This document shows positions 1 to 64,000 of a stretch of DNA of 64,000 bases, piece by piece (positions within the stretch are counted from its first letter, which is position 1; each line of letters opens with the position of its first letter). The translations under genes were made by a program, and so were the position numbers. The notes under the pieces were generated by a model that made no database searches, was not told the DNA's origin, and was given only the letters and a program-made list of their open reading frames with translations. The stretch comes from a virus: positions 1 through 64,000 of IMG/VR virus record IMGVR_UViG_3300030104_003872. One strand, written 5' to 3'.

Positions 1-2773
1 ATATAGCACCAACAGTATTTTTGTATTCAAAACAGAAGTGGTGATTATCTATTATTTTCTTAACGACAATATCTAAACCATTCTTACCGTCACCTGTTCT
101 AGTAAAGGCATTACCGCCATACTCATCGTAAATCTTGAACTCGTCATTAACTTCAAGACCATGCTCTATACAATGTGCTATGATGTAACTTGTTCCATGA
201 CTCCTACCGTCACTAAATCCTATAATTTTCCTAGTATTCCACATACGCCAAATGTTTTTATCTGAATCTATTGCGGTCGGTGCAGTATTATACACATCAG
301 GTTCAGCACTAGGTCCAAAAGTATCTTGACCAACATACATCTGTATAGGGTTAGCGGAAAATAACCTAGTTCTTTGGTCGTATCTAGCAGAATAATACCC
401 CGATATTGCTCCTATTTCTGTTGTTGATGCTTGGGGATGTAAAGCCCTTGTTTGGTGGTCCATACCTATTGATTGTTGACCACGAAGAAGTGCTCTAGCA
501 CCCATATAGAAGTTATCACTTATCATTAATGCTTCTTCTTCTCTATATGTATATTCTGTTGATAAAGTCTTTTCGTTTTGACCAACTTCCCAATAAGGCA
601 TTATACTATCTAACCTGCTTATAGCATCTCTTGAAGTTATTTTTATTTCCCTAGTATTCTGTTTAGCATTTTGTTTTATAGTAACTTGTTCTAAAAACCC
701 GACCCACGATGGGGAATCAATATTATTCTTGAAAAATAACAACATCCATTCTGATGGAGAATCTTGGAATATATCTTGTATCTGTCTTTCGTTATTATCA
801 TCTAAGATTTTTATTTGCATATTAGATGCTCTGTTTATACCTGCCGTGAATGCAACTTCGTTTATACTCATATCACTTCCGGCACTAATAGTATTGGGGC
901 TATTTCTTACCGGATTTGTAATTTCATTTATTAGACCAACCCTATCTATCAAAGTCCACATAGTACCTGTTCTTTCTGATTTTGGACCCCACCACTTACC
1001 CGCCGTTAATCCGTACTCGTTAGTACCGTTATCGGGTGTGAATGTTCCGTCTTTTTGTAAGGAAGCATGGTCTATGTGATAGCCGTATAAATCAGTCGCA
1101 CTCCAATTACCACCGGACGGTTTAGTTTCAAAGTTAAATGTTCCACCTTCGTAACCATCCACATAGACCTTGTATCGTTGGTTGGTGAAGTCCATCACAA
1201 CATCAACATCGAGCCACTGTTGCCACTCATTAGAATAATTAGGTGTGGTAACTGTACTTGTGGAATCTAAATCAATGAAGGATTGTTTATGTACTGTTGA
1301 TATATTAGAATCAAGAGCACTTACTCTTACTTGGTTAATATCTTTCATTATTTTTTGACTTTCGCTTGTTGGGTGAGGTTGTAATTCAAACTGTATTGCT
1401 GATATGCAATGCGAAGGATTATGGTCTGTATTAGCAGGGGTATATCTATTCCCCCTTGAAGTCATATCTAAACGGGATGAATCAAACCCGACTCGTATGA
1501 TGTAGTGGCTTATTCTATCACTATCGGGTAATCCGTTGTCTTTGATATTCAAAGGACAGAATCTAAAGTGGAATGTATCACCATTTCCTACGCAATTCAA
1601 ATCACCATCAAAAGTCATTACAGGCTCAAACCACTTTCTAATATCAACATTACCTTCTGACGCACCACCGCCTATGTATTCTCCATTAGTGGATTTGAAC
1701 TTACTAACATCTAGTAATTCGTTTCTGCTAAGACTGTATAGTTTAGTAATTTTATTATTAGTAAGGTCTATTGCCTGTATAACACCGAACTCATCATGCT
1801 TTCCTATCTGCACTATATCTCCTATACGGAAGTGTTCTAGTTCTCTTTTGTTGCCTGTGTAACGCCAATTACCATCTGCTCCGACAGGGTCGACATCACC
1901 ATTTATTCTATGTGTTGCGGGCATAGTATGTCTGATAGCGAGGAATGGTGTTCGGGATGGGGATTTAATTTCAGCACCTAATATATGAGCGTCTTGTTGG
2001 TTAGCATCCCAATCTGATATTGTTAGTATGTTACTAGGGGTAGTGTCTATTGTGAAAGAACCTGTTGTGACCGCACTAGCAGTATGAAAAATAGTTGCAT
2101 CTTCGCCACTATCATTAAACAATGCAGAGTAATCGTAATAAGAAGAAACAGTTGTACCTGCTATATTTGTGTTATAAGTCTGACTGTTAGCAGAGGAAAT
2201 ACCTGCGGATTGGTGAAATCTATAACCTGCCGTCATTCCTTCTCTCATAAAAGATGGGTCAGTATCACCATTGTTAATGAAATATTTTCCACCGGACATA
2301 AAGGATGTACTCATTAAGATATAATTATCCAGTTCTCCTTTCCCACCTAATTTATATCTATTACTGTGAGTATGCGAATCAAGAAACTCGTTGTTAATCT
2401 TTGCTGAATATGCTCTTCCTTTGTCTAGCCTAGTAACATCCACTGTTAGCCATTCGGCCATAGATAGATTGTGTAATTCTTTAATGTCATTAGTGACCTT
2501 ACCCCCACCATATACGGTAGCACCACTAAATGTTGATGTTCTATCTGCGTAAGACCATCTGTAATGAGGATTTAAGCGTGCTTCTGCATTAAGGGGATTC
2601 CCATAGTGAGTATTTGTAGTGGAAAGGCTATTATCCTGTGCTTCCGGCAAAGAATAAGAACCAGAGAAATCTTCCCAATAACCCGCTAACCAAAACTGAT
2701 AATCTTCATCAAAGGGTTGACCAGAAGTATATTTTCTGGTCTGAGTACCATTTAGCATTGCATATCTTGTCAA
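1..2773 (-). CDS. Large tail/baseplate-region protein, partial (runs off window start; absent from ORF track)
   Basis: Frame starts TTG at 2773 (or ATG at 2758): (M)TRYAMLNGTQTRKYTSGQPFDEDYQFWLAGYWEDF...; the same frame is open at the window edge (..KIIDNHHFCFEYKNTVGAI). Only the two ends were translated. Lies directly downstream of the tape measure gene. Confidence 0.7.
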   Translation of the reverse strand, partial: MTRYAMLNGTQTRKYTSGQPFDEDYQFWLAGYWEDFSGSYSLPEAQDNSLSTTNTHYGNPLNAEARLNPHYRWSYADRTSTFSGATVYGGGKVTNDIKELHNLSMAEWLTVDVTRLDKGRAYSAKINNEFLDSHTHSNRYKLGGKGELDNYILMSTSFMSGGKYFINNGDTDPSFMREGMTAGYRFHQSAGISSANSQTYNTNIAGTTVSSYYDYSALFNDSGEDATIFHTASAVTTGSFTIDTTPSNILTISDWDANQQDAHILGAEIKSPSRTPFLAIRHTMPATHRINGDVDPVGADGNWRYTGNKRELEHFRIGDIVQIGKHDEFGVIQAIDLTNNKITKLYSLSRNELLDVSKFKSTNGEYIGGGASEGNVDIRKWFEPVMTFDGDLNCVGNGDTFHFRFCPLNIKDNGLPDSDRISHYIIRVGFDSSRLDMTSRGNRYTPANTDHNPSHCISAIQFELQPHPTSESQKIMKDINQVRVSALDSNISTVHKQSFIDLDSTSTVTTPNYSNEWQQWLDVDVVMDFTNQRYKVYVDGYEGGTFNFETKPSGGNWSATDLYGYHIDHASLQKDGTFTPDNGTNEYGLTAGKWWGPKSERTGTMWTLIDRVGLINEITNPVRNSPNTISAGSDMSINEVAFTAGINRASNMQIKILDDNNERQIQDIFQDSPSEWMLLFFKNNIDSPSWVGFLEQVTIKQNAKQNTREIKITSRDAISRLDSIMPYWEVGQNEKTLSTEYTYREEEALMISDNFYMGARALLRGQQSIGMDHQTRALHPQASTTEIGAISGYYSARYDQRTRLFSANPIQMYVGQDTFGPSAEPDVYNTAPTAIDSDKNIWRMWNTRKIIGFSDGRSHGTSYIIAHCIEHGLEVNDEFKIYDEYGGNAFTRTGDGKNGLDIVVKKIIDNHHFCFEYKNTVGAI

Positions 2774-2783
2774 TCAAATCCCT

Positions 2784-5624
2784 CTAATACCCCGACATTG
2801 TTTGTAATGCCCCACTATCCTTTAACCTTTCTTCTATTGCCTCGGTTACTAATTGAGCCGCTCCTTCGTATGTTACACCGCTAAAGTTATTTGTTACATA
2901 TATCTCTGGGGAAAAGTATAGGTTTTCAACACCATTTTGTTTTAAGTCATTGAATAAAGCATTGTTCATGGCTGATTTCCTTCCACCAAAGAATATTTCT
3001 AATCTTTTATTGTCAAAAGAGGACATAGCATCTTCGGAATCTTGTAATGCACTATTGAAATCTGATAAATTATCTATTTGATTTTCCGTACTATTAGAAA
3101 AAGCATCATATTCTGCTCGCATTGCCTCGTAGGCTGATTGGTTAGCGTCTATTTCTTTTTGAAGTTGGTCTAACTCGTTATTTAGTTCGCTAGTTCCGAA
3201 AATATCATACTTGTCGGCGGCGTACATGGCGGCGGCTCCGGCGATAAGTGCAGTTAGTATTGTTAAACCACCTGTTGCGAATGCAGTCGCCGTACTTAAC
3301 TTCATCATAGCAACTGTTTGAGCAAAAGTCATTGCTATCATTGGAACGAAAGCGGCGGTCATAAGAATCATTTGTGCTTCTGCTCTATCTGTTTCATCAC
3401 CCATGAACCCTACCGCTAGTGAAGATAGCATCATAGCATTAGTTAATAGCATAGAACCACGCATAAGCATGGTTGTTACACCTACCTTTTGTCCTAATAT
3501 TGCGGTATGTATCTTATCTGCTTGGGCTTGTGTCAAAGTACCTTGTGTAACTAATCTATCAACGTCTGTTCTAAGTTTTGATAGATTTATATTAGCCAAT
3601 TTCATCATAGCATCATCTTGGTCTGTTTGAAGAACCAGAGATTTAAGCAATAAGTTATTGTAAAGTTTCTTTTCTTCTTCTGTCAAGGATTTGTTATAAA
3701 CATCGACTGATTGAGCACTAAGAAGTTTAGCAGTAAACTCACTTTCTATTAAGTCTATTTTATTTTGTATGAAAAGACCTTCGTTTGCAAGAGCACTCAT
3801 TTCATTCTTTAAGTCAGTTTGTCTTTGTATAGAACCTGCGTGTTCTATGTCATCAACCATAGCCACACTAGATGCGTAAATCATTTCAGTCGTGAGTAAA
3901 TCTTGTTTAATTCCCATCTCATTTGCTATTTGAGTTAGTCTTTCTTGATGACCCTTTTTTTCAGTCATTTGTTTTGATAACTCTACCTGAAGTCCCATAA
4001 AGGTCATTTCAGTCATTCCCATCTGTGCTTGGGAGTGGAATGTCATTATCTGAGTATTTTCACCCAATAATTTTTGTTGTTTAATTAATAAGTTAATTTG
4101 TTGTATCTTTAGATTTACATTGTGAGCATTAACTAAGGCTTGATTTCCTAATAGTTTGAGGCTTATTTCATCACTATAAACCCCATTTGCTCTTAGTATA
4201 TTCAATACCTTTTCCGCTTCTGCTATATTGACAGTCGTTGTTGCTTCTAGTCCTTTTAATGTGGTTAGTGCTTTTTGTGCGTGGGTTTGTGCAATTGTCT
4301 GTGCTAAAAGAGTTTTTTGTGCAACACCTAGAACAGTTATTGCTAACGCAAACTGCATAAGAGGTTTCATTACTTCATAGACTGCACTTCCCATCAAAAG
4401 CCATTGTGAAATCATTTTACCGGGTCCAGTACCCATAAGAGTATTTTGAGCATCTGCTTGCATATACTGAACCTTAATAAGTTGAAGATTCGTGGGGATT
4501 AATTTCTTTGCTATTTCATATTCAATAGCCGCTATATGCTTTTCGTATTGCTGAATCTGATACATATTGTTTTCTTGGAAAGTACCAAACTCTTCTAGAG
4601 CACTGTTTGCAGAGTTTTGGGAACTTGTTTGAATCTGAACTGCACGGTCATATCCTTCCATCAATTTGATGAATCTAACATAGTGGTGAGCACCCGCAAC
4701 ACCAATAGCAATGTTAGTTTGTTGGGAAGAGGATAATCCATCCCATTGTGGTTTTAGTTGCTCCATTACTTGCATTAGAGTAAACATATTCCCTGTTTCG
4801 TCTTTTACCTGTACGTTGTATTCTGCTAAAAGAGCATTGTTACCTGACCTATCAGATGCTAACCTAGCAAGCATTTGTTTGATAGAACGTCCCGCCTTTG
4901 ATGATTGCTCACCTTGTTCGATAAGTACCGCACCTAAAGCAATCTGCTCATCTAATGATGTATTTACTAGGCTCGCCGCCGAAGCGTATTGGTTAAGAGC
5001 CTGTATCATATTTTGTATAGTTGCACCGCTAGTATTTTCCACTTCGTTAAGTCTATCAACTAAGCGGATAGTATTTTCTAATACAACTATTCTTTGCTCT
5101 TCTGCACTAAGATTATCTTTTTGTATGTTACCATACATAAACCCTGTTTGCATTTGTAACTGCATGAGGGCTTGCATTGCTGATTCGGTTTCCATCATAC
5201 CTACCGCACCTAGCAACATAGAACCTGTTGTAACACCCATCTGAGCATCATCACCACCAATCTGCATTTCTAACTGCTTCATGGTAGCGGCCGCTTCTAG
5301 AGATTCTGCGGCTGACTGATTAAACGCGGCTCCAATGCTTATGATTTGTGATTCTAGGTCTTCTGCTAAGTCTATGTTATCATCAAAGAACTTCTCAAAA
5401 TGTATTCTTGCTTCTTCAATAGGCTCTGCTAAATCCATTAGGGCATCGTTCCATTGCTGAATACCCATGAATACTTCCTCGAAAGCAATCATCATACCTT
5501 CGATAGCGTCGGTGAATACGGCAGTCATTACTGCACCTAGAGCATTAGCATCATCTAGGATTTGTTCAGATTTAATAGACGCATAGACCGTGAAGAAGGT
5601 CCTTGCACCACCCATCTTTGCCAT
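2784..5624 (-). CDS. Tail tape measure protein
   Basis: 946 aa, Ala/Gln/Leu-rich and helical, TP901-type core (GEQSSKAGRSIKQMLARL...), hydrophobic segments; follows tail tube and chaperone genes. Confidence 0.9.
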   Translation of the reverse strand: MAKMGGARTFFTVYASIKSEQILDDANALGAVMTAVFTDAIEGMMIAFEEVFMGIQQWNDALMDLAEPIEEARIHFEKFFDDNIDLAEDLESQIISIGAAFNQSAAESLEAAATMKQLEMQIGGDDAQMGVTTGSMLLGAVGMMETESAMQALMQLQMQTGFMYGNIQKDNLSAEEQRIVVLENTIRLVDRLNEVENTSGATIQNMIQALNQYASAASLVNTSLDEQIALGAVLIEQGEQSSKAGRSIKQMLARLASDRSGNNALLAEYNVQVKDETGNMFTLMQVMEQLKPQWDGLSSSQQTNIAIGVAGAHHYVRFIKLMEGYDRAVQIQTSSQNSANSALEEFGTFQENNMYQIQQYEKHIAAIEYEIAKKLIPTNLQLIKVQYMQADAQNTLMGTGPGKMISQWLLMGSAVYEVMKPLMQFALAITVLGVAQKTLLAQTIAQTHAQKALTTLKGLEATTTVNIAEAEKVLNILRANGVYSDEISLKLLGNQALVNAHNVNLKIQQINLLIKQQKLLGENTQIMTFHSQAQMGMTEMTFMGLQVELSKQMTEKKGHQERLTQIANEMGIKQDLLTTEMIYASSVAMVDDIEHAGSIQRQTDLKNEMSALANEGLFIQNKIDLIESEFTAKLLSAQSVDVYNKSLTEEEKKLYNNLLLKSLVLQTDQDDAMMKLANINLSKLRTDVDRLVTQGTLTQAQADKIHTAILGQKVGVTTMLMRGSMLLTNAMMLSSLAVGFMGDETDRAEAQMILMTAAFVPMIAMTFAQTVAMMKLSTATAFATGGLTILTALIAGAAAMYAADKYDIFGTSELNNELDQLQKEIDANQSAYEAMRAEYDAFSNSTENQIDNLSDFNSALQDSEDAMSSFDNKRLEIFFGGRKSAMNNALFNDLKQNGVENLYFSPEIYVTNNFSGVTYEGAAQLVTEAIEERLKDSGALQTMSGY

Positions 5625-5626
5625 AA

Positions 5627-5890
5627 TTAATCACCCCCTTCTTTCTTCATACGAGCCGCTCTACGCTGATTCCTACGAGCCACTGCTCCTTTAGCGTCTT
5701 TGGCTAAGTTTTTGTTTGATTTATCAGATTTACTGTAAGCCTCGCTTAATTGGTCATTTATTTCAGATGCTACACAAGCGTCTATTTCCATACGGGCTAA
5801 ACCAACTTCGGGGTCACCCCACCTTTCAGCAAAAGTTGATGGTGAAATACCCTTAAATGTAGAGCAAACTGCGGGTAATAGAAAACTCAT
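5627..5890 (-). CDS. Tail assembly chaperone, C-terminal 'T' part (likely expressed as G-T fusion)
   Basis: Sits between chaperone G and tape measure, in the -1 frame reached from the CCCTTTG slippery site at 5896-5902. Confidence 0.7.
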   Translation of the reverse strand: MSFLLPAVCSTFKGISPSTFAERWGDPEVGLARMEIDACVASEINDQLSEAYSKSDKSNKNLAKDAKGAVARRNQRRAARMKKEGGD

Positions 5891-6249
5891 CTGACCAAAG
5901 GGACTGCTCCTTCATCCTCCTCACCTCTAATAAAAGCAAGCAGGGGTACTATTTCTTCTGAAAGAAGTTCCGAAGCATCACATTGAGTACCATCTTCAAA
6001 CTTTCCAACACATAGGGGAACAAGTGTTCTAATCTGAGAATCTAATCCTGCTCCGTACTCTTCCACCATATCGAAGAACTCGTCTTGTTGCTCATCGGTC
6101 CAATCAGCAGGGCTATTGCCAAAATGTCGGCATTTACGAAGAGCTTTTGCGTGTGCCGTTTCTAGTGGTAATTTTTCAAGACCGGATGCTTGACGTACCC
6201 AGACCTTTTTTCCGTTATTTAATTCAAACAATTTACTTTTTATCGGCAT
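5887..6249 (-). CDS. Tail assembly chaperone 'G'
   Basis: 120 aa acidic protein between tail tube and tape measure; ends just after an X-XXY-YYZ heptamer. Confidence 0.75.
   Translation of the reverse strand: MPIKSKLFELNNGKKVWVRQASGLEKLPLETAHAKALRKCRHFGNSPADWTDEQQDEFFDMVEEYGAGLDSQIRTLVPLCVGKFEDGTQCDASELLSEEIVPLLAFIRGEEDEGAVPLVR
5896..5902 (-). other. Putative programmed -1 ribosomal frameshift site (C CCT TTG)
   Basis: Minus strand reads GTC CCT TTG GTC AGA TGA; a -1 slip gives CCC TTT GGT CAG ATG AGT..., the frame of 5627-5890. Confidence 0.7.
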
Positions 6250-6517
6250 CTTTCTTCACACTCTTCTTTGCTTTACTTTTCTTTTTAGGCTTGGCTTCTG
6301 CTTTCGCCTTCTCTTCAACCTCTTTCTTCAAGGCCTCTAACTCTTCCGCTTGTTCTTTGTCCATCTCAGCAATAAGTTTATTGTATCTTGCTGGTCGACC
6401 ACCGGATAATTTGTATAGACGCTTTTTCTCGTCCATCTCGAACTTTCTTGAACCCCCTCTAATAGAAGGGTCGTATTTATTATGCTTATTATTCTTTACC
6501 ATACTTAACCACCTCAT
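6233..6517 (-). CDS. Small Lys/Glu-rich hypothetical protein
   Basis: ORF coupled to neighbours in the tail operon; basic C-terminus; true start probably the internal Met (MVKNNK). Confidence 0.6.
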   Translation of the reverse strand: MRWLSMVKNNKHNKYDPSIRGGSRKFEMDEKKRLYKLSGGRPARYNKLIAEMDKEQAEELEALKKEVEEKAKAEAKPKKKSKAKKSVKKDADKK

Positions 6518-7596
6518 GCAAGCGGGGCGGTTGATTTAGTACTCTTCCAAACTGCTTTAGACATTGCTCCGACCCCTTCGTCAAATAATGCAGTAAAGGA
6601 AACTGTCATAGTTTGTCTATCCCTACCGCTTATTGTTGAATCCGGTGCATCGTACTGAACCTTGTATAAGTCAATTTGAAGATTTTCGTTTGTTGCACCT
6701 TCAAAGTAAAGACTTATCGCAGGGTCACTTGTTGTACCATTAACTAGAAGTCCGCCCGCTAGTTGTTTATAGAATGGTTCGTTAGTTACATCATTTAGAC
6801 CAGTATCACTGCTCACGTTATCGTGAATAACTCTGTTAAAAGTAATAGAACCTGTGATTTCCCTCATACCACAAACAGGAATCTTAGTGTAAGTATTATT
6901 ACCTAGTGCAGTAGCAGAATCAACATCTCTGTTTAGATTGATAGTCAATTCAACAGACTGAACAAGTTTTGACCTTTCACCACTAACTGATGCAAGACCT
7001 TGGAAAGCAACGTGTGCTCCTTCAAAGTGGAAAGCATCATTAGCATGGAAATCATTGTTTCCGGGAGCAGAATCTGCGTGTTCTGCGGAATTATTTTCAC
7101 CGCAACCTATGAACTCTGCTGAACACATTACATACTCGTTCATGTTAGCACCAATAGTCAAACTGTTTAGAAGTTGACCGGGGAATCTGTGTGACCTTCC
7201 TTCACGCCCAATAACGCAAGTTAGTGAGTTCCATCCTGTGTATGCTCCGCTTGCTAGGGTAGCCGCAGAATCAACTGTACTTTGTTCCTCTAGTGTGTGG
7301 ACGTAAGCACTTCCGCTTCCTGTGGTTGTTGATTTACCAAAAGCGTTAGCCAATATTTTTCCTGTGAACTCGTCTCCAAGCATAGCAAATGAAATTGAAC
7401 CTGCTACCGTTTCCATTCCTATCGCAGTTGCTCTAGGTCCGTATCTTGACACATCACTTCTTGTCATTATCTCAAAATTGGGTACAAAAGATTCGTCATC
7501 AATTTCCCCATATTTTAGTCCACTTACTATTGGTGTTCCGTATGCGTTTGCGGGTTCTGTGTTAATTGCGAAAAATCTATCAGCCATATTTGCCAT
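6514..7596 (-). CDS. Major tail tube protein
   Basis: 360 aa beta-rich protein with tube-like pattern (GSISF..., ELTINLN, REITGSITF, TMTVSFTAL); upstream of chaperones and tape measure. Confidence 0.8.
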   Translation of the reverse strand: MANMADRFFAINTEPANAYGTPIVSGLKYGEIDDESFVPNFEIMTRSDVSRYGPRATAIGMETVAGSISFAMLGDEFTGKILANAFGKSTTTGSGSAYVHTLEEQSTVDSAATLASGAYTGWNSLTCVIGREGRSHRFPGQLLNSLTIGANMNEYVMCSAEFIGCGENNSAEHADSAPGNNDFHANDAFHFEGAHVAFQGLASVSGERSKLVQSVELTINLNRDVDSATALGNNTYTKIPVCGMREITGSITFNRVIHDNVSSDTGLNDVTNEPFYKQLAGGLLVNGTTSDPAISLYFEGATNENLQIDLYKVQYDAPDSTISGRDRQTMTVSFTALFDEGVGAMSKAVWKSTKSTAPLA

Positions 7597-7644
7597 ATTA
7601 TTACCTCGGCAGTAGTCTTACCACGAGCCATGCCCTATTTAGTA

Positions 7645-8748
7645 TCACCGTATCGTCATCCTTTCTCGTCGCATATATGTTACATTTAGCATATGTATGC
7701 AAACCATTTCATCATTATCGACCTTAGTATCTAATTGTACTTGATAACCTGTTAGGCTATCTTTAGAACCATTTAGCCCTGTGGTTGTATAGAGTTCATC
7801 GAAAACATCACCTAGTATTCTTAGGCCAAGACGATAGGATTCTTGATAGTCTGTTCCTTTGGTTGTTACCATTATTTGAGCATCGTTTTCTGTTTGTATG
7901 CTAGTACCGCCTAAAGTCTCAAAGCCATCAGAAGCAGTTCCTTGTACTATAATATGAATGGTAGGTGGGGATAGACGCATTATCATACCGGAAGAAAGGT
8001 CATAACCATATAGTATGCTAGAATCGGGGATTTCTTTAATGTATGCTCTTTTACTATTTCTTAGTGTATCTCGTATAGCAAGACCTAATCTGTTAAGTGT
8101 TGATTGATAGAAAGCAGACATACTTAATTCATCGGGACTAAATGCTCCGTGATGTGTTGCATATACTGAACCCCATTTTGTTTCACCGTCATTACTTCCC
8201 CATGTTATTGTCCTTCCGGTAGTATCAGAAGTCCCTGTTACTTCTAGTGACCTTTGTGTTCCGAAATCATCTTCCATAATCTCATGAACATACATCTTAG
8301 CATTACCTGTTGCGTCTAATGTGAGCCTAATTGTTGTGATATATGGTTCTATTTCTGCTTTAGTTAAATCTAAATCTGTGAAAGTCTTAGTAGTCGTACC
8401 AACGATTTTAAGCCCAGTAGCAGTACCATTGGACTGCACTTCAACCTTATGTGAATCACTTCTGAGTCGAAGAAGAGTAGTACCGTCTGCGGGTATGTCT
8501 GATGCGTTAGGATAGAACATTGTAACCAATATAGTTAAATCGTCTGATGTTGATGGTGTAACTGAGTAATAAGCACTAGATGTTATCTTCCAATAATGAC
8601 CTTCTGCTGAACCCGAACCACTTACTGACCATGCTTCATTATGATTAGTGTTACTAGGGGATAAAGGATTTTCACCATTGATTCTGCTAGTCCAAAATTG
8701 TTCTGTTGTTGCTATCGCCATTCTAATAACCTCCTCTTGTTGGACCAA
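7645..8748 (-). CDS. Tail terminator/completion-like protein with N-terminal beta-rich (lectin-like) extension
   Basis: Position just before tail tube; Ser/Thr-rich N-domain plus ~150 aa C-domain (PPTIHII...AQIMVTTKG...HMLNVTY); probable start MAIATTEQ near 8721. Confidence 0.5.
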   Translation of the reverse strand: MVQQEEVIRMAIATTEQFWTSRINGENPLSPSNTNHNEAWSVSGSGSAEGHYWKITSSAYYSVTPSTSDDLTILVTMFYPNASDIPADGTTLLRLRSDSHKVEVQSNGTATGLKIVGTTTKTFTDLDLTKAEIEPYITTIRLTLDATGNAKMYVHEIMEDDFGTQRSLEVTGTSDTTGRTITWGSNDGETKWGSVYATHHGAFSPDELSMSAFYQSTLNRLGLAIRDTLRNSKRAYIKEIPDSSILYGYDLSSGMIMRLSPPTIHIIVQGTASDGFETLGGTSIQTENDAQIMVTTKGTDYQESYRLGLRILGDVFDELYTTTGLNGSKDSLTGYQVQLDTKVDNDEMVCIHMLNVTYMRRERMTIR

Positions 8749-9397
8749 TTCGTGTACTTACTGTCGCTCCGGGAGAAAGATTCTGCTCTAGTACCCTATC
8801 CATGTGATTAATAAACTTATCTACTACCTTATTACGAGCCCTAGCCATATATCCTAATCTTGGATAACCTTTGTGAGTAAAAGTTTGTTTCCCTTCAATA
8901 CCTGTACCGCTTATCGTAAATGGACCTCGGCCTTGTTCATAATATTGTGCTATCTTACCTTCATAGGTTCTACCGCTTCTTGCTCTTGAACCACGAACAC
9001 CTGCACTATCAAATCTTTCAGGTCTTTCTTGGTCTTGGCTCCACATAGATACTGCAACTTGTCCTTTTTCTTCTGCTTTAGTTTCTCTTACAGTTAGTGA
9101 TTTTGCTATCTTTTGCATTGCTGATTCAGACTCATCCCAAAAACCACTCTTCCTTTCCCAAACAACCCTTCCTTCTGGTCCATTATCTCTATTCTTAAGG
9201 TATCTTTTAGTGTCTGACATAACTTGACGCATCCATTGTTGAAGATGCTTATTGATTACTTGCGGTCCCATATCCTTTATTTGTCTAGCGTACTTTTTCG
9301 TTTCTTTAGTGTTGGCGTGCATTTTGAAATGCAAACCACTTTTGCTAGATACTGATTTAACATAACCAGAGGATGTTTTCATTCCGTATTGGGACAT
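8723..9397 (-). CDS. Putative neck/tail completion protein (HK97 gp10-like position)
   Basis: Basic 224 aa protein with IAQYYEQG...HKGYP..GYM motif; in head-tail joining block. Confidence 0.5.
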   Translation of the reverse strand: MSQYGMKTSSGYVKSVSSKSGLHFKMHANTKETKKYARQIKDMGPQVINKHLQQWMRQVMSDTKRYLKNRDNGPEGRVVWERKSGFWDESESAMQKIAKSLTVRETKAEEKGQVAVSMWSQDQERPERFDSAGVRGSRARSGRTYEGKIAQYYEQGRGPFTISGTGIEGKQTFTHKGYPRLGYMARARNKVVDKFINHMDRVLEQNLSPGATVSTRIGPTRGGY

Positions 9398-9924
9398 TAA
9401 ATAACACCACCGAGGTGTGCAAGTCTAGTTAATGACTGTTTCGTTCTTTCACGAAGAACAGAAGCCCTCATACCTTCACCATCGGTTCTTTGAAATGTTG
9501 ATTCATCTTCAAGATAAAGCGAGGCCGCTAAATCAGCACATATTTCTCTTAATACGTGAGCCATTTCACCTTCTTGTACCGTAACACCCGATGCGTGGTC
9601 AAGTGTAATACCGGTCACACCTGTTAATTGATTAGAGGATTTACCAGTCCATTGAAATGAATCACCATCAATATTTCCTTTGCCCGAATTAGAAAAAGAG
9701 GTTCCGCTTGCCAAATCTACCGTTGTACTTTCGGGGGTATGTGCTCCACTAAGCGTTGATTCGCCTATTTCCTGTGAAGGTGTTGCCCTGCCGTAATACT
9801 TGAACTCTTGGTCTATTTCTATTGATGCCCTTCTGATATGGCTTAGTATTTTTGTATTAGCCTGTACCCTTTGAGCACTATTTAGACCAAGACGGAGGCC
9901 AACATCAGCAACCGAACAATACAT
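9397..9924 (-). CDS. Head-tail adaptor-like protein
   Basis: N-terminal MYCSVADV, ASIEID and LREICADLAA motifs typical of gp36/gp6-like adaptors, with an inserted beta segment. Confidence 0.6.
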   Translation of the reverse strand: MYCSVADVGLRLGLNSAQRVQANTKILSHIRRASIEIDQEFKYYGRATPSQEIGESTLSGAHTPESTTVDLASGTSFSNSGKGNIDGDSFQWTGKSSNQLTGVTGITLDHASGVTVQEGEMAHVLREICADLAASLYLEDESTFQRTDGEGMRASVLRERTKQSLTRLAHLGGVI

Positions 9925-9929
9925 TTATC

Positions 9930-10322
9930 TCACTCTTGTGCATCCTTTAATCTTTGAATTAGGTCTGCTTTCTTTCCTTGTACTGAAAGACCTGCTGACT
10001 TCAATTTTTCTTTTAGTTCTACAACACTATGAGATTCAAGAGTCTTTTCAATCTTTTGTACTTCTGCCTCTGCATCCTTAACTGCTTCTTTAACATCACT
10101 AACGGAATCTAACAACTCGTCTAGAGTTATTTTTCCATCAGCACTAATGGATAGGTACTTCTTATACAAAAGTGACCCTATACCTGCTAGGGCAACAATC
10201 GCTAAAAGTATAATTTCTATATCATCAATTAATGAAGAACTCTCTAACGGTATGCAATCTATTGTTTCGTTTAGTGCATTAAGGCACTGCTCTGCTGTCG
10301 TATTATTACTCATCTTATTCAC
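9930..10322 (-). CDS. Membrane-anchored protein with C-terminal SAP-like domain
   Basis: TM segment IILLAIVALAGIGSLLY; C-terminal SVVELKEKLKSAGLSVQGKKADLIQRL matches the SAP consensus. Confidence 0.7.
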   Translation of the reverse strand: MNKMSNNTTAEQCLNALNETIDCIPLESSSLIDDIEIILLAIVALAGIGSLLYKKYLSISADGKITLDELLDSVSDVKEAVKDAEAEVQKIEKTLESHSVVELKEKLKSAGLSVQGKKADLIQRLKDAQE

Positions 10323-10489
10323 CTATATTCTATTTGTTTGACCGCACTAAATGGGATAAATGATAATGGCCTAGTGTCACCTCTTTCTTTGAACACTTTA
10401 TAACCATGTGCAGTTTCTTCAATATGCACATTAGTGTAGCATTTTTCCGGCGGGCAATAAACAATCTTGCCGAACCTAGTCTCACTCAT
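10319..10489 (-). CDS. Small hypothetical protein (56 aa, not in ORF track)
   Basis: MSETRFGKIVYCPPEKCYTNVHIEE...IPFSAVKQIEYR*; fills the gap and overlaps both neighbours. Confidence 0.6.
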   Translation of the reverse strand: MSETRFGKIVYCPPEKCYTNVHIEETAHGYKVFKERGDTRPLSFIPFSAVKQIEYR

Positions 10490-10877
10490 CTTTTCCCTCC
10501 TTCTTTGGTTGTTTTGTGCTCACTACCGATGAAGGCATTAGTGGGGAAATTGTTTCTGTTCCTGTTACTGAAAATCTATCCATTTGTAACTCGTGTGCTT
10601 TCTTTTGTGCAACTAGTTCCATATTATGTGCGTTGATAGAAGGGATTAATTGAATCTCTGCGGTTTGTTGTTGTTTCCACATATCTAGAGCATCTTTAAT
10701 AATCAATAAAGCAGGACCGCCTATGATTGCTATTAGTGTAGTATAACCATCGAGGTTATCCAAAACTGCTTGATTGTGCATACCCGCCCAAATAATATAA
10801 CAGGCGAAAAGAACCCATGAAAGGACTATTGGTGCTCCGATTATTATTATGAATCTGTCATTAAACTTTGTACTCAT
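10482..10877 (-). CDS. Two-TM membrane protein (holin-like candidate)
   Basis: Two hydrophobic helices and a charged C-terminus. Confidence 0.5.
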   Translation of the reverse strand: MSTKFNDRFIIIIGAPIVLSWVLFACYIIWAGMHNQAVLDNLDGYTTLIAIIGGPALLIIKDALDMWKQQQTAEIQLIPSINAHNMELVAQKKAHELQMDRFSVTGTETISPLMPSSVVSTKQPKKEGKDE

Positions 10878-10952
10878 ACCTCTTCCTCATACTATACTGT
10901 TAGTGCAAGTGGTCCTTTTCTCTTATGAAGGTAGCCCTTAAAACATACTATT

Positions 10953-11300
10953 TTATTCCAATACACCACTTTCCAATAATTGGTCTATTATTCTTTTGAA
11001 TGTGGAATAATCACTAAACGTACATATTTCCTCAACGTGTGTATCGCCTACCGAATAATTTTGATAAGCCTCTGGAGAAACATAAACTTTATAGTTTGTT
11101 GTGTCCCCTCCTATTCTATCATTTACTACGACTAGTATTGTGATAGGGGGTTCTTTTCCTACAATTTCTCCATCAACTTGACTGCAAGTAATAGTACCTT
11201 GCTCATAATAATCACTTGTACTAGGCATACCACCTGTTGATGCCAAAGCGGCTCCAAATAAAAGTACGGCTATGAAAAATACTCCTGCGTTTTCCATCAC
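10953..11300 (-). CDS. Secreted/membrane-anchored hypothetical protein
   Basis: N-terminal hydrophobic segment followed by an OB-like beta pattern (VYVSPEAYQNYSVGD). Confidence 0.55.
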   Translation of the reverse strand: MMENAGVFFIAVLLFGAALASTGGMPSTSDYYEQGTITCSQVDGEIVGKEPPITILVVVNDRIGGDTTNYKVYVSPEAYQNYSVGDTHVEEICTFSDYSTFKRIIDQLLESGVLE

Positions 11301-11539
11301 ATCAACCCATCTATGCCGTATATTGAGGCAATAGTTGCGAGTCCAATTTTCATAAACTTGAATCCTTCGGTTAATATTTGATTAGTAACTGCTTGTGTCT
11401 CATAAAGAGCCGCCTGTTGAACATGAAGTGATGCTAGACCATCACCCATCTTCTCAATCAATTCATCATGCTTTTCAACACGTTTTTCTAAGTTTTCAAG
11501 CCGTAAATCTTGTACTGCTGGACCTGACGCTCGGCTCAT
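11297..11539 (-). CDS. Coiled-coil + C-terminal TM protein (XhlA-like architecture)
   Basis: RLENLEKRVEKHDELIEK coiled coil followed by a hydrophobic tail. Confidence 0.5.
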   Translation of the reverse strand: MSRASGPAVQDLRLENLEKRVEKHDELIEKMGDGLASLHVQQAALYETQAVTNQILTEGFKFMKIGLATIASIYGIDGLM

Positions 11540-11572
11540 TAGTGAACAAGAAGTCCAATCCCTGTATGAACC

Positions 11573-12142
11573 TTATGTGTAGCGGGGTCCACGATACCAA
11601 CCAACTAGGCTAGTCCTAGAACCATCTAGTATTGATTCAACACAATGCTCTTGATAAGAAAGAAATGCTATGATTGTACCTTTTTTCTTTACTGCTACCG
11701 GATTGGGATTTTCTATGTGCTTGAATCTAAAATCCCCACCTTCATATTCTGATGGGTCTGTTAGTTGTAAGACTAATGATATTTTTCTATGTGTTCCTGT
11801 TTGGTTTGAAAAATCGACATCGTGATGCCAACCGTACTTGTAACCTATATCTTTGTACTCGGTAAATTGTAATTCTGGAAGATAGGATAATTCCATACCA
11901 AAAACTACATTCGCTACCATTGCGTATTTTTCAAAAATCTCATTTATCCAATCGTGTTCATCATCTTTTGGGACCCATCTAATCTGTGTCTTTCTGTTAG
12001 GGTCTTCGTATAGTGGGTCTTCACCTGCCCTAAATGTTGTTGCATTTTTACTAGGTAATTTTTCACACCATTCTACTATCTTATCACATAATTCACTAGG
12101 AAGTGCTTCTTCCCATAATAACCAGTCGGGGAATTGTTGCAT
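11573..12142 (-). CDS. 2OG-Fe(II) oxygenase (prolyl-hydroxylase/PKHD-like)
   Basis: HxD (WHHD), RKISLVLQL..EYEGGDF, distal His (HCV) and RxS (RTSLVGW) motifs. Confidence 0.9.
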   Translation of the reverse strand: MQQFPDWLLWEEALPSELCDKIVEWCEKLPSKNATTFRAGEDPLYEDPNRKTQIRWVPKDDEHDWINEIFEKYAMVANVVFGMELSYLPELQFTEYKDIGYKYGWHHDVDFSNQTGTHRKISLVLQLTDPSEYEGGDFRFKHIENPNPVAVKKKGTIIAFLSYQEHCVESILDGSRTSLVGWYRGPRYT

Positions 12143-12176
12143 ACCTATCGCACCTAGCCATTACTTTTAAGGCTTT

Positions 12177-12767
12177 CTAACTAACACCCCAAAACCCTAT
12201 GTTTGTAGTGTAAGGTGAGTATTTATCACTTACTAATGTCTGATATTCATTAATTGTAATTGGGTTATCAGATAACCATGTATCAGCCCATACAGTATCA
12301 AAAGAACTACCTTCGGGGGGATTCCATGTTTCAAAGTCTGCAACTATAAGATTAAACGTGTCGTCCTTTGCACAATGCTCCCATACTAAATCGACCACAT
12401 CTTGTTCTAATTCAATAATAGTAACGGCAGTTACATTTGGATTATCAACAAGTGCTTGGTTTATCATTCCTATACCAAGACCGCCCACTAAAACGTGTCC
12501 TGTTGCATTATCCCATAACCATTGATGTTCATTGTATTCTGCTTCTGAATCTTGCATTATAGGCATATCGCAACCTTTTTTCAATAAGACTTTGTGAGAA
12601 GAATGTGATTCCCTTTTCATTTGTAAATAGACCTGCCACATATTATCTGTGGTTTCGGTAGTATATTCAGCAATTTCATAAATGCCCGATACTCCATTTG
12701 GAATATTAACTTGTATTCTGCTCATATTATGTCCACTCGTGAGTCCAATAAACGTAATCTGATTCAA
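12177..12767 (-). CDS. Class I SAM-dependent methyltransferase (spermidine-synthase-like fold)
   Basis: VLVGGLGIG motif I, VTIIE, IVADF, FDTVWADTW; probable start MSRIQV at 12725. Confidence 0.8.
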   Translation of the reverse strand: MNQITFIGLTSGHNMSRIQVNIPNGVSGIYEIAEYTTETTDNMWQVYLQMKRESHSSHKVLLKKGCDMPIMQDSEAEYNEHQWLWDNATGHVLVGGLGIGMINQALVDNPNVTAVTIIELEQDVVDLVWEHCAKDDTFNLIVADFETWNPPEGSSFDTVWADTWLSDNPITINEYQTLVSDKYSPYTTNIGFWGVS

Positions 12768-13632
12768 ATGTCTGGTCTGGATTTGGTGCAGTCCAAGTTT
12801 TAACTACCCTTATCTTGCAGGTAAATGTATCTCCAACAGAAGGTAAAATCACTCCTCCTCTGCCTCCTCCCCACACTTGCATAAAGGCTTCTCCAGTATG
12901 AATACCATTTCTATTTGAATTAGGAGTATAGCCGGAATTAGTCGCCGCTATGATAGTACCATCTTGAAACCAAGGGTCAGCAAGGTTTCCAGAGCCATAT
13001 ACCCCATTTCCATTACTCATAGACTGTGAATGAACTGACCTTTCCCATTTATAACTTGTGTTTGTTGTGGTTGTGCTTAAGTCTCTTGCGGCCGCTAAAA
13101 TGTAAAATACTATTGCCCCTGTTGTACGACCACTCATCCATGAAGTAATGTCAGATACACTACAAGTAGTCCAAACTGTTCCCCCATTTTGAGGCCCTCT
13201 GCCCACGCCCCATAGAAGATTATCTTCGTCACCATCCAAGTCGTTAAGAGCCTTATAACCACCTCTATAATGACCCGAGCCACCATAAAAACCATCTGTA
13301 ACCCCCAATGCGAAACCAGACTGAGGGATTAGTGGGCTTGAACCAGATTGACAAGCATATACTTGAAATCCATTAATAGCACCATTGGCTACATCTTTAT
13401 GAGATTTATCCCATTCAGAAACTAATGCTGAACCTGCCGTACCGTGTAGTGGAGTAACTGTCGTACCGATAAACAACAATTTATTTCCCGAATGCGATTG
13501 TCCTCCAGTACCCGCACCATAAGGACCTGCACCTCCAGCACCATTATCCGGCCAATCCGAAGGCTCTAATAGAGTTTCATATCCTCCAGCCTCAACACAA
13601 CCAAGTAGTGCCGTTACCATTCTATCAACCAC
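12727..13632 (-). CDS. Gly/Ser/Thr-rich virion (fibre-associated) protein
   Basis: Composition and position immediately after the collagen fibre gene. Confidence 0.5.
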
Positions 13633-16600
13633 CTAGATGAATCCATGTACTAGCACTACCATTATTAGCAATACAGATAAATGTCCTTGCCCCACTAGGA
13701 GCAATACTATGGGCTTGTCTCCAATTTGTTGAAATGCTACCACCATTAAGGGCAACAGTCTTATTAAAATTGGTATTGTTTAATACAGTAAATGATACTC
13801 CGACAGCACAATTTGACGGTAGAGTAAGATTGTTACCAGTCCAATTTATTACATAACCATCTTGCGTACTTGCGTTTAATGTGGTATTGCTTGCTACGCC
13901 TAGAACAGTCATTCCACCCGACCCAGATGGACCAGTAGGTCCTGTTGGACCGGTCGGTCCTGTGGGACCTGTTGGTCCTGCTGAACCATTTGACCCATCA
14001 GAGCCATCGCTACCGGCAGGTCCAGTAGGACCCGTAGGACCAGTCGGACCCGTAGGTCCCGTAGGTCCTGCTGAACCGTCTGAACCATCATCACCGTCTG
14101 CTCCCGCAGGACCGGTTGGTCCGGCTGGACCTGTAGAACCTGTGGGTCCAGTTGGTCCTGTAGGACCTGTTGCACCCGCCGGAATACTAAACGCAAAGAC
14201 TTTAGCAGTTGCAGGTCCACTTGCACTCACACCAATAGGTCCTGTGCTTGCGGTCGGTGTTCCAAAACCAGCCGCCGTTCCGGTGGGTCCAGTTGGACCC
14301 GTAGGTCCTGTTCCTCCGTCCGAACCATCGTCTCCATCTGCTCCTGCCGGTCCCGTTGGACCAGTAGGTCCTGTTGGTCCAGTTGCTCCATTTGACCCAT
14401 CACTACCTGCTGGTCCCGAAGGTCCTGTCGGACCAGTAGGTCCCGTTGGACCCGTACTTCCAGTAGGTCCTGATGGTCCGGTTGAACCTGTTATGTCTGC
14501 AATTTCAGACCATGAGCCCGATGCTTTCTTGTAAATCTTATCGTTGCTTGTATTGAAATGAAAGTCTCCGTTTGAACCCCCGCTTGGTGTTGTATTGCTT
14601 GAAGTCCATGTGGCTCCATTAGTACCTGCACTTCCCGTACTTCCTGTCGGACCATTTGGTCCAGTTGGTCCAGTAGGTCCGGTGGGACCACTAGGTCCTG
14701 TGCTTCCATCATTACCGTCATCTCCGTCTGCCCCTGCTGGACCCGTAGGACCCGCTGCTCCCGTTGGTCCTGTGGGACCGGCCGCTCCTGTGGGTCCTGT
14801 TGGACCAGTAGCACCATCTGACCCTGCACTTCCTTGTGGTCCTGCTGGACCTTGTGGACCCGTTGGACCTGGAGGCCCTGCTGAGCCATCACTCCCGTCT
14901 GAACCCGAAGGTCCAGTTGGTCCGGTTGGACCGGCCGGTCCAGTAGGTCCTGTACTTCCTGTGTCTCCTTTATCACCTGTTCGGGCAAAGGTTACGCTTA
15001 CATCTTCTCCATTTGAAAATGGTGCTGATGCAGAAGAATCTACTGTGCTTACTGTAATATCGAAATAACCACTTTCTTCTGTTAGTGAGGATATAGTATG
15101 TAATGTAAATTGAGATGAATCGGTTAAGTTAGAAATCTTCACATGGCCTTTAATAGTCGAAGTGGAATCATCTATTGTACGAAGGAATGATTGAATGTCT
15201 GTTCCATCAAGGTCGCTATCATCAATATAGATTCCAGTTGCTCCGCTTTGTGTTGCGTTATCTAATCTAATCTTTCCTGCTCCGGGGTCAGATTTTGAAG
15301 TGGTTGTGGAAAAATCATACTTAAAAGTTGCTCCACCAAAAGAACCTTGAGCTCCTGTTGGTCCTGTGGGACCTGTTGGTCCTGTATTTCCTTGACTTCC
15401 CGAAGGTCCGCTAGGTCCTGTGGGTCCTGTTGGACCAGTAGGACCTGTACTTCCGTCGCTTCCATCCGAGCCAGCGGCTCCTGTTGGACCTGGAGGCCCT
15501 GCACCCCCACTTGGTCCCGAAGGACCTGTTGGACCGGTAGGTCCTGTGGGTCCGGCACTTCCATCAGAACCGTCTGAACCTGCGGGTCCACCCGGTCCAG
15601 TTGGACCTGTTGCTCCAGTTGGACCTGCTGGTCCAGTAGGACCAGTTGCTCCTGTACTTCCTGTAATATCTGCTATTTCGCCCCAAGAACCGGAAGTCTT
15701 TTTGTATATTTTATCATTAGATGTGTTAAAGTGGAAATCACCATTAGAGCCACCCGAAGGTGTGGTGTTTGAAGAAGTCCATGTTGCTCCATCACTTCCA
15801 CTTGGTCCTGTTGGACCGGAAGGTCCCGTACTTCCCTGTGGTCCCGTTGGACCAGAACCTCCTGTTGGACCTGTTGGTCCAGTTGCTCCTTGAGGACCTG
15901 TCGGACCTGCTGGACCGGCCGCTCCTGCATCACCATCTGCTCCTGCTGGACCAGTAGAACCTGAGGGTCCGGTTGGTCCTGCTGAACCTGCGGGTCCTGT
16001 TGGACCTGTCGCTCCATCGTTACCATCTGAACCATCTGAACCACTTGGTCCTGTGGGACCTGGAGGACCTGCTGAGCCTGTACTGCCTGTGGGTCCGGAT
16101 GGTCCTGCCGGACCAGTTGGACCACTTGGTCCTGCCGGACCTGTGGCTCCGGTATCACCCTTATCTCCAGTTCTTGCGAATGTAATATAAACATCGTCAT
16201 CATTTGCGAATGGGCTTGATGCAGATGAAGCAACATTGGCTACTGTAACTTTGAAGTAACCTGTTGCATCAACTAGGGAAGCGATAGTAAATAATAAGAA
16301 ATCAGATTGGTCGGACTTCTTACTAATCTTAATATGCCCTTTGATTGTTGAAGTTGAATCATCAATAGTTTGAAGGAAAGAGGATATATCGTCATTGTTT
16401 TTATCGTCATCGTCTATGTAGAGAATAGTAGCAGATGTTTGGGTGCTAAAGTTATTGAATCTGAAATATCCACTACCGGGAGCAGAATCAGTTGTGTGGC
16501 TAGATGTATCATAGTGGAATGTTGCCCCACTAAAAGCACCATCTGGTCCCGTTGGACCCGTTGGACCCGTAGGTCCTGTTGGACCAGTGCTTCCGGCAGG

Positions 16601-19060
16601 TCCACTTGGTCCGGTTGGTCCCGTACTTCCGGCGGCTCCATCGCTACCATCATTTCCCGCAGGTCCAGTTGGTCCAGCAGGACCAGTTGGTCCCGTTGCT
16701 CCTTGTGGACCTGTACTTCCGCTAGGTCCGGCTGGTCCCGAAGGTCCTGTACTTCCTTGTGGACCAGTTGCACCCGAAGGTCCTTGAGAACCCGTTGCAC
16801 CTGTTGGACCACTAGGTCCAGTTGGACCCGCTGGTCCTGTATCACCTTTAGATGCTAAAACATCCCAATAAGATGTGTTAGTTGGTAATATCGAGCCGGA
16901 TGAAGTGTGTGCTTGGTTACAGATATAAGATGTACCGGAATAGAAAACTCCATCATCAACAGAATATGTTGTTCCACTAGCCCACGCATCACGCCATGTT
17001 ATTCCTTCTGCCCCTTGTGCTCCTGCTGGTCCAGTTGGACCTGTGCTTCCTGTTGGTCCCGCCGGACCGGTCGGACCTGTGGGTCCTGTTGAACCATCTG
17101 AGCCGTCGCTTCCGTCTGAACCTGCCGGACCTGCTGGTCCCGTAGGTCCGCTTGGACCTGTCGGACCCGTTGGTCCTGTGGCTCCGTTTGAACCATTAGA
17201 ACCTGCTGGTCCAGTTGCTCCCTGTGGACCAGTTGGTCCTGTTGCACCAGTAGCACCTGCTTGTACTAAAACATTCCAATATGCTCCTGTTGTTGGAAGA
17301 ATAGACCCAGATGAAGTATGTGCTTGTATGCAAATGTAAGATTGTCCGTTACTTGTGTAATATACTGCGTCATCGACCGCATAAGCAGTTGAAGTAACCC
17401 AATTCCCATCCCAATTTATTCCATCCGGTCCTGTTGGACCTGTTGGACCCGATGGACCGTTTGGTCCTGTTGGACCAGTAGGTCCGGCTGGACCTTGTGT
17501 TCCTTGTGGTCCTGTTGCTCCCACAGGTCCTGTTGCACCAGTAGCACCAGTAGGTCCGACAGGACCTAACGCACCAGTAGAACCTGTTGGACCTGCATCA
17601 CCTTGCGGTCCACTAGGACCACTAGGACCAGTTGGTCCGGTATTACCTGCTGGACCAGTAGGTCCACTTGGTCCCGCAGGACCCGTTGGTCCAGTTGAAC
17701 CTATATCACCTGTTCTAGTGAATGTGACCGCAAGGTCTTCACCATCAGAAAATGGGGAATTAGCGGATGAATCAATAGCGGTTACTGTTATCTCGAAATA
17801 ACCTATCTTTTCAGCAAGAGCCGTGATTTGCCATATAATAAAATCAGAGGAATCATCGTAATCACTTATTCTAACGTGTCCTTTTACTGTTGATGTGGAA
17901 TCGTCAATAGTTCTCAAAAAAGATTGAATATCATTTGAATCCTTATCTGAATCGTCAATGTAAATACGGGATGCTCCATTTTGTGTTGAATCATTAAACT
18001 TTACCTTTCCTGCTCCGGGGTCGCTATCTGCAATACTTCCTGTTTCCATTTCATACTTGAAAGATGCTCCACCAAAAACACCTGCTGGACCTGTTGGACC
18101 CGTAGGACCAGATGCCCCAGTAGGACCCGCTGGTCCTGTGGCTCCGGTTGCACCTGCTGGTCCTGTAGGACCTGTGGGACCTGTTGCCCCATCATCTCCA
18201 TCTGCTCCTGATGGTCCGGCTGGACCTGTTGGTCCAGAGGGTCCTGTATTTCCTGTTGGTCCCGAAGGACCCGGAGGACCTGCCGCTCCATCTGGTCCTG
18301 TTGCTCCGGCATTTCCGGTTGGACCCGCTGGACCTGTCGCCCCTTGTGGACCTGTTGGTCCTTGTGGTCCTGTTGCTCCATCTGAACCGGAAGGTCCTGC
18401 TGGACCGGATGGACCTGCTGCTCCTGCTGGACCAGTTGGACCAGTAGAACCGTCATTCCCATCTGAACCGGAAGGTCCCGAAGGTCCTGTCGGACCTGTT
18501 GCTCCTTGAGGACCTGTCGGACCTGATGGTCCAGTCGCACCGTCGCTTCCATCAGAACCCGCTGGTCCTGTGGGTCCTGCTGGACCTGTTGCTCCAGTTG
18601 GTCCATCTGCACCTGCTCTTGCTAATAATACAAGCCATGTGTTAGTATCTGTTTTAATTAGTTCTCCACCTTCATATTGTGCTACCGAATGTGAAGAAGG
18701 GTTTATTGTTACCCCTGTACCTGCACTAAATGTTAATGCACCTGCTCCTAGATTGATGAAAGGGATTCTTGTTAAGTCTGTTGGGAATGGAATAGATGAA
18801 TTAGGGGGAATAGTAATTGCTACTGCTGAACCACTAGTAACATGAAGAATACGACCTTCATCAGTTCTTGTTAATGTTGTTGATGATGTTATGTTATTAA
18901 ATGGCCTTGTATCAACTGCTCGCCCACCTGCGGTTGAACCATCACCAACGAATAGTGCTCCTGATGTGGTGTCTTTTATTAATTGTTCAGTTGCAGGGGT
19001 AACTGATAATCTATTACCTTGTGTATCGGAAATAAGGTTCTTATTGCTTGTGATACTCAT
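13625..19060 (-). CDS. Collagen-like tail fibre/adhesin with repeated globular domains
   Basis: 1811 aa; long G-P-T/G-P-S/G-A-T tracts; three copies of a ~120 aa domain (..IYIDD.D...[16 protein letters not shown]..), two CBM5/12-like modules (W...T.Y.V.D.V.Y.G.SYIC.QAHTS), two [29 protein letters not shown] units. Confidence 0.9.
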
Positions 19061-19413
19061 TTACGCTTACCCCCGTAGTATTCTTGAGCAAGCCCCGACG
19101 CTATTAAATGTTCGCCTACGTTCTTTTTTTCGCCATTTTTCTCGATAAAGATTTCACCTAAGCATCGACCGAACTTACCAACACCATGCGATTTCATAAT
19201 AACTTCGTCTGCTTCGTTTAGAAGTTTTGTTAAAACTGCTTTGGCCGCTAAACCTCGTTTCTTTTCTTCTAAGTCCCTAGTCCTTGTTTCGGGTGTGTTT
19301 ATCCCGTACATTCTCACACGAATATTCCTATGTGTGAAAAAACCTAAATCAACACTAACGTCGATAGTGTCACCATCAATTATTCTTAATACTTTAACTC
19401 TATATTCCCACAT
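19057..19413 (-). CDS. Thermonuclease (SNase-like) family protein
   Basis: [20 protein letters not shown] and GKFGRCLG motifs. Confidence 0.9.
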
Positions 19414-19487
19414 CTAAACCACTATGCCTATAAACTTCATGACCTTAAGCATGATAGCGGGTGCGTCTAATTCCACTCCATCATCAG

Positions 19488-20183
19488 TCATCTTCTTACC
19501 TCTACTGCGTACCAATCAGTACCTCTAGTATATTTGCCACTTAAACCGAAAGTGGAATGAATATCGTAAATCCCATGTGTTATATTCCCTAATGTGATAT
19601 TAACATAATCCCATGAAGAACCTTGTGTTTCATATGTAAGATAATCTTGTGAAGTAAAGTTACCTGTTGCATTCTCATACACAGTCCAATATACAGTAAG
19701 ATTGAATACTTCATCTTCGCAAGATATATCCGCATCCCAACTAATAGTCAAGTTTGTTCCGTTATAATCTAAAATATATGCGTCATACATCATAGCCATA
19801 CAGTCATGCTCTACTGTTTCGTTATCAGTATTATTAGCGGGTGGATTGACAATTACAGTAGTATTATTAGTAGGTTGAATTACATTAGGTTCATCCGGTT
19901 CATCCGAACCATCACGACAATTCTTGTAACCGTCATTTACTAAAGAGGCTTCTATAATCGAACCATCTCCACATTCAAAATCGTCGCCCATTTCCCAATC
20001 ATCGTCAGTAACCCATTCGTCATCACCTTCACCATAAGGTGTAAGGTCAAGAACACCAACTGCTTCTAGACCGGGCATTACTAAGGCAATAATAGATGCT
20101 AATGTTATGATTAAAGAGCGTATCTCTTGAGCCCTTTCATTAACAGTATCAATAATGGAATCTGCTTCTTCTTGACTCAACAC
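19488..20183 (-). CDS. Membrane-anchored acidic protein with LDL-receptor class A-like motif and Ig-like C-domain
   Basis: TM segment; FECGDGSIIEASLVNDGYKNCRDGSDE; several N-x-T sequons. Confidence 0.7.
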   Translation of the reverse strand: MLSQEEADSIIDTVNERAQEIRSLIITLASIIALVMPGLEAVGVLDLTPYGEGDDEWVTDDDWEMGDDFECGDGSIIEASLVNDGYKNCRDGSDEPDEPNVIQPTNNTTVIVNPPANNTDNETVEHDCMAMMYDAYILDYNGTNLTISWDADISCEDEVFNLTVYWTVYENATGNFTSQDYLTYETQGSSWDYVNITLGNITHGIYDIHSTFGLSGKYTRGTDWYAVEVRR

Positions 20184-20191
20184 AATTCACC

Positions 20192-22780
20192 TCACACAAC
20201 AAGCGACCCAAAAGTTATCACACTCTGAGTACCACTTACGACCAACGGACCCATATCAAGGCTTCCCTTACCTTCTGCTGAAAGCGTCCCTTGTGGTCCA
20301 GTAGGACCGGAAGGTCCGGCCGCTCCAGTCGCACCTGTGGGACCGGTAGGACCAGTTGCTCCTGTTGGTCCTGTGGGACCAGCAACACCTTGTATTCCTT
20401 GCGGACCTGCACTTCCAGTAGGTCCTAAATTACCTGTTGGACCAGAGGGTCCCGTTGGACCAGTAGGTCCAGTTCCTCCGGTTGCCCCAGTTGCTCCAGT
20501 TGCCCCTGCGGGTCCAGTGGCTCCAGAAGGACCAGAAGGTCCGCTAGAACCACTAGGTCCGGTATTACCTGTGGGTCCGCTAGGTCCGGTTGGACCATTA
20601 GCCCCCGTTGGACCGGCGGGTCCCGCAACTGTTGAATCTGCTCCGGCAGGACCGGTAGGACCAGATGGTCCCGAAGGTCCAGTAGGTCCCGAAGGTCCAG
20701 TAGGTCCTGTATTTCCAGTAGGACCAGCAGGTCCTGTTGGACCAGCATCTCCATCATCACCTTTCACTCCTGTTGCACCCGTTGGACCTGTCGCTCCTGT
20801 ATTTCCGGCAGGTCCACTAGGACCTGTGGGTCCTGTAGGTCCGGTTGCCCCAGTAGGTCCGGAAGCACCATCTGAACCATCCGCTCCTGCTGGACCTGTC
20901 GCTCCTGTACTTCCTGTGGGACCAGCGGGTCCGGTGGGACCTGTGGGTCCGTCATCACCCTTAGCACCTGTGACTCCTGTTGGACCAGTTAATCCAGTAG
21001 GACCAGCGGGTCCACTAGGTCCGGCAGGTCCAGTTGCACCATCCGACCCATCGTTACCGTCTGCTCCAGCAGGTCCAGTCGCCCCAGTCGCTCCAGTCGC
21101 TCCAGTTGGACCCGCTGCTCCGGCTGGTCCCGAAGGTCCTGAGGGTCCCGCAATACCTTGTAATCCTTGTGCTCCAGTAGCACCTGTGGGTCCTGTATCT
21201 CCTTTATCACCATCTGCTCCAGTCGGACCTGTTGGACCCGTAGCACCTGTCGCACCCGCAGGACCAGTAGGACCAGTAGGTCCAGTCGAACCATCTGCTC
21301 CGTCATTACCACTAGGTCCCGTTGCCCCTGTGGCTCCGGTCGCACCAGTAACCCCTGTGGGTCCAGCAGGACCAGTAGGTCCAGTAGAGCCATCTGCTCC
21401 AGCGGCTCCTGTTGCTCCTTGAGGACCTGTTGGTCCAACTGCACCTGTTGTTCCGGTACTTCCTGTGGCTCCTGTGGGACCTGCGGGTCCAGTTGGTCCG
21501 TCAGGACCTTCGGGTCCGGTGGGACCAGTTGGTCCTGCACTTCCAGATGGACCTTGTGCTCCCGCCGAACCATCTTGACCGGCTGGTCCTGTAGGACCGG
21601 TGGGTCCAGCAGGTCCTGTTGAGCCAGTTGGACCGCCACTTGTTACTGTCGCCCATTCTAAGCCTGTTGCGGTTGAATTAACACGAAGGACTTGATTAGA
21701 TGTACCTATTGTTGTTACACCTGTTCCACCTTGAAAAATAGGGGTTAGTTCCTGTTCTAAAGGTCCTGTCCCATCAACTGCTCGGTAAAGACCATCACTA
21801 ACCTGTACGAAGTTACCTATACTTCCATTTACTTTAGGTAAAGAGGAAACTTCTATTTCTGCTTTACTATTTCCATAAAGCATACAACCCGCATCTATTT
21901 CTAATTTATGCACGCTTAGGCGGGAATCACCCACCAACTTAGCAAAAAGCCCTACGTTTGCTTTGTAGGTTGCAGGAGTAGGATTATAGATATGAAGCCC
22001 ATACATCTTAGCAACAAACTGCCCCGAACTGCCTCCGTAAGCCCGACCAGAAGAATGATTATTGCTAGTTGGTACTGTTCTAAAACCACTTGCAGTTCCG
22101 GGTAGAGATAATGTAGCATATCCTAAGTTAAGTGTGTTTATAGAAACGGTAAAGGCATTAGCATCAACATTTGTTATTCTAATTTTGACTTCTCTATCTC
22201 TTCTTCCTGAGCCGGATGGGGATATACTAGAGAATGTTGACTGAACATCTAACTTTTCAATATCTATTGTTTCGTTATCTGAATAATATGGTTGCACATA
22301 CTGAGGTCTAAATGTTCCTGTATGAAAAATCACAATAGGATGAACTCCCCTATCCATGTGGAATATTCCACCGGAAAACTTAAAAGTAAGGTTAGAAATA
22401 TGTGAGCCGTATTCTAAGTTAGCCCCGTTCTTAACATATCTGCCGTCATAGGGGGGTGTTCCGCTAAAAGTTAAGGTTTTTCCGACCGGACACTTGACTA
22501 TACCATCTGCTATAAATCCATTTAATGCAACATTCACATCAAACTTTAAGTACCCTTGAAATCTTCTTTCTGTATTATCTGATGTATCAACATCCATTTC
22601 TATTTTACTTACGCTCGCAATATCCCAATCACAATTCTCTTCTGAATAATAACCAAAATGTGCGGTATCAGATGCTCCGGGAGCGGCGAGGGCATTTGCA
22701 CCTGTTGGAGAACCTGCGTGCCAATTAGATGCCGTAGAGGCATCGGTATCTGTATCTCCTATCCAATATAAATCAGCCAT
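20192..22780 (-). CDS. Collagen-like fibre protein 2
   Basis: ~380 aa N-terminal globular domain followed by ~450 aa nearly uninterrupted Gly-X-Y. Confidence 0.85.
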
Positions 22781-22786
22781 AAGTCA

Positions 22787-23191
22787 TCAAACCGTATTGT
22801 CTCCGGACAATCGGCTCGTTGTGCTCTTTGTGCTAAACGCAGTACCACCTACTTCTCTAACTTGTGCATACAAGTCATCGGCTCTTTTACTCATTTCTTT
22901 CAACTGCTCACGGAATCTTTGTTCCGCGTACCGACCATCTTCTTCTGTATAGTATGAGGGGATTGTGTCAATTAAGACTAATAAACAATCTACCGCAACT
23001 CTTGTTTTGATTACTGCTTCTTTTAAGTCTGTTGAAACTGCGTTTTCTGCGGTAACTCCAAAAAGAGTACTGCTTCTAGCCGTCTTGTTTATTTCTAGTG
23101 TACGAATGCTAATATATTCGTTAATAGTACCTTCCAAAAGACCTCTAGGACGATTTAACAAGTCTCTGACGTTATCAGTTGTTACTGCCAT
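22787..23191 (-). CDS. Head completion/connector-like protein
   Basis: Likely start MAVTTDNVRDLL at 23191 (GGAGTGG upstream); helical ~134 aa protein downstream of the capsid gene. Confidence 0.5.
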   Translation of the reverse strand: MAVTTDNVRDLLNRPRGLLEGTINEYISIRTLEINKTARSSTLFGVTAENAVSTDLKEAVIKTRVAVDCLLVLIDTIPSYYTEEDGRYAEQRFREQLKEMSKRADDLYAQVREVGGTAFSTKSTTSRLSGDNTV

Positions 23192-23519
23192 ACCACTCCT
23201 CCGGTACATCCATGACCCGCATGGTATTTGGGACTTGTGCTTCGTTAAGCCTCCCAACAACCGTAACAATGTGTGGTTTTGAATCAACTATTGCTCTAGC
23301 ATAAGCACTAGATGGGACCCAAACGCTTTCGTTGTTTGGAAAGTCCCTTGCAGGACCTGTTCCTCTAGATGTTGGCTTAATAGACCTAAGCACATACCCT
23401 TTACCGCTTTCGCGGGTCGCTAGTATAGTTTCTAATTCAGTGACCGTTGCTTTGCTAGGGAAGTCGATGCCTTTGTCTTTTAATTTCTTAATCAGACTTG
23501 CTCGGTTGCTTTTCGCCAT
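23175..23519 (-). CDS. Hypothetical protein with N-terminal HeH/LEM-like helices
   Basis: LIKKLKDKGIDFPSKATVTELETIL; common motif in post-capsid genes. Confidence 0.5.
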   Translation of the reverse strand: MAKSNRASLIKKLKDKGIDFPSKATVTELETILATRESGKGYVLRSIKPTSRGTGPARDFPNNESVWVPSSAYARAIVDSKPHIVTVVGRLNEAQVPNTMRVMDVPEEWYGSNN

Positions 23520-23622
23520 CTTTCTTCACCTTCTTTGCTTTAGCCTTTGGTTTCACTTCGGGTTCGGCAGGTGGAGCCGTTTCTGACTCCACCCACTGAT
23601 TTCCGATGCGTATTCTCGCCAA
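23488..23622 (-). CDS. Small Lys/Pro-rich protein (44 aa, not in ORF track)
   Basis: TTG start after AGGTGG; MARIRIGNQWVESETAPPAEPEVKPKAKAKKVKKDGEKQPSKSD*. Confidence 0.55.
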   Translation of the reverse strand: MARIRIGNQWVESETAPPAEPEVKPKAKAKKVKKDGEKQPSKSD

Positions 23623-23632
23623 TCTAACCACC

Positions 23633-24586
23633 TTAAGCGATTAGGTCAGTCATCTTAACTATGCGGTTGTTAACACCGCTACCGGCCGCGTTTCCTGTGT
23701 CTTGGTGCTCGTGGATAACCATACCGAAGTATGATGTTAGCAACCAATCGTAACCTAGACCTGGAATCCTTGTTAATTCGGTTTCCATAAAGCCCGGTCC
23801 GTTGTACTGGAAGAACTCTGCGGTTGTTGCTCCGGGGACCAAAAGAAGTCCATCGTTCTGCAATGCACCGCTTGTACCTGCCGCACCTGCTCCGTTTCCG
23901 AAGTCACGGGTGTAGTAGACTGCAATGTTAGCAATGTCAGCCATGTGCTCTTGTAGTGATAGGATTACGTTACCAAACAGTTGTGTGTTTAGCATAGTGC
24001 TTCTGCACAGTGTTGGTAGAACCAAAGCAAGTCCTTCGTCACCACTAACTCTAGCGTTAGTGAAGATTAAGTCCATAGCGTCAAGCATATTCTGCTCTGG
24101 GTCTGCCGCATTTCCACCGTTCCACTTTGCAGTTCCTCCACCGATAGCAAGGGTTTGTCCTGCTCCAGCACGAAGGTTTGTTAGAATTAGGTTATCAATA
24201 ACTGATGCCCTGTTAGTAATGATAGCAAGTTGTTGCCTGTCAAGGGTTTCCCAAGTCTCGCCACGTAGTCTTACTGAATCTAGGAAGGTTGTTCGACCTT
24301 GTCCTTTCTTCAATACAACACTGTAGGATTTGGTTAATTCTTTGGTTGCGTCAACGATTGCGTTATCATCTAGTGGGTAGGTGAATGTTCCTTCAACACC
24401 TGTGTACCACTTGAATGTTAGCCAAGGTACTGTTCGTACTCCAACTAATTTTGTACCTACCGAAATGGTTAGTGACTGCAATTGGATAAAGTCTCTTAGA
24501 GTCTGCTCCAATACAGAATCGCCCTTTCCAAAAGGACCATCTTTCGCTTCTACTTGCAATATTTCTTCTAGTGTTCTACCTGCCAT
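23633..24586 (-). CDS. Major capsid protein (HK97 fold)
   Basis: 317 aa; canonical order portal-protease-cement-MCP. Confidence 0.8.
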   Translation of the reverse strand: MAGRTLEEILQVEAKDGPFGKGDSVLEQTLRDFIQLQSLTISVGTKLVGVRTVPWLTFKWYTGVEGTFTYPLDDNAIVDATKELTKSYSVVLKKGQGRTTFLDSVRLRGETWETLDRQQLAIITNRASVIDNLILTNLRAGAGQTLAIGGGTAKWNGGNAADPEQNMLDAMDLIFTNARVSGDEGLALVLPTLCRSTMLNTQLFGNVILSLQEHMADIANIAVYYTRDFGNGAGAAGTSGALQNDGLLLVPGATTAEFFQYNGPGFMETELTRIPGLGYDWLLTSYFGMVIHEHQDTGNAAGSGVNNRIVKMTDLIA

Positions 24587-24592
24587 ACTTAA

Positions 24593-25018
24593 TCACCATC
24601 CTGAGTTGTTAGTATTGATAGGCACTAACTCGCCCGCCACAACAACTTTTGCGTGGTCTCCAACGTACATCCCAACTGCGGTTGCACCTGAGGACTGTGT
24701 AGCGTCAACATGACCTGCGGCCGTGTCTGAAAGATAAACTGTTGCACCTAGATTGTAAGTACCTGCGTCTGCTCGCATCCATAGTACTCCACCGGAAGGA
24801 CAGTATGTTACTGTACCTGCCGCAACTAATGCTCCATCCACATCTCGGGATGATTCATCAAGTGAAACTGCAAATGGTGTATCTGCATCAGCAGAAGTTG
24901 TTCCACCTGCAACTGTAAGAGCTCCGCTTGCTACCTTTAGTATGTAACCGCTTGATGCTACTGTCTGTCCGCTCGCTAGTGTTCCTGTTCTTGTATTACT
25001 GTTACCAATGCTACTCAT
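24593..25018 (-). CDS. Capsid cement/decoration protein
   Basis: Small Ala/Gly/Thr-rich beta protein (GATVYLSDTAAG..AVG) between protease and MCP. Confidence 0.7.
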   Translation of the reverse strand: MSSIGNSNTRTGTLASGQTVASSGYILKVASGALTVAGGTTSADADTPFAVSLDESSRDVDGALVAAGTVTYCPSGGVLWMRADAGTYNLGATVYLSDTAAGHVDATQSSGATAVGMYVGDHAKVVVAGELVPINTNNSGW

Positions 25019-25019
25019 A

Positions 25020-26756
25020 TTATCTTTCCTCCGTGAAGTTTAGAATGTCTTTTTGTCCTTGTGATAGGTCTTCGTATCGTGTTGCCCTATCATCAGCGGC
25101 TCCAAGACCTCTGTTGTATGCACTAACCCATGAATTGAATGCTCTAGCGTAAATGCTTTCAGCAGTCTTTAGGTGTGTACCGTTGAAGTAGTTAGCCACG
25201 AATACGCCGTCATCAGATGCGATAGGGGCTGATGCCTCTACCATTTTTTCTGTTGCCGCCTCAACTGGCTTCATTTCAACAACCTCGGGTTCGGGGTTAG
25301 AAGCCTTCCATGAAGCAATAAGGTTAGTTATTACATCAGCAGACAAAGTTTCGTGTCCCTTTAGTCCGAGGGCAGTCGCGTCCGCAACCAAAGATTCGCG
25401 TACTGCTTCCGCTTTTTCCGCTTCTCTGGCCTCGAACTGCTCAATGGTTGCTTTGCTAAGAATTAACTCTGCTTTCAACGCATCGAGCTCATCGTTATTT
25501 ATTTCAGATACTATTGTCTCGTCTGTCATGTTCAATGCCTCGTTGGCTTGCACTTGAGCCGAACCATACTTAAAGTTAGCGACAGTTGCAGTTGGTTTTG
25601 CCCGCTCTTTAACAGAAACAACCCTCGCCTCGTCGATAGAGGCATCGGGATAAGCAGGGTGATGAACGATAGCCAAATGGTCTAAAGTAAAGTCACTAGC
25701 GAAGAAAGCATATCCTGTTTTCTCCTCATACTTAGTAGGTACTCCGTACCCACCGATAGATACTCCGTACTCTGGTCTTAGCCATAGGCCGGATTCAAGT
25801 GCTTCAAAGAGTTCTTTTCTATGGACTTCTGCTTCATAGGTTACTTTCCAGTACTCTTCTTCTTCTGTTAATTCCGCTCCTGTAACAACACCAACAACGG
25901 CTTCATCTACGCCACCGTCCATATTCCTTCCGAAACCACCTGCGGTCGCTTTGGGATGATTTAGTGTTAAGTCTATACCTTTTAGTTGCTCGACAACATT
26001 TCTACCTGCTTCTAATCCTAATTCCCAATTGTTTTTGTTTTTACCACTATGGAATGCAATACCTTTAATCATAACAACAGTCTTACCTGTGGATGCGTTA
26101 AGATACAATTTAGATTCGTCAACTGTTAGTTGTATAGCCACATTTACCATTTCATCTTCTGCACAACCACACCCACACGGTCCTTTTGCTTCTTGGGTTA
26201 GTTTATTGACAGGGGTTTTAGACCACATCTTACATGACCAGTAACCTGCTTTAGTTTTATCTTTCTTTTCGGCACAATTATGCCTATCACGGAATGCCTT
26301 TCTTCTTTTAGGGTCATCACGCTTGATTTCCATGTTTGGGTCACCGAATCGTACTATTACAACACGACCGGACTTGTTCTTGACATATACGGCAAACTTT
26401 TTATTACCACCCTTTGTTCTGAACGGTTTGTTAAGGGAAACTTTTTTTCCACCATACTCGGCCGCAATATCTTCAAAATATGTTGCTTCTTCTGATTCTT
26501 CCCCCCAATCTTCATATGCAATTGCTTTTTCTTTGCAGTTATCTAATTCTTGACATTCTGCTTCACAACCGCAGTCTGCACTTGCTTTGTGGTCAGCAGG
26601 GGAATGGGCTTTGTCTTGGTCCATAAAGGTGTGTCCTTCATGTGCAACCATGCAAGCATCTTCTGAATGACCTGCAAGTGTGCATCTAGCCATATATTCA
26701 TCATGCGTCTCATTATCTACAGGAGTTGGTGGGTTGACACCTTCAGCAGATTTCAT
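25020..26756 (-). CDS. Prohead protease/scaffold fusion with N-terminal Cys/His-rich and DUF6321-like basic domain
   Basis: Protease-like core (GIAFH..NKNNW, LNHP, VSIG, DHLAIVHHPAY); C-terminal coiled scaffold; inserted KKFAVYVK...VRFGDPNM...RRKAFRDRHNC...AGYWSC domain. Confidence 0.75.
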   Translation of the reverse strand: MKSAEGVNPPTPVDNETHDEYMARCTLAGHSEDACMVAHEGHTFMDQDKAHSPADHKASADCGCEAECQELDNCKEKAIAYEDWGEESEEATYFEDIAAEYGGKKVSLNKPFRTKGGNKKFAVYVKNKSGRVVIVRFGDPNMEIKRDDPKRRKAFRDRHNCAEKKDKTKAGYWSCKMWSKTPVNKLTQEAKGPCGCGCAEDEMVNVAIQLTVDESKLYLNASTGKTVVMIKGIAFHSGKNKNNWELGLEAGRNVVEQLKGIDLTLNHPKATAGGFGRNMDGGVDEAVVGVVTGAELTEEEEYWKVTYEAEVHRKELFEALESGLWLRPEYGVSIGGYGVPTKYEEKTGYAFFASDFTLDHLAIVHHPAYPDASIDEARVVSVKERAKPTATVANFKYGSAQVQANEALNMTDETIVSEINNDELDALKAELILSKATIEQFEAREAEKAEAVRESLVADATALGLKGHETLSADVITNLIASWKASNPEPEVVEMKPVEAATEKMVEASAPIASDDGVFVANYFNGTHLKTAESIYARAFNSWVSAYNRGLGAADDRATRYEDLSQGQKDILNFTEER

Positions 26757-26758
26757 GC

Positions 26759-26809
26759 TTAGTACCCCTTTTTCTTCTTCTTACTTATTTTTTTCTTTTT
26801 GTATGCCAT
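26759..26809 (-). CDS. Putative 16-aa poly-lysine micropeptide
   Basis: MAYKKKKISKKKKKGY*; ATG overlaps the portal stop (TAATG), GAGGTGA upstream. Confidence 0.5.
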   Translation of the reverse strand: MAYKKKKISKKKKKGY

Positions 26810-28224
26810 TATTCAGTCACCTCTTTATCTTGTTTGAGTGTATTATCACGAGGGTTGCGACCTTGCGGTGCAGTCTCTGGCTCAGGCTTAAAGTCCTCGC
26901 CTCCTTTAACCTTTTCCATGTGTACTATGTCTCTCGCCTCATTCTTCGTCATTAAGCCCATAGTATATCCGGTAGTTGCCCTTTTCATTGATTCACCCCT
27001 AGATTCTTCTTCTATTGGTTTGAAAGTCATTAGAGGTAAATCTTCTTTGGTTGCCTGTATTCCTAGTAATTCTAGGTGTTTCAAAAAGAGGTGACAACAT
27101 GATTCTATCGCTACCGCTTGAAGCCTTCTGATAGCATTTATACTCCACATAGAAGCAGAGTAGGTAGCCGCAAACGTCGAACCCCTTTCTTGACCTGCCG
27201 CGACCCTTGGTACTTGTAAAACTGCTGATATATCCCCATTTACTATGTCTAAGAAAGCAGTTGGGTCGGGGATAGTGTTTTTCAAATCAACGTGGTGCAT
27301 TTCAACATAGGAAGGAAGTATGGGTATCTGGTCACCCCTTAGTCCTTCTAGCAATTCTGCAACCTGCGTCATTATGTATGCTAGTCTTTGTTGTTGTTCG
27401 TCTGGGTCTGTGATATGTTCAACAGATTGTGCATCAATAGTAATGTATTGCTTAGTTAGTGCTTCTTCTAAGGCAATTCTGTTATTTATCATGTTGTATT
27501 TTGCTCGGATGGGTTGCTTTAGGCTTGAGAACCTAGAAGCACCCCAAACGCCGTAACTCCAGCGTCCGAGCCTATCTTGAAACCAATTGCTTCTGTAATC
27601 TATACGGGTGTGCCATATTTCGTCAGTAGGAAACTCTTGTGGATAAGTACCTTGCTCTTGTAGCATATAGAGCGTAGGCTTCATAATAGGTGACTCGCGT
27701 GTAACCGAAGGTGGTTGAATACCTCTGCTATCCTTTATAGTTATTTGATGAACAGGAAGAGATTGTACTTCTGTTACCCCAACCCCTGTCTTACCAACTA
27801 ACTTATTGATGTCGTTGCCATAAACCATTAGGTTACGAAGCATATTAATAAGAATATCATCAAAGTCAATTGCATACACAAATTGTTCGATAGCATTTCT
27901 AATTTTCCTATTCCTTCCTTTTGAATAGTCTATTTCCCAATTGTTAGCGGTCAGGCTTACTGAACGGACCGCACCATTCAACTCAGGGTCTAATTTTAAC
28001 ATTTCATCGTACAAATCGAACTCGTCATCATATTTTGTCCTTCCAAAAGACCTCTTGTGGTCACGAAGATGCTTTGTGTCCTCAAAAACATCAGATAAGC
28101 CCGCCACTTGTGCAAAACTCATAGGTCTATTTACTGCTACACGCTCGACACGCTTTTCTCCATCAATTTGACCGTCTTTTGGTGTAGAACGACGGAAGAA
28201 ATCAAATATTGACCGCTCAGCCAT
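26809..28224 (-). CDS. Portal protein
   Basis: 471 aa; LYDEMLKLDPEL, NLMVYGN, YGVWG.S, ISAVLQVP, MTKNEARDI portal-like motifs; first gene of the head operon. Confidence 0.85.
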   Translation of the reverse strand: MAERSIFDFFRRSTPKDGQIDGEKRVERVAVNRPMSFAQVAGLSDVFEDTKHLRDHKRSFGRTKYDDEFDLYDEMLKLDPELNGAVRSVSLTANNWEIDYSKGRNRKIRNAIEQFVYAIDFDDILINMLRNLMVYGNDINKLVGKTGVGVTEVQSLPVHQITIKDSRGIQPPSVTRESPIMKPTLYMLQEQGTYPQEFPTDEIWHTRIDYRSNWFQDRLGRWSYGVWGASRFSSLKQPIRAKYNMINNRIALEEALTKQYITIDAQSVEHITDPDEQQQRLAYIMTQVAELLEGLRGDQIPILPSYVEMHHVDLKNTIPDPTAFLDIVNGDISAVLQVPRVAAGQERGSTFAATYSASMWSINAIRRLQAVAIESCCHLFLKHLELLGIQATKEDLPLMTFKPIEEESRGESMKRATTGYTMGLMTKNEARDIVHMEKVKGGEDFKPEPETAPQGRNPRDNTLKQDKEVTE

Positions 28225-28304
28225 GACACTACCGAAAAGCCTTAACTGTTAAAAGGGTTCTGTTAAACCAAATCCTTAAATATGGATATACTTTCGGATA
28301 TACC

Positions 28305-29807
28305 ATGAGCGGCGAAAGAAGGATAGCACTAAGGGAAAAAACATTAAATTACATACGACCACATTTAGAGCATTGGACTGGAACTGATGCTCAGTTCGCT
28401 GATTTTCTTTACGAAGTTAATTATCTTCAGAAAGGCGAAGGACCTGCAAAACCTCTTTCTTGGAGAAACACAGTATCAAGATTTAGAAAACTATACCCTA
28501 GAGAAGCACCTATAAATGACATTTTCACTAATGGAAAAGAAATGTCTTTAGATGAAGCAGATGCAACATGGATTTCTGATGAACCTTACTATTACAATTC
28601 TGAAACCGATGTTTATGTTACTTTCATAAGGTCAGCAGGTAATAAGCCTGTTACAGTTAGTGGGGATGTTCATAGGGCAATGAAATCTGCTTATAGCAAC
28701 ATGGTCAACAAACCTTCAAGTATGAATCAAATATCTAGGGATTTTCAGATTCCCCGTGCATGGTTTGACGAATATAGACGAGTTCATGGTTGGACTCACG
28801 ATATGGACCCATTTACTAATGAAGAATTGAAAGATGCTGATTCAGTCGAAGACCTTGTTGATGAATTAGTGTTACGCCGAAGGCGTTCTCTACATATAAC
28901 TTATGAAAAGAAAAAGTGGGATGAAATACAAAAAGACGCTGAAAAATGGAGAGAATTTGAAGATACCTTTATCGAGCACCTAAAGATTCATAAACCGGAA
29001 CATAGAGAAGTACAAATGATTACTTTACAAGAAACTGACCCCTATGCACTTGTTATATCCCCCACAGACCTCCATTATGGAAAATACGGATGGGAAGATG
29101 AAGTAGGGGAAAGATATGACTTTGACGAAGCACGAAAAAGACTTCACGAAGCGACTAGTGCATTAATTTCAAGATTAGGCGGAACACCGGAAAAAATTAT
29201 AGTCGCGGCTGGCTCAGATTGGTTTCATGTGGATAATGACGGTGGCACAACAACTGCGGGTACTGCACAAGACAGATACGGTAGTCCGGCACAGATTTTG
29301 ATGCAGGGTTGTGAATTAGCAAAAGAGCACATAGATATGCTTAGAAGTGTTGCACCTGTTGAAGTTGTTTTCATGGCGGGTAATCATGACCGTCATTCAA
29401 CCTTAGCATTAGGGCTATTTTTGAAAGCAACTTACGAATCTTGTGATGACTGTACCGTTATTCTTGATGCAAACATGAGCAGACAGTATATTACCTATGG
29501 AAATACACTTTTAGGCTTTACACATGGAGATGGTGTGCGATTTAATCAATTACCTTCAACTATGGCTAAAGAACAATGGGAGAATTGGGGTAAGTGCCGA
29601 TATAAGGTATGGTTTTCCGGTCATCTTCATCATCAAGCCCTAAAAGAGCATGGTGGTGCGTTTTGTGTTCAATTACCTAGTCTTGCCGGACATGACCGTT
29701 GGCATCATAGAAAAGGATTTGTGAGCCAAGCCGGAATGTCTGCACATTTAATTGACCGCGAAGAAGGTATGATAGGAAGTATGTTTAAGCCCGTAGTCGA
29801 TGAGTGA
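28305..29807 (+). CDS. Calcineurin-like metallophosphoesterase with N-terminal extension
   Basis: DLHYG, GSDWFH, GNHD, HGD and GHLH motifs. Confidence 0.85.
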   Translation: MSGERRIALREKTLNYIRPHLEHWTGTDAQFADFLYEVNYLQKGEGPAKPLSWRNTVSRFRKLYPREAPINDIFTNGKEMSLDEADATWISDEPYYYNSETDVYVTFIRSAGNKPVTVSGDVHRAMKSAYSNMVNKPSSMNQISRDFQIPRAWFDEYRRVHGWTHDMDPFTNEELKDADSVEDLVDELVLRRRRSLHITYEKKKWDEIQKDAEKWREFEDTFIEHLKIHKPEHREVQMITLQETDPYALVISPTDLHYGKYGWEDEVGERYDFDEARKRLHEATSALISRLGGTPEKIIVAAGSDWFHVDNDGGTTTAGTAQDRYGSPAQILMQGCELAKEHIDMLRSVAPVEVVFMAGNHDRHSTLALGLFLKATYESCDDCTVILDANMSRQYITYGNTLLGFTHGDGVRFNQLPSTMAKEQWENWGKCRYKVWFSGHLHHQALKEHGGAFCVQLPSLAGHDRWHHRKGFVSQAGMSAHLIDREEGMIGSMFKPVVDE

Positions 29808-29813
29808 TTTACG

Positions 29814-29939
29814 GTGCTAGTGTGCGACTACTGTCAAGAAACGTCTATCTCCGCTCCTTATATGACTCATGACATTTACTTAAAGACATTGGGACTATGC
29901 CCCGTATGTGGGAAAAACGGAAGTGTAAGAAATGTCTGA
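29814..29939 (+). CDS. Small Zn-ribbon protein (41 aa, not in ORF track)
   Basis: GTG start; CDYC...CPVC; overlaps the terminase start. Confidence 0.5.
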   Translation: MLVCDYCQETSISAPYMTHDIYLKTLGLCPVCGKNGSVRNV

Positions 29940-31434
29940 TATACTAAGAGGATTTAATTTAGAGCGTTCAAGAACAGATTTTAAGCATTTTTATGAATGG
30001 GTTGGTTATGTTTGGGGCGACCACATAGGCGAATGGGATAAATTGTATCGTGATAGGCAAGAAGCCAATGTTCACCGTGTTTGTATCATTGCTCCGCGTG
30101 ACCACAGTAAGTCAACAACCTTAAGAATGGTAATGTTGCATCAATGCCTATTCAATACATGGCGAGACAAGCCTTTTACTATATGGTTGTTCTCTGCGTC
30201 TAAAGAATTGGCCGCTAACAGGCTCGAAGAAATACGAGGCGATATGATGCGTCATAGAGAACTTAGAAAGTTTATTGATATGCGAAGGGGTGGAAAACTT
30301 AACTTAAGATTCACAAATGGGGCATGGATTAAGGCTACCGGTATAGGTTCTGCTATTCGTGGTGAACATCCGGCTTGTATTGCTATGGATGACGTACTCG
30401 ATGATACAGGAGACATTACCCCCGAATCCACTAGGCATTGGTTTAGAAAAAAGATAACACCGATGCTTTCTCCCGGAACTTGGATGTATTGTGTCGGCAC
30501 ACCAATGGGAATGACTGATTTATACCACACCGAAATGCTAGAGAACCCTGCTTGGAAAACATGGCTCGGTTCTGCTTTCCCCAATTGGGATGAATGGAAG
30601 TCTGACCCCGATGGTGTGGATTTAGAATGCCTATGGCCGGAACATCGGTCACTAGACTTCTTGATGGAACAAAAACAGGCTATGGGGGATTTAGCATTCG
30701 TACAAGAATATCTTTGTAAGGTTGTGGATGAAGATGCTCAAGTTTTTACTAGGTACGATACGCGAGCACACTTAGAATCAACCGATATAATGATGACAGG
30801 TAAAGAATTAGATGGAAAATACGCCATAGGCTTTGACCCTGCACATGGATTGGGAAGAGACTATTCTGTAATGGTTGTTGTTAGGCAAGATAAGGATGGT
30901 GACCTTCATGTTGTTGATTTATGGAGACGTAATGATTTTCCCCCTGCGAAGCAGGTCGATGAGATTTTGTCTATGTGTAAAAAATATGATAATCCGGCTT
31001 TTGCTTGCGAAGATGCGGGATTCCAAAGGCTCTATGAACAATTATTGTTAGAAAGGGGGGCAATGGTGGACTTTAGACCTTCTAAGGTAAGTAATAAGAC
31101 ACTAAAACAGGCACTATTGAATAGGTTGCGTGTTTGGTTTGAACAACAGAGGATTCACTTTCCATTTGGGGATGATAAAACTAGAAGAAACATGAACATC
31201 ATCTTAGAAGAATTAGACCACCATGTATGGAAGCAAGGCGAGATTATGGACGTTGGGAGACACAACGATACAGTAATGGCTCTTGCACACGCAGTTGACC
31301 AGTTTTATTCGTGGGATAGGGGAGCACCTGTTGCTACCGGAAAGATTGAATCAAGTGGTTGGCTTCGACCGGATGGTGAATCTAAAGCACCAAGATATAG
31401 CAGACCGCAGACAGGACGCTACCGCATACTTTAG
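29932..31434 (+). CDS. terL: Terminase large subunit
   Basis: Walker A APRDHSKST, IRGEH..IAMDD Walker B, VGTP motif III, QEYLC, RNase H-like GFDPA..DYS and HNDTVMA. Confidence 0.95.
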   Translation: MSDILRGFNLERSRTDFKHFYEWVGYVWGDHIGEWDKLYRDRQEANVHRVCIIAPRDHSKSTTLRMVMLHQCLFNTWRDKPFTIWLFSASKELAANRLEEIRGDMMRHRELRKFIDMRRGGKLNLRFTNGAWIKATGIGSAIRGEHPACIAMDDVLDDTGDITPESTRHWFRKKITPMLSPGTWMYCVGTPMGMTDLYHTEMLENPAWKTWLGSAFPNWDEWKSDPDGVDLECLWPEHRSLDFLMEQKQAMGDLAFVQEYLCKVVDEDAQVFTRYDTRAHLESTDIMMTGKELDGKYAIGFDPAHGLGRDYSVMVVVRQDKDGDLHVVDLWRRNDFPPAKQVDEILSMCKKYDNPAFACEDAGFQRLYEQLLLERGAMVDFRPSKVSNKTLKQALLNRLRVWFEQQRIHFPFGDDKTRRNMNIILEELDHHVWKQGEIMDVGRHNDTVMALAHAVDQFYSWDRGAPVATGKIESSGWLRPDGESKAPRYSRPQTGRYRIL

Positions 31435-31637
31435 AATATGTACCATATTAGTAAAAACATACAGTCAAACCAAATGAAAAGCCAAATTAGGTCGTCTATC
31501 CAATCATTTTCCCCCATGTCAATGAATCTGAGGAACCACTTAGGTATTTTCATCAAACAATGATGCGTCCATAGAGCATATAGACTTATCTTTATAATGT
31601 CACTCCGAAAAAAATTAGAGAAAACTCTCGTAGGCAC
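31431..31637 (-). CDS. Possible small hydrophobic protein
   Basis: Trp/Phe-rich C-terminus; convergent with terL; start uncertain. Confidence 0.3.
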   Translation of the reverse strand: MPTRVFSNFFRSDIIKISLYALWTHHCLMKIPKWFLRFIDMGENDWIDDLIWLFIWFDCMFLLIWYIF

Positions 31638-31876
31638 TAGGCGGAGATATATGGGCTAAATGCGTGATTTATGGCCTTCTATTATATACTAAGGCCGTAT
31701 TTCACCATTTGCTGATATCGGATATTGGTGTTGTCCTTCGGGGCTTCGGACGAAAGCATCTGAACATAACAGGCTAGAATTAGCCTTCCGAATGCTTTGC
31801 CGGACACAAGATGGAAGGCGAATGGAATAAACAAACCAATCGGGCAAATAATCAACATCTGAAAGGTGAAGAAGCA

Positions 31877-32314
31877 ATGGCTAAGGCTAAGGCTAAGGCA
31901 CTATATCAGATGGATGCGGAAGAAGCGATTGCTTCGTTCAATAGTACCCGTGCTGACAACAGTAAGGGATTGGGCAAAGCAATAGTGCATAAGCCCCGAA
32001 TGCGTAAGGCATCCGGCAGTCATGTTATGATTGTTGATTTGTCTAAACTGCCTAAGGGAAGCACGGTTGAACACCATCTAGGCTTGGCAACAAGTAAGGT
32101 GAATGGGAAACCTGCTAAATATGCTTGCGTGTGTCTAACACACAATAGAAGCGTACTATGCACAACACGCCATCAGGCAACCTTCGGGGCAGTCTTTACT
32201 GCCCTTAAGGACGCTAGGACACCGAAGCAACTGATTCAGTCTAAGGGATTTACCCTAACTGATGGAATCGGTTGGTGTGATGGTTGTGTGAAGGCTTCAT
32301 TAGCATCTGTCTGA
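31877..32314 (+). CDS. Small basic Cys/His protein, paralog family member 1
   Basis: Start MAKAKAK after AAAGGTGAA; CVCLTH...WCDGC; distant similarity to 33403, 34261 and 41112 proteins. Confidence 0.75.
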   Translation: MAKAKAKALYQMDAEEAIASFNSTRADNSKGLGKAIVHKPRMRKASGSHVMIVDLSKLPKGSTVEHHLGLATSKVNGKPAKYACVCLTHNRSVLCTTRHQATFGAVFTALKDARTPKQLIQSKGFTLTDGIGWCDGCVKASLASV

Positions 32315-32498
32315 AATGTGTCTTGCCACTATTAGGTGAAGTGGGCTTCCGTAATATGCTAGATATGTATGCGTCAATGAACAGTCAATCAGACTAACCA
32401 AACGATACCCAAGATTAGCACCTGTACAGGATGGATTTCAATGGCTATATCCCGCCGTTAAATCCTGTATAGTTTGAAGCCCCTTCCCACACGAAACC

Positions 32499-32651
32499 AT
32501 GATTTTGAAAAGGTATTTTATTGAATGGCGTGATGGAACAATAACCGAAATTAGCATTGATGAATTGAAGCGATTAGATGAATCAGGATTCCCGAAATCC
32601 ATGCTTAATTTCATGGAATATCGGGCGTTTAGGAAGTGGTTGAAGGATTAG
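32499..32651 (+). CDS. Small hypothetical protein (50 aa, not in ORF track)
   Basis: MILKRYFIEWRDGTITEISIDELKRLDESGFPKSMLNFMEYRAFRKWLKD*. Confidence 0.55.
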   Translation: MILKRYFIEWRDGTITEISIDELKRLDESGFPKSMLNFMEYRAFRKWLKD

Positions 32652-32700
32652 GCCGAAAGGCCACCTTCTTCCCTTTTTTTTGTGTTTTTTCAGATTTTTT
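32651..32700 (+). terminator. Hairpin plus long T-tracts
   Basis: GGCC-GAAA-GGCC followed by three runs of 6-8 T. Confidence 0.65.
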
Positions 32701-32738
32701 GAATCTACCGCATAAAAGATGGTTAAAGCCTTCGGTCC

Positions 32739-32835
32739 GCCCCTGTGAGAGAACAAAGGTCCGGAGAAAAAAGGTCAGGAGAAAAAGGTCTGGAGAAAAA
32801 GGTCACGCTGACAAAGGTCAGCCCCTGTGAGAGAA
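32739..32835. repeat. Tandem AAAGGTC(N)GGAGA repeats flanked by direct GCCCCTGTGAGAGAA copies
   Basis: AAAGGTC occurs five times in 32755-32819 at ~14-15 nt period; the 15-nt flank occurs at 32739 and 32821. Confidence 0.85.
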
Positions 32836-32890
32836 AACACGAGACGCCACCCATGATGACGCCTCGCTTACGTTAGTCCTCTGTCTCGAT

Positions 32891-33079
32891 TCAATTCATC
32901 TCAACAAGTGTCTGAATTAAGCATTGCTCCAGTTGTTGCGGGGTCATCTCTGCGTTTATGCCGAGGTCTATTGGTGTTCTCACTAGAGTTGTTATTACAC
33001 CTTCCTGACGCCCGTCGTCTCCAACGACTGCGTGTTGCACGATTTTCGCGGTCACTTCTCCTATCTTTATTTTTCTCAT
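32891..33079 (-). CDS. Small hypothetical protein
   Basis: Own TATA (TATATATA ~33135) and GAGG RBS. Confidence 0.55.
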   Translation of the reverse strand: MRKIKIGEVTAKIVQHAVVGDDGRQEGVITTLVRTPIDLGINAEMTPQQLEQCLIQTLVEMN

Positions 33080-33402
33080 TTCATTTCCTCCTATGGGCTT
33101 TCCGCCCTACCTCCTCATGGAAGCCATAGTATATATACTTTGTGTATTTACGACCTCCACCTGAGAACTCTTTCTCGGCTCGGGGTGAGGCCCCCAAAAA
33201 GTAGTGTCGGGGAGAGAGAGGCTCGGGGAGAGGCCCTAAAAGACGCTCTCTCGCCCGGTCCGCCCCCGAGTAGGCGTTTGAGTGCGAGTCGTGATGCCAG
33301 ACCGCCCCTCCGAGATGTCGTGGCTGAGTCGTACGTTTCTCCGGAGACCGCAATGTTTATAACCCCCTACCCCTACAGCGAGGTAGGCCAAGAGGCCGGG
33401 AG

Positions 33403-33750
33403 GTGAAAAATCTGGAAACTGAGAATTACTGGGAGAACTGCGAGAGAAAGACAGGAGCGGCGCTCGGAAAGTTGGGAGTCAAGACCGCCAAGAGTATTGG
33501 CGTAAAAGGAGCATGGACTCTAAAATACCGAGGCAAGGCAAAAATACTCGTTGGTTGCATGAGGAGAGTTGAATCCGAGTGGGCTGACAAGAGTATTCTG
33601 AACGAGAAAAAGGACAGAGTTGCTGAGCACGTTACAGTCTGTGAGCACGGAGTGGCAGTTGGAGCATCCACGAGAAAGGTTGCGATAGAGCTGGCTAAGA
33701 AATCCGAGCACTGGTGCGAGAAGTGTGCCGCGAGAACCGCCGTCCTTTGA
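33403..33750 (+). CDS. Small basic protein, paralog family member 2
   Basis: GAWTLKYRGKA..VGC..HVTVCEHG..VGASTRKVAIELA...WCEKC. Confidence 0.8.
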   Translation: MKNLETENYWENCERKTGAALGKLGVKTAKSIGVKGAWTLKYRGKAKILVGCMRRVESEWADKSILNEKKDRVAEHVTVCEHGVAVGASTRKVAIELAKKSEHWCEKCAARTAVL

Positions 33751-34260
33751 GACGCGACGTAAATCCAATGACCCCCGAAAGGGGCGAGGATGTACTCTCT
33801 GGGGTCACGACTCTCTAGTATTGAGGCTCGACCCTATTTGCACAAAGGTCGGGGGGTCACGACTCCGCCCCTTCTCGACCCTAAACGCACAAAGGTCAGA
33901 AGCCTCCGGGTCCGCCCCAGAGAGAGAAGGCTCGATTCTCACTCATCTTAACCCCTAACCCGAGAACTCGAGCGTTTCTCCGTGTGCGGGCGGGCGAGCG
34001 AGTACTCAAATGTATGACATAAAAGGACCCTGAGCCGACGGGTCACGCCCCACGACTCACTGCTCATCACGACACGCATCTCAGGAGAGGAGCACGTTTT
34101 TTTAGTGGGAGCACAGGTCACCAGAGCCCCCCTACTCTACACGAGCGGACCCTAGAAGGCTTGAGCCCCTCAGGAATCTCGTGGGTGATGAGCTCCGGCA
34201 GGTATTTCTCCCACCAGAGCCTTTACGTCATCTCGAATAACTATCTCGGGGATAGAATAC

Positions 34261-34668
34261 TCAGACGCTCGCATCCTTGATGCTCTGTCTTGATTTCTCA
34301 CACCAGATGTGAGCCAGTTTGCATAGCTCGATTGCTTTCTTTCTCGATGATGCTCCCATCACTGACCCATAGTCTGTGACCGCAACATGAGTTGGTGCAA
34401 CCATCTCGCCATTTACGAGAATGGTCATGCCTTTGGTCGCTTCGGTAACTTGCTCATCCGCGTTCTCCACGAAAATGCAACCGACCCGACATCCAGCCTT
34501 CCTTCTCATCTTCAAAGTCCATGCTCCGGCTCTTCCGATGGTTCTCGCAGTCTTGGCTCCGTCCTTGCCGAGATGTGCTCCAGTTGAAACTGTTGCTCCA
34601 TCCCAATACATGGTCGGGGTTTTCTCTGCTTTACTGCTCTTCTTAGTGCTCTTACTAGTTTTGCTCAT
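34261..34668 (-). CDS. Small basic protein, paralog family member 3
   Basis: GAWTLKMRRKA..VGC..HVAVTDYG..MGASSRKKAIELC...WCEKS. Confidence 0.8.
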   Translation of the reverse strand: MSKTSKSTKKSSKAEKTPTMYWDGATVSTGAHLGKDGAKTARTIGRAGAWTLKMRRKAGCRVGCIFVENADEQVTEATKGMTILVNGEMVAPTHVAVTDYGSVMGASSRKKAIELCKLAHIWCEKSRQSIKDASV

Positions 34669-34902
34669 AAAGTTCTCCTCCTTGTCTCCAATACGTGTCT
34701 CCGAGTCACGGTAAGGTTCTCATTCAATGTCATTCTCATCGTCCGCCCTACATGACCAGATAGAAGTTATAGGATATAAAGTTTTCGGACTCTTGAGTTA
34801 GACCGCCCTCACCGTGAGAGTAGTGGAGAAGTCGTAATGTTTTCACTCGAGTTGTCGATGCCTACGTAAAAGAGAACAGGGAGGCAATTCTCCGCCCCTG
34901 TC

Positions 34903-35331
34903 TCAATCTCTTCTAGTTTGACCATATAGCCGAGATTCAAATGCTTGCTCGGCTTGTTTCTCTAGTCTCTGTACTTCTGCGTGCTCGTCAATTTTCTCTA
35001 GTACCTCTGCCACATCTTTCTCGGCCTGTCTCTTATTGTATATCTCCCAAACTTTGTCGGTTACGTTTCTCTTAACCATTTCTCCGAAGTGTCTCCATTG
35101 TCCCTCGTTTATGATATCTCTAGTCTTGTCATCAGTCAATGACCCAAGACCCATGTGTGATAATTTCTCCATTAGAGAATCTATTACGACCGGACTGTCA
35201 TGGAGTTTATCGTACTCTATTGAGTATATTTTGTCTATCTCATTTATTGTGAGTACGTCATCGGTATTTCTCCGGAGGTCTAATCTCCAACCTCTGCTGA
35301 AATAGGTCCATTTTATCTCAGAGTATGACAC
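34903..35331 (-). CDS. Hypothetical protein
   Basis: 142 aa ORF downstream of a boxed promoter. Confidence 0.6.
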   Translation of the reverse strand: MSYSEIKWTYFSRGWRLDLRRNTDDVLTINEIDKIYSIEYDKLHDSPVVIDSLMEKLSHMGLGSLTDDKTRDIINEGQWRHFGEMVKRNVTDKVWEIYNKRQAEKDVAEVLEKIDEHAEVQRLEKQAEQAFESRLYGQTRRD

Positions 35332-35478
35332 CTATCTCCACCAACAGTCGAAATGTTCAGGCTCAATCGTTTCCTTCTCGGACTTGGTGGCTCCTTTCTT
35401 AACGAGAACCACTCGCCCCTTAAAGAGTTTATTAGCCAACTCTTTTGTTATCTCATATTCATTACTTCTCAATTTCAT
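35332..35478 (-). CDS. Small hypothetical protein (48 aa, not in ORF track)
   Basis: MKLRSNEYEITKELANKLFKGRVVLVKKG...FDCWWR*; AGGTGA RBS; first gene after the 35551 promoter. Confidence 0.55.
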   Translation of the reverse strand: MKLRSNEYEITKELANKLFKGRVVLVKKGATKSEKETIEPEHFDCWWR

Positions 35479-35672
35479 TTCTCTATTTCACCTTTCCTCG
35501 GCCTTCCGGCCTACTCTGAGGATGGAAGTCATAGGATATAAACATTTCTGACTCTTGAGTTGTCGCGTGTAGCGTAATAATTTACTCGAGTTGTCGATGA
35601 CTACACAAAAGGTCTTGCTCTTGACGACTCCGCCCCAACTCTACCGCGTGAGGCAAAGGGGGTATCTCGCAA

Positions 35673-36485
35673 TCACTCGTAATGCGGAGAATCCGCGTAC
35701 TCGTAAAGACCAGTTATAGGTTCGACCTTATAGAAGTGCTCTTTTGCACAGACCCATCCGGTCGGTGTATATCCCTCGGGATAAGTCGAACTAACTGTCT
35801 CGTCACCGCCTAGAGATTCCCAATCCGGCTCCCATTGTGCTCCATTCGCTCGCCTGTCTTTTATCTCTTGTAACCATTGTATTCTCTTAAGTTCTCTGAG
35901 AACGGCATAGGCTTCTCGGAATGTATTAAGTGGTCCGAGGAAAGCATCGTGGCTCACAATAGAGCGATACCATCCGCCCTCCTCTGGTCCGCCGTATGCT
36001 CTTACTTTCTCGTACCTGCTCACATATATTTGGTCGCCGTGATTCTTCTCCCAATAACCTTCCTCGGGGAAGAAATCGTACTCACCTTCTTTGAGCAGAT
36101 ATAGTTTCTCCATACCTGAGCCAGCGTAATGCCATCTCTGATAGTCCCACTGCTCTTTGCGGTACTCGTAAAGTGTAACGAGCCAGTCGCCGTTGATACT
36201 CTGATATTTATCTCCTATTCGCTCAGGAAGACCATTTTCGTCTTGTTCTCTGCAATATTGCTCAAACGCCTGTTGCTCAGTCTGATGTCGAATTCTCTTC
36301 TGCTTGTGCTCACGCCTTGACTCGCTATGCTTTAGGTCATAGACCCAAGCACGAGTGGATAGCAATGTTCTCGCTAAACCGGTCAGTTCTGCATTCTCTT
36401 CAAAACTTCTCTTTTCGTCGTATAATTCTTTCTCTTTCTCGTAATCTGTCATATTTTTCTCACCTCCCTTATGGTCTGACTCCAT
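35673..36485 (-). CDS. Hypothetical protein (Tyr/Trp/Glu-rich)
   Basis: Contains YGGPEEGGWY motif; probable start MTDYEK. Confidence 0.65.
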   Translation of the reverse strand: MESDHKGGEKNMTDYEKEKELYDEKRSFEENAELTGLARTLLSTRAWVYDLKHSESRREHKQKRIRHQTEQQAFEQYCREQDENGLPERIGDKYQSINGDWLVTLYEYRKEQWDYQRWHYAGSGMEKLYLLKEGEYDFFPEEGYWEKNHGDQIYVSRYEKVRAYGGPEEGGWYRSIVSHDAFLGPLNTFREAYAVLRELKRIQWLQEIKDRRANGAQWEPDWESLGGDETVSSTYPEGYTPTGWVCAKEHFYKVEPITGLYEYADSPHYE

Positions 36486-36503
36486 TTCATTGTATTCTCT
36501 TGA

Positions 36504-36860
36504 TTATAACTCATTAACTGCATCTCTTAATTCGACTTCATTGGCTATTCGAGTTGCTTCTCGATGTGCCTTTAATCTCCGGATGTAACTCCTATCTTCT
36601 TTCTCTAATGTATCGAACTCTTCACCTGCGAATCTCGCATAGTTGGTCAATAATGCGTGGAGATTAATACGATGCACTCCGCAACTATATCTCATTAGTT
36701 TTAACGAGTGCCTATCTCCCTTCATGGGAGATGATTGCATCTCTAATAGTTCGACCTGTAAGTCAAACTCTTTCATTTTCTCTAGTAACTCTTTCTGTAA
36801 CTCAACTGCTCTAATCATAGAGTTTATGAGTTCCATTTCTTCATCCTCCGTTTCCGCCAT
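36504..36860 (-). CDS. Hypothetical coiled-coil protein (leaderless)
   Basis: ATG about 23 nt after the TATA of the boxed promoter at 36898. Confidence 0.65.
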   Translation of the reverse strand: MAETEDEEMELINSMIRAVELQKELLEKMKEFDLQVELLEMQSSPMKGDRHSLKLMRYSCGVHRINLHALLTNYARFAGEEFDTLEKEDRSYIRRLKAHREATRIANEVELRDAVNEL

Positions 36861-36989
36861 GTAGAGGTATAGGGGTTCTAGGTATTAAACCTTTCTAACT
36901 CCTGAGTATCCTCAGAGAATGATAGATTTACTCGAGTTGTCGATGGGTTGGTAAAAGAGAATAGGATTGTGAATCTCCGCCCCACACGA

Positions 36990-37466
36990 CTAGTAATTAA
37001 AATCGGTCAGGGGAAAGTCATTCTCTTCGACTATCCTTTCGTTGTTCTCAAAGAACTTCCTCACATGCTCAAGACCTATCAGATGGGCTCTACCGGACTT
37101 ACTTCTATTGTCGATAACTGATGGGTCATCTGCAAACTGCTCGTTCAGTATGCTCAGATATAATCTCTTAGCCACATCATACTCTTGAGGTTTCCATAAT
37201 AAGACCTCTTCTGTCTCGACATATCTTTGCTCAGTTCTAAATCGAGTGTTGATTCGCTCTAATTGCTCATCATCCATGATTTCTCTGCTTCTGAGCAGAA
37301 TAAAACCATGCTCATGATGACCTAGTTCCTCGTCATAACTCTTATTCACAGACCATATTAAATCTCTTAATTCAGATTTCTCTTCACCAGTTCTGCTCAT
37401 CCATGAACGAGCAAGTGATTGTGGTGTCGTGTGTCGCCACTCTGTACGTGACCTGACCAAAATCAT
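36990..37466 (-). CDS. Hypothetical protein
   Basis: 158 aa ORF in a minus-strand cluster. Confidence 0.55.
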   Translation of the reverse strand: MILVRSRTEWRHTTPQSLARSWMSRTGEEKSELRDLIWSVNKSYDEELGHHEHGFILLRSREIMDDEQLERINTRFRTEQRYVETEEVLLWKPQEYDVAKRLYLSILNEQFADDPSVIDNRSKSGRAHLIGLEHVRKFFENNERIVEENDFPLTDFNY

Positions 37467-37546
37467 CCTGTCCTCTGATATTTTATACTCGTATTCGTCT
37501 ATCTCTATTCACCTCCTTTAGACTCCAAATCTCCCATCTATGAATC

Positions 37547-37885
37547 TCATTGCAGAGAACTTTCCTTCTCTTGCTTTTGCATCTCGTACATCATCTTTCT
37601 CCCTTCTATACGAGCCTTCCACATAGAGATACCAAAACTCATTGCTTGTTGTCTCTTTTCCATATCCTCATCAAACGGGTCCATACCCATTCTCGCGGGT
37701 AAGACCATAGTGGCGTCGCATAAGTCGCAACATCTCGAATCGAAATCTTTTGGGTCAGCAAGGAGTGGGTAGGGATTATTACCCATGTATTCTCCGGTCT
37801 TGAATAATAACTCGTTGGTATGAGGGTGTCTTGGTCCCTTAATCTCTTTCTTACAGAGACAACACTTAAGATTACTCTTCCTCAT
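37547..37885 (-). CDS. Zn-binding hypothetical protein
   Basis: CCLC...GNNPYPL...RCCDLCD. Confidence 0.65.
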   Translation of the reverse strand: MRKSNLKCCLCKKEIKGPRHPHTNELLFKTGEYMGNNPYPLLADPKDFDSRCCDLCDATMVLPARMGMDPFDEDMEKRQQAMSFGISMWKARIEGRKMMYEMQKQEKESSLQ

Positions 37886-38069
37886 CGTTGATTGCTCCTT
37901 CTAATAGTCGTCGAATGACACTAGGGTCAATAGCAGACTCTTTGATAAGAGCCATAAACTCTTCGGCCGTTTGACCTGTTGCTACCGTTTCGCCTGTCTC
38001 TTTGCTTACAACTCTGAATAAAGGAGCATCCGCACCCGCATTCTCTGTCTCTACATCAATTACGGTCAT
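37872..38069 (-). CDS. Small acidic hypothetical protein
   Basis: Coupled to 37885 gene; GGAG RBS. Confidence 0.55.
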   Translation of the reverse strand: MTVIDVETENAGADAPLFRVVSKETGETVATGQTAEEFMALIKESAIDPSVIRRLLEGAINDEEE

Positions 38070-38390
38070 ACTTATGCACTCCTAGCCTCATACTGTTTTT
38101 TGGTCAGTCCATACCTTCTCAGGTAATATTTGTCGTTCATCTCTTCAATCATATTTCTCATCTTGTTGCTCATCTTCTATTCGCTCCTGTTTCATGTGGG
38201 CTCGCCACGCTAATATCTCTATATGTATTTTACTCATCTACTTTCCTCCTTATCCTTAAATACTCATGGCAGGGCTCGCAAAGAGTTGCACTCTCACCTG
38301 CCCGACCTGAATGGAAATCAGTCGGCATATTACCGACAACCCACCATGACTCGGCATGGAATAAGTCGTCACCACATTGGTCGCAATAGG

Positions 38391-38522
38391 TCATTCTAAA
38401 TCATACTCCTCATATACCCACTCTGGGGTTTCTAGTCGAAACTTGAATCTGGTCACCAAGAGTTTATTCCGTAGTCGGGAATACTTAACTCGGGTGATGT
38501 TTCCATCGTCGCCGTCCGCCAT
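38391..38522 (-). CDS. Small hypothetical protein (43 aa, leaderless, not in ORF track)
   Basis: MADGDDGNITRVKYSRLRNKLLVTRFKFRLETPEWVYEEYDLE*; directly after the 38560 boxed promoter. Confidence 0.5.
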   Translation of the reverse strand: MADGDDGNITRVKYSRLRNKLLVTRFKFRLETPEWVYEEYDLE

Positions 38523-38715
38523 ATCTACCAATTATCGTCTTAGGATATAAAGGTTTTGGACTCTTGAGTTATGGTGTATTTTAACTCGAGTTGTAGGTTA
38601 TAGTAGTAAAAGGTTCGGTAGAGCACTACTCCGCCCCAACTCAAGAGTTGGAAAGGTTTATATTCTAGTTAGATGATTCCCTCATGTAGCGGAAGCACAG
38701 GAGACATCAGATAAA

Positions 38716-39417
38716 ATGAGTGAAAATGAAAACAGAGTAATTGAACAAGAGACAGAGCGTGAAGCAGGTAAGAGTATAACCCTGACCTTCACACCTATCG
38801 GAGCAATCATAGATTCCGAGAAAGAAAGCAAAGTACAAGAGCAAGATGAAAATGCAGACCTGTTCTTTATGAGAAGTATCAACACGACCTTCGGGTTCAA
38901 GATGTTGAGAAACTCATGGGATAGTGAGCACGACATCAAAGCAGGAGCAACTGAGACTAATACCAAGAGTACAAATGGACTAAGAATCGGAGATACAACC
39001 GTGACGAGTTTCATAACATCAGAGTTGGAGTGGTTCAAAGAGGCACTAATGCCTCTGCTTATCGACCAAAGTGATGTGGAGATAATCCAGACCACTAAGG
39101 AAGAGATAGTAATAGTTGAGCCACTAGGCAGATACGAGCACTTCGGTTGGGACGAGACACCAGAGTGGGCTGATGAAAGAGTAACCCTCGAATACATCGA
39201 CCTTCGTAATGGTAAGGCCTCTATTCTCGTACAAGGCGAGACAGGTTCTGACCTTCAAGGGGATGAGGTGAACGAGGCAGTTAAGGGCTACCACGATATG
39301 CTTATGAGTACCATCAGAAGTATGACCTGCACAGACGAGAATGAATATAGCAGAGATTGTAAGAGTTTGCTTAAAGTGGAGTCTCATAGAGTTTGCGACA
39401 CATCCTTCTTGAATTGA
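38716..39417 (+). CDS. Acidic hypothetical protein
   Basis: 233 aa, Glu/Asp-rich; boxed promoter at 38639. Confidence 0.7.
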   Translation: MSENENRVIEQETEREAGKSITLTFTPIGAIIDSEKESKVQEQDENADLFFMRSINTTFGFKMLRNSWDSEHDIKAGATETNTKSTNGLRIGDTTVTSFITSELEWFKEALMPLLIDQSDVEIIQTTKEEIVIVEPLGRYEHFGWDETPEWADERVTLEYIDLRNGKASILVQGETGSDLQGDEVNEAVKGYHDMLMSTIRSMTCTDENEYSRDCKSLLKVESHRVCDTSFLN

Positions 39418-39535
39418 GTTCTTTGGGGGAGAGAACTTCGTAAGCCTCGGCGTGGGTAAATCTCACGCTGAGGTGAAACATCTTATGCTCTCAGTAGGAG
39501 GAACGATAGGATGACAGACCTGAAACTTCGAGGGG

Positions 39536-40735
39536 GTGATGAGAATGTCAGATGAAAGAGGATTAATACCTTACTCTAACAAAGAAGAGATGATTCTCGC
39601 TATGCAAGATTTGTCGGATGAAATGCTTAAGGTAGGTCACGATAATGTGGAAGAGTTCCTAGCACTCGTAAAACAAGAGATGTGGGATAGAGAACACGCT
39701 ATGGTGGTCACATACAATGAAGAGTTCAAAGAAAAGTGGGCTCATGTATTCGACTTATTTAACGAAGGTTGGTCTATATTAAGAGAACTATACCAAATAT
39801 GCGAGGACTATGATGGAGATAATAATTTTATCACAGAGAAGAATGAGCATCCGAATTATCCTCATTGCGAGTTAGAAAAGGCTTGGGTCGTAAGATACGA
39901 GTCATTTTTAGCAAGAGCAAAAGATATGCCTAGTCGTGGTTATACACATGAGGGACCATATGGAACTCTAGTATTCAGAGAAGAATATCTAAAAGAGTTG
40001 GATTTAGAGTCTTATTGGGCGACTACATATTCAACGGAGATAGCAAGGAGATTGGAGCCTAAAGAGAAGGACTTAAAGTATGGTCTTACTTTTGCTCATT
40101 ATCCTACAGACCCTTTCAAAGAGGAAGAGGAATACATCGAAGATTGGAGCAGATACAAATATGTTAGAGATACTAAGATAGAGGCCTTTGATAAAGTCGT
40201 ATATTTCTTGAGAAATGTTATGGTTAAGTCGGAGACAAAGGATATAAGACCTTCACAAAACGACGATTGGAAAACCAATGAGCTCAAACACTATAATCTC
40301 GAAACACATCAGTTAGAGAGACCTTTAGAGTGGAAGATAATAGAGGATGAGCAGATAGTGGGTGCTATTTACGGTAGAGGTAGGAGCGATAATAAATATG
40401 CGACTTGTTTCGACTGTGATGAAAATGGTCGAAATAGATTAGCCGTGAGAACATATTACGAGCGTGGGTATCAAGAGATGCCAGGAGCTCCTGTTCATGC
40501 TACATGCGAGTACTTTACTTGTATGAGATGTGGAAGTGAGCGTAAAGGTGGAGAACATGGAGATTTCCCTGTTGGTGGAGTTGACTTAATAGGTCAGCCA
40601 CTCTTTGCAGGTATGAGCACAGAAGAAGTATGTCGTCAATGCTCATGTTATACTACCAAACAGTACGGTGGTAGCGGAGAACGAGGAAGCGATAGGGAGT
40701 GTTGGGCTTGCTATGGAGAACCCGGTCATTACTAG
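39536..40735 (+). CDS. Hypothetical protein with C-terminal Cys clusters
   Basis: CFDC, CMRC, CRQC and CWAC motifs. Confidence 0.7.
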   Translation: MMRMSDERGLIPYSNKEEMILAMQDLSDEMLKVGHDNVEEFLALVKQEMWDREHAMVVTYNEEFKEKWAHVFDLFNEGWSILRELYQICEDYDGDNNFITEKNEHPNYPHCELEKAWVVRYESFLARAKDMPSRGYTHEGPYGTLVFREEYLKELDLESYWATTYSTEIARRLEPKEKDLKYGLTFAHYPTDPFKEEEEYIEDWSRYKYVRDTKIEAFDKVVYFLRNVMVKSETKDIRPSQNDDWKTNELKHYNLETHQLERPLEWKIIEDEQIVGAIYGRGRSDNKYATCFDCDENGRNRLAVRTYYERGYQEMPGAPVHATCEYFTCMRCGSERKGGEHGDFPVGGVDLIGQPLFAGMSTEEVCRQCSCYTTKQYGGSGERGSDRECWACYGEPGHY

Positions 40736-41111
40736 ACAGGTCTGGTGGTAGAGATACCGCCATTCCTCTCACTCTAAGATAAAAGAAAAGAGCGCTCCTC
40801 TCTCCGCCCCTTGAGAGAAGAAGGTGGTGGGTCTAGATTGCAGTATGCCTACCCAGCAATGTCTCCCCGACCCACCGAAAGGAGTATTAGGTGGAGGCTT
40901 ATCCGACTTGTTACCGCCTGTTTTAGACTCACTTCCTCGTTGCATTTCTGCCTCTTTCGAGATAAGGGTAGTGTGCGGCTCGGTTACGGTTTGGTCTACC
41001 ACCTGTTTATGTAGACTCGCCCCCTTTTTGTATGCTCCGTCATGTACCCGTTCTCATGGTGGACGGAGCCACACCATGTGGTCGTTTCGTGCGGAAGAAC
41101 GCTCGAATTGT

Positions 41112-41591
41112 CTAAGCAGTCGCTTTAACTTCTGTCTCTGTGACTTCTGTCTCAGCCTCTGCCGTTGCTTTAGCCTCTTCCTCGGCTTTCGCCTTAGCCT
41201 CGGCTAATTTCTCCACTATCTTTTGAGCCTTGTTGCTCCATGTGGCCGGATGTCTCGCTAGTTCGAGTGCCTTTTTCCTTGAAGTTGCTCCGTGCTTCTG
41301 GAGAATCTTCATTTTTAGGTCTTTTGCTCCCTTTTCGTGAGTTCCTGTGATAACGACTGTATGCTTGTCTGGTCTGTTACAGATAGGCTCGTCAGATGCC
41401 TCGGTTAAGTAAATTCTCACTTGCATACCTCCAATCTCCTGACAACCCTTCTCACGCCACAATCCTCTGATGCCGTAAAGGTCAACATTAGAGTGTCCGT
41501 GTGTTTCTGTATCTCCCTTAGACCACTTTGGGATAGGTTTCTCATCTTCTGTGGTCTTTGATTCTGATTTAGTCTCTTTCTTTGTGCTCAT
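41112..41591 (-). CDS. Small basic protein, paralog family member 4
   Basis: HTVVI...HGATSRKKALELARHPATWS; Ala/Glu/Lys tail; GAGGTGA RBS; boxed promoter 41674. Confidence 0.75.
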   Translation of the reverse strand: MSTKKETKSESKTTEDEKPIPKWSKGDTETHGHSNVDLYGIRGLWREKGCQEIGGMQVRIYLTEASDEPICNRPDKHTVVITGTHEKGAKDLKMKILQKHGATSRKKALELARHPATWSNKAQKIVEKLAEAKAKAEEEAKATAEAETEVTETEVKATA

Positions 41592-41884
41592 AACATTTCA
41601 CCTCCTCGGGGTTTCGCAGTCCTCCCGCTTCGCATATCTACAACTACATTTATCTAGTATATATAATGTTCTAACTCTTGAGTTGTGCTTGAGTTGTAGC
41701 CTACTGCCTTACTACTAGAGTAGATACTACGCGTGTAGTGAGTGAGTGCTCTTATTATTGGTAAAAGATTCGGTAGAGGTATTCTCCCGCCCGTAACTCG
41801 TGAGATGGAAACATTTATGTGCCGTCAAGATATATTAGTAGATATGTACGGTACGACGATAAGTTTTACACAGGAGGCTGAATA

Positions 41885-42313
41885 ATGAAATGCGAGGCAA
41901 TGGGGTGCGACAGCGAGGCTACGCTTATGTGTCACCAGAGTTACTTATGCGAGGGTTGTGGTGTTGAGATGGCGAAGGCGACAGGCCACGATACTCAACC
42001 TATTATACTGTCGTCTGTACTCAAAACTATGAGTGAAGAAGAAAAGGAGTTTCTTGACCCACTTACTGTTCTTGTCGATGACGAAGAGCATGACCACCGC
42101 ACATTTGATTTACAAGATGTCGGTACAATTGACCACATAGTACCTACTAATGGTTTGACCATATTCCATGAGCCTATTGTCATGGCGAGGTGCGTTCATT
42201 GTGAGGCATACGCTATCGGTCATATCAACAAGGTAGGAGGTTGGTTCGCGAGACACCAACACTACCACACGCACGCAGAGGCAAATGATGACGACTTTGC
42301 CATGCCGTCGTGA
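41885..42313 (+). CDS. Cys/His-rich hypothetical protein
   Basis: C..GC...LCEGC; CVHC...HQHYH. Confidence 0.65.
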   Translation: MKCEAMGCDSEATLMCHQSYLCEGCGVEMAKATGHDTQPIILSSVLKTMSEEEKEFLDPLTVLVDDEEHDHRTFDLQDVGTIDHIVPTNGLTIFHEPIVMARCVHCEAYAIGHINKVGGWFARHQHYHTHAEANDDDFAMPS

Positions 42314-42376
42314 GTTCAAAAACTTTATATCCTAGAATTAATTATTGGTAGTATAGCGGAAGCGGAGGAAAGTATA

Positions 42377-42943
42377 ATGAGCAAATCAGCCGAAGAAGAG
42401 TTAATAGAAGAGTGGAAAGAACCAGAGCAACCAATGGATTATCTGATTCGACAACAAGAGAATGCTATCACGCAGACCAAGTATCTATTCTACAAACTCT
42501 ATGATAAGAGTGACAAAGGATGGAGTGACGAGCAGAAAGAAGAGTGGGGTAATCATATCGACGAAAACGGTTTCCGCAAGTCGGAGTTATTCCAAGAAGT
42601 ACCTGCTCAACACAGATATGTGGTCGCTATACCAGAGACAGGCGAGTGGAAATCATTTAAGACTCGTTCCGAGGTAACACAAGACCGGCAAGGTGGAGCA
42701 ATGTACCCCTATGCTAAGTGGTCTAAGCACGAGTCAGCCCGAATGGAGGCCTATGGTGCTATGAAACTCATGAGTTTAGCGTGTTCTAAGGTCTTACCTG
42801 AGAACTGTGATGACGAGCAAGCGTATTTACGACCTTCCGACATTGAAAGAGTTGCACTTATCCTATTAGAGATTGACGCAGAGCGAAGGGAATTATCAGA
42901 GTATTACGATGAGTTAGCCCAAGAATTAGAGGTTTCAGCATGA
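42377..42943 (+). CDS. Hypothetical protein
   Basis: 188 aa; coupled to the helicase gene (ATGA overlap). Confidence 0.65.
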   Translation: MSKSAEEELIEEWKEPEQPMDYLIRQQENAITQTKYLFYKLYDKSDKGWSDEQKEEWGNHIDENGFRKSELFQEVPAQHRYVVAIPETGEWKSFKTRSEVTQDRQGGAMYPYAKWSKHESARMEAYGAMKLMSLACSKVLPENCDDEQAYLRPSDIERVALILLEIDAERRELSEYYDELAQELEVSA

Positions 42944-44571
42944 GTATTGAAGAAGAGAACCTTCCAGTTAGAGTTTCAGAAAGACTCAAGGAATTGAGTG
43001 ACACGAAAAGAAGTGAAATGAGCCTATATCTCTGGCAAGAAGGAGCAATACAGGCTTGGTCAGGCAACGGAGTTGCACGTGACCCTATTTCTGATAAACC
43101 TCTAGATGGTGATAAAGAGTTCTTTGGTATTGTCTCAGCCGTGACCGGTTCTGGAAAGACCTATGTTGCATCAGAGTGTGCGTGGGTCTGGTTACAGAAG
43201 AACCCAACCGGTAGAGTAACCGTATTGGTCCCGTCAAGAGCATTACAGAATAAGTGGAGAAAAGACATGGCCGGAGCGTTCCCCCACATGAGAATAGGTA
43301 TGATGGGTGGTGGTAGAAGAGATTTCCGACAAATATCAATAGTGACCATGAATACGGCCGCTAAAGGTCTTCCAGAGACAGACGGTGAGCATCTTATCAT
43401 TGTAGATGAGTGCCATAATATCGGTTCAGAGTTTCGACAATATGCTATTCGTAATAATTCTCATACTGCGGTATTAGGTCTTAGTGCAACTCCAGCGAGG
43501 GAAGATAGCGGTTTGACCGTTGTATCACACCTATGCGGTCCGGTCGTTTATCAATACAAGTATGACCAAGCACTCAACGACGATGTTATTATCCCGTTTA
43601 GAGTTAGGGCGGTTGCAGTTCCTCTAACCCATATGGAGCGTTCAGAATATGAAGAGATTACAAATCAGATTAGGAAAATCTCTTTCATCCTCCGTAAGCG
43701 ATATGGAGCAGGTACAAATTGGTTTGCACTCAAACAAGACCCATCAGACCCCGATACTGCTTTGACCACGTTCAAAGACCTATGTATGAAGCGTAAGAGA
43801 CTTGTAAATGAGTGTCATCTAAGATTCGAGTGCGTTGATGATATATTGAGGTTACACGAGAACAGTAAGACCATGATATTTCACGAGCGTATCAAACAAA
43901 TAGAGTGGATGCACGATAAATACCGAGGCCTATGTCCAGAGACAATACCAAATTGCGAGGACACATGGGAAGAAGTCGCTTTGACCCCACCGGACTGTTC
44001 CGAGTGGTTAGGCATGAATCCAGAGTTATATCACGGTGATATGACCAAAGGGGAAAATGATAGAGCGTTTGAGGCATTTGCCGAGGGCGATGCTAGTATT
44101 CTCTTGTCATGTAAGGCTCTTCGTGAAGGAGTTGATGTACCCTCGTGCGACTTAGGTATTATGGTGAGTGGTACTAATTCCGCTCGTGCTAGAGTTCAGA
44201 CACTTGGTCGTTGCTTGAGACGTGGAGAAGGTAAAACAGGAGCGATTGTATATTTACTCTATGTCCCAAATACGACTGATGCGAAAGGACTCGCTAATCT
44301 CAAATATGGTGGAAAACTACCCGACGGTACTATCGAATGGTGGAGATACACCCCCAACAAAGGTCTAGTTAAGTATGGTGAGGAAGAGCAACCCGAAATA
44401 CCTAAGAGGAAACCAAAAGCCGAGAAGAAGAAACATATATGTGACTCGTGTCATAAGGTCTTTCATACGGAGTCAGCATCGTTGTCAGAGAACCACCATT
44501 GCTATCCTCGATTAACCAAGACAGGTCGAAAGCCTATTGACCTTTGGGGTGATATGATTGGTCGAAAGTGA
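42940..44571 (+). CDS. Superfamily 2 helicase (XPB/Rad25-like DExH)
   Basis: Q motif (LYLWQ), TGSGKT, DECH, SAT, EGVDVP and QTLGRCLR. Confidence 0.9.
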   Translation: MSIEEENLPVRVSERLKELSDTKRSEMSLYLWQEGAIQAWSGNGVARDPISDKPLDGDKEFFGIVSAVTGSGKTYVASECAWVWLQKNPTGRVTVLVPSRALQNKWRKDMAGAFPHMRIGMMGGGRRDFRQISIVTMNTAAKGLPETDGEHLIIVDECHNIGSEFRQYAIRNNSHTAVLGLSATPAREDSGLTVVSHLCGPVVYQYKYDQALNDDVIIPFRVRAVAVPLTHMERSEYEEITNQIRKISFILRKRYGAGTNWFALKQDPSDPDTALTTFKDLCMKRKRLVNECHLRFECVDDILRLHENSKTMIFHERIKQIEWMHDKYRGLCPETIPNCEDTWEEVALTPPDCSEWLGMNPELYHGDMTKGENDRAFEAFAEGDASILLSCKALREGVDVPSCDLGIMVSGTNSARARVQTLGRCLRRGEGKTGAIVYLLYVPNTTDAKGLANLKYGGKLPDGTIEWWRYTPNKGLVKYGEEEQPEIPKRKPKAEKKKHICDSCHKVFHTESASLSENHHCYPRLTKTGRKPIDLWGDMIGRK

Positions 44572-44801
44572 GAAAATACATAGATGCGACTTAGAGATTA
44601 TTGGTTTTGATTATGACCAAAAGAAATGGGAGGTCACAGAACACCTCCGATGTAAAGAGTGCGGTGCTAGAGCAACAAAGATAGTAAAAGAGGTATATGT
44701 TCTTGACTCTTACTCAAAAAATATTAAGACATAGCCGGTAGCGACGTCTACTTGACTCAAGAGTCAGCAATGTTTATATCCTAGTTTGATATTTTGGTAG
44801 T

Positions 44802-46034
44802 ATGGCGAAAGACGGAGGCTTCGGAAGAAGCATGAGCAAGGAAAAGCGTAAAGAGTTTGAGCGTCAACTTGCTGATGAGTTCATTGAGAAAATAAAAAGT
44901 GGCGATGTCGGTGCTTGGAGTTCAGGTTGGACCAACTTAGGAGGCAATACTATGCCTCATAATACAAAAGGTCGCCCATATAGAGGTATAAACACAATAA
45001 TTCTCTGGCTTAGAGGTTCAGATTATAACTCTAATACATGGGGTACTTATCACTCTTGGAAAGAGGTTGCGAGGAAACACGCAATAAAAGAGGGTAAGTT
45101 TGAGTTAAAAATCGGTAGAGATGGAAAACCATACAAGCATACGACTGAGTGGTATGGAGTAAAGCAAGGAGAAAGCGGTACAAGCATTATTCTCTGGAAA
45201 CCACTCACATACAAGAACGAGAAAACCAATAAAAAGACAGGTGAGATAGAAGAGTCTATCGGTATGACCATGTTAATGCGAGTATTTACAGTATTCAATC
45301 GTGACCAGACAGGATTACCTGAGATTATTACAGAAACAGAGTTAGAAGAAGCAGAAGAGTTCAACAGTAGAGAAAAACAATTAGAAAACTGCCTCAATTG
45401 GTACATTGAGAACCCAAATCGTAAGGTGGTCAAGACTGGTGAGATGCTAGTACATCCTCATCCGAAGGCAGGTGAGAAACATACAGGTGAAGACCCTATA
45501 TGGGTCGTAAAAGATGGTGATATTATTCTCAAACACGGCGGAGATAGAGCGTTCTATACATCTAGCAGAGATAGGATAGCACTTCCTCTTCGTGAGCAAT
45601 TCAAAGAAAATGCGAGATACCTATCTACTAAAGGGCATGAGATTATCCATAGTACAGGTCACCCACTTCGACTTAATCGTGCTCTTGGTAATAGATTCGG
45701 GAGCGAAGATTATGCTAAGGAGGAATTGATTGCCGAGTTCGGTACTGCCTTTCTCATAGGCTCATTCGGCATACAGGGAGAACTTCGTAATGTTGAGTAT
45801 ATCAATAATTGGGCTTCGGTCTTGAGTAAAGAACCTAGATTCCTCATTACTGCGGCTCAAAGAGCACAAAAAGCAGTTAATTATGTACTCGAACCTTGGG
45901 TAGAACACGAGGCATGGCGTGACCAAGAAATAAATGACTTAAGAGAATATCTTGAGGGCAAAGAAATACAAATTACTCCTATGGGTCTTAACAGATTACA
46001 CGGAGATTTATCAGTTATGGAGGAAGAAGAATGA
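44802..46034 (+). CDS. ardC: ArdC-like antirestriction protein (DUF1738 ssDNA-binding + zincin-like domain)
   Basis: YRGIN.IIL, WGTY..W, VFNRDQT, AFY....DRIALP...F, HEIIHSTGH..RLNR, YAKEELIAE. Confidence 0.85.
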   Translation: MAKDGGFGRSMSKEKRKEFERQLADEFIEKIKSGDVGAWSSGWTNLGGNTMPHNTKGRPYRGINTIILWLRGSDYNSNTWGTYHSWKEVARKHAIKEGKFELKIGRDGKPYKHTTEWYGVKQGESGTSIILWKPLTYKNEKTNKKTGEIEESIGMTMLMRVFTVFNRDQTGLPEIITETELEEAEEFNSREKQLENCLNWYIENPNRKVVKTGEMLVHPHPKAGEKHTGEDPIWVVKDGDIILKHGGDRAFYTSSRDRIALPLREQFKENARYLSTKGHEIIHSTGHPLRLNRALGNRFGSEDYAKEELIAEFGTAFLIGSFGIQGELRNVEYINNWASVLSKEPRFLITAAQRAQKAVNYVLEPWVEHEAWRDQEINDLREYLEGKEIQITPMGLNRLHGDLSVMEEEE

Positions 46035-46104
46035 GTAAAAAGAAATTGAGTAAAGATGGGTTAGAGATATTTGAGTTCAAACTACCATCAAAGGAGGAAG
46101 AAGA

Positions 46105-46248
46105 ATGAGTTATAAGATATTGAGATTTAGATTTGAAGGAAAAACAAGAGTAATAAAAAGAGGATTGACACTCGAAGAAGCCCAAGAGCATTGCCGTGAC
46201 CCAAAAACAAGTGGAGATGGTTGGTTCGACGGTTATACGGAGGAATAA
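46105..46248 (+). CDS. Small hypothetical phage protein (47 aa, not in ORF track)
   Basis: MSYKILRFRFEGKTRVIKRGLTLEEAQEHCRDPKTSGDGWFDGYTEE*; GGAGG RBS. Confidence 0.6.
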   Translation: MSYKILRFRFEGKTRVIKRGLTLEEAQEHCRDPKTSGDGWFDGYTEE

Positions 46249-46249
46249 A

Positions 46250-46406
46250 TATGGCTATGAGCAGAAAACATTATAGAGTAATAGCAGAGGCAATAAGAAC
46301 AAACGACGATAAGAGGAAAATGATACTAGAACTCAGTATGTTTTTCAAGGAGGATAATCCTAATTTTAACTTGAGTAAGTTTTTGGAGGCGTGTCATTTT
46401 GAGTGA
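46250..46406 (+). CDS. Small hypothetical phage protein
   Basis: MAMSRKHYRVIAEAIR...DNPNFNLSKFLEAC; GGAGG RBS; start approximate. Confidence 0.6.
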
Positions 46407-46584
46407 ATACAAGAAGTGCAACGAGACACAACACGAATGGACTCGACAAGACATGGATGATAGCGAGTTCGATAAATTATCATTGACCTACCATTGTTTG
46501 CATTGCGGAGCAACGTGCGAGATGGAGGGTGATGTAAGGACAGATGATGGTAGGTTCATAGAGTGGGTGCTGACCGATGAGTAA
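46399..46584 (+). CDS. Small Zn-ribbon-like protein
   Basis: C...HEW...CLHCG. Confidence 0.55.
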   Translation: MSEYKKCNETQHEWTRQDMDDSEFDKLSLTYHCLHCGATCEMEGDVRTDDGRFIEWVLTDE

Positions 46585-47068
46585 TTGGTACTGTGGCGAC
46601 CCTTGTTATGTTATACACGACGAAAGATGGGGAGAGTTTTGTAATAAACTCTTTGCACACCCTAGTTATGAGAAAAACAACTACCCAATTGGTATAGAGT
46701 GGGAAGTCGATGGGAAAAAATACGAATTAGAGATATGGGGTTCTCCCGGAGGCGACGGGGTCTGGCGTTTTAGTGCAGGAGAACTTGGAGTTGATGCGGG
46801 ATTACTTTCTATCATTCCGGTAGAGTGCCTTGACCCTCAAGAGGCACCATTCGACAGACTAGGTATTATGTTCGAGGAAAAGCCAGTACTCGATGCCGAC
46901 TATAATGAGGGTAAAGTATGGTTAAATGGAGAACTAGATAATGATTGGGTCATGTGCGATTGTGGAGAAATGCAAAGGACAGAGCAGATTTGGGATTGTG
47001 AGCATTGTTTTAGTGCAGAGTGCGACAACTGTTACCCATGTTGCGACGGAAATGGTGAAGAGGAATGA
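46577..47068 (+). CDS. Hypothetical protein
   Basis: YCGDPCY and GVDAGLLSI motifs, Cys-rich C-terminus. Confidence 0.65.
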   Translation: MSNWYCGDPCYVIHDERWGEFCNKLFAHPSYEKNNYPIGIEWEVDGKKYELEIWGSPGGDGVWRFSAGELGVDAGLLSIIPVECLDPQEAPFDRLGIMFEEKPVLDADYNEGKVWLNGELDNDWVMCDCGEMQRTEQIWDCEHCFSAECDNCYPCCDGNGEEE

Positions 47069-47280
47069 GTAAGATGAATTGTGGATGCGAGTTTGATGAA
47101 GTAGAGTTGGATGAGCGTGTGTTAGGCGAGGCTTGTGGTTGCTCATCATGTCTGGACTGTGGACTCATCAACACACAAGACCCTAATCCTCAGAATTGGA
47201 AATGCTACCCCGACCACCCATGTTCCTGTGACTAACTCAAGAGTTACAAATGTTTATGTACTAGTTAGCGTTAGGTGTAG

Positions 47281-47392
47281 ATGTAGGGGGTTGTGAGGTG
47301 ATTACGGTTTTTCCAGACTCGTGTCTTTCATTCAAACGAGTCATCACATTTCATTGTAATTCTCTGGCTGTTGTTGTCTCCACCTCCTGCAA
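47281..47392 (+). ncRNA. Candidate structured leader/ncRNA
   Basis: Follows boxed promoter 47235; GTAGGGGGT pairs with ACCTCCTGC; internal GACTCGT/ACGAGTC and GTGAT/ATCAC stems. Confidence 0.4.
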
Positions 47393-47407
47393 TCAAGGAG
47401 ATTTAAT

Positions 47408-47758
47408 ATGAGAACAGATAGTTGGTCGGTACATGGAGATGAAATTGACGCAAAAGAGTATAAGAGCCTTGTTGAAGAGGCAGTTGTCAAAAACATGACC
47501 GAAAACAGAGATGTGGAATTAGAATTACTCATCCATGATGGCGAGTTTATGTCTGATGAAGAGATAATAGACAACCTTAGAGGTATGTTAGATGAGCACG
47601 TTTGGTATAGAGTTCTTTTAGACAAATATAGAGCACGCATAAGAACGGCCGAGACACTAATCAAAATGGTCCGTGACCATAATGGCTCTTTCGCGAGTGA
47701 AATTGCTATACAGACCAATGTTGACCTATTCCTAAGACACGGAGGCGAAGAAGAGTGA
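47408..47758 (+). CDS. Hypothetical protein
   Basis: 116 aa; AGGAG RBS. Confidence 0.6.
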   Translation: MRTDSWSVHGDEIDAKEYKSLVEEAVVKNMTENRDVELELLIHDGEFMSDEEIIDNLRGMLDEHVWYRVLLDKYRARIRTAETLIKMVRDHNGSFASEIAIQTNVDLFLRHGGEEE

Positions 47759-47873
47759 CGACAACATATAGACTAGAGATAATAATGGATGCAGACGACA
47801 AAGACGACTTTATTGATGTGGTTATGAGTCTGAATAGAAGAGAGTTAAGAGAACACGTTAAGGAGATGGATTA

Positions 47874-48452
47874 ATGGCGATAGAGATACTACAACAACCT
47901 TCTGTTGTGTGGCCGGTAGACCTTGATGCAGAGGATGATGACAGTTTCGGACGGACCTATGCAGAACAGGCTCAAGCATATTTTGAGCGTCTAAAAGAAA
48001 GCCCAGAGTACGGCGTGAGCACAGGTAAATTAGAAGCGACTTACGAAGATTGTCTCATATATGTATTGGCTAACTTCGGTCATGTCGATATGAAGCAACT
48101 AACACCCTCGGTTGTTAGAGATGCTTATGGAGATAACTGTTGGTACATACATACTCATAAAACTCCACAAAAGACTTTGAGATTATACATGAAAGTCGGA
48201 AATCCATTATCCGAGTTTGGGAGGCAGAATCAAGATTTGCTCCCAGATAACTACACTACTAGAAGAGTTGTATGTGAATGGTATGGTAGGGATGGAGGTA
48301 TAGTTATACTCTATGGTCCAACTCCGGAAGATACAAGATTATGGTCTTTCGGGTGTAATCACTCGATGGCGACTAGGAAGCGGATAGGTAGTTGTTATAA
48401 CGAGTATTCGTGCGAATGTGGAGCGAAATGGACGGTGGATTCGAGTGGTTAA
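47874..48452 (+). CDS. Hypothetical protein with C-terminal Zn-ribbon
   Basis: GCNH...GSCYNEYSCECG..WTVDSSG. Confidence 0.65.
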   Translation: MAIEILQQPSVVWPVDLDAEDDDSFGRTYAEQAQAYFERLKESPEYGVSTGKLEATYEDCLIYVLANFGHVDMKQLTPSVVRDAYGDNCWYIHTHKTPQKTLRLYMKVGNPLSEFGRQNQDLLPDNYTTRRVVCEWYGRDGGIVILYGPTPEDTRLWSFGCNHSMATRKRIGSCYNEYSCECGAKWTVDSSG

Positions 48453-48720
48453 ATTATTGAGATGGACAGGTAAAGTTGAGGACTTAGGTTCTGAGAAAGA
48501 TATATCAATGGAGCGTTATCAGCAGTTAGTCGGTGGTTACTTCGAGTCAATAGTCCTCAAGACAGGCGAAAGAGCGTATGTCAATGAGGATGCTTCTTAC
48601 TCTAACTTACCCCTCAATCCACTATGTTTTCTCCATCATATATACACGCAAGGTAGAGATATTCACCCAAGAGGAAATGTAATAGTTTTCTCTGATAAAG
48701 AATGGAGACAAATGACATGA
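48418..48720 (+). CDS. DUF3846-like protein
   Basis: QQLVGGYFE...YVNEDA...LPLNP...GNVIV. Confidence 0.6.
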   Translation: MERNGRWIRVVKLLRWTGKVEDLGSEKDISMERYQQLVGGYFESIVLKTGERAYVNEDASYSNLPLNPLCFLHHIYTQGRDIHPRGNVIVFSDKEWRQMT

Positions 48721-48953
48721 GAATTAATGAATTATACGACAAAATATATTGGAACGACAAGAATAGCATAGTAATACTCTGGCACACAGACGACGTGAAG
48801 TCGATAAGACCGGATTTAGATGATGACCAGTGTATGAAAGTTCTCAATAAGGTTTCTCGCAACCATGACGCTCAGATTGGAGTAAATTGGGATGTTTTAG
48901 AGTTTTGGGCTGACGAGTTATATGGTGTAATGAGGTCAGAGGAAGAAGAATGA
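48702..48953 (+). CDS. Hypothetical phage protein
   Basis: W..DDV...RPDL.DDQC..VL.....HDAQIGVNW. Confidence 0.6.
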   Translation: METNDMRINELYDKIYWNDKNSIVILWHTDDVKSIRPDLDDDQCMKVLNKVSRNHDAQIGVNWDVLEFWADELYGVMRSEEEE

Positions 48954-49419
48954 TTCGACCTATGGGACCTTGGTTTAATGAGCCATGCAAAAATTGTGGC
49001 GAGAAAGCAGACAAACAGGTCATTCTAGACCAAGATATTGTCTATCTCTGCGAAAAATGTTACTCTAAAATATGAGTCTTTTTTTGTAGTTTATTTCCGG
49101 TAGAGTTAAAGAGAAAATGCTTCTGCGAGATGTAGCACTCCGACAAAACTATTATAGGGAGAAGGGACAAAAAGGACCACTTGGGGCTTTCTCACGAGTA
49201 GGTTTAACACCGAAGAAATTGACGAAGAGATTCCTGTTACTCTATGGGAATGCGTCTTTTGTGATTCTCAATTTTACATTATCACAGACTGTAGACCAGA
49301 TTATTGCCCCGAATGCCTTAAAAGAGGCACATTGGTCTTTCTCGACGACATAGAAAATGATTCTTGGAGACCTAGGGACTATGAATAAGTTTATATCAAA
49401 ATACGCCTAGCATCCATTA

Positions 49420-49881
49420 ATGACGTTACAGGCACGAAGAAGAGGACCACTACACGCAGTTGAAGCGTTCTCAGAAAATAAAAATACTGTTCTTGATACT
49501 AGGAAAATGGAAGCGAAGCAATTATACTTTGGTTGGTGGCAGAGATACAATAAAACTCGAATAGATGAACCATGTCTTGTTCTTTGGTCGAAACAACTTA
49601 AGAGAAATATTCTTATTAGGGGGAATAAGATGGTAGGAAAATTATTCGGACAGATATTGTATGGAGAGGACATGGATGAAGATTTTGTATTAGAATCAAT
49701 GTTAGGAGAAGATTCTTTGGAATGGTTTTTGGCTAATCTCAAAACAATGTTAGAGGATAATGAAGATACTTATGATTATGAACCAAACTTTACATTAACT
49801 GGTGGCGGTCCACATCCTACAACACCTTCCCTTTGGTTTAACGGGTACGAGTTAGCAGATATATTATCAACAGGTGAATAA
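49420..49881 (+). CDS. Hypothetical protein (leaderless)
   Basis: TTTATAT at ~49390, ATG ~25 nt downstream. Confidence 0.55.
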   Translation: MTLQARRRGPLHAVEAFSENKNTVLDTRKMEAKQLYFGWWQRYNKTRIDEPCLVLWSKQLKRNILIRGNKMVGKLFGQILYGEDMDEDFVLESMLGEDSLEWFLANLKTMLEDNEDTYDYEPNFTLTGGGPHPTTPSLWFNGYELADILSTGE

Positions 49882-50254
49882 AATGGTAAGAGTAAAAACA
49901 AGAGAACAGATAAATGAAGATATGCCTAAGAGAAACAACGCAATTAGGGTTCAACATAGAATACACGCCCGACATTGTTGGGGTTGTGATAGTGTGATAG
50001 CAAGAGGAAACAAAAGACAGAAAAATCACGTAGGTTTGTGTAGACCTTGTATGACAAATCCAGACATAAGGCCAAAATGCTTAGGTAAAACGGTCAAAGG
50101 AAAACCATGCAGGGCAATGGCGACTAAACAACTTGATTATTCATACCCACAACCGGTAGGTTATTGTATAAGACATGACCCGCAAGGAGATTGGGATTAC
50201 TACAAGGATAGAATCACTAGAGGACCCAATAGTAAAGATAGAAAGAGGAATTGA
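49874..50254 (+). CDS. Basic Cys-rich protein
   Basis: CWGC, CRPC and C.G.T.KG.PC...YC.RH motifs. Confidence 0.6.
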   Translation: MNKMVRVKTREQINEDMPKRNNAIRVQHRIHARHCWGCDSVIARGNKRQKNHVGLCRPCMTNPDIRPKCLGKTVKGKPCRAMATKQLDYSYPQPVGYCIRHDPQGDWDYYKDRITRGPNSKDRKRN

Positions 50255-50451
50255 AAATGAGTCAGAATACTAATTGTGTGGTTTGTGATGCAGACCTTAG
50301 CGAGTATATTGGTCATGCAAGTTATGGTGACCTGTATTTAACTTGTACTGAATGTGGTAGAGTTGTATGTACTTACCACGATGAAATAGATTGGGAGATT
50401 GGTGCTTGTCCCAAGTGTGCGAATGGGAAAGGACGAAAAGGAAACCTTTAA
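50251..50451 (+). CDS. Small Zn-finger protein
   Basis: CVVC, CTEC, CTYH and CPKC. Confidence 0.6.
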   Translation: MKMSQNTNCVVCDADLSEYIGHASYGDLYLTCTECGRVVCTYHDEIDWEIGACPKCANGKGRKGNL

Positions 50452-50475
50452 TATCTAGTTCGTGTAGGGTACTTT

Positions 50476-50973
50476 ATGAACATATTTATCCTAGATGAAG
50501 ACCCAATAATGTCTGCAAAGTTTTACTGCGACAAGCACATACCTAAGATGGTTGTTGAGTTATACCAACAACTAGGTAGTGCAGTTATCCGACACGGTGC
50601 AACGCCCGACATGATGCCACTTACTAAAAAAGGTACGCCCCTACGCGGAGGTTACCACAACCACCCTTGTACCCGTTGGGTAGGAGATTCACGGGCTAAC
50701 TTTCTATGGGCTTCTTATCACGCCGCTATGCTCTGCGAAGAATATACAAAGCGATTCGACAAAACACATTTCTGCGAACATGGGATAGAAAAATTATACG
50801 AGTTACACAAACTTATTCCCGATGGCGAATTGACACCGTTTGCTCAGGCTATGCCCGATGAGTACCGTGATGAAGATGCGGTGGTAGCATATCGCAACTA
50901 CTATATGTACGACAAGTCAAGATTTGCACAATGGAATCGTGGTCGTGACGCACCTTATTGGTGGGTAGTTTAA
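50476..50973 (+). CDS. Pyrimidine-dimer DNA glycosylase/endonuclease V-like protein
   Basis: MNIFILD..P...A...CDKH..KM, NHPCT.W, EY..RF.K.H, AMPDEY, AYRNYY, P.WW. Confidence 0.8.
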   Translation: MNIFILDEDPIMSAKFYCDKHIPKMVVELYQQLGSAVIRHGATPDMMPLTKKGTPLRGGYHNHPCTRWVGDSRANFLWASYHAAMLCEEYTKRFDKTHFCEHGIEKLYELHKLIPDGELTPFAQAMPDEYRDEDAVVAYRNYYMYDKSRFAQWNRGRDAPYWWVV

Positions 50974-51189
50974 TTCTTTTTATTCTTTCAATCCCCTACT
51001 GAAATAATAACAAGGGCGTAGTACAACGGTTTTAGGTATATATTTTATTTCGTGTAGGGTGTAGATATATACTACTAAGGCCAGTAGTTATCATATACCT
51101 ACATAGGGAAATAAAAGAATTAGTACAACAGGGGCGTAGTATAGCGTTTTATTCTTTTTGTAGGCTACAGAAATAATAAAAAGAATTAA
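50970..51189. other. Candidate replication origin (AT-rich, repeats)
   Basis: 15-bp inverted repeat at 50970-50984/51175-51189; direct repeats CTACWGAAATAATAA (50996, 51165) and GGGCGTAGTA (51014, 51132); upstream of the MCM-like gene. Confidence 0.55.
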
Positions 51190-51323
51190 TTCCATGCAAA
51201 GGTTTAATACTAAATGGGTTATGTCAAGGCTATAAGCCGAACAATGCGATAAGAGCAATAACAATTAAAGAGATTAATAAGGATGAAAAATAAAATATGT
51301 GAGGCTTACCAAAAGGTGAGCAA

Positions 51324-52649
51324 ATGGATGTATTCAAATCAACACAAAATTACTGCGACTTAAATTATCTAATTGATTTAGAGGATAAGATACCTATATT
51401 CCTAGCGTCAGTTGGCTCGCATATATTCAATTCTATGAACAAGTGTGCTACCTGTGACTTTACAGAAGGCGAAGAGTTTGTAATCGAACCATGCCCTATG
51501 AGACACCCTAATGCCCCATTCTATACACCCGGAGCAAGAGCGGCCGACACACGCCTACATATATTAATGAGAGGCATGAAGGGTTCGGGTAAGTCAATCC
51601 TAATCGACACATTTTTAGCACAAGGCACAGGTCTGCTTTGGAATCCAAAAGGGTTTAAGGGAGAAGGCTTCCGAACCATGATAGGACCTAATAGCGTAAC
51701 AGAAGCAGGTATGTTTGGGTCAGTAAATGAAGATGGTATTATAGTGGGGCGACCACTTGCACGTGAGATGTGTGGTGGGTTCTTAGGTTTTGAAGAGTTT
51801 AGTACATTAGTTGATGCAGGGAATAAAGACCATAGTACCGATATGATGAATCAAATGCTTACATCAACAGATAATGGTCGTGTGAATAAATCTATGCGAA
51901 GTGGATGGGTGAGATACACAACCCGATATACTGTATGGGGTGGAACACAACCCGGTCGTTTTGAATTAGAATCCGGTATGGATAGGAGATTCTTTATCAT
52001 AGATATAGACATGAACCCCGAAAAGGAATTAGCATTCAAAAGAGCAAATCAACAACAGGCAAATATGCCCCACGAAAGAAGGCTCAAGATACACAACTTA
52101 AGAGAAGCAATAAGAAAGTTTTTGATGCACAGGCAATTAGAGGCTATTTTGAATCCCCCTGTTCAAGTACGATTCGGTAGTGATGTTCAAGATTGGTTAG
52201 AGAATAAAGATGTTCGTTCATGGGAAGCGGATTTGTTTAGGAGATTAATGATAGGGTATTGGATGATGCAACCTGAGTATAAACCAATGCCTATATTTGA
52301 GATTTCGATAAACCCTCAACTAAGAAAGTATCTTGATGATGCTTTGAGAATGCGAAGAACTGTAATGGACGCAGACATGGAGTTAATCAAATCAACTTTC
52401 TGGGGTCAAGACTTGCCTAAATCAACACTAGTGAAAGAGGTTGCTAGAATGGTTACTAACGGGGATTATCAGTCATCGAAGAGATGGATTGAAGAATCAT
52501 TACAAGGTAATTCTTGGTACAGAGAGTTCAAAGCAACTAAAGAAGGTAGGGGCAGAAAGGGGGTTATGTGCCGAATAGGTTATGAACCCTCGCCTGTTCG
52601 GAAGAAACCAGAGTTGAACTGGGGCGAATGGAAGGAGGCATCGGCATGA
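51324..52649 (+). CDS. MCM-like AAA+ replicative helicase
   Basis: HILMRGMKGSGKS Walker A, SVTEAGMFG, GFLGFEEF Walker B, MDRRFF Arg finger. Confidence 0.75.
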   Translation: MDVFKSTQNYCDLNYLIDLEDKIPIFLASVGSHIFNSMNKCATCDFTEGEEFVIEPCPMRHPNAPFYTPGARAADTRLHILMRGMKGSGKSILIDTFLAQGTGLLWNPKGFKGEGFRTMIGPNSVTEAGMFGSVNEDGIIVGRPLAREMCGGFLGFEEFSTLVDAGNKDHSTDMMNQMLTSTDNGRVNKSMRSGWVRYTTRYTVWGGTQPGRFELESGMDRRFFIIDIDMNPEKELAFKRANQQQANMPHERRLKIHNLREAIRKFLMHRQLEAILNPPVQVRFGSDVQDWLENKDVRSWEADLFRRLMIGYWMMQPEYKPMPIFEISINPQLRKYLDDALRMRRTVMDADMELIKSTFWGQDLPKSTLVKEVARMVTNGDYQSSKRWIEESLQGNSWYREFKATKEGRGRKGVMCRIGYEPSPVRKKPELNWGEWKEASA

Positions 52650-53287
52650 AAACAAGAAAATTGGTAGAAGAAAAATTAATGAAGTTGGGTTCTAAAGGAG
52701 ATTGGGCTGACGCTCTTAGATGGGTTCTTACACCGCCCGACTGTCCTTTGTGTGAATCACCTAATAGAGTTGAATTAGAAATGAAGTTATACAGGGGCGA
52801 GACTACCGCATCATTCTTAGAACAAAAGTATGGTTGGCTACCCGGCTCAGTAAATGTTCATTTATCAGACCACGAAGATTACGACCCACTAAAAGCAGGG
52901 CTTATAGAAGCAATGCGACAAGATACAATAAACACAGTTAATCTAGCAGAAAATATGGCTCAAAGACTAACAACTTGGATTGATGAATTAGAAGCACAAC
53001 GGTCTGCGGATTTCATAGATAGCGACTTTATTGCTGACGCAACTAGACTTACTTCTCAACTAGGTGGTTATCTAAAATTAGCAGGGCAACTAAAGAAGGA
53101 GATTGGTGTTGATAATCAACTACTATTAGCACAACGTCAATTAGATGATATTATGTATGTTCTTGTCGATACTTTGAAGGAACATCCTAAATTACTAGAC
53201 CAAGTGGAATTAAGAGTATCAACAATGAAAGCACCTGCAATAGATGTGAGTTATACAGTTGAGGATGTTGAAGATAAAGATGACTAA
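52628..53287 (+). CDS. Zn-finger/HTH plus helical protein (terminase small subunit-like candidate)
   Basis: CPLC.SP.R..LE..L..G.....L..KYG.....H...H pattern; probable start MKTRK at 52646. Confidence 0.45.
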   Translation: MEGGIGMKTRKLVEEKLMKLGSKGDWADALRWVLTPPDCPLCESPNRVELEMKLYRGETTASFLEQKYGWLPGSVNVHLSDHEDYDPLKAGLIEAMRQDTINTVNLAENMAQRLTTWIDELEAQRSADFIDSDFIADATRLTSQLGGYLKLAGQLKKEIGVDNQLLLAQRQLDDIMYVLVDTLKEHPKLLDQVELRVSTMKAPAIDVSYTVEDVEDKDD

Positions 53288-53609
53288 GTTCAAGTTTCTC
53301 GATACTGATTACATTCCCGATAAAGAGGAAATTGAAGTAATAGCAGATATGATTCCGAAAAGCGGAAGGGAAAAGTGGAGGAAAAGAAATAGACACATAG
53401 CGACTAAACCTATACCAACAGAATTATTTCCCACGCTCGCTAATCTAATGATAGAAGATAATGTGAGATTTGTTTTGAATGACGAAGGTTATCAATGGTT
53501 TCATGGAGAATACAAGGTTACAACTACCGCTATCCGTGAAGTATGGGGTTTGACAGAACATCAATGGAGACGGTTTATGCGGTGGTGTTATAAGGGGTGG
53601 CCTTGCTGA
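53259..53609 (+). CDS. Hypothetical protein
   Basis: ORF in the replication operon. Confidence 0.55.
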   Translation: MRMLKIKMTKFKFLDTDYIPDKEEIEVIADMIPKSGREKWRKRNRHIATKPIPTELFPTLANLMIEDNVRFVLNDEGYQWFHGEYKVTTTAIREVWGLTEHQWRRFMRWCYKGWPC

Positions 53610-53615
53610 CTTAAT

Positions 53616-54185
53616 ATGGATGAATGGGCGGAATATGAACTTTATCAGATTGAGCTCAATGATTACATGAATAAATTGGAGGAACAATATATGGAACAAG
53701 AAAAAGAATACGACAGCATAGAATGGAATCACGAAGCATGGGCTGAAAGGGACGAAGGAGCCTACAGCATCGTGGCGGTGATGGCCGGAGCAATAATGGA
53801 AAAAGGACAAGAACATCACTTTGTAGAGATGGTTCGTAACTTAGGTGCAAAGCATGAGCCACTATTGATAGGACAATCAGTTACACTTCCTGACCTAGAA
53901 GATAGAGACCACCCACTTCCAGAGACAGGTGGAAGGCATGATTTGTTTTTCGCATTTCATAACCTAGATATTGCTAGAGTTGCAGTACCTAGACTTATGT
54001 ATGGTATTAGGTGGTGGTCAGATGTTGTGGATAATGAATGGAATCATATGTCCCTAGAGAATAAAGCAAACTACCGCGAACACACTATATATCCCGAATA
54101 TGTATTTGAGACTTGCGGGTTTGGTGAAAATGAAGTTGCTGAGTTTTGGAATAATCCTTCACCTGTAAGGAGTGAAGAAGAGTGA
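53616..54185 (+). CDS. Hypothetical acidic protein
   Basis: TGGRHDLFF...RL.YGIRWWSDV motif. Confidence 0.6.
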   Translation: MDEWAEYELYQIELNDYMNKLEEQYMEQEKEYDSIEWNHEAWAERDEGAYSIVAVMAGAIMEKGQEHHFVEMVRNLGAKHEPLLIGQSVTLPDLEDRDHPLPETGGRHDLFFAFHNLDIARVAVPRLMYGIRWWSDVVDNEWNHMSLENKANYREHTIYPEYVFETCGFGENEVAEFWNNPSPVRSEEE

Positions 54186-54466
54186 AGAAGTATGATAGGA
54201 GAATGGCTTTACTAAAGGCAGTTGAGAATTGGTCTGGTTTGACTAATAATCATCACTTTACTACCATAGACATAATTAACTCGGGTGTTCTTGATAATGC
54301 TAGAGGTGCAAGTGGTAGGAAAATACCAAGAGGCTTTGGAATCAGTTTTTTCACCGTAAATGGTGGTCTATGTGAATTAGAGCGAATGGGTTTTATTAAA
54401 CAAATTACAGACCAAGAACAAGGACAGATGAGATTATGGCGGTTCAATGGAGAGGCTACTGTATAG
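54182..54466 (+). CDS. Winged-helix-like protein
   Basis: FTTIDI...VNGGLCELERMGFIKQ....LWRF. Confidence 0.5.
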   Translation: MKKYDRRMALLKAVENWSGLTNNHHFTTIDIINSGVLDNARGASGRKIPRGFGISFFTVNGGLCELERMGFIKQITDQEQGQMRLWRFNGEATV

Positions 54467-54675
54467 AATGTTGTAAATGGCGACATTCCAAACACGTTAT
54501 AGAAAATATTAGGTCAGGTGAAATGAGATGCAAGATATGTATTACACGACTTCTGATGATATGCAAGGCTTGTAAAGGAGATGGTAAATTGAAACATAAA
54601 GAAGGAGTTGAATTATGTTCCGCTTGTGCTGGTCATAGAGTTATACCACAACAACCTGTGAAGGAGATGATATAA
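54436..54675 (+). CDS. Multi-CxxC Zn-finger protein
   Basis: Four CxxC pairs including CKACKGDG and CSACAG. Confidence 0.6.
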   Translation: MAVQWRGYCIECCKWRHSKHVIENIRSGEMRCKICITRLLMICKACKGDGKLKHKEGVELCSACAGHRVIPQQPVKEMI

Positions 54676-55340
54676 TGGGAGTAATAATTTATGCGGGTGA
54701 TGATAAGGATTTCAAGAACGGAGACCATATAGTAATGTATGGTGAAATGACTTCTCCCCCTACTGCACCTAACACAACATATATTCTTCATTGTGAATCA
54801 TTCCCCCTATCTATGGCTAAAGAATGGGCTAATTTAGTAACATATAGGCTAGTTGTGATACCTAGAAAGGGTATTAGGGGCATTCGTGAAGGGGATAATA
54901 TTCTAATCCACAAATCGGCTAAAACGGCTAAAAATAACTATAATTCACCAATCAATGCTATGATGAAGTGGTCAGACCGCAACAGGGCATGGAAGGCTAT
55001 GAAACCTGTCCCATTTGCTTTAGCAGAGGCATTTCATAAAGTAAATAGACCGAATGGTATAGAAGAGCAAAGGATAATCAGCAAAGCCCGCTATCAGATG
55101 GAAGAAGAATATGCAAAGGCGGCTCTTGTATTCGGAACAGAAGCGATTCACAGTCATGTCTCATGGCCTAAGAAGAAAGCAGACGAAAATGATACAATCC
55201 CCTTTGGGTTCAGGTCTACTGATGTGTATGCTGATATGATAGTACAACACGCCCCCGAAGTACGAAATAAACTTAGAGCGATTGACCAAGCACCTTCTAG
55301 TATCAAGAAAACAAAGGAGTCATTGTTAGAATGGCTTTGA
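54675..55340 (+). CDS. Hypothetical replication-associated protein with C-terminal PIP-like motif
   Basis: Ends KKTKESLLEWL; lies near RFC and PCNA genes. Confidence 0.5.
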   Translation: MGVIIYAGDDKDFKNGDHIVMYGEMTSPPTAPNTTYILHCESFPLSMAKEWANLVTYRLVVIPRKGIRGIREGDNILIHKSAKTAKNNYNSPINAMMKWSDRNRAWKAMKPVPFALAEAFHKVNRPNGIEEQRIISKARYQMEEEYAKAALVFGTEAIHSHVSWPKKKADENDTIPFGFRSTDVYADMIVQHAPEVRNKLRAIDQAPSSIKKTKESLLEWL

Positions 55341-55501
55341 TTTGGGTTTTCCTTGCCTGTGTGGTATTTTACGCTCTCTTTCTAGTATTTTATGTATGTT
55401 TTATAAACCTCTTTCCAAAATATTCACCAGAAAAATTCTCCGGCCGAACTACCGATGATGATATAGATTTGTTGCTATCATCACTCTTCTTAGAACAGTA
55501 A
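55331..55501 (+). CDS. Small membrane protein (56 aa, not in ORF track)
   Basis: MALIWVFLACVVFYALFLVFYVCFINLF...LFLEQ*. Confidence 0.5.
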   Translation: MALIWVFLACVVFYALFLVFYVCFINLFPKYSPEKFSGRTTDDDIDLLLSSLFLEQ

Positions 55502-55538
55502 CCCTTTTAAGCAATGACAGGTCCGACAAAGTGGTAGT

Positions 55539-56063
55539 GTGGTTGGGCGAAGAAAGTCTTGGGGTTCGCGTGGGGATGAACATGAAGCCTTTGACCGAAC
55601 ACTAAGAAAAGGCCAATCATTATACTACATGGGAAGAAGAACGAAGGGAAATAGGATGACGGCACATAACGCAAGAATAAGAAGGGAATTAATCTATATC
55701 CTATGGGATGTCGATGAACCTTTGACCAAACAAGAGATTACAACACACTTAGAAAAAAGAATGAAACTAATTAACGCTCCTAGTGCTATATCTTTAGGTA
55801 CTATACTATCCCGAAACCCTCAAGTTAATTCTGAAAAGACCGTTATTATTACAACGGGTGATGGTAGAAGAAGGCGTGTTCCGCAGTACGAAATAAATAG
55901 CGAATTGATATATGAGATAGAAGATATAATCTTTACCTTGCCTTACAATGCACTAACTAAGAAAGAGCAAGAATCGGCAGTATTGTGTAAGGGATGCGGT
56001 AGGAGAAGATACTTCGATAATGATATGGATTTATGCCTTCAATGTACTAGGCTTCCAAAATGA
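55539..56063 (+). CDS. Winged-helix + Zn-ribbon putative transcription factor
   Basis: LIYILW...EPLTKQEI...SLGTILSRNP; CKGC...CLQC. Confidence 0.55.
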   Translation: MVGRRKSWGSRGDEHEAFDRTLRKGQSLYYMGRRTKGNRMTAHNARIRRELIYILWDVDEPLTKQEITTHLEKRMKLINAPSAISLGTILSRNPQVNSEKTVIITTGDGRRRRVPQYEINSELIYEIEDIIFTLPYNALTKKEQESAVLCKGCGRRRYFDNDMDLCLQCTRLPK

Positions 56064-56091
56064 TTATAACCCCTGTCCTTTAGGGTTAGTT

Positions 56092-56280
56092 ATGTCTGTA
56101 CGTCCCGTAACTATGTCAGTACCTCAAAACGAAGAACTCAACTGTTATTTCTGTAATCTGAAATTAAATAATGAAGAAATAATATTTTACAGAGTCTGTA
56201 TGAATAATAAGTGGGGTACAGGTAGTGTATGTGAGATGTGTTGGCGTGTAGCAGAAGAAGTAAGGGGATGGTACTCGTGA
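56092..56280 (+). CDS. Small Zn-finger protein
   Basis: CYFC...CEMC; leaderless start after TTATAA at ~56064. Confidence 0.5.
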   Translation: MSVRPVTMSVPQNEELNCYFCNLKLNNEEIIFYRVCMNNKWGTGSVCEMCWRVAEEVRGWYS

Positions 56281-57179
56281 AAGTAATTTGGGCTGAAAAG
56301 TATCGACCTAAGATTTTGGATGAAGTATTATCACAGGATTCGGTAGTATCTGAAATGCGAGCGATTGTTAGCGGGGATGCACCCATGCAACATTTCTTAT
56401 TCCACAGTCCTGAGCCGGGTAGTGGTAAAACAACTATGGCGAGGGTTATGGCTGATGAATTAGGTTATCAACTACATGAGTTTAATGCTTCCACTAAGAA
56501 ACAAAGAGGAATAGATTTTGTCGAAGATGATATTGCCCCTATGTCTAGGATTGGTCAGTTTGAAACTATATTCCTTCTTGACGAGGCAGATAGAATTACA
56601 CCGACTGCACAAGACGCATTGAAAGGTGTTATTGAGAACGCACAGGGATATTTCATTCTAACCTGCAACGACTTGAACAAAGTATCTCCTTGGCTCAAAT
56701 CTAGGTGTCAAGTTAGGACCTTCAAACCTATACCCGATGACTTAGTAATGGAGCGTCTAAAACATATATGTGTTCAAGAAGCGGTAGAGATGACCGAAGA
56801 TGATTTGTTAATAATTATTAAGAAACATGGTGGTGATATGAGAAACGCTATTGGTGCATTACAGGCGGCCTCTTATCTATCCCCCATAGATAGACAACAA
56901 TTTATTGCATCCATAAGCACTCCGACCATAGATGCAGGTTCGGTTTTGACTATTTGCTTCAAAATGGGTAATGTTCCCGAAGCGGTCAAGATATTGAGCC
57001 AAGCACCTGCACGTGAGGCTATTCATCAAGTATTCCTTAAAGCAATAGAGGCAAACATAACAGACCATGAAAAGAAGATGTTGGTTGTTGAAGCATCCAT
57101 TCAAGCACGCAGAGACCTAATAAATGGTGTTCCCGAAGTGTATGTTATTTGGGAGTTTTGCCGATTTATAAGCCAATAA
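56238..57179 (+). CDS. rfcS: Replication factor C small subunit (clamp loader)
   Basis: WAEKYRP, PGSGKTT, EFNAS..RGID, LDEAD, AQDAL, SRC and GDMR motifs. Confidence 0.92.
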   Translation: MLACSRRSKGMVLVKVIWAEKYRPKILDEVLSQDSVVSEMRAIVSGDAPMQHFLFHSPEPGSGKTTMARVMADELGYQLHEFNASTKKQRGIDFVEDDIAPMSRIGQFETIFLLDEADRITPTAQDALKGVIENAQGYFILTCNDLNKVSPWLKSRCQVRTFKPIPDDLVMERLKHICVQEAVEMTEDDLLIIIKKHGGDMRNAIGALQAASYLSPIDRQQFIASISTPTIDAGSVLTICFKMGNVPEAVKILSQAPAREAIHQVFLKAIEANITDHEKKMLVVEASIQARRDLINGVPEVYVIWEFCRFISQ

Positions 57180-57238
57180 AAGCAAATCCTTATAAGGGGT
57201 GGCTTGCGTGGGATAAGTAGGAGTAAAATGGTGATTAT

Positions 57239-58486
57239 ATGACCGATATTAATACAGAACAAATAGTAAAAGACCTTGCAAGCAACTTAGGTGTTGCTGA
57301 GGATAGGTTAAGACAGAAGATGAGTGAGGTGCTTGCAGAAAACGGAGCATCTTGGGCTAATGCAGGTAAAGACGAAACGACTTGCACTATCCTTTCAGCC
57401 CGCGTTGCGGGTCGCCAACTAAAAATGATTGGTGAAAGACTGAAAAAGAGTGGACTAGAACAATTCGAGGGAATGTTCATTCGTGTACCACCTTACAAGG
57501 ATTGGGCTCAGATTGCTTACAGAAAGGCAGAACGCGAGTTGTCAGCAAGAGGTAACGTAAGTGACCCTGCAACACAGGCACAACTTAGAAATGGTGCTTT
57601 AGTATATTACGAGGCTAGTGGAACAGGATATACCCGATATGCAAATGCCGGTCTAATGAACAAAACAGGTTTGAATGATGAGATTAGCGAAGCAACAGTT
57701 GATTCTCTTCCAAAGAATCATCACGAGTTACCTAACGGAGATGCTTTCTATCTGATTTGGAATAACACAACACCGACTTTCCCAAGCGGTGATGCTAACT
57801 TCAAATACGGAGCACCACGCCCCGCATCTGAAAAGGAGCGAACCTGCGTATTTTTGGGGAGAAAGGTTGGTTCAACTAGTGAGCCAGCATTAATTAATGT
57901 TAGAGCAAACGGTAAGACTGCTGATACTCAGCACGCAACATTCCTACCCGGAACAATCGGACTTAGACCCGGACGAGATGGGAAAGTTGCTTATGCTAAA
58001 GAACTAAGCGACCTTGTACCTAACGATGAAGTGGCGGGAATATTCTCATCACCACCATTCGCTATCGGTGAAGCGGGTCCAGAAGGTATTGTACCGGATA
58101 TGCTAGGCGGTCTTTACCCTAACGGAGGTATTCTGCCTTCATTCGCAACACTAGAACAATACCACACCGACCACAAAGATGATTCAGATTGGTGGGACCA
58201 GTGGGTAGGTATCGTTGGTGAAGTGGTACATATAGACCCGCGTGAGCGTGGTGGATATACAGTAACCCTCGGGGATATTGACATTACAAGTGTTGCACCC
58301 GGTCAGGATTTGGTTATTCCAAAGGCACAAGAGCACCTAGTTAATTTCGGTATCGGTTCGCAAATACTAATTGTCGGACAGACATACAAATCTAGGGATG
58401 ATGAAATGAGATTTACAACACATGGTTGGTGGTGCGTCGATTCAGTTGAGGCAGTATCGGTTGATGCAGAATCTTGGGAGGACTAA
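57239..58486 (+). CDS. RPA-like OB-fold ssDNA-binding protein
   Basis: C-terminal OB pattern (GIVGEVVHID...VTLGD...FGIGSQILIVGQT), acidic tail, replication context. Confidence 0.55.
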   Translation: MTDINTEQIVKDLASNLGVAEDRLRQKMSEVLAENGASWANAGKDETTCTILSARVAGRQLKMIGERLKKSGLEQFEGMFIRVPPYKDWAQIAYRKAERELSARGNVSDPATQAQLRNGALVYYEASGTGYTRYANAGLMNKTGLNDEISEATVDSLPKNHHELPNGDAFYLIWNNTTPTFPSGDANFKYGAPRPASEKERTCVFLGRKVGSTSEPALINVRANGKTADTQHATFLPGTIGLRPGRDGKVAYAKELSDLVPNDEVAGIFSSPPFAIGEAGPEGIVPDMLGGLYPNGGILPSFATLEQYHTDHKDDSDWWDQWVGIVGEVVHIDPRERGGYTVTLGDIDITSVAPGQDLVIPKAQEHLVNFGIGSQILIVGQTYKSRDDEMRFTTHGWWCVDSVEAVSVDAESWED

Positions 58487-59433
58487 GTATGGCATGGGCT
58501 CAGAATACCAAGCCGAAGGCGTCGACCAAACCTGCATACACGGTTGACCATTATAGGGATTTATTCAATAAGAATGCCGACCGGAAATTGGGGGCAACCC
58601 CTGTCCGTATGGCTCTTGTTGGTAAAGAGAATACTGCTAAGACAGGACTCGCATTATCCCTATCAAGAACACCGGAAGAGGTTAAAGAAGGTAAAAAAGT
58701 TATTATCTTTGACTTCGACAATTCAGCAGAAGCAACCGTAAGGTTTGTTTATCCTAACGACCCTAATGTAATAATATTGAAACTGTTTGACGAGATGGAT
58801 GATTCTATCTTTGAAGAGGATGGTGTAACAGTATTGTGGCATGGTCTAGTAAAGAAAGTAAAGGCATTCGTGACCATAGCAGGGGATTTAGTCAACGAGG
58901 GTAATGTTGCTTCGATTATATTCGATGGCGGTAGTACCTTTTCCAAGTGGTGCGAGTTTAGTATGCGTGAATCACTATTAGAAAGAGGTGTAACAGAACA
59001 CGAAGGCGATTCATTCAATCAGAAAGAGTGGCAGGAGAGAAACAGACTTTTCCGTGATACACTATATCGAGTACAGGCTTTACCTGTTGATAGAGTATTC
59101 TTTACCTTCCATCTGAAAGACCACAAACAATATCTAGGTGATGGTGGAGGCAAAAAGGTTCTCATGAAAGTTGGTGAAAAGCCCGACTGGATTGACGGTA
59201 CTCAAAGAAATATGAGTCAACAGATATTCCTAGCGAGATACACCAAGAAAGGAGACGACGCGGCAGGGGTCAAATCTGATAAAACTCTTAAAGAAGGCGA
59301 GTTTGTTGTCCGTGCAACTGTTGAGGAAATGAAAGGGACAGGAAGTGAGTTTGTGGGAACAACTCACGATGTTCTCTTAATCAAGAATAACAAAGTAACG
59401 TGGAACGGTCTACCTGACATGGGGTTGATATGA
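58474..59433 (+). CDS. P-loop ATPase, Sak4/AAA_24-like recombinase
   Basis: GKENTAKT, IFDFD, IIFDG, FTFH; next to the SSB gene. Confidence 0.65.
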   Translation: MGGLSMAWAQNTKPKASTKPAYTVDHYRDLFNKNADRKLGATPVRMALVGKENTAKTGLALSLSRTPEEVKEGKKVIIFDFDNSAEATVRFVYPNDPNVIILKLFDEMDDSIFEEDGVTVLWHGLVKKVKAFVTIAGDLVNEGNVASIIFDGGSTFSKWCEFSMRESLLERGVTEHEGDSFNQKEWQERNRLFRDTLYRVQALPVDRVFFTFHLKDHKQYLGDGGGKKVLMKVGEKPDWIDGTQRNMSQQIFLARYTKKGDDAAGVKSDKTLKEGEFVVRATVEEMKGTGSEFVGTTHDVLLIKNNKVTWNGLPDMGLI

Positions 59434-59600
59434 TGGATGATATGAAACAAACTCTTCAATACTTAAGGTCAGACATAGACACTTTGATGCTAGAAATGCG
59501 TACATTAAAAGAGGAAAATAGACAATTAAAATCAAGCCTAGAAATTATGGCTCAAAGATTGGCTAATGAAAGGAACGAACCTCTGATAAAATGGACATAA
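59430..59600 (+). CDS. Small coiled-coil protein (56 aa, not in ORF track)
   Basis: MMDDMKQTLQYLRSDIDTLMLEMRTLKEENRQLKSSLE... Confidence 0.55.
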   Translation: MMDDMKQTLQYLRSDIDTLMLEMRTLKEENRQLKSSLEIMAQRLANERNEPLIKWT

Positions 59601-59632
59601 TCCTTATAAGTGGGTGCTAGGTGGAATAGAAT

Positions 59633-60460
59633 ATGTTAGTCAAGGCAAGCAACATGAAAAAGTTACTAGAAGTAACTGCGAGAAAACAATTTGTAAATGG
59701 AAAACCTCAACAACAGGTAATAGGTTGTGTATTAAGAGGAACTCAGATGGATGAAGTAAGCACAACGAGTTTAGTTCGTGATGGTAAAACATCTATCGCA
59801 CAGTTCTCAACTGTATGCGACTGGAAAGATGATGAACAGGCTATTGTTATCCCCGACATTGATAGAACACTAGGAGTTCTTTCAGCACACAACGGAGATA
59901 TAACTATGACGCAAGATGGTGGCTCATTAAGAATAAAGAGCAAAGGCAAGCAAACAACCATTGTTGCAGAGCCCGGTAGTTTAGCATTTCCTCACACACA
60001 AGAAACTATTGCTGAGTGGGAAAGTAAATCACTAACCCTTTCTGAGCAAGTCAATGAAGATGCAGGTTCTTACAAAATGCGAGATGGTTCTGACAGAAAA
60101 GCATTCTTTATGGCTGAGACTTCTGCGTCTATACTTCACGAGGCTTTGAAGGCTGATAACATGAACTCGCAGAAACTTAACCAATACACATTCAGATATG
60201 ACGGTCAAAATGTTCTATATGTTCAGACTGGTACTGACCTAAAAGGACAGACAGAAACAATACTGAACGACGATTGTCAGCAACAGGTTGAATCTTTCGA
60301 GGCAACTTATGAAGGTGGGCTTGAGCAAATACTATCACACTATGACGGTATGGTCAAACTATACTTCTTAGACTTCCGACCAGAAGGACAGGGTATCAGA
60401 CTAATTGTTAGTTTTGATAACGGAGATTGGGTTTTCCAAGCGTGCGTTCTAAAGAGGTGA
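59633..60460 (+). CDS. PCNA-like sliding clamp
   Basis: 275 aa two-domain alpha/beta pattern; co-located with RFC and PolB. Confidence 0.6.
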   Translation: MLVKASNMKKLLEVTARKQFVNGKPQQQVIGCVLRGTQMDEVSTTSLVRDGKTSIAQFSTVCDWKDDEQAIVIPDIDRTLGVLSAHNGDITMTQDGGSLRIKSKGKQTTIVAEPGSLAFPHTQETIAEWESKSLTLSEQVNEDAGSYKMRDGSDRKAFFMAETSASILHEALKADNMNSQKLNQYTFRYDGQNVLYVQTGTDLKGQTETILNDDCQQQVESFEATYEGGLEQILSHYDGMVKLYFLDFRPEGQGIRLIVSFDNGDWVFQACVLKR

Positions 60461-60465
60461 TTTGA

Positions 60466-60663
60466 ATGATAAGAAAAATTCTCCGGACTACCTTTAATAC
60501 TTCTTACGGAACGACGCATATTAACGTGTCTGATATTTCCGCTATCACAGAAACTAGAGATAGATTTGAAATCCATATGACTTCCGGTACTATATTTACT
60601 ACCGTTGATAAAGAAGGACCATATGTGTTTGTTACTAAATGGATGGAGGGGCGAATTGAATGA
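60466..60663 (+). CDS. Small hypothetical protein
   Basis: HINVSDISAITE....IHMTSG; GAGGTGA RBS. Confidence 0.55.
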   Translation: MIRKILRTTFNTSYGTTHINVSDISAITETRDRFEIHMTSGTIFTTVDKEGPYVFVTKWMEGRIE

Positions 60664-61838
60664 GTATCGAAAGACATATCATTAGAACCCCATTAAGGGA
60701 GCGTTATGGTGCTCCACCTTTCAGCATCCTAGATGCACGACAAGGTTATTGGCAAGACAGAAAGCGTTGGTGGACTCGTAAAGGCATCCGGTCAGAATTA
60801 GGAAGGGGTGAGGCACTTATCGCTATGTCTAAATCGAACATGAAGTATATGTTTGGTAAAAAAGAGTACGATGTTGACCAGTTACAGAAAGAGGGAATCC
60901 TTCTAACTGATGAAGAAGTTGAAGTTGGTGGAGATTCTAAAGGTAACGCTAAGACATTCGCTATTGGAGATAAAGCAACGTGGAATGAAACTAAGAGCGA
61001 TACTAGAGCAATTCCAGGAGGAGGGACAGGTAAAAATAGTGTTTGGCTTCATAAGAAAGAAGATGGGAGCATGGGTGCTTCCCTAAAGGAAGAAGATGCT
61101 TTCAAGAATAGAGCAACAGGTACTTCTATATTCGACCCAGTCCTAACAGAATTAATGTACGATTGGTTTTGTCCGAAAGACGGTAGTATTCTTGACCCTT
61201 TCTGTGGTGGTTCTGTTAGAGGGATTGTCGCGGCTCATGGTAATCATCAGTATGCGGGTATGGAATTACGTTCCGACCAAGTACAAGCAAATAGGATTCA
61301 AGGATTAGAGATACTAGGCGATACTGATTATCCTATGCCTAATTGGGTTGTTGGAGATGCACTAGACATACAAGATAAGATAGGTGGTCAATGGGACATG
61401 GTATTTTCATGCCCCCCTTATGGTGACCTTGAAGTCTATTCAGAAGATGATAGGGATTTATCCACTATGGAACACCACGAGTTTTTAGATTCATATAGAA
61501 ATATTATTCAGCGTTCTGTTGATATGCTCAAGGATAATAGATTTGCAGTATTTGTTGTTGGGGATTTTAGAAACGAAAAAGGATTCTATCGTAACTTCGT
61601 TAGCGACACTATTGACGCATTCCAATCAGCAGGTGCTACCTTATACAATGAATGTATCTTAATTACAGTTGCAGGTAGCCTTCCTATAAGAGTACATAAG
61701 CAATTCGCTAACAATAGAAAGTTAGGTAAAACTCATCAGAATGTTTTAATCTTCTTCAAGGGTGACCCCAAGACTATACAGGATGAGTTCCATTATCTTG
61801 ATGTTGAAGATAAGACAGAGGACGTGGAATGGCTTTAG
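60660..61838 (+). CDS. Amino (N6A/N4C) DNA methyltransferase
   Basis: PPFSILDAR.GYWQ.RK..W, TSIFDPVL, LDPFCGG (motif I), SCPPY (motif IV). Confidence 0.85.
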   Translation: MSIERHIIRTPLRERYGAPPFSILDARQGYWQDRKRWWTRKGIRSELGRGEALIAMSKSNMKYMFGKKEYDVDQLQKEGILLTDEEVEVGGDSKGNAKTFAIGDKATWNETKSDTRAIPGGGTGKNSVWLHKKEDGSMGASLKEEDAFKNRATGTSIFDPVLTELMYDWFCPKDGSILDPFCGGSVRGIVAAHGNHQYAGMELRSDQVQANRIQGLEILGDTDYPMPNWVVGDALDIQDKIGGQWDMVFSCPPYGDLEVYSEDDRDLSTMEHHEFLDSYRNIIQRSVDMLKDNRFAVFVVGDFRNEKGFYRNFVSDTIDAFQSAGATLYNECILITVAGSLPIRVHKQFANNRKLGKTHQNVLIFFKGDPKTIQDEFHYLDVEDKTEDVEWL

Positions 61839-62791
61839 ACTTTAGCGAGTTTGTACCATTAACATTTGATAATTACAGAGCCTTTAGGAATGGATTGTTC
61901 CGTGCCTACCGTCATCCACGATATTATCAATCACCTATGAGGCTTCTTCACCAACCCCATGTATTCAAGTTAGGGTATGTTGATGATGACTTGGTCGTTC
62001 TAAAAGACAGGCAAATAATGGGAACACAGGTTCTCTATTCTATATTGCCCCCGAATAATTGGGAGGTAATACATAAACTAACAGAAGGAGGTGTCCCTTG
62101 TTTTCTAAGTGACGAAGATGTGTTTAATGCTCCTGATAAGCATGGGGTTGTTCCTGTAAAGGACAACATAGAGTATGTGTATCATCTATCAGCATTTTCG
62201 GATAGATATGGGGTGAATAAGAACCAACTTAGAAGGCCATGTAACAAGGCTGAGTCGCTTTGTGAGTCGGGTGAAATAACTATTGAAGCACATTGGGGTA
62301 ATGTTCCCTATGAAACGCTTAATTCATGCAATGTTTTGACCGCTAAGTGGTTAGCCCAAAGGGATAAGAAAGCATGGAAACCTAACTTCTTTATTGACTC
62401 TTTCAATAAGTATTCTAAACTAGAACACGCTCTTCTTTTGACTGTTATGCAGGGGGATAGATGTTTAGGCTACCACCTATCACATAGGGTATGTAATGGT
62501 TTAATTTACGATGTGGCCTGTAAGGATTATGAGAACACACCTATTAAGAATATGACTCCTGTCCTTCTTCACTATGCTTCTAAAGCGTGGGCGGAGAAGT
62601 TCCCTTCACAGTTAGAATACACAAGGGTTAATAGAGGAGCGGCAGTTAGGGGTGCGTCTAGCCGGATAGCCAAAGACAAACTAAGACCGCTATTAAAGAA
62701 TCAGATATACAAGACAGTTCCCCCTATCAAGATGACTAAAGAATTAAAATCATCATACTTTGAAGTAAAACAGAATGTCGAATGGTTATAA
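61829..62791 (+). CDS. DUF2156/MprF C-terminal-like (aminoacyl-tRNA-dependent GNAT-fold) transferase
   Basis: EYVY....S..YG..K.QLRR..NK and VNRG....A..R.AK..LRP match the family pattern (DYIY..L.GKK...RN..N; INRE.D.G..GLR.AK.SY.P); no TM domain. Confidence 0.6.
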   Translation: MALDFSEFVPLTFDNYRAFRNGLFRAYRHPRYYQSPMRLLHQPHVFKLGYVDDDLVVLKDRQIMGTQVLYSILPPNNWEVIHKLTEGGVPCFLSDEDVFNAPDKHGVVPVKDNIEYVYHLSAFSDRYGVNKNQLRRPCNKAESLCESGEITIEAHWGNVPYETLNSCNVLTAKWLAQRDKKAWKPNFFIDSFNKYSKLEHALLLTVMQGDRCLGYHLSHRVCNGLIYDVACKDYENTPIKNMTPVLLHYASKAWAEKFPSQLEYTRVNRGAAVRGASSRIAKDKLRPLLKNQIYKTVPPIKMTKELKSSYFEVKQNVEWL

Positions 62792-62859
62792 TACGAAGCC
62801 TTATAAGTAACCGCCTCTTCGGATATAGTAGAAAGCCCATAGGCAGAAGGCCATAACAA

Positions 62860-63144
62860 ATGAAGTACAGTTTAGTAATAGAAGATGAAGATAGCACAAG
62901 AACAATTCCGATTGACCCTAATGAACGATTAGTAGTTGATAATGTATGGTACTCACTTGAACTAGGTCAAGCAAAAACAGATAGACCATATAGAAGTGAA
63001 GAATGGCTAACTGCCGTATATCATGGTGAAGGTAAGACTCTTAAAGAAATAGGAGATATGTGTGGCGTAAGTCCGATGACCATAAATCAATGGTTAGTAA
63101 AGCACGGAATCACTAGCAGACCTCGTGGGAGGAGAAGAGAGTGA
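62860..63144 (+). CDS. HTH DNA-binding protein
   Basis: EEWL...Y..EGKTLKEIGDMCGVSPMTINQWLVKHGI..R. Confidence 0.8.
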   Translation: MKYSLVIEDEDSTRTIPIDPNERLVVDNVWYSLELGQAKTDRPYRSEEWLTAVYHGEGKTLKEIGDMCGVSPMTINQWLVKHGITSRPRGRRRE

Positions 63145-63644
63145 ATGTTACTTTCTATCTTTGCGGACCGATACTTAGTGAAAATGAAAGATGGCGTTCA
63201 TTAGAGTGGCGTGAAATCGCTTTTGATATTCTCGATTCTAATGGCTTCAATGTTTTCAATCCTATGGTAAGTGAGGACTATGGGAATGTTCATTATGATG
63301 AGCAATTTAAGGAATTGATTGTTCCACGAGATAAACTAATGATAGACCGTTCAGATGTTATAATAGTGAATTGGATTCCTAAAGAAATGAGTATAGGGAC
63401 TTGCATGGAAGTCATGTATGCTCATCAGCAGGGGAAGAAGGTAATATGGTTCGCAGAAGACCAATCACTTGCTCTTGAACTCGAAGAAAACCCTTGGGTC
63501 ATAGCACACAACGATTGGGAGTTTGTTAGACCGTTTAGTTCCGATAACATAAGGGATATAGCAGAATGGTTTGGTTGCTTCAAAAAGACTAAGAGAATGG
63601 TCAAGTTTTTGAACAGTAACGAAAGGCCAAATGACTTTTGCTAA
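63141..63644 (+). CDS. Nucleoside 2-deoxyribosyltransferase-like protein
   Basis: FYLCGPI, WR, FNP, D..MIDRSDVII, SIGTCMEVMYA...GKKV. Confidence 0.85.
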   Translation: MNVTFYLCGPILSENERWRSLEWREIAFDILDSNGFNVFNPMVSEDYGNVHYDEQFKELIVPRDKLMIDRSDVIIVNWIPKEMSIGTCMEVMYAHQQGKKVIWFAEDQSLALELEENPWVIAHNDWEFVRPFSSDNIRDIAEWFGCFKKTKRMVKFLNSNERPNDFC

Positions 63645-63675
63645 GTGTTATAAGTAAATACGCATCCGCAAGTAT

Positions 63676-64000
63676 ATGATAGTGGATGGCTTAGGTGGAA
63701 GAAGGGTTGCAGTCAGGTATCGTGACCCAGTTACACTTGACCGGAAGCAAGATATTATTAATGATATTTACCCATACGCATTTATTAGTGATGTTGATGC
63801 TGACCTTATTCCGGCAGTAAAGAAAGAAAGTGGATTCACTGGTCTGTATGGTGAAAATATTACCAAGATTACACTTGCTGACCCTTACGAAACTTCACAA
63901 CTAAAGAATACATTTTCTCAGACATGGGAATGTAATATCCCCTTCACTAACAGAGTACTTATTGACAATGGTAAGCATTATGATTTCTATAAGCATCGTG
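63676..64000 (+). CDS. polB: Family B DNA polymerase, N-terminus (partial; absent from ORF track)
   Basis: MIVDGLGGRRVAVRYRDP...YPYAF...GLYGE...TWECNIPFTNRVLID matches the PolB N-terminal domain; TTATAAG promoter ~25 nt upstream. Confidence 0.75.
   Translation, partial: MIVDGLGGRRVAVRYRDPVTLDRKQDIINDIYPYAFISDVDADLIPAVKKESGFTGLYGENITKITLADPYETSQLKNTFSQTWECNIPFTNRVLIDNGKHYDFYKHR

What the first reader, a model, noticed from the sequence alone, without database searches (positions are those of the whole stretch)
33338..47260. Eleven-promoter regulon with a palindromic ACTC-NN-GAGT box fixed 8 nt upstream of TATA
Seen: boxes at 33338, 34789, 35551, 36898, 38560, 38639, 41674, 41796, 42306, 44755 and 47235, on both strands. 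Each is separated from a TTTATA-like box by exactly 8 nt, for example ACTCAAGAGT-cagcaatg-TTTATAT. Structural and replication promoters lack the box, and so does the gene in the GAG-free segment. Established: archaeal activators often bind just upstream of BRE/TATA. Inference: a dimeric activator, possibly made from the GAG-free segment, switches on this whole region including the SF2 helicase and ArdC genes.
Basis: partly seen in the sequence, partly recalled or inferred. Interest (0 to 1): 0.82.

Follow-up and report, generated by a model that had tools for sequence, protein, structure and literature searches.

The report
Shared palindrome box in viral promoters
A marine archaeal tailed virus and its close relatives place the same short palindrome (CTC-NN-GAG) exactly 8 bases upstream of the TATA box in about a dozen promoters of their accessory and anti-restriction genes, which marks one co-regulated gene set whose regulator is still unknown.

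Summary
All 11 listed sites exist and each lies exactly 8 nt from a TATA-like heptamer. Eight are exact ACTCNNGAGT. 33338 and 41796 keep only the CTC-NN-GAG core, and 42306 keeps only the right half.

Under local Markov models, box plus N8 plus TATA occurs 7 times against about 0.01 expected. The module is A-CTC-aa-GAG-T, then an 8-nt BRE-like spacer (G at -6, A at -3), TTTATAT, about 22 nt, and (AT)GGCGGA. Nothing is conserved upstream of the box.

The module recurs in every close relative recovered (TerL 80% identity or more). CTCNNGAG sits at that one offset beside 47 of 216 TATA heptamers. It is absent from more distant relatives, one of them complete, and from 185,579 prokaryote genomes beyond chance.

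Metatranscriptome contigs cover only box-driven genes in 31-50 kb. One starts 2 nt after a predicted start site and ends at a T-run.

The closest known parallel is the virus-specific regulatory sequence around strong early or anti-defence promoters of Sulfolobales viruses. No magrovirus paper checked analyses promoters. The binding factor and its sign are unresolved. This scan noted the same stretch before, read in another window; that follow-up was withheld.

The parts
33338..33362 (+). Promoter P1. Box variant TCTCCGGAGA, N8, TTTATAA. Drives 33403-33750 (family F).
   Evidence: The orthologue in L089 has TCTCCAGAGT. RNA contigs cover 33438-33656.
34774..34798 (-). Promoter P2. ACTCAAGAGT, N8, TTTATAT. 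Drives 34261-34668 (family F).
   Evidence: The RNA contig 34511-34732 stops 15 nt short of the predicted start at about 34747.
35536..35560 (-). Promoter P3. ACTCAAGAGT, N8, TTTATAT. Drives 35332-35478 and 34903-35331.
   Evidence: An auxiliary ACTCGAGT lies 31 nt upstream.
36883..36907 (-). Promoter P4. ACTCAGGAGT, N8, TTTAATA. Drives 36504-36860 and 35673-36485.
   Evidence: An RNA contig covers 36323-36504.
38545..38569 (-). Promoter P5. ACTCAAGAGT, N8, TTTATAT. Drives the small-ORF operon 38522 down to 36990.
   Evidence: Box and TATA are identical in G1 while the flanks differ.
38639..38663 (+). Promoter P6. ACTCAAGAGT, N8, TTTATAT. Drives 38716-39417.
   Evidence: RNA contigs start at 38691 and 38700, against a predicted start at 38689. 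They end at 39423, in the T-run 39419-39424.
41659..41683 (-). Promoter P7. ACTCAAGAGT, N8, TATATAT. Drives 41112-41591 (family F).
   Evidence: Conserved in G1 and G2. RNA contigs cover 41158-41586 and 40977-41140.
41796..41820 (+). Promoter P8. Weak box ACTCGTGAGA, N8, TTTATGT. Drives 41885-42313.
   Evidence: The G1 and G2 orthologues keep BRE, TATA and initiator but have no box (TGTAGCGACT).
42306..42330 (+). Promoter P9. Half box CGTCGTGAGT, N8, TTTATAT. Drives 42377-42943 and the SF2 helicase 42940-44571.
   Evidence: The box is kept in G1 and the region is replaced in G2.
44755..44779 (+). Promoter P10. ACTCAAGAGT, N8, TTTATAT. Drives ArdC (44802 or 44832 to 46034) and small Cys-rich ORFs up to 47235.
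   Evidence: Box, TATA and initiator are identical in G1 and G2 while the flanks diverge.
47235..47259 (+). Promoter P11. ACTCAAGAGT, N8, TTTATGT. Drives 47408-47758 and following ORFs.
   Evidence: Conserved in G1 and G2; G2 has a second copy.
33133..33158 (-). Its box has decayed to GGTCGTAAAT. TATA is TATATAT and the initiator is GTAGGGCGGA. It lies upstream of ORF 32891-33079.
   Evidence: Orthologues in L081 and L083 carry ACTCCAGAGT and GGTCGAGAGT.
31811..32314 (+). Box-less unit next to TerL (family E, 167 aa, pI 9.7). Candidate source of the box-binding factor.
   Evidence: Present only in box-bearing relatives. Weak C-terminal similarity to family F (hhalign probability 40%). No Pfam, PDB or Atlas match.
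34261..34668 (-). Representative of family F, with paralogues at 33403-33750(+) and 41112-41591(-). Basic Cys/His proteins, each behind a box promoter. Candidate autoregulated factor.
   Evidence: AlphaFold model with pLDDT 85.6 and no fold match.

Best explanation
The box is the regulatory half of a composite promoter shared by the accessory and anti-defence gene block (33.1-48 kb) of a group of marine archaeal tailed viruses.

The core (BRE-like AGAAA, TTTATAT, initiator GGCGGA about 24 nt downstream) is read by the host's TBP, TFB and RNA polymerase and looks strong on its own. The 8-10 bp palindrome A-CTC-NN-GAG-T abuts the BRE. If transcription starts at the conserved ATG/GGCGGA, it is centred near -42.5. 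I read it as the binding site of one small dimeric DNA-binding protein, probably virus-encoded, that switches all of these promoters together.

The direction I favour is that the promoters fire at once with host factors alone and the factor then turns them down by hindering TFB at the adjacent BRE. This is what is proposed for Aca-controlled early promoters of Sulfolobales viruses.

Shown here:
- the motif, its fixed spacing and its conservation;
- its restriction to one viral clade;
- RNA contigs over its genes in a metatranscriptome library.

Inferred, not shown:
- that a protein binds the box;
- which protein it is (families E and F are the leading candidates);
- the sign of regulation.

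The generic claim, that this is a protein-bound cis-element defining one regulon, I put at about 0.8. The specific shut-off reading I put at about 0.4.
For: 1. Enrichment and fixed spacing.
-.
- CTCNNGAG sits at offset -17 from the TATA start at 47 of 216 unique TATA heptamers in the virus and its relatives. No other offset within 45 nt has more than 4.

2. Sharp module edge.
- No conservation (0.3 bits or less) upstream of the box, so it is not simply part of a long duplicated segment.

3. Purifying selection.
- Box and TATA are identical between G0, G1 and G2 at five orthologous promoters while flanks are 66-78% identical.
- The module precedes unrelated cargo genes in L155 and L163.

4. Strong core.
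- TTTATAT, with G at -6 in 22 of 29 sites and A at -3 in 25 of 29.
- These are the features PMC11065993 cites for strongest TFB binding.

5. The core survives loss of the box.
- This is seen at the 41796 orthologues in G1/G2 and at 33133-33140(-) in G0.

6. Cargo resembles early anti-defence genes.
- ArdC (ArdcN plus the metallopeptidase domain), an SF2 helicase, and many small acidic or Cys-rich ORFans with high turnover.

7. Transcripts.
- In 31-50 kb, RNA-library contigs lie only on box-driven genes.
- One unit runs from 38691 to 39423, against a predicted start at 38689 and a T-run at 39419-39424.

8. Virus-specific distribution.
- 53 single hits spread across unrelated taxa in 185,579 species genomes, which I judge to be about chance level.
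- Present in G006 (6 sites) and G007 (8 sites); absent from G008 (complete), G009 and G010.

9. Auxiliary CTC-N0-2-GAG palindromes lie upstream of about a third of the boxes.
Against: - No DNA-binding protein has been tied to the box. Pfam finds no TFB, TBP, RHH or AbrB domain in the virus. The only clear HTH (62860-63144) also occurs in box-less relatives.
- Families E and F have no known fold. A relative of F is fused to ribosomal protein uS3, which points to RNA or the ribosome rather than to promoters.
- From my own knowledge of Ptr2, GvpE, TFB-RF1, TrmBL1 and SurR, archaeal factors that bind wholly upstream of the BRE are mostly activators. The strict 8-nt phasing also fits an activator that contacts TFB or TBP.
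- Timing is unknown. The RNA data are assembled contigs from a field sample, without strand or time, and DNA carry-over in the library cannot be excluded.
- The BRE strength rule comes from Sulfolobus and may not hold in this host.
Confidence: 0.4

Rival explanations
1. Upstream activating site. A dimeric activator binds the box directly upstream of the BRE and recruits TFB or TBP, switching on the accessory block. The activator would be either the product of the box-less 31811 unit, made first, or a host factor.
For: - The box lies entirely upstream of the BRE with invariant 8-nt phasing. That matches the geometry of known archaeal activators (GvpE, Ptr2, TFB-RF1; my own knowledge).
- A separate, box-less, conserved unit sits next to TerL. 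Its basic product occurs only in box-bearing viruses.
- A distinct box-less promoter class in the replication module suggests temporal classes.
Against: - The core promoters are near consensus and persist without the box in two lineages.
- An anti-restriction gene (ArdC) that depends on a newly made activator would be expressed late for its task.
- No RNA contig was seen over 31811 in the run where box genes reach depth 7-23.
- The 31811 product has no DNA-binding signature.
- There is no sign of a host regulon with this module.
Confidence: 0.33
2. No dedicated factor. The box is kept by common descent and gene conversion among duplicated promoter cassettes, or it is an extended core element that improves binding or bending by the general machinery.
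For: - The whole module from -47 to +8 is similar among promoters, including the spacer length and the initiator.
- Within one genome the central pair is uniform (AA in G0, G1 and G2), while other genomes show GT, CT or CA, as concerted evolution would give.
- Intergenic repeats that carry promoters are known in the tailed halovirus HF2 (PMC8707807).
Against: - The palindromic core CTC/GAG is invariant (49-53 of 53 at each position), while the spacer and the sequence between TATA and initiator vary freely.
- Symmetry is not expected of an element read by asymmetric TFB and TBP.
- The box is retained across viruses whose cargo genes share no nucleotide similarity.
Confidence: 0.12
3. DNA-modification or restriction-related site. 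The CTC/GAG half-sites are targets of the virus's own methyltransferase-like enzymes or of a host nuclease, and the box couples promoter activity to modification state.
For: - GAG/CTC is depleted in most of the genome (about 0.5 of expectation) but about 2-fold enriched in 32-50 kb.
- CTC-N0-2-GAG palindromes number 26 in this 16.3 kb and 5 in the other 56.7 kb.
- The virus encodes an N6/N4 DNA methylase.
- Earlier notes of this scan propose that GAG is modified (unchecked leads).
Against: - Nothing here shows that any base is modified.
- The exact phasing to the TATA is not explained by a modification site alone.
- The box variants do not fit one restriction-type recognition sequence. CTYRAG fits only the AA and CG centres.
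Confidence: 0.05

Closest known systems
Virus-specific consensus regulatory sequences of early / anti-defence genes in Sulfolobales viruses (Bhoobalan-Chitty et al., Nat Commun 2024, PMC11065993)
   Same: - Many promoters in one viral genome share a strong BRE/TATA core plus virus-specific flanking sequence.
- The regulatory sequence is far better conserved than the small accessory genes behind it.
- Inverted repeats next to or over the BRE are read there as sites for a viral repressor (Aca8 wHTH, or a leucine-zipper protein).
   Different: - That work covers only crenarchaeal rod, filament and spindle viruses and Thermoprotei contigs.
- Here the virus is a marine tailed virus with archaeal-type replication genes.
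- The palindrome lies wholly upstream of the BRE at one fixed distance.
- No Aca8 homologue or other HTH is attached to the regulon.
- Early timing is not shown here.
Intergenic repeats carrying promoters in halovirus HF2 (PMC8707807)
   Same: A tailed archaeal virus with repeated intergenic modules that contain AT-rich promoter elements (abstract).
   Different: - HF2 repeats are 58-bp and 29-bp whole-repeat classes.
- I read only the abstract, so I cannot say whether a short palindrome at a fixed distance from the TATA is described there.
Archaeal upstream activator sites abutting the BRE (GvpE-UAS of haloarchaeal gas-vesicle promoters, Ptr2, TFB-RF1); my own knowledge, not checked in papers here
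   Same: Position directly upstream of the BRE and sensitivity to spacing.
   Different: - Those sites serve weak core promoters and known activators.
- Here the core is near consensus, survives loss of the box, and no factor is known.
Phage middle-promoter activators that bind a dyad at about -43 (Mu Mor and C; T4 MotA box); my own knowledge
   Same: One short motif at a fixed position defines a temporal promoter class of a tailed virus.
   Different: Bacterial sigma-70 machinery. There is no sequence or protein relation.

Membership tests
Archaeal BRE/TATA core promoter | AT-rich TATA box of about 7-8 bp with a purine-rich BRE directly upstream | tested here: met
   TTTATAT-like heptamer at all 11 sites. 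The spacer consensus is y-m-G-A-A-A-n-g, with G at -6 in 22 of 29 sites and A at -3 in 25 of 29.
Archaeal BRE/TATA core promoter | Transcription start about 22-27 nt downstream of the TATA | tested here: inconclusive
   - A conserved GTAG..(AT)GGCGGA lies 22-24 nt after the TATA.
- RNA contigs begin at 38691 and 38700 against a predicted 38689, and end at 34732 against a predicted 34747.
- These are assembled contigs without strand, so they give only a weak hint.
Archaeal BRE/TATA core promoter | The host is an archaeon | tested here: inconclusive
   - RFC-type clamp loader (RCF1-5 lid and Rad17 domains).
- Head-tail module, with a weak portal match below the Pfam cut-off and a TerL match above it.
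- Marine metagenome source.
- The magrovirus label comes from earlier notes; I did not confirm it by marker phylogeny.
- TerL has no close named relative in the phage collection.
Early / anti-defence gene regulatory sequence (PMC11065993) | Several promoters of one viral genome share a conserved sequence around a strong BRE/TATA | tested here: met
   11-12 promoters in G0. In the fetched loci, 3-8 sites each in seven relatives and 1-2 in the shorter fragments.
Early / anti-defence gene regulatory sequence (PMC11065993) | Downstream genes are small, poorly conserved accessory or anti-defence genes | tested here: met
   - ArdC (E 2.5e-34 and 6.5e-23) and an SF2 helicase.
- Most of the rest are ORFans of 43-270 aa without Pfam or PHROG function.
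- Homologues are patchy among relatives.
Early / anti-defence gene regulatory sequence (PMC11065993) | Expression immediately after infection, followed by repression | not testable with these tools
   Only field metatranscriptome contigs are available. There is no time course.
Early / anti-defence gene regulatory sequence (PMC11065993) | The regulator gene itself sits behind the motif and is shared by motif-bearing genomes | tested here: inconclusive
   Family F fits the pattern: it is always box-driven, occurs in all box-bearing records and is absent from box-less ones. DNA binding is not shown, and a relative is fused to ribosomal protein uS3.
Archaeal upstream activating site (Ptr2 / GvpE / TFB-RF1 type) | Binding site directly upstream of the BRE | tested here: met
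   The box ends where the 8-nt BRE-bearing spacer begins, at every site.
Archaeal upstream activating site (Ptr2 / GvpE / TFB-RF1 type) | The promoter depends on the site because its core is weak | tested here: not met
   The core is near consensus. Box-less orthologues keep BRE, TATA and initiator. This is sequence inference only.
Archaeal upstream activating site (Ptr2 / GvpE / TFB-RF1 type) | An identified activator protein | tested here: inconclusive
   No Lrp-, bZIP- or HTH-type protein is linked to the regulon. The 31811 product is only a phyletic candidate.

The most novel reading that the evidence does not exclude
The box is read by a new kind of archaeal-virus transcription factor. 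This would be the basic Cys/His proteins of family E (31811) and family F (33403, 34261, 41112). Their confident predicted fold matches nothing solved. They occur only in box-bearing viruses. One relative is fused to the C-terminus of a marine archaeon's ribosomal protein uS3. E would fire or F would feed back on the whole anti-defence block.

A more speculative extension: because the half-sites are the CTC/GAG words that the rest of the genome avoids, binding might also depend on viral DNA modification, which would give a replication-coupled switch.
Probability: 0.15. Interest if true: 0.75.

Novelty: new member of a known kind. Interest (0 to 1): 0.55.

Why it matters
These marine archaeal viruses and their hosts are uncultured, and most genes in this block have no annotation.

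- **A sequence handle on the accessory genes.** The promoter signature CTC-NN-GAG-T, N8, TTTATAT gives a way to pick out the co-regulated, probably early and anti-defence, genes of this virus group from metagenomes. The same logic found new anti-CRISPR and anti-toxin genes in Sulfolobus viruses.
- **A defined target for experiments.** It gives a concrete DNA site for finding the first transcription regulator of this virus group.
- **A testable temporal program.** The second promoter class (CCTTATAAG) seen in the replication module gives a two-class model that can be tested against diel or time-series metatranscriptomes.

Tried and rejected
- **Bacterial promoter reading.** Rejected. The box does not fall at a -35 position relative to any -10-like hexamer. 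The replication genes are of archaeal type, and the TATA-to-initiator distance fits archaeal initiation.
- **Cruciform or hairpin.** Rejected. The arms are 4 bp with a 2-nt centre, too short to be stable.
- **Restriction-type site.** CTYRAG fits only boxes with AA or CG centres. Variants with GT, CT or CA centres do not fit.
- **Virus-encoded TFB or TBP.** No match.
- **RHH or AbrB regulators.** No match.
- **Host regulon.** A strict box-TATA scan of 185,579 species genomes gave 53 singletons in unrelated taxa, none labelled Poseidoniales and no contig with more than one hit.
- **The 31811 product as a clear paralogue of family F.** hhalign probability is 0.15% against the small alignment, 11% against the larger one, and 40% profile against profile, over the C-terminal 44 columns only. 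It stays a hint.
- **Fold of family F.** No PDB match: Foldseek E 0.38 or worse, VIA Z 4.5 or less. The Atlas gave nothing.
- **PHROGs on ten regulon proteins.** Only families of unknown function.
- **tRNA and Rfam.** Nothing relevant.
- **Closed or wasted calls.** P0003 has no locus in IMG/VR. One paper search was wasted on too loose a setting.
- **Parts of 31-50 kb without RNA contigs.** These are not evidence of silence.
- **Six IMG/VR single hits** (L008, L009, L010, L012, L014, L016). Five are the same unrelated sequence and the sixth (L012) is another unrelated sequence. None has the module, so I count them as chance.

Full report
**What the window is**

The window is bases 1-64000 of a 75,290-bp IMG/VR virus record. 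About 100 nt at its two ends repeat each other, so it is complete or circularly permuted.

Annotated features:
- A head-tail module: a weak portal match at 26809-28224(-), below the Pfam cut-off, and TerL at 29932-31434(+).
- An RFC-type clamp loader, an N6/N4 DNA methylase and a PD-(D/E)XK nuclease.
- An SF2 helicase at 42940-44571 and ArdC at 44802-46034.

TerL has no close named relative in the phage collection. The source is marine. Earlier notes of this scan call it a magrovirus. I did not test that label. The archaeal-type replication genes and the promoter anatomy below agree with an archaeal host.

**The observation**

Exact ACTCNNGAGT occurs 10 times against 0.91 expected. Eight of these are listed sites. 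The other two (12735, 42766) lie inside ORFs and have no TATA.

The other three listed sites are degenerate: 33338 (TCTCCGGAGA), 41796 (ACTCGTGAGA) and 42306 (CGTCGTGAGT).

Read in promoter orientation, all 11 are followed by exactly 8 nt and then a TATA-like heptamer.

The region 32.7-49 kb is itself rich in GAG/CTC, about 3-fold over the rest of the genome. I therefore simulated Markov-3 and Markov-5 sequences trained on that region:
- 9 boxes observed against 0.9-1.2 expected;
- 7 box + N8 + TATA observed against 0.007-0.017 expected.

**Anatomy**

The module continues downstream: TTTATAT, then usually CCTA, then about 15 variable bases, then GTAG-TAT-GGCGGA. After that come a GGAGG-like ribosome-binding site and the start codon.

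A logo of 29 sites shows:
- no conservation in the 30 nt upstream of the box (0.3 bits or less);
- a sharp onset at A-CTC-aa-GAG-T;
- a spacer y-m-G-A-A-A-n-g.

G at -6 and A at -3 from the TATA are the features that PMC11065993 cites for the strongest TFB binding.

If transcription starts at the conserved ATG/GGCGGA, the box spans about -47 to -38 and its dyad lies near -42.5.

At three promoters the ATG at that point is in frame with the ORF (36860, 38522, 44802). Leaderless alternative starts are therefore possible.

Five minus-strand promoters carry a larger upstream cassette. It contains a second palindrome, acaACTCGAGT, 12-54 nt upstream of the box. Further upstream lies GGGGCGGAG-N16-18-CTTTTAC.

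**Conservation**

Sources of relatives:
- Two IMG/VR contigs (G1, 51.7 kb; G2, 23 kb) are syntenic at 66-85% nucleotide identity.
- TerL-based relatives: L079-L097.
- A metagenome scan found two further near-complete genomes, of 76.4 and 75.7 kb.

What they show:
- In G1 and G2, box and TATA are identical at the orthologues of 38560, 38639, 41674, 44755 and 47235, while the flanks change.
- The relatives with TerL at 80% identity or more and enough flanking sequence carry the same module. Variants include GCTCGTGAGT, GGTCGAGAGT, TCTCAAGAGT and ACTCCTGAGT.
- L155 has four box promoters in 2.8 kb and no nucleotide similarity to this virus, although one of its genes is a family F protein.
- I also selected modules by TATA plus GTAG only, without reference to the box. 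Of 77 unique modules, 53 have CTC-NN-GAG at that one position. CTC and GAG are each invariant or nearly so. T follows GAG in 49 of 53, and A precedes CTC in 34 of 53.
- Among 216 unique TATA heptamers, CTCNNGAG sits at offset -17 in 47. No other offset has more than 4.

Where the module is absent:
- More distant relatives (TerL 56-67%) have none. One of them, 73.8 kb, is complete.
- The strict module is at about chance level in 185,579 species genomes.

**A second promoter class**

In the replication and modification module, a different box-less element precedes genes at 57188, 59602, 62799, 66253 and 68493. It is aat-CCTTATAAG, followed by a start codon 15-48 nt downstream (about 21 nt at 59602 and 66253). 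It also suggests temporal classes.

**Transcripts**

Two marine metatranscriptome runs from the same sample as a DNA run hold parts of the region. Within 31-50 kb their contigs lie only on box-driven genes:

| RNA contig | Depth | Gene or unit |
|---|---|---|
| 33438-33656 | up to 7.5 | 33403-33750 (family F) |
| 34511-34732 | 7.9 | 34261-34668 (family F) |
| 36323-36504 | 8.2 | junction of 36504-36860 and 35673-36485 |
| 38691 or 38700 to 39423 | 23 and 10 | 38716-39417 |
| 40977-41140 | 10.8 | downstream of 41112-41591 |
| 41158-41586 | 14 | 41112-41591 (family F) |

The DNA run gives scattered contigs of depth 2-4.5, apart from one chimeric contig that matches only about 19 nt on each side. 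The 38716 unit starts 2 nt after the predicted start (38689) and ends in the T-run 39419-39424. No RNA contig crosses a box or a TATA.

These are contigs without strand. DNA carry-over cannot be excluded. Uncovered parts prove nothing.

**Who binds the box**

Negative results:
- No TFB, TBP, RHH or AbrB domain is detectable in the virus.
- The one clear HTH (62860-63144) also occurs in box-less relatives.

Most regulon proteins are acidic (pI 4-5.3). The strongly basic ones are mainly family F (33403, 34261, 41112) and the 31811 product, family E; two short ORFs (35332-35478 and 46221-46406) are also basic.

Family F:
- It is rare: 13 relatives among 1.8 billion representatives.
- It has a conserved Cys/His pattern.
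- Its model is confident (pLDDT 85.6) but matches no solved fold.
- It is always box-driven.
- It is found in every box-bearing record and in no box-less one.
- One relative is the C-terminal extension of a marine archaeal ribosomal protein uS3. That argues for an RNA or ribosome role.

Family E:
- It has the same phyletic pattern as F.
- It sits in a box-less unit next to TerL.
- It shares only a weak C-terminal motif with F.

Neither family can be called a transcription factor on this evidence.

**Direction of regulation**

For activation:
- The position is wholly upstream of the BRE.
- The phasing is strict.
- A separate unit exists that could be expressed first.

For shut-off:
- The core is near consensus.
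- Two promoters of the family have lost the box yet keep BRE, TATA and initiator across diverged genomes. These are the 41796 orthologues in G1/G2 and 33133-33140(-) in G0.
- The cargo includes an anti-restriction gene that should be expressed first.
- There is a published parallel in Sulfolobales viruses. There, strong early promoters with virus-specific flanks are thought to be repressed by Aca8 or a leucine-zipper protein.

My estimates are shut-off 0.40, activation 0.33, no dedicated factor 0.12, and a modification-linked site 0.05.

**Known or new**

The two magrovirus papers I searched contain no promoter or TATA analysis. The kind of thing is known from crenarchaeal viruses (PMC11065993) and, as promoter-bearing repeats, from halovirus HF2 (PMC8707807). 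It is a virus-specific regulatory sequence shared by accessory or early promoters.

This is a new member of that kind, in a marine tailed archaeal virus group. It has a distinct, sharply defined operator and field transcript support.

Noticed in passing
window 33403-33750(+), 34261-34668(-), 41112-41591(-): A rare paralogous family of basic Cys/His proteins. It has 13 relatives among 1.8 billion representatives and a confident predicted fold with no PDB match. One relative (P0008, TARA mesopelagic) is fused to the C-terminus of an archaeal ribosomal protein uS3.
   Followed up: partly
window 57188, 59602, 62799; L023 2253 and 4493 (genome 66253 and 68493): A second, box-less promoter class, aat-CCTTATAAG, lies in front of replication and modification genes, with a start codon 15-48 nt downstream (about 21 nt at 59602 and 66253).
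   Followed up: partly
window 32741, 33264, 33869, 33916, 34896, 35634, 36981, 38635, 40808, 41792 (all minus strand): A polar element, GGGGCGGAG-N16-18-CTTTTAC. In five cases it lies 60-110 nt upstream of a minus-strand box promoter and is followed by acaACTCGAGT. Its function is unknown.
   Followed up: partly
window 32752-32820: A tandem repeat of about 14 nt (GAGAAAAAGGTCnG, 4-5 copies) in the ORF-poor, GC-rich stretch 32.7-33.3 kb.
   Followed up: no
window 32000-50000 against the rest of the genome: GAG/CTC is about 2-fold over expectation here and about 0.5-fold elsewhere. CTC-N0-2-GAG palindromes number 26 in 16.3 kb here and 5 in the other 56.7 kb.
   Followed up: partly
window 33133-33158(-): A further promoter of the same cassette family with a decayed box (GGTCGTAAAT). 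Orthologues in L081 and L083 still carry the box.
   Followed up: yes
window 36860, 38522, 44802: The ATG of the conserved initiator (ATGGCGGA), about 22 nt after the TATA, is in frame with the downstream ORF at three promoters. Leaderless and Shine-Dalgarno-led starts may coexist.
   Followed up: no
genome 1-100 and 75190-75290: The two ends of the record repeat each other over about 100 nt, although IMG/VR classes the record as linear. This is either a terminal repeat or a circular assembly.
   Followed up: no
L096 (IMGVR_UViG_3300037963_001991): A box-less distant relative has (GA)n/(CT)n runs (21 overlapping 9-mers) and a recurrent GTATTAAGT.
   Followed up: no

Follow-up and report, generated by a model that had tools for sequence, protein, structure and literature searches.

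What does a DNA methylase gene do when it overlaps, in the middle of a viral replication operon, a gene for a soluble DUF2156-like protein? The pair comes from a magrovirus-like archaeal tailed virus of marine origin with a complete genome record of 75 kb; the window analysed here is a stretch of 64,000 nucleotides covering positions 1-64,000 of that record, and its relevant features are listed in Table 1. The reading that best explains the evidence as a whole, to which we assign a probability of roughly one half, is a two-part, fork-docked, GAG/CTC-directed, aminoacyl-tRNA-using and restriction-blocking unit, with a chemistry that we infer.

Table 1. Features of the methylase/DUF2156-like locus and its surroundings, in window coordinates.
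Feature	Position	Strand	Properties
g221, conserved protein of the replication module	54675..55340	+	221 aa; tail ...KKTKExhhEWL in 13 homologues
Viral sliding clamp, two-domain, PCNA-like	59633..60460	+	AlphaFold pLDDT 78
ORF between clamp gene and methylase gene	60466-60663		65 aa
DNA amino-methyltransferase-type enzyme (predicted)	60660..61838	+	392 aa; Pfam N6_N4_Mtase (PF01555), 39.8 bits
Methylase motif I, SAM-binding loop ILDPFCGGSVRG	61188..61223	+	Residues 177-188; Pfam profile positions 176-217
Methylase motif IV, FSCPPY	61404..61421	+	Matches start of Pfam profile
Gene overlap ATGGCTTTAG	61829..61838	+	10 nt; methylase tail and stop, transferase start
Soluble DUF2156-like tandem-GNAT protein	61829..62791	+	320 aa; AlphaFold pLDDT 90, pTM 0.87
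Positively charged inter-GNAT helix	62210..62266	+	Residues 128-146; K131, R135, R136, K140
Block N-R-G-A-A-V-R-G..S..A-K.K..P, GNAT II	62630..62689	+	Invariant across 21 sequences
Small HTH protein	62860..63144	+	94 aa; matches Sigma70_r4 and HTH_23
Nucleoside 2-deoxyribosyltransferase (NDT)-like protein	63141..63644	+	PF05014, E 1.8e-11
Family-B DNA polymerase (PolB), start	63676..64000	+	PF00136, 115.9 bits

The two genes are flanked by clamp loader and clamp genes on one side and by the PolB gene, which ends at position 65877 beyond the window, on the other. A first-pass annotation of this DNA had placed the pair between PCNA and PolB. The positions hold, but a small ORF intervenes after the clamp gene, and the clamp is PCNA-like by structure alone: searches of Pfam, NCBIfam and PDB profiles returned no sequence family, and the protein is recognised by its fold, the top Foldseek matches of the model all being sliding clamps (DnaN, Haloferax PCNA, 9-1-1) with a probability of 1.00 and a TM score of only 0.38-0.49. 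The annotation also had an NDT-like gene following the pair. This gene is present, and its product aligns to the Lactobacillus NDT (PDB 1F8X) with the catalytic Glu retained, but it does not follow directly; it is separated from the transferase gene by the gene for the HTH protein, whose PHROG matches are to the DNA-binding parts of HNH proteins. As a member of the pathway the NDT-like gene was rejected, because it travels with the pair only inside a collinear virus family and not in distant modules, which leaves pathway membership unsupported.

The first gene of the pair encodes a predicted N6/N4-type DNA methyltransferase. Its match to the Pfam N6_N4_Mtase profile (curated cut-off 26.7 bits) is made up of two permuted pieces, with motif I preceding motif IV. 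Motif I is kept in every subfamily member compared, and motif IV reads C-P-P-Y (residues 251-254), with Cys replacing the usual D/N/S, a variant common to the whole subfamily including the stand-alone phage enzymes. The protein matches phrog_498 and phrog_12517; of the ParB-methylase subfamily it shows the post-ParB element but lacks the ParB domain itself. A search of the complete 75-kb genome with four methylase families found no second DNA methylase. CPPY methylases are found by themselves in numerous cultured phages (phiFL3A gp36, Listeria B054, HCTV-2 gp11), and are therefore able to work without a DUF2156 partner; these stand-alone enzymes are presumably plain methylases.

The stand-alone enzymes lend weight to a reading that we consider somewhat doubtful, in which the methylase deposits plain m6A or m4C at a GAG-containing motif while the fork-tethered DUF2156-like enzyme aminoacylates a client other than DNA, be it a replisome protein, a chromatin protein or a small molecule. 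The SAM-binding motif of the methylase is intact and its catalytic motif is present in the Cys variant, and a methyl group at GAG/CTC would suffice for the rescue of AGCT sites described below. L/F- and R-transferases aminoacylate protein N-termini, and the structures that match the fold of the viral protein include ATE1 (Z 10.8), an aminoacyl-tRNA transferase that acts on proteins.

How the two genes are coupled speaks against such a division of labour. The overlap noted in the first-pass annotation is real; one of its frames gives E-W-L-stop, the other M-A-L, and it is kept in 13 of 13 related viral loci. Since the overlap forces M-A-L, this start is found in all 21 members of the transferase clade. 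The arrangement points to translational coupling, both genes probably being translated together. The same partnership recurs in three unrelated metagenomic proteins: in P0026 and P0051, the DUF2156-like domain is inserted between the two halves of a methylase, and in P0045 a PALP enzyme occupies the same insertion point, preceded on its N-terminal side by a DUF2156-like domain and a class I methyltransferase. All three insertions fall between the SAM-binding and the catalytic half, and the methylase halves of these fusion proteins share 55-61% identity with the window methylase. In distant phage loci, a DUF2156-like gene lies within three genes of an N6_N4 methylase, and these modules sometimes add a class I MTase and a PALP enzyme. 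Conservation of the linkage, on which the original proposal had been made to depend, thus extends from the related loci to fusions and insertions in unrelated proteins.

An insertion into the methylase catalytic domain, seen in two independent proteins, puts both active sites in one polypeptide, which is hard to explain if their substrates are unrelated. The recurring PLP and class I methyltransferase tailoring enzymes likewise favour a multi-step product over plain methylation, as does the clade-wide retention of the overlap. That the methylase and the DUF2156-like enzyme act as a single DNA-modifying unit of two parts belongs to the best explanation, which as a whole we regard as an even bet. 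A word-index search for longer proteins yielded no further fusions, which is weak evidence, and searches for the loci of P0045 and P0026 failed to return the contigs that encode them. No match was obtained by tblastn with the transferase and its distant relative P0033 against 50,697 cultured-phage records, and a pattern scan of GTDB species genomes found no members of the transferase clade.

The second gene of the pair was examined by profile and by structure. On its own, the transferase scores 24.3 bits against the Pfam LPG_synthase_C/DUF2156 family (PF09924), about 3 below the cut-off of 27.5, which its relatives P0036, P0026 and P0027 exceed. Against the PDB, the family profile (alignment A2) finds 2HQY (E 1.6e-11) and L-PGS (2.4e-5). 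The AlphaFold model superposes on 2HQY with a Z of 24.7 and an rmsd of 2.8 Å over 275 residues (Foldseek and VIA-align), and on MprF, L-PGS, A-PGS, FemX and Sbb17 with Z 14-17 (MprF, L-PGS and A-PGS 15-17, FemX 14-15), the matches to 2HQY, L-PGS, MprF and A-PGS covering residues 4-303. Acyl-CoA tandem GNATs reach a Z of at most 11.4, under all of these matches. The DUF2156/GNAT assignment of the first-pass annotation has therefore stood up: the modelled fold is a tandem GNAT, and it is the fold of aminoacyl-tRNA transferases, which outrank every acyl-CoA GNAT. The absence of a membrane domain was confirmed as well, the maximum Kyte-Doolittle value over 19-residue windows being 0.87. A lipid-directed, MprF-like role was rejected on account of the missing membrane segment, the replication operon, the polymerase tail and the insertion into methylases elsewhere.

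In members of the DUF2156-type family, a positively charged helix between the GNAT domains binds the acceptor stem of tRNA (PMC6103681, PMC8913301). The viral protein is basic (pI 9.05), and its own inter-GNAT helix, which spans residues 131-146 in the AlphaFold model, corresponds in the profile alignment to the GKKxxxxR helix of 2HQY, L-PGS and MprF; no variation is seen at G128, N130 and K131, and conservation is at least 90% at R135 and R136. Within the GNAT II block, N, G, K and P are retained in distant relatives and in 2HQY, and the conservation of R31, Y118, W174, N268, G270, K282 and P287 extends to relatives of only 22% identity.

These features bear on two further readings. In the first, which we judge improbable, the tandem-GNAT protein modifies DNA bases in the manner of Mom, using acyl-CoA or another small donor instead of aminoacyl-tRNA. 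The GNAT superfamily is mostly CoA-dependent, tandem CoA-dependent GNATs do appear among the structural matches (Z 9-11), Mom of phage Mu modifies adenine N6 with a GNAT fold, and no tRNA gene was found in the window. Set against this, all matches above Z 13 are aminoacyl-tRNA-dependent enzymes or the DUF2156 protein 2HQY, the family profile matches DUF2156 members only, and the protein conserves the basic helix between its domains that characterises tRNA users. The second reading is more improbable still: the DUF2156-like protein would bind, sense or strip charged tRNA, regulating the methylase or replication according to the translational state of the host and leaving DNA unmodified. It would accommodate the conserved tRNA-binding helix, and the acceptor is not identifiable from sequence, in line with the general observation that the substrate specificity of DUF2156 proteins is not predictable from sequence (PMC8913301). 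The deeply conserved residues in both GNAT domains look enzyme-like, however, and the accompanying PLP and methyltransferase enzymes favour a chemical product.

A link to the replisome is suggested by the C-termini. Four proteins of the virus end in E-W-L, namely the methylase (KTEDVEWL), the transferase (VKQNVEWL), g221 (KESLLEWL) and PolB (A-V-E-W-L), where 0.015 such tails would be expected by chance (P about 2e-9). The tail is kept in relatives while the residues ahead of it vary; for g221 itself, searches of Pfam, PHROGs, NCBIfam and PDB profiles gave no match. Four shared tails against these odds suggest that the E-W-L proteins dock on one replisome hub, for which, by analogy with the polymerase, the viral sliding clamp is the most likely candidate. 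It is important to point out that the canonical PIP box has the form Q-x-x-(L/I/M)-x-x-(F/Y/W)-(F/Y/W/L), and that the methylase and transferase tails fit only its last two positions (W-L), the g221 tail fitting better. The E-W-L tail is thus a putative variant motif shared with PolB and not a canonical PIP box. Complex prediction with the clamp and the last 40 residues of the transferase gave a score of 0.01 (mark 0.32), which is evidence neither way. Given that both enzymes share the tail of PolB, the pair probably marks viral DNA just after its replication with a group that is larger than methyl and has not been described before.

Where such a mark might be placed can be read from the restriction-site footprint. 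GATC is absent from the genome (0 observed versus 234 expected) and AGCT is nearly so (12 versus 236). All 47 AGCT sites in four related genomes occur as GAGCT or AGCTC, with a combined P of about 1e-20 if sites are independent, the genomes being related and hence not fully independent; both surviving GCGC sites are GCGCTC. The survival of AGCT in this context only makes a protective mark at a GAG/CTC-containing motif likely. Many palindromes besides GATC are wholly avoided, and any mark would therefore be site-specific and not a blanket protection. A global GAG/CTC bias was considered and rejected, the genome-wide observed/expected ratio being 0.95 and the signal regional and contextual. The connection between the gene pair and GAG/CTC patterning, initially called conceivable but unsupported, now has circumstantial support, as every one of the 47 sites overlaps GAG/CTC and the methylase is the sole one found among the four families searched. 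Alternatively, the same pattern would arise with no modification at all if a host enzyme recognised only those AGCT sites that have neither a 5' G nor a 3' C.

In the two-part unit that we favour, the E-W-L tails would dock both enzymes on the replisome hub, most likely the clamp encoded upstream, and thereby direct their action to new DNA. The methylase part would provide sequence recognition and base flipping at a GAG/CTC-containing motif, possibly GAGC/GCTC, and the DUF2156-like part would add an amino-acid-derived group from a host aminoacyl-tRNA held by the basic inter-domain helix. That the exocyclic amines of bases are poor nucleophiles counts against this reading; the acceptor could be the flipped base or a group first installed by the methylase. 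The finished mark would block host restriction at sites overlapping the motif, which we propose as the reason why AGCT survives only as GAGCT or AGCTC.

We know of no DNA modification that depends on aminoacyl-tRNA, and literature searches found neither a paper linking DUF2156 or PF09924 to viruses or DNA modification nor one describing a methylase/DUF2156 module. It is therefore with some reserve, and as a tentative proposal, that we suggest a first DNA modification drawing on charged tRNA, in which a replisome-tethered methylase-type reader and base flipper works with a FemX/MprF-type transferase to place an amino-acid mark at a GAG/CTC-containing motif of freshly replicated viral DNA, in a system that would be shared, in lineage-specific forms, by archaeal viruses, phages and giant viruses. 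If this is true, the donors for DNA modification, among them SAM, sugars and free amino acids, would be extended to charged tRNA. A nucleic-acid branch would also be added to a protein family whose known chemistry is confined to lipids, the cell wall and antibiotics. The proposal is unusually testable, as it comprises two genes only, has a candidate motif (GAG/CTC, GAGC) readable from the footprint of the genome, and has sister architectures in cultured phages (Pam4, Erythrobacter R6L/ZS04). AluI cuts AGCT, and AGCT within GAGCTC should resist it if the proposal holds. The finding bears on restriction evasion by abundant marine archaeal viruses and on the recruitment of modification enzymes to the fork via a polymerase-like tail, and could yield new tools for sequence-specific DNA labelling.

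Among known proteins, the best structural and profile match to the viral transferase is 2HQY, a stand-alone DUF2156 protein from Bacteroides thetaiotaomicron. Both are soluble, about 300 aa long and built of two GNAT domains with a basic inter-domain helix and a G-L-x-x-A-K....P block. Their identity is only about 14%, however, and 2HQY is a bacterial protein of no known function, for which no methylase partner, replisome-type tail or viral context is known. The C-terminal domain of MprF/aminoacyl-phosphatidylglycerol synthase and FemX/FemA share the tandem-GNAT fold (Z 13-17) and the charged helix for the tRNA acceptor stem (PMC6103681). The acceptors of these enzymes are a membrane lipid or peptidoglycan precursors, and MprF has a 14-helix flippase in addition. 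The viral transferase, in contrast, is devoid of membrane segments, is encoded in a replication operon and, in other viruses, forms an insertion within a DNA methylase.

Two established routes to modified phage DNA offer partial parallels. Mom of phage Mu is a GNAT-fold enzyme that makes N6-carbamoylmethyl-adenine; it acts on DNA bases after replication, with a sequence bias, and protects phage DNA from restriction. It shares with the viral transferase the role proposed here of a GNAT-superfamily DNA base modifier, but is a single small domain that is not of the DUF2156 type, with no methylase partner and no known use of tRNA. In phages M6, ViI and PaMx11, thymidine hypermodification proceeds through a 5-hmdU kinase, an amino acid:DNA transferase and a PLP decarboxylase, amino acids first being joined to the bases of polymeric DNA and subsequently trimmed (PMC8989533, PMC5889632). 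PLP enzymes that have base-linked amino acids in DNA as their substrates are known (PMC8989533), a point in favour of the two-part unit. These pathways include PLP enzymes of the tryptophan-synthase-beta type, as do phage relatives of the methylase/DUF2156 module; they differ in using free amino acids on phosphorylated 5-hydroxymethyl-uracil and in the fold of their transferase. The known 5-hmdU route was rejected for the present virus, as the complete 75-kb record gave no match to a thymidylate-synthase-type dUMP hydroxymethylase (PF00303) and no PALP enzyme was found in the genome.

Among known systems, the closest to the methylase are the CPPY enzymes of phages, both those linked to ParB (Enterococcus phiFL3A gp36, halovirus HCTV-2 gp11) and those with a PLP insertion (Pseudanabaena phage Pam4 gp70, Erythrobacter phage ZS04 gp7). 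They belong to the same subfamily, are 40-57% identical to the window methylase over the catalytic part, and have in common with it the PPF element, motif I, CPPY and the GKTHQNVL block. Whereas most of the phage enzymes are encoded on their own in the vicinity of terminase genes and include a ParB domain, the window methylase has no ParB, is overlapped by the DUF2156-like gene and ends in the tail of the viral polymerase.

The DUF2156-like protein encoded directly downstream of the methylase gene (hereafter the transferase; 320 aa) scores 24.3 bits against Pfam LPG_synthase_C, below the cut-off of 27.5. Twenty close relatives of this protein were found, along with about 35 distant ones. An AlphaFold model computed with the family alignment as input is of high confidence (pLDDT 90, pTM 0.87), and structural comparison with Foldseek and VIA-align places the stand-alone DUF2156 protein 2HQY at the top (Z 24.7, rmsd 2.8 A over 275 residues); the family profile matches the same protein with an E-value of 1.6e-11. 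The DUF2156-type fold that the first-pass annotation had read from the sequence is thus correct. The ranks that follow 2HQY are occupied by aminoacyl-tRNA-dependent transferases only, namely L-PGS, MprF and A-PGS (Z 15-17), FemX (14-15), Sbb17/Sba18 (14) and FemA (13.4), compared with a Z of at most 11.4 for acyl-CoA tandem GNATs. The helix joining the two GNAT domains (residues 131-146, with K131, R135, R136 and K140) is conserved. Its counterpart in the alignment with 2HQY, L-PGS and MprF is their GKKxxxxR helix, which tRNA-dependent transferases have in common and which, according to published work, binds the acceptor stem (PMC6103681, PMC8913301). With a pI of 9.05 the transferase is a basic protein, and no membrane segment was found in its sequence.

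The N6_N4_Mtase match of the methylase consists of two permuted pieces, in the order motif I to motif IV, and motif IV reads C-P-P-Y. Methylases of this CPPY subfamily stand alone in cultured phages and one halovirus, mostly with a ParB domain, which is absent from the window's methylase. Of the DNA methylase families searched for across the complete genome, only that of this enzyme turned up; C5, Dam/D12 and N6_Mtase are absent. In Croceibacter phage P2559S (L017:2356-3997), a stand-alone CPPY methylase gene and an annotated S-adenosylmethionine decarboxylase gene overlap, which hints that the subfamily may employ SAM in unusual ways.

Methylase and transferase genes overlap by 10 nt, so that E-W-L-stop in one frame is M-A-L in the other. 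All 13 related loci in IMG/VR, the most divergent at 47% identity, keep this overlap, and all 21 members of the transferase clade start with M-A-L, its footprint. Synteny by itself is weak evidence, since the related loci are collinear throughout. Three long metagenomic proteins, recovered when 1.8 billion cluster representatives were searched exhaustively, provide independent evidence of coupling. Two of them, P0026 (970 aa) and P0051 (1097 aa), contain a complete DUF2156-like domain (hhalign E 6e-55 for P0051) that separates the SAM-binding and CPPY halves of a methylase of the same subfamily; these halves are 55-61% identical to the window's methylase. The third, P0045 (1306 aa), has a PALP-type PLP enzyme at this insertion point, with a DUF2156-like domain and a class I methyltransferase on its N-terminal side. 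A PLP-inserted methylase is also present in the cultured phages Pam4 and Erythrobacter ZS04/R6L. As separate genes, the same components occur on a phage contig in the order DnaB, unknown, DUF2156-like, class I methyltransferase and PALP, with an N6_N4 methylase two genes upstream; other phage contigs have the orders DUF2156-like, methylase, clamp loader, or methylase, unknown, DUF2156-like. Such nesting, which places one enzyme within the other's catalytic domain, is strong evidence that methylase and DUF2156-like enzyme act on one substrate; the main rival reading is plain methylation, with the transferase working on another fork-associated target.

Both genes lie in a densely packed plus-strand replication operon that makes up the final 10 kb of the window.

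Coordinates of the replication operon and of other genes discussed in the text
Feature	Position	Strand	Remark
Clamp loader	56238-57179	+	
415-aa unknown	57239-58486	+	
AAA_24/RadA-like ATPase	58474-59433	+	
275-aa gene	59633-60460	+	sliding-clamp fold (predicted structure)
65-aa ORF	60466-60663	+	
Methylase	60660-61838	+	
DUF2156-like gene (transferase)	61829-62791	+	
Small HTH gene	62860-63144	+	
NDT-like gene	63141-63644	+	
Family-B polymerase (PolB)	63676-65877	+	
221-aa protein	54675-55340		
Collagen-repeat protein (862 aa)	20192-22780		
SNF2/ResIII helicase	42940-44571		
ArdC-N + zincin (MPTase-PolyVal) protein	44802-46034		
Pyr_excise-like gene	50476-50973		

The genome is that of a tailed virus, 75,290 bp long and 100% complete according to CheckV, with terminase, portal and tail tube encoded in its remainder. 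The closest cultured relatives of PolB belong to haloarchaeal tailed viruses (23% identity), and transferase homologues derive from Tara and other marine metagenomes, plus one MAG labelled Euryarchaeota. Because its gene set agrees with the published magrovirus description (PMC5434244), the virus appears, by gene content, to be magrovirus-like. A gene resembling Pyr_excise (pyrimidine-dimer DNA glycosylase) within the replication and repair block fits a virus of sunlit surface water. The high-GC structural region encodes a protein with long collagen triple-helix repeats (Pfam Collagen, E 4e-64) that is probably a fibre.

Four proteins of this genome, PolB, the methylase, the transferase and the 221-aa protein, end in E-W-L, where chance predicts 0.015 among 194 ORFs (P about 2e-9). 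Relatives keep this tail in all four proteins, while the residues before it drift. The C-terminal peptide of a replicative polymerase is classically a clamp-binding element, and the gene just upstream of the methylase region has a predicted sliding-clamp fold. As the tails of methylase and transferase match the canonical PIP box at the last two positions only, we infer, rather than observe, that the clamp may be a docking hub for E-W-L tails. The 221-aa protein, conserved, basic and without a detectable family or fold match, carries the most PIP-like form of the tail (...KKTKESLLEWL) and is probably a further replisome client. In two phage modules (L014:2842-7687 and L021:1574-3254), the N6_N4 methylase, DUF2156-like protein and class I methyltransferase end in short Gly-hydrophobic tails (GFGL, GLLY, GLIL, GLFFNG, GVLF), as do about half of the distant DUF2156-like relatives; these may be the bacterial-clamp counterpart of E-W-L.

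Restriction-site avoidance in the virus genome is extreme. Across all 75,290 positions (1-75290), GATC is found 0 times (234 expected), AGCT 12 times (236 expected) and GCGC twice (90 expected), and CCATGG, CTATAG, ATGCAT, GTATAC, ACATGT and GGTACC have zero sites each. Each of the 12 AGCT sites is part of GAGCT or AGCTC; the two GCGC sites both read GCGCTC. Three related full genomes contain no GATC, and their AGCT sites share the GAGCT/AGCTC context in 17/17, 6/6 and 12/12 cases; such a flank has a chance of 0.33-0.46 at any one site, which for all four genomes together gives a P of about 1e-20 on the assumption of independent sites, an assumption that the relatedness of the genomes does not fully allow. 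The same site pattern would also be produced by a host nuclease blind to AGCT with a flanking G or C. The GAG/CTC trinucleotide itself is unevenly distributed: it is missing from 1,103 bp (31644-32747; about 27 expected, P about 4e-10), reaches twice the expected density over the following 17 kb or so (32747-~49900) and stands at 0.5-0.9 of expectation elsewhere, a layout seen again in one relative, G002, with a 1,215-bp gap beside an enriched flank. The simplest reading of these counts is a protective mark on a GAG/CTC-containing motif, possibly GAGC/GCTC, for which the methylase with its partner is the sole encoded candidate among the families searched. In the relative G003 (L032-L034), 105/155 TCGA sites overlap GAG/CTC (0.68, versus 0.37-0.49 in the other three genomes); a CTCGAG context may partly rescue TCGA there. 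The GAG/CTC-rich region also holds the ArdC-N/zincin gene, of anti-restriction type, adjoined by the SNF2/ResIII helicase gene.

Beyond the observed fold, gene coupling, shared tail and site footprint, a mechanism can be proposed in which methylase and transferase would dock on the sliding clamp, the methylase part would provide motif recognition and base flipping, the DUF2156-like part would move an amino-acid-derived group from host aminoacyl-tRNA, and the resulting mark would shield viral DNA from restriction. In the literature searched, we found neither a link of DUF2156 or PF09924 to viruses or DNA modification nor a description of a methylase/DUF2156 module. What the window contributes is an archaeal-virus form of this module pared down to two genes, a polymerase-type tail on its enzymes, and a hint of the target motif, encoded in the genome itself. 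A precedent for the mechanism comes from phages M6 and ViI, in which PLP enzymes of the PALP fold type trim amino acids already present on DNA bases (PMC8989533). The M6/ViI pathway begins at 5-hydroxymethyl-uracil; a hydroxymethylase of the thymidylate-synthase family, which would make this base, is absent from the genome of the window's virus.
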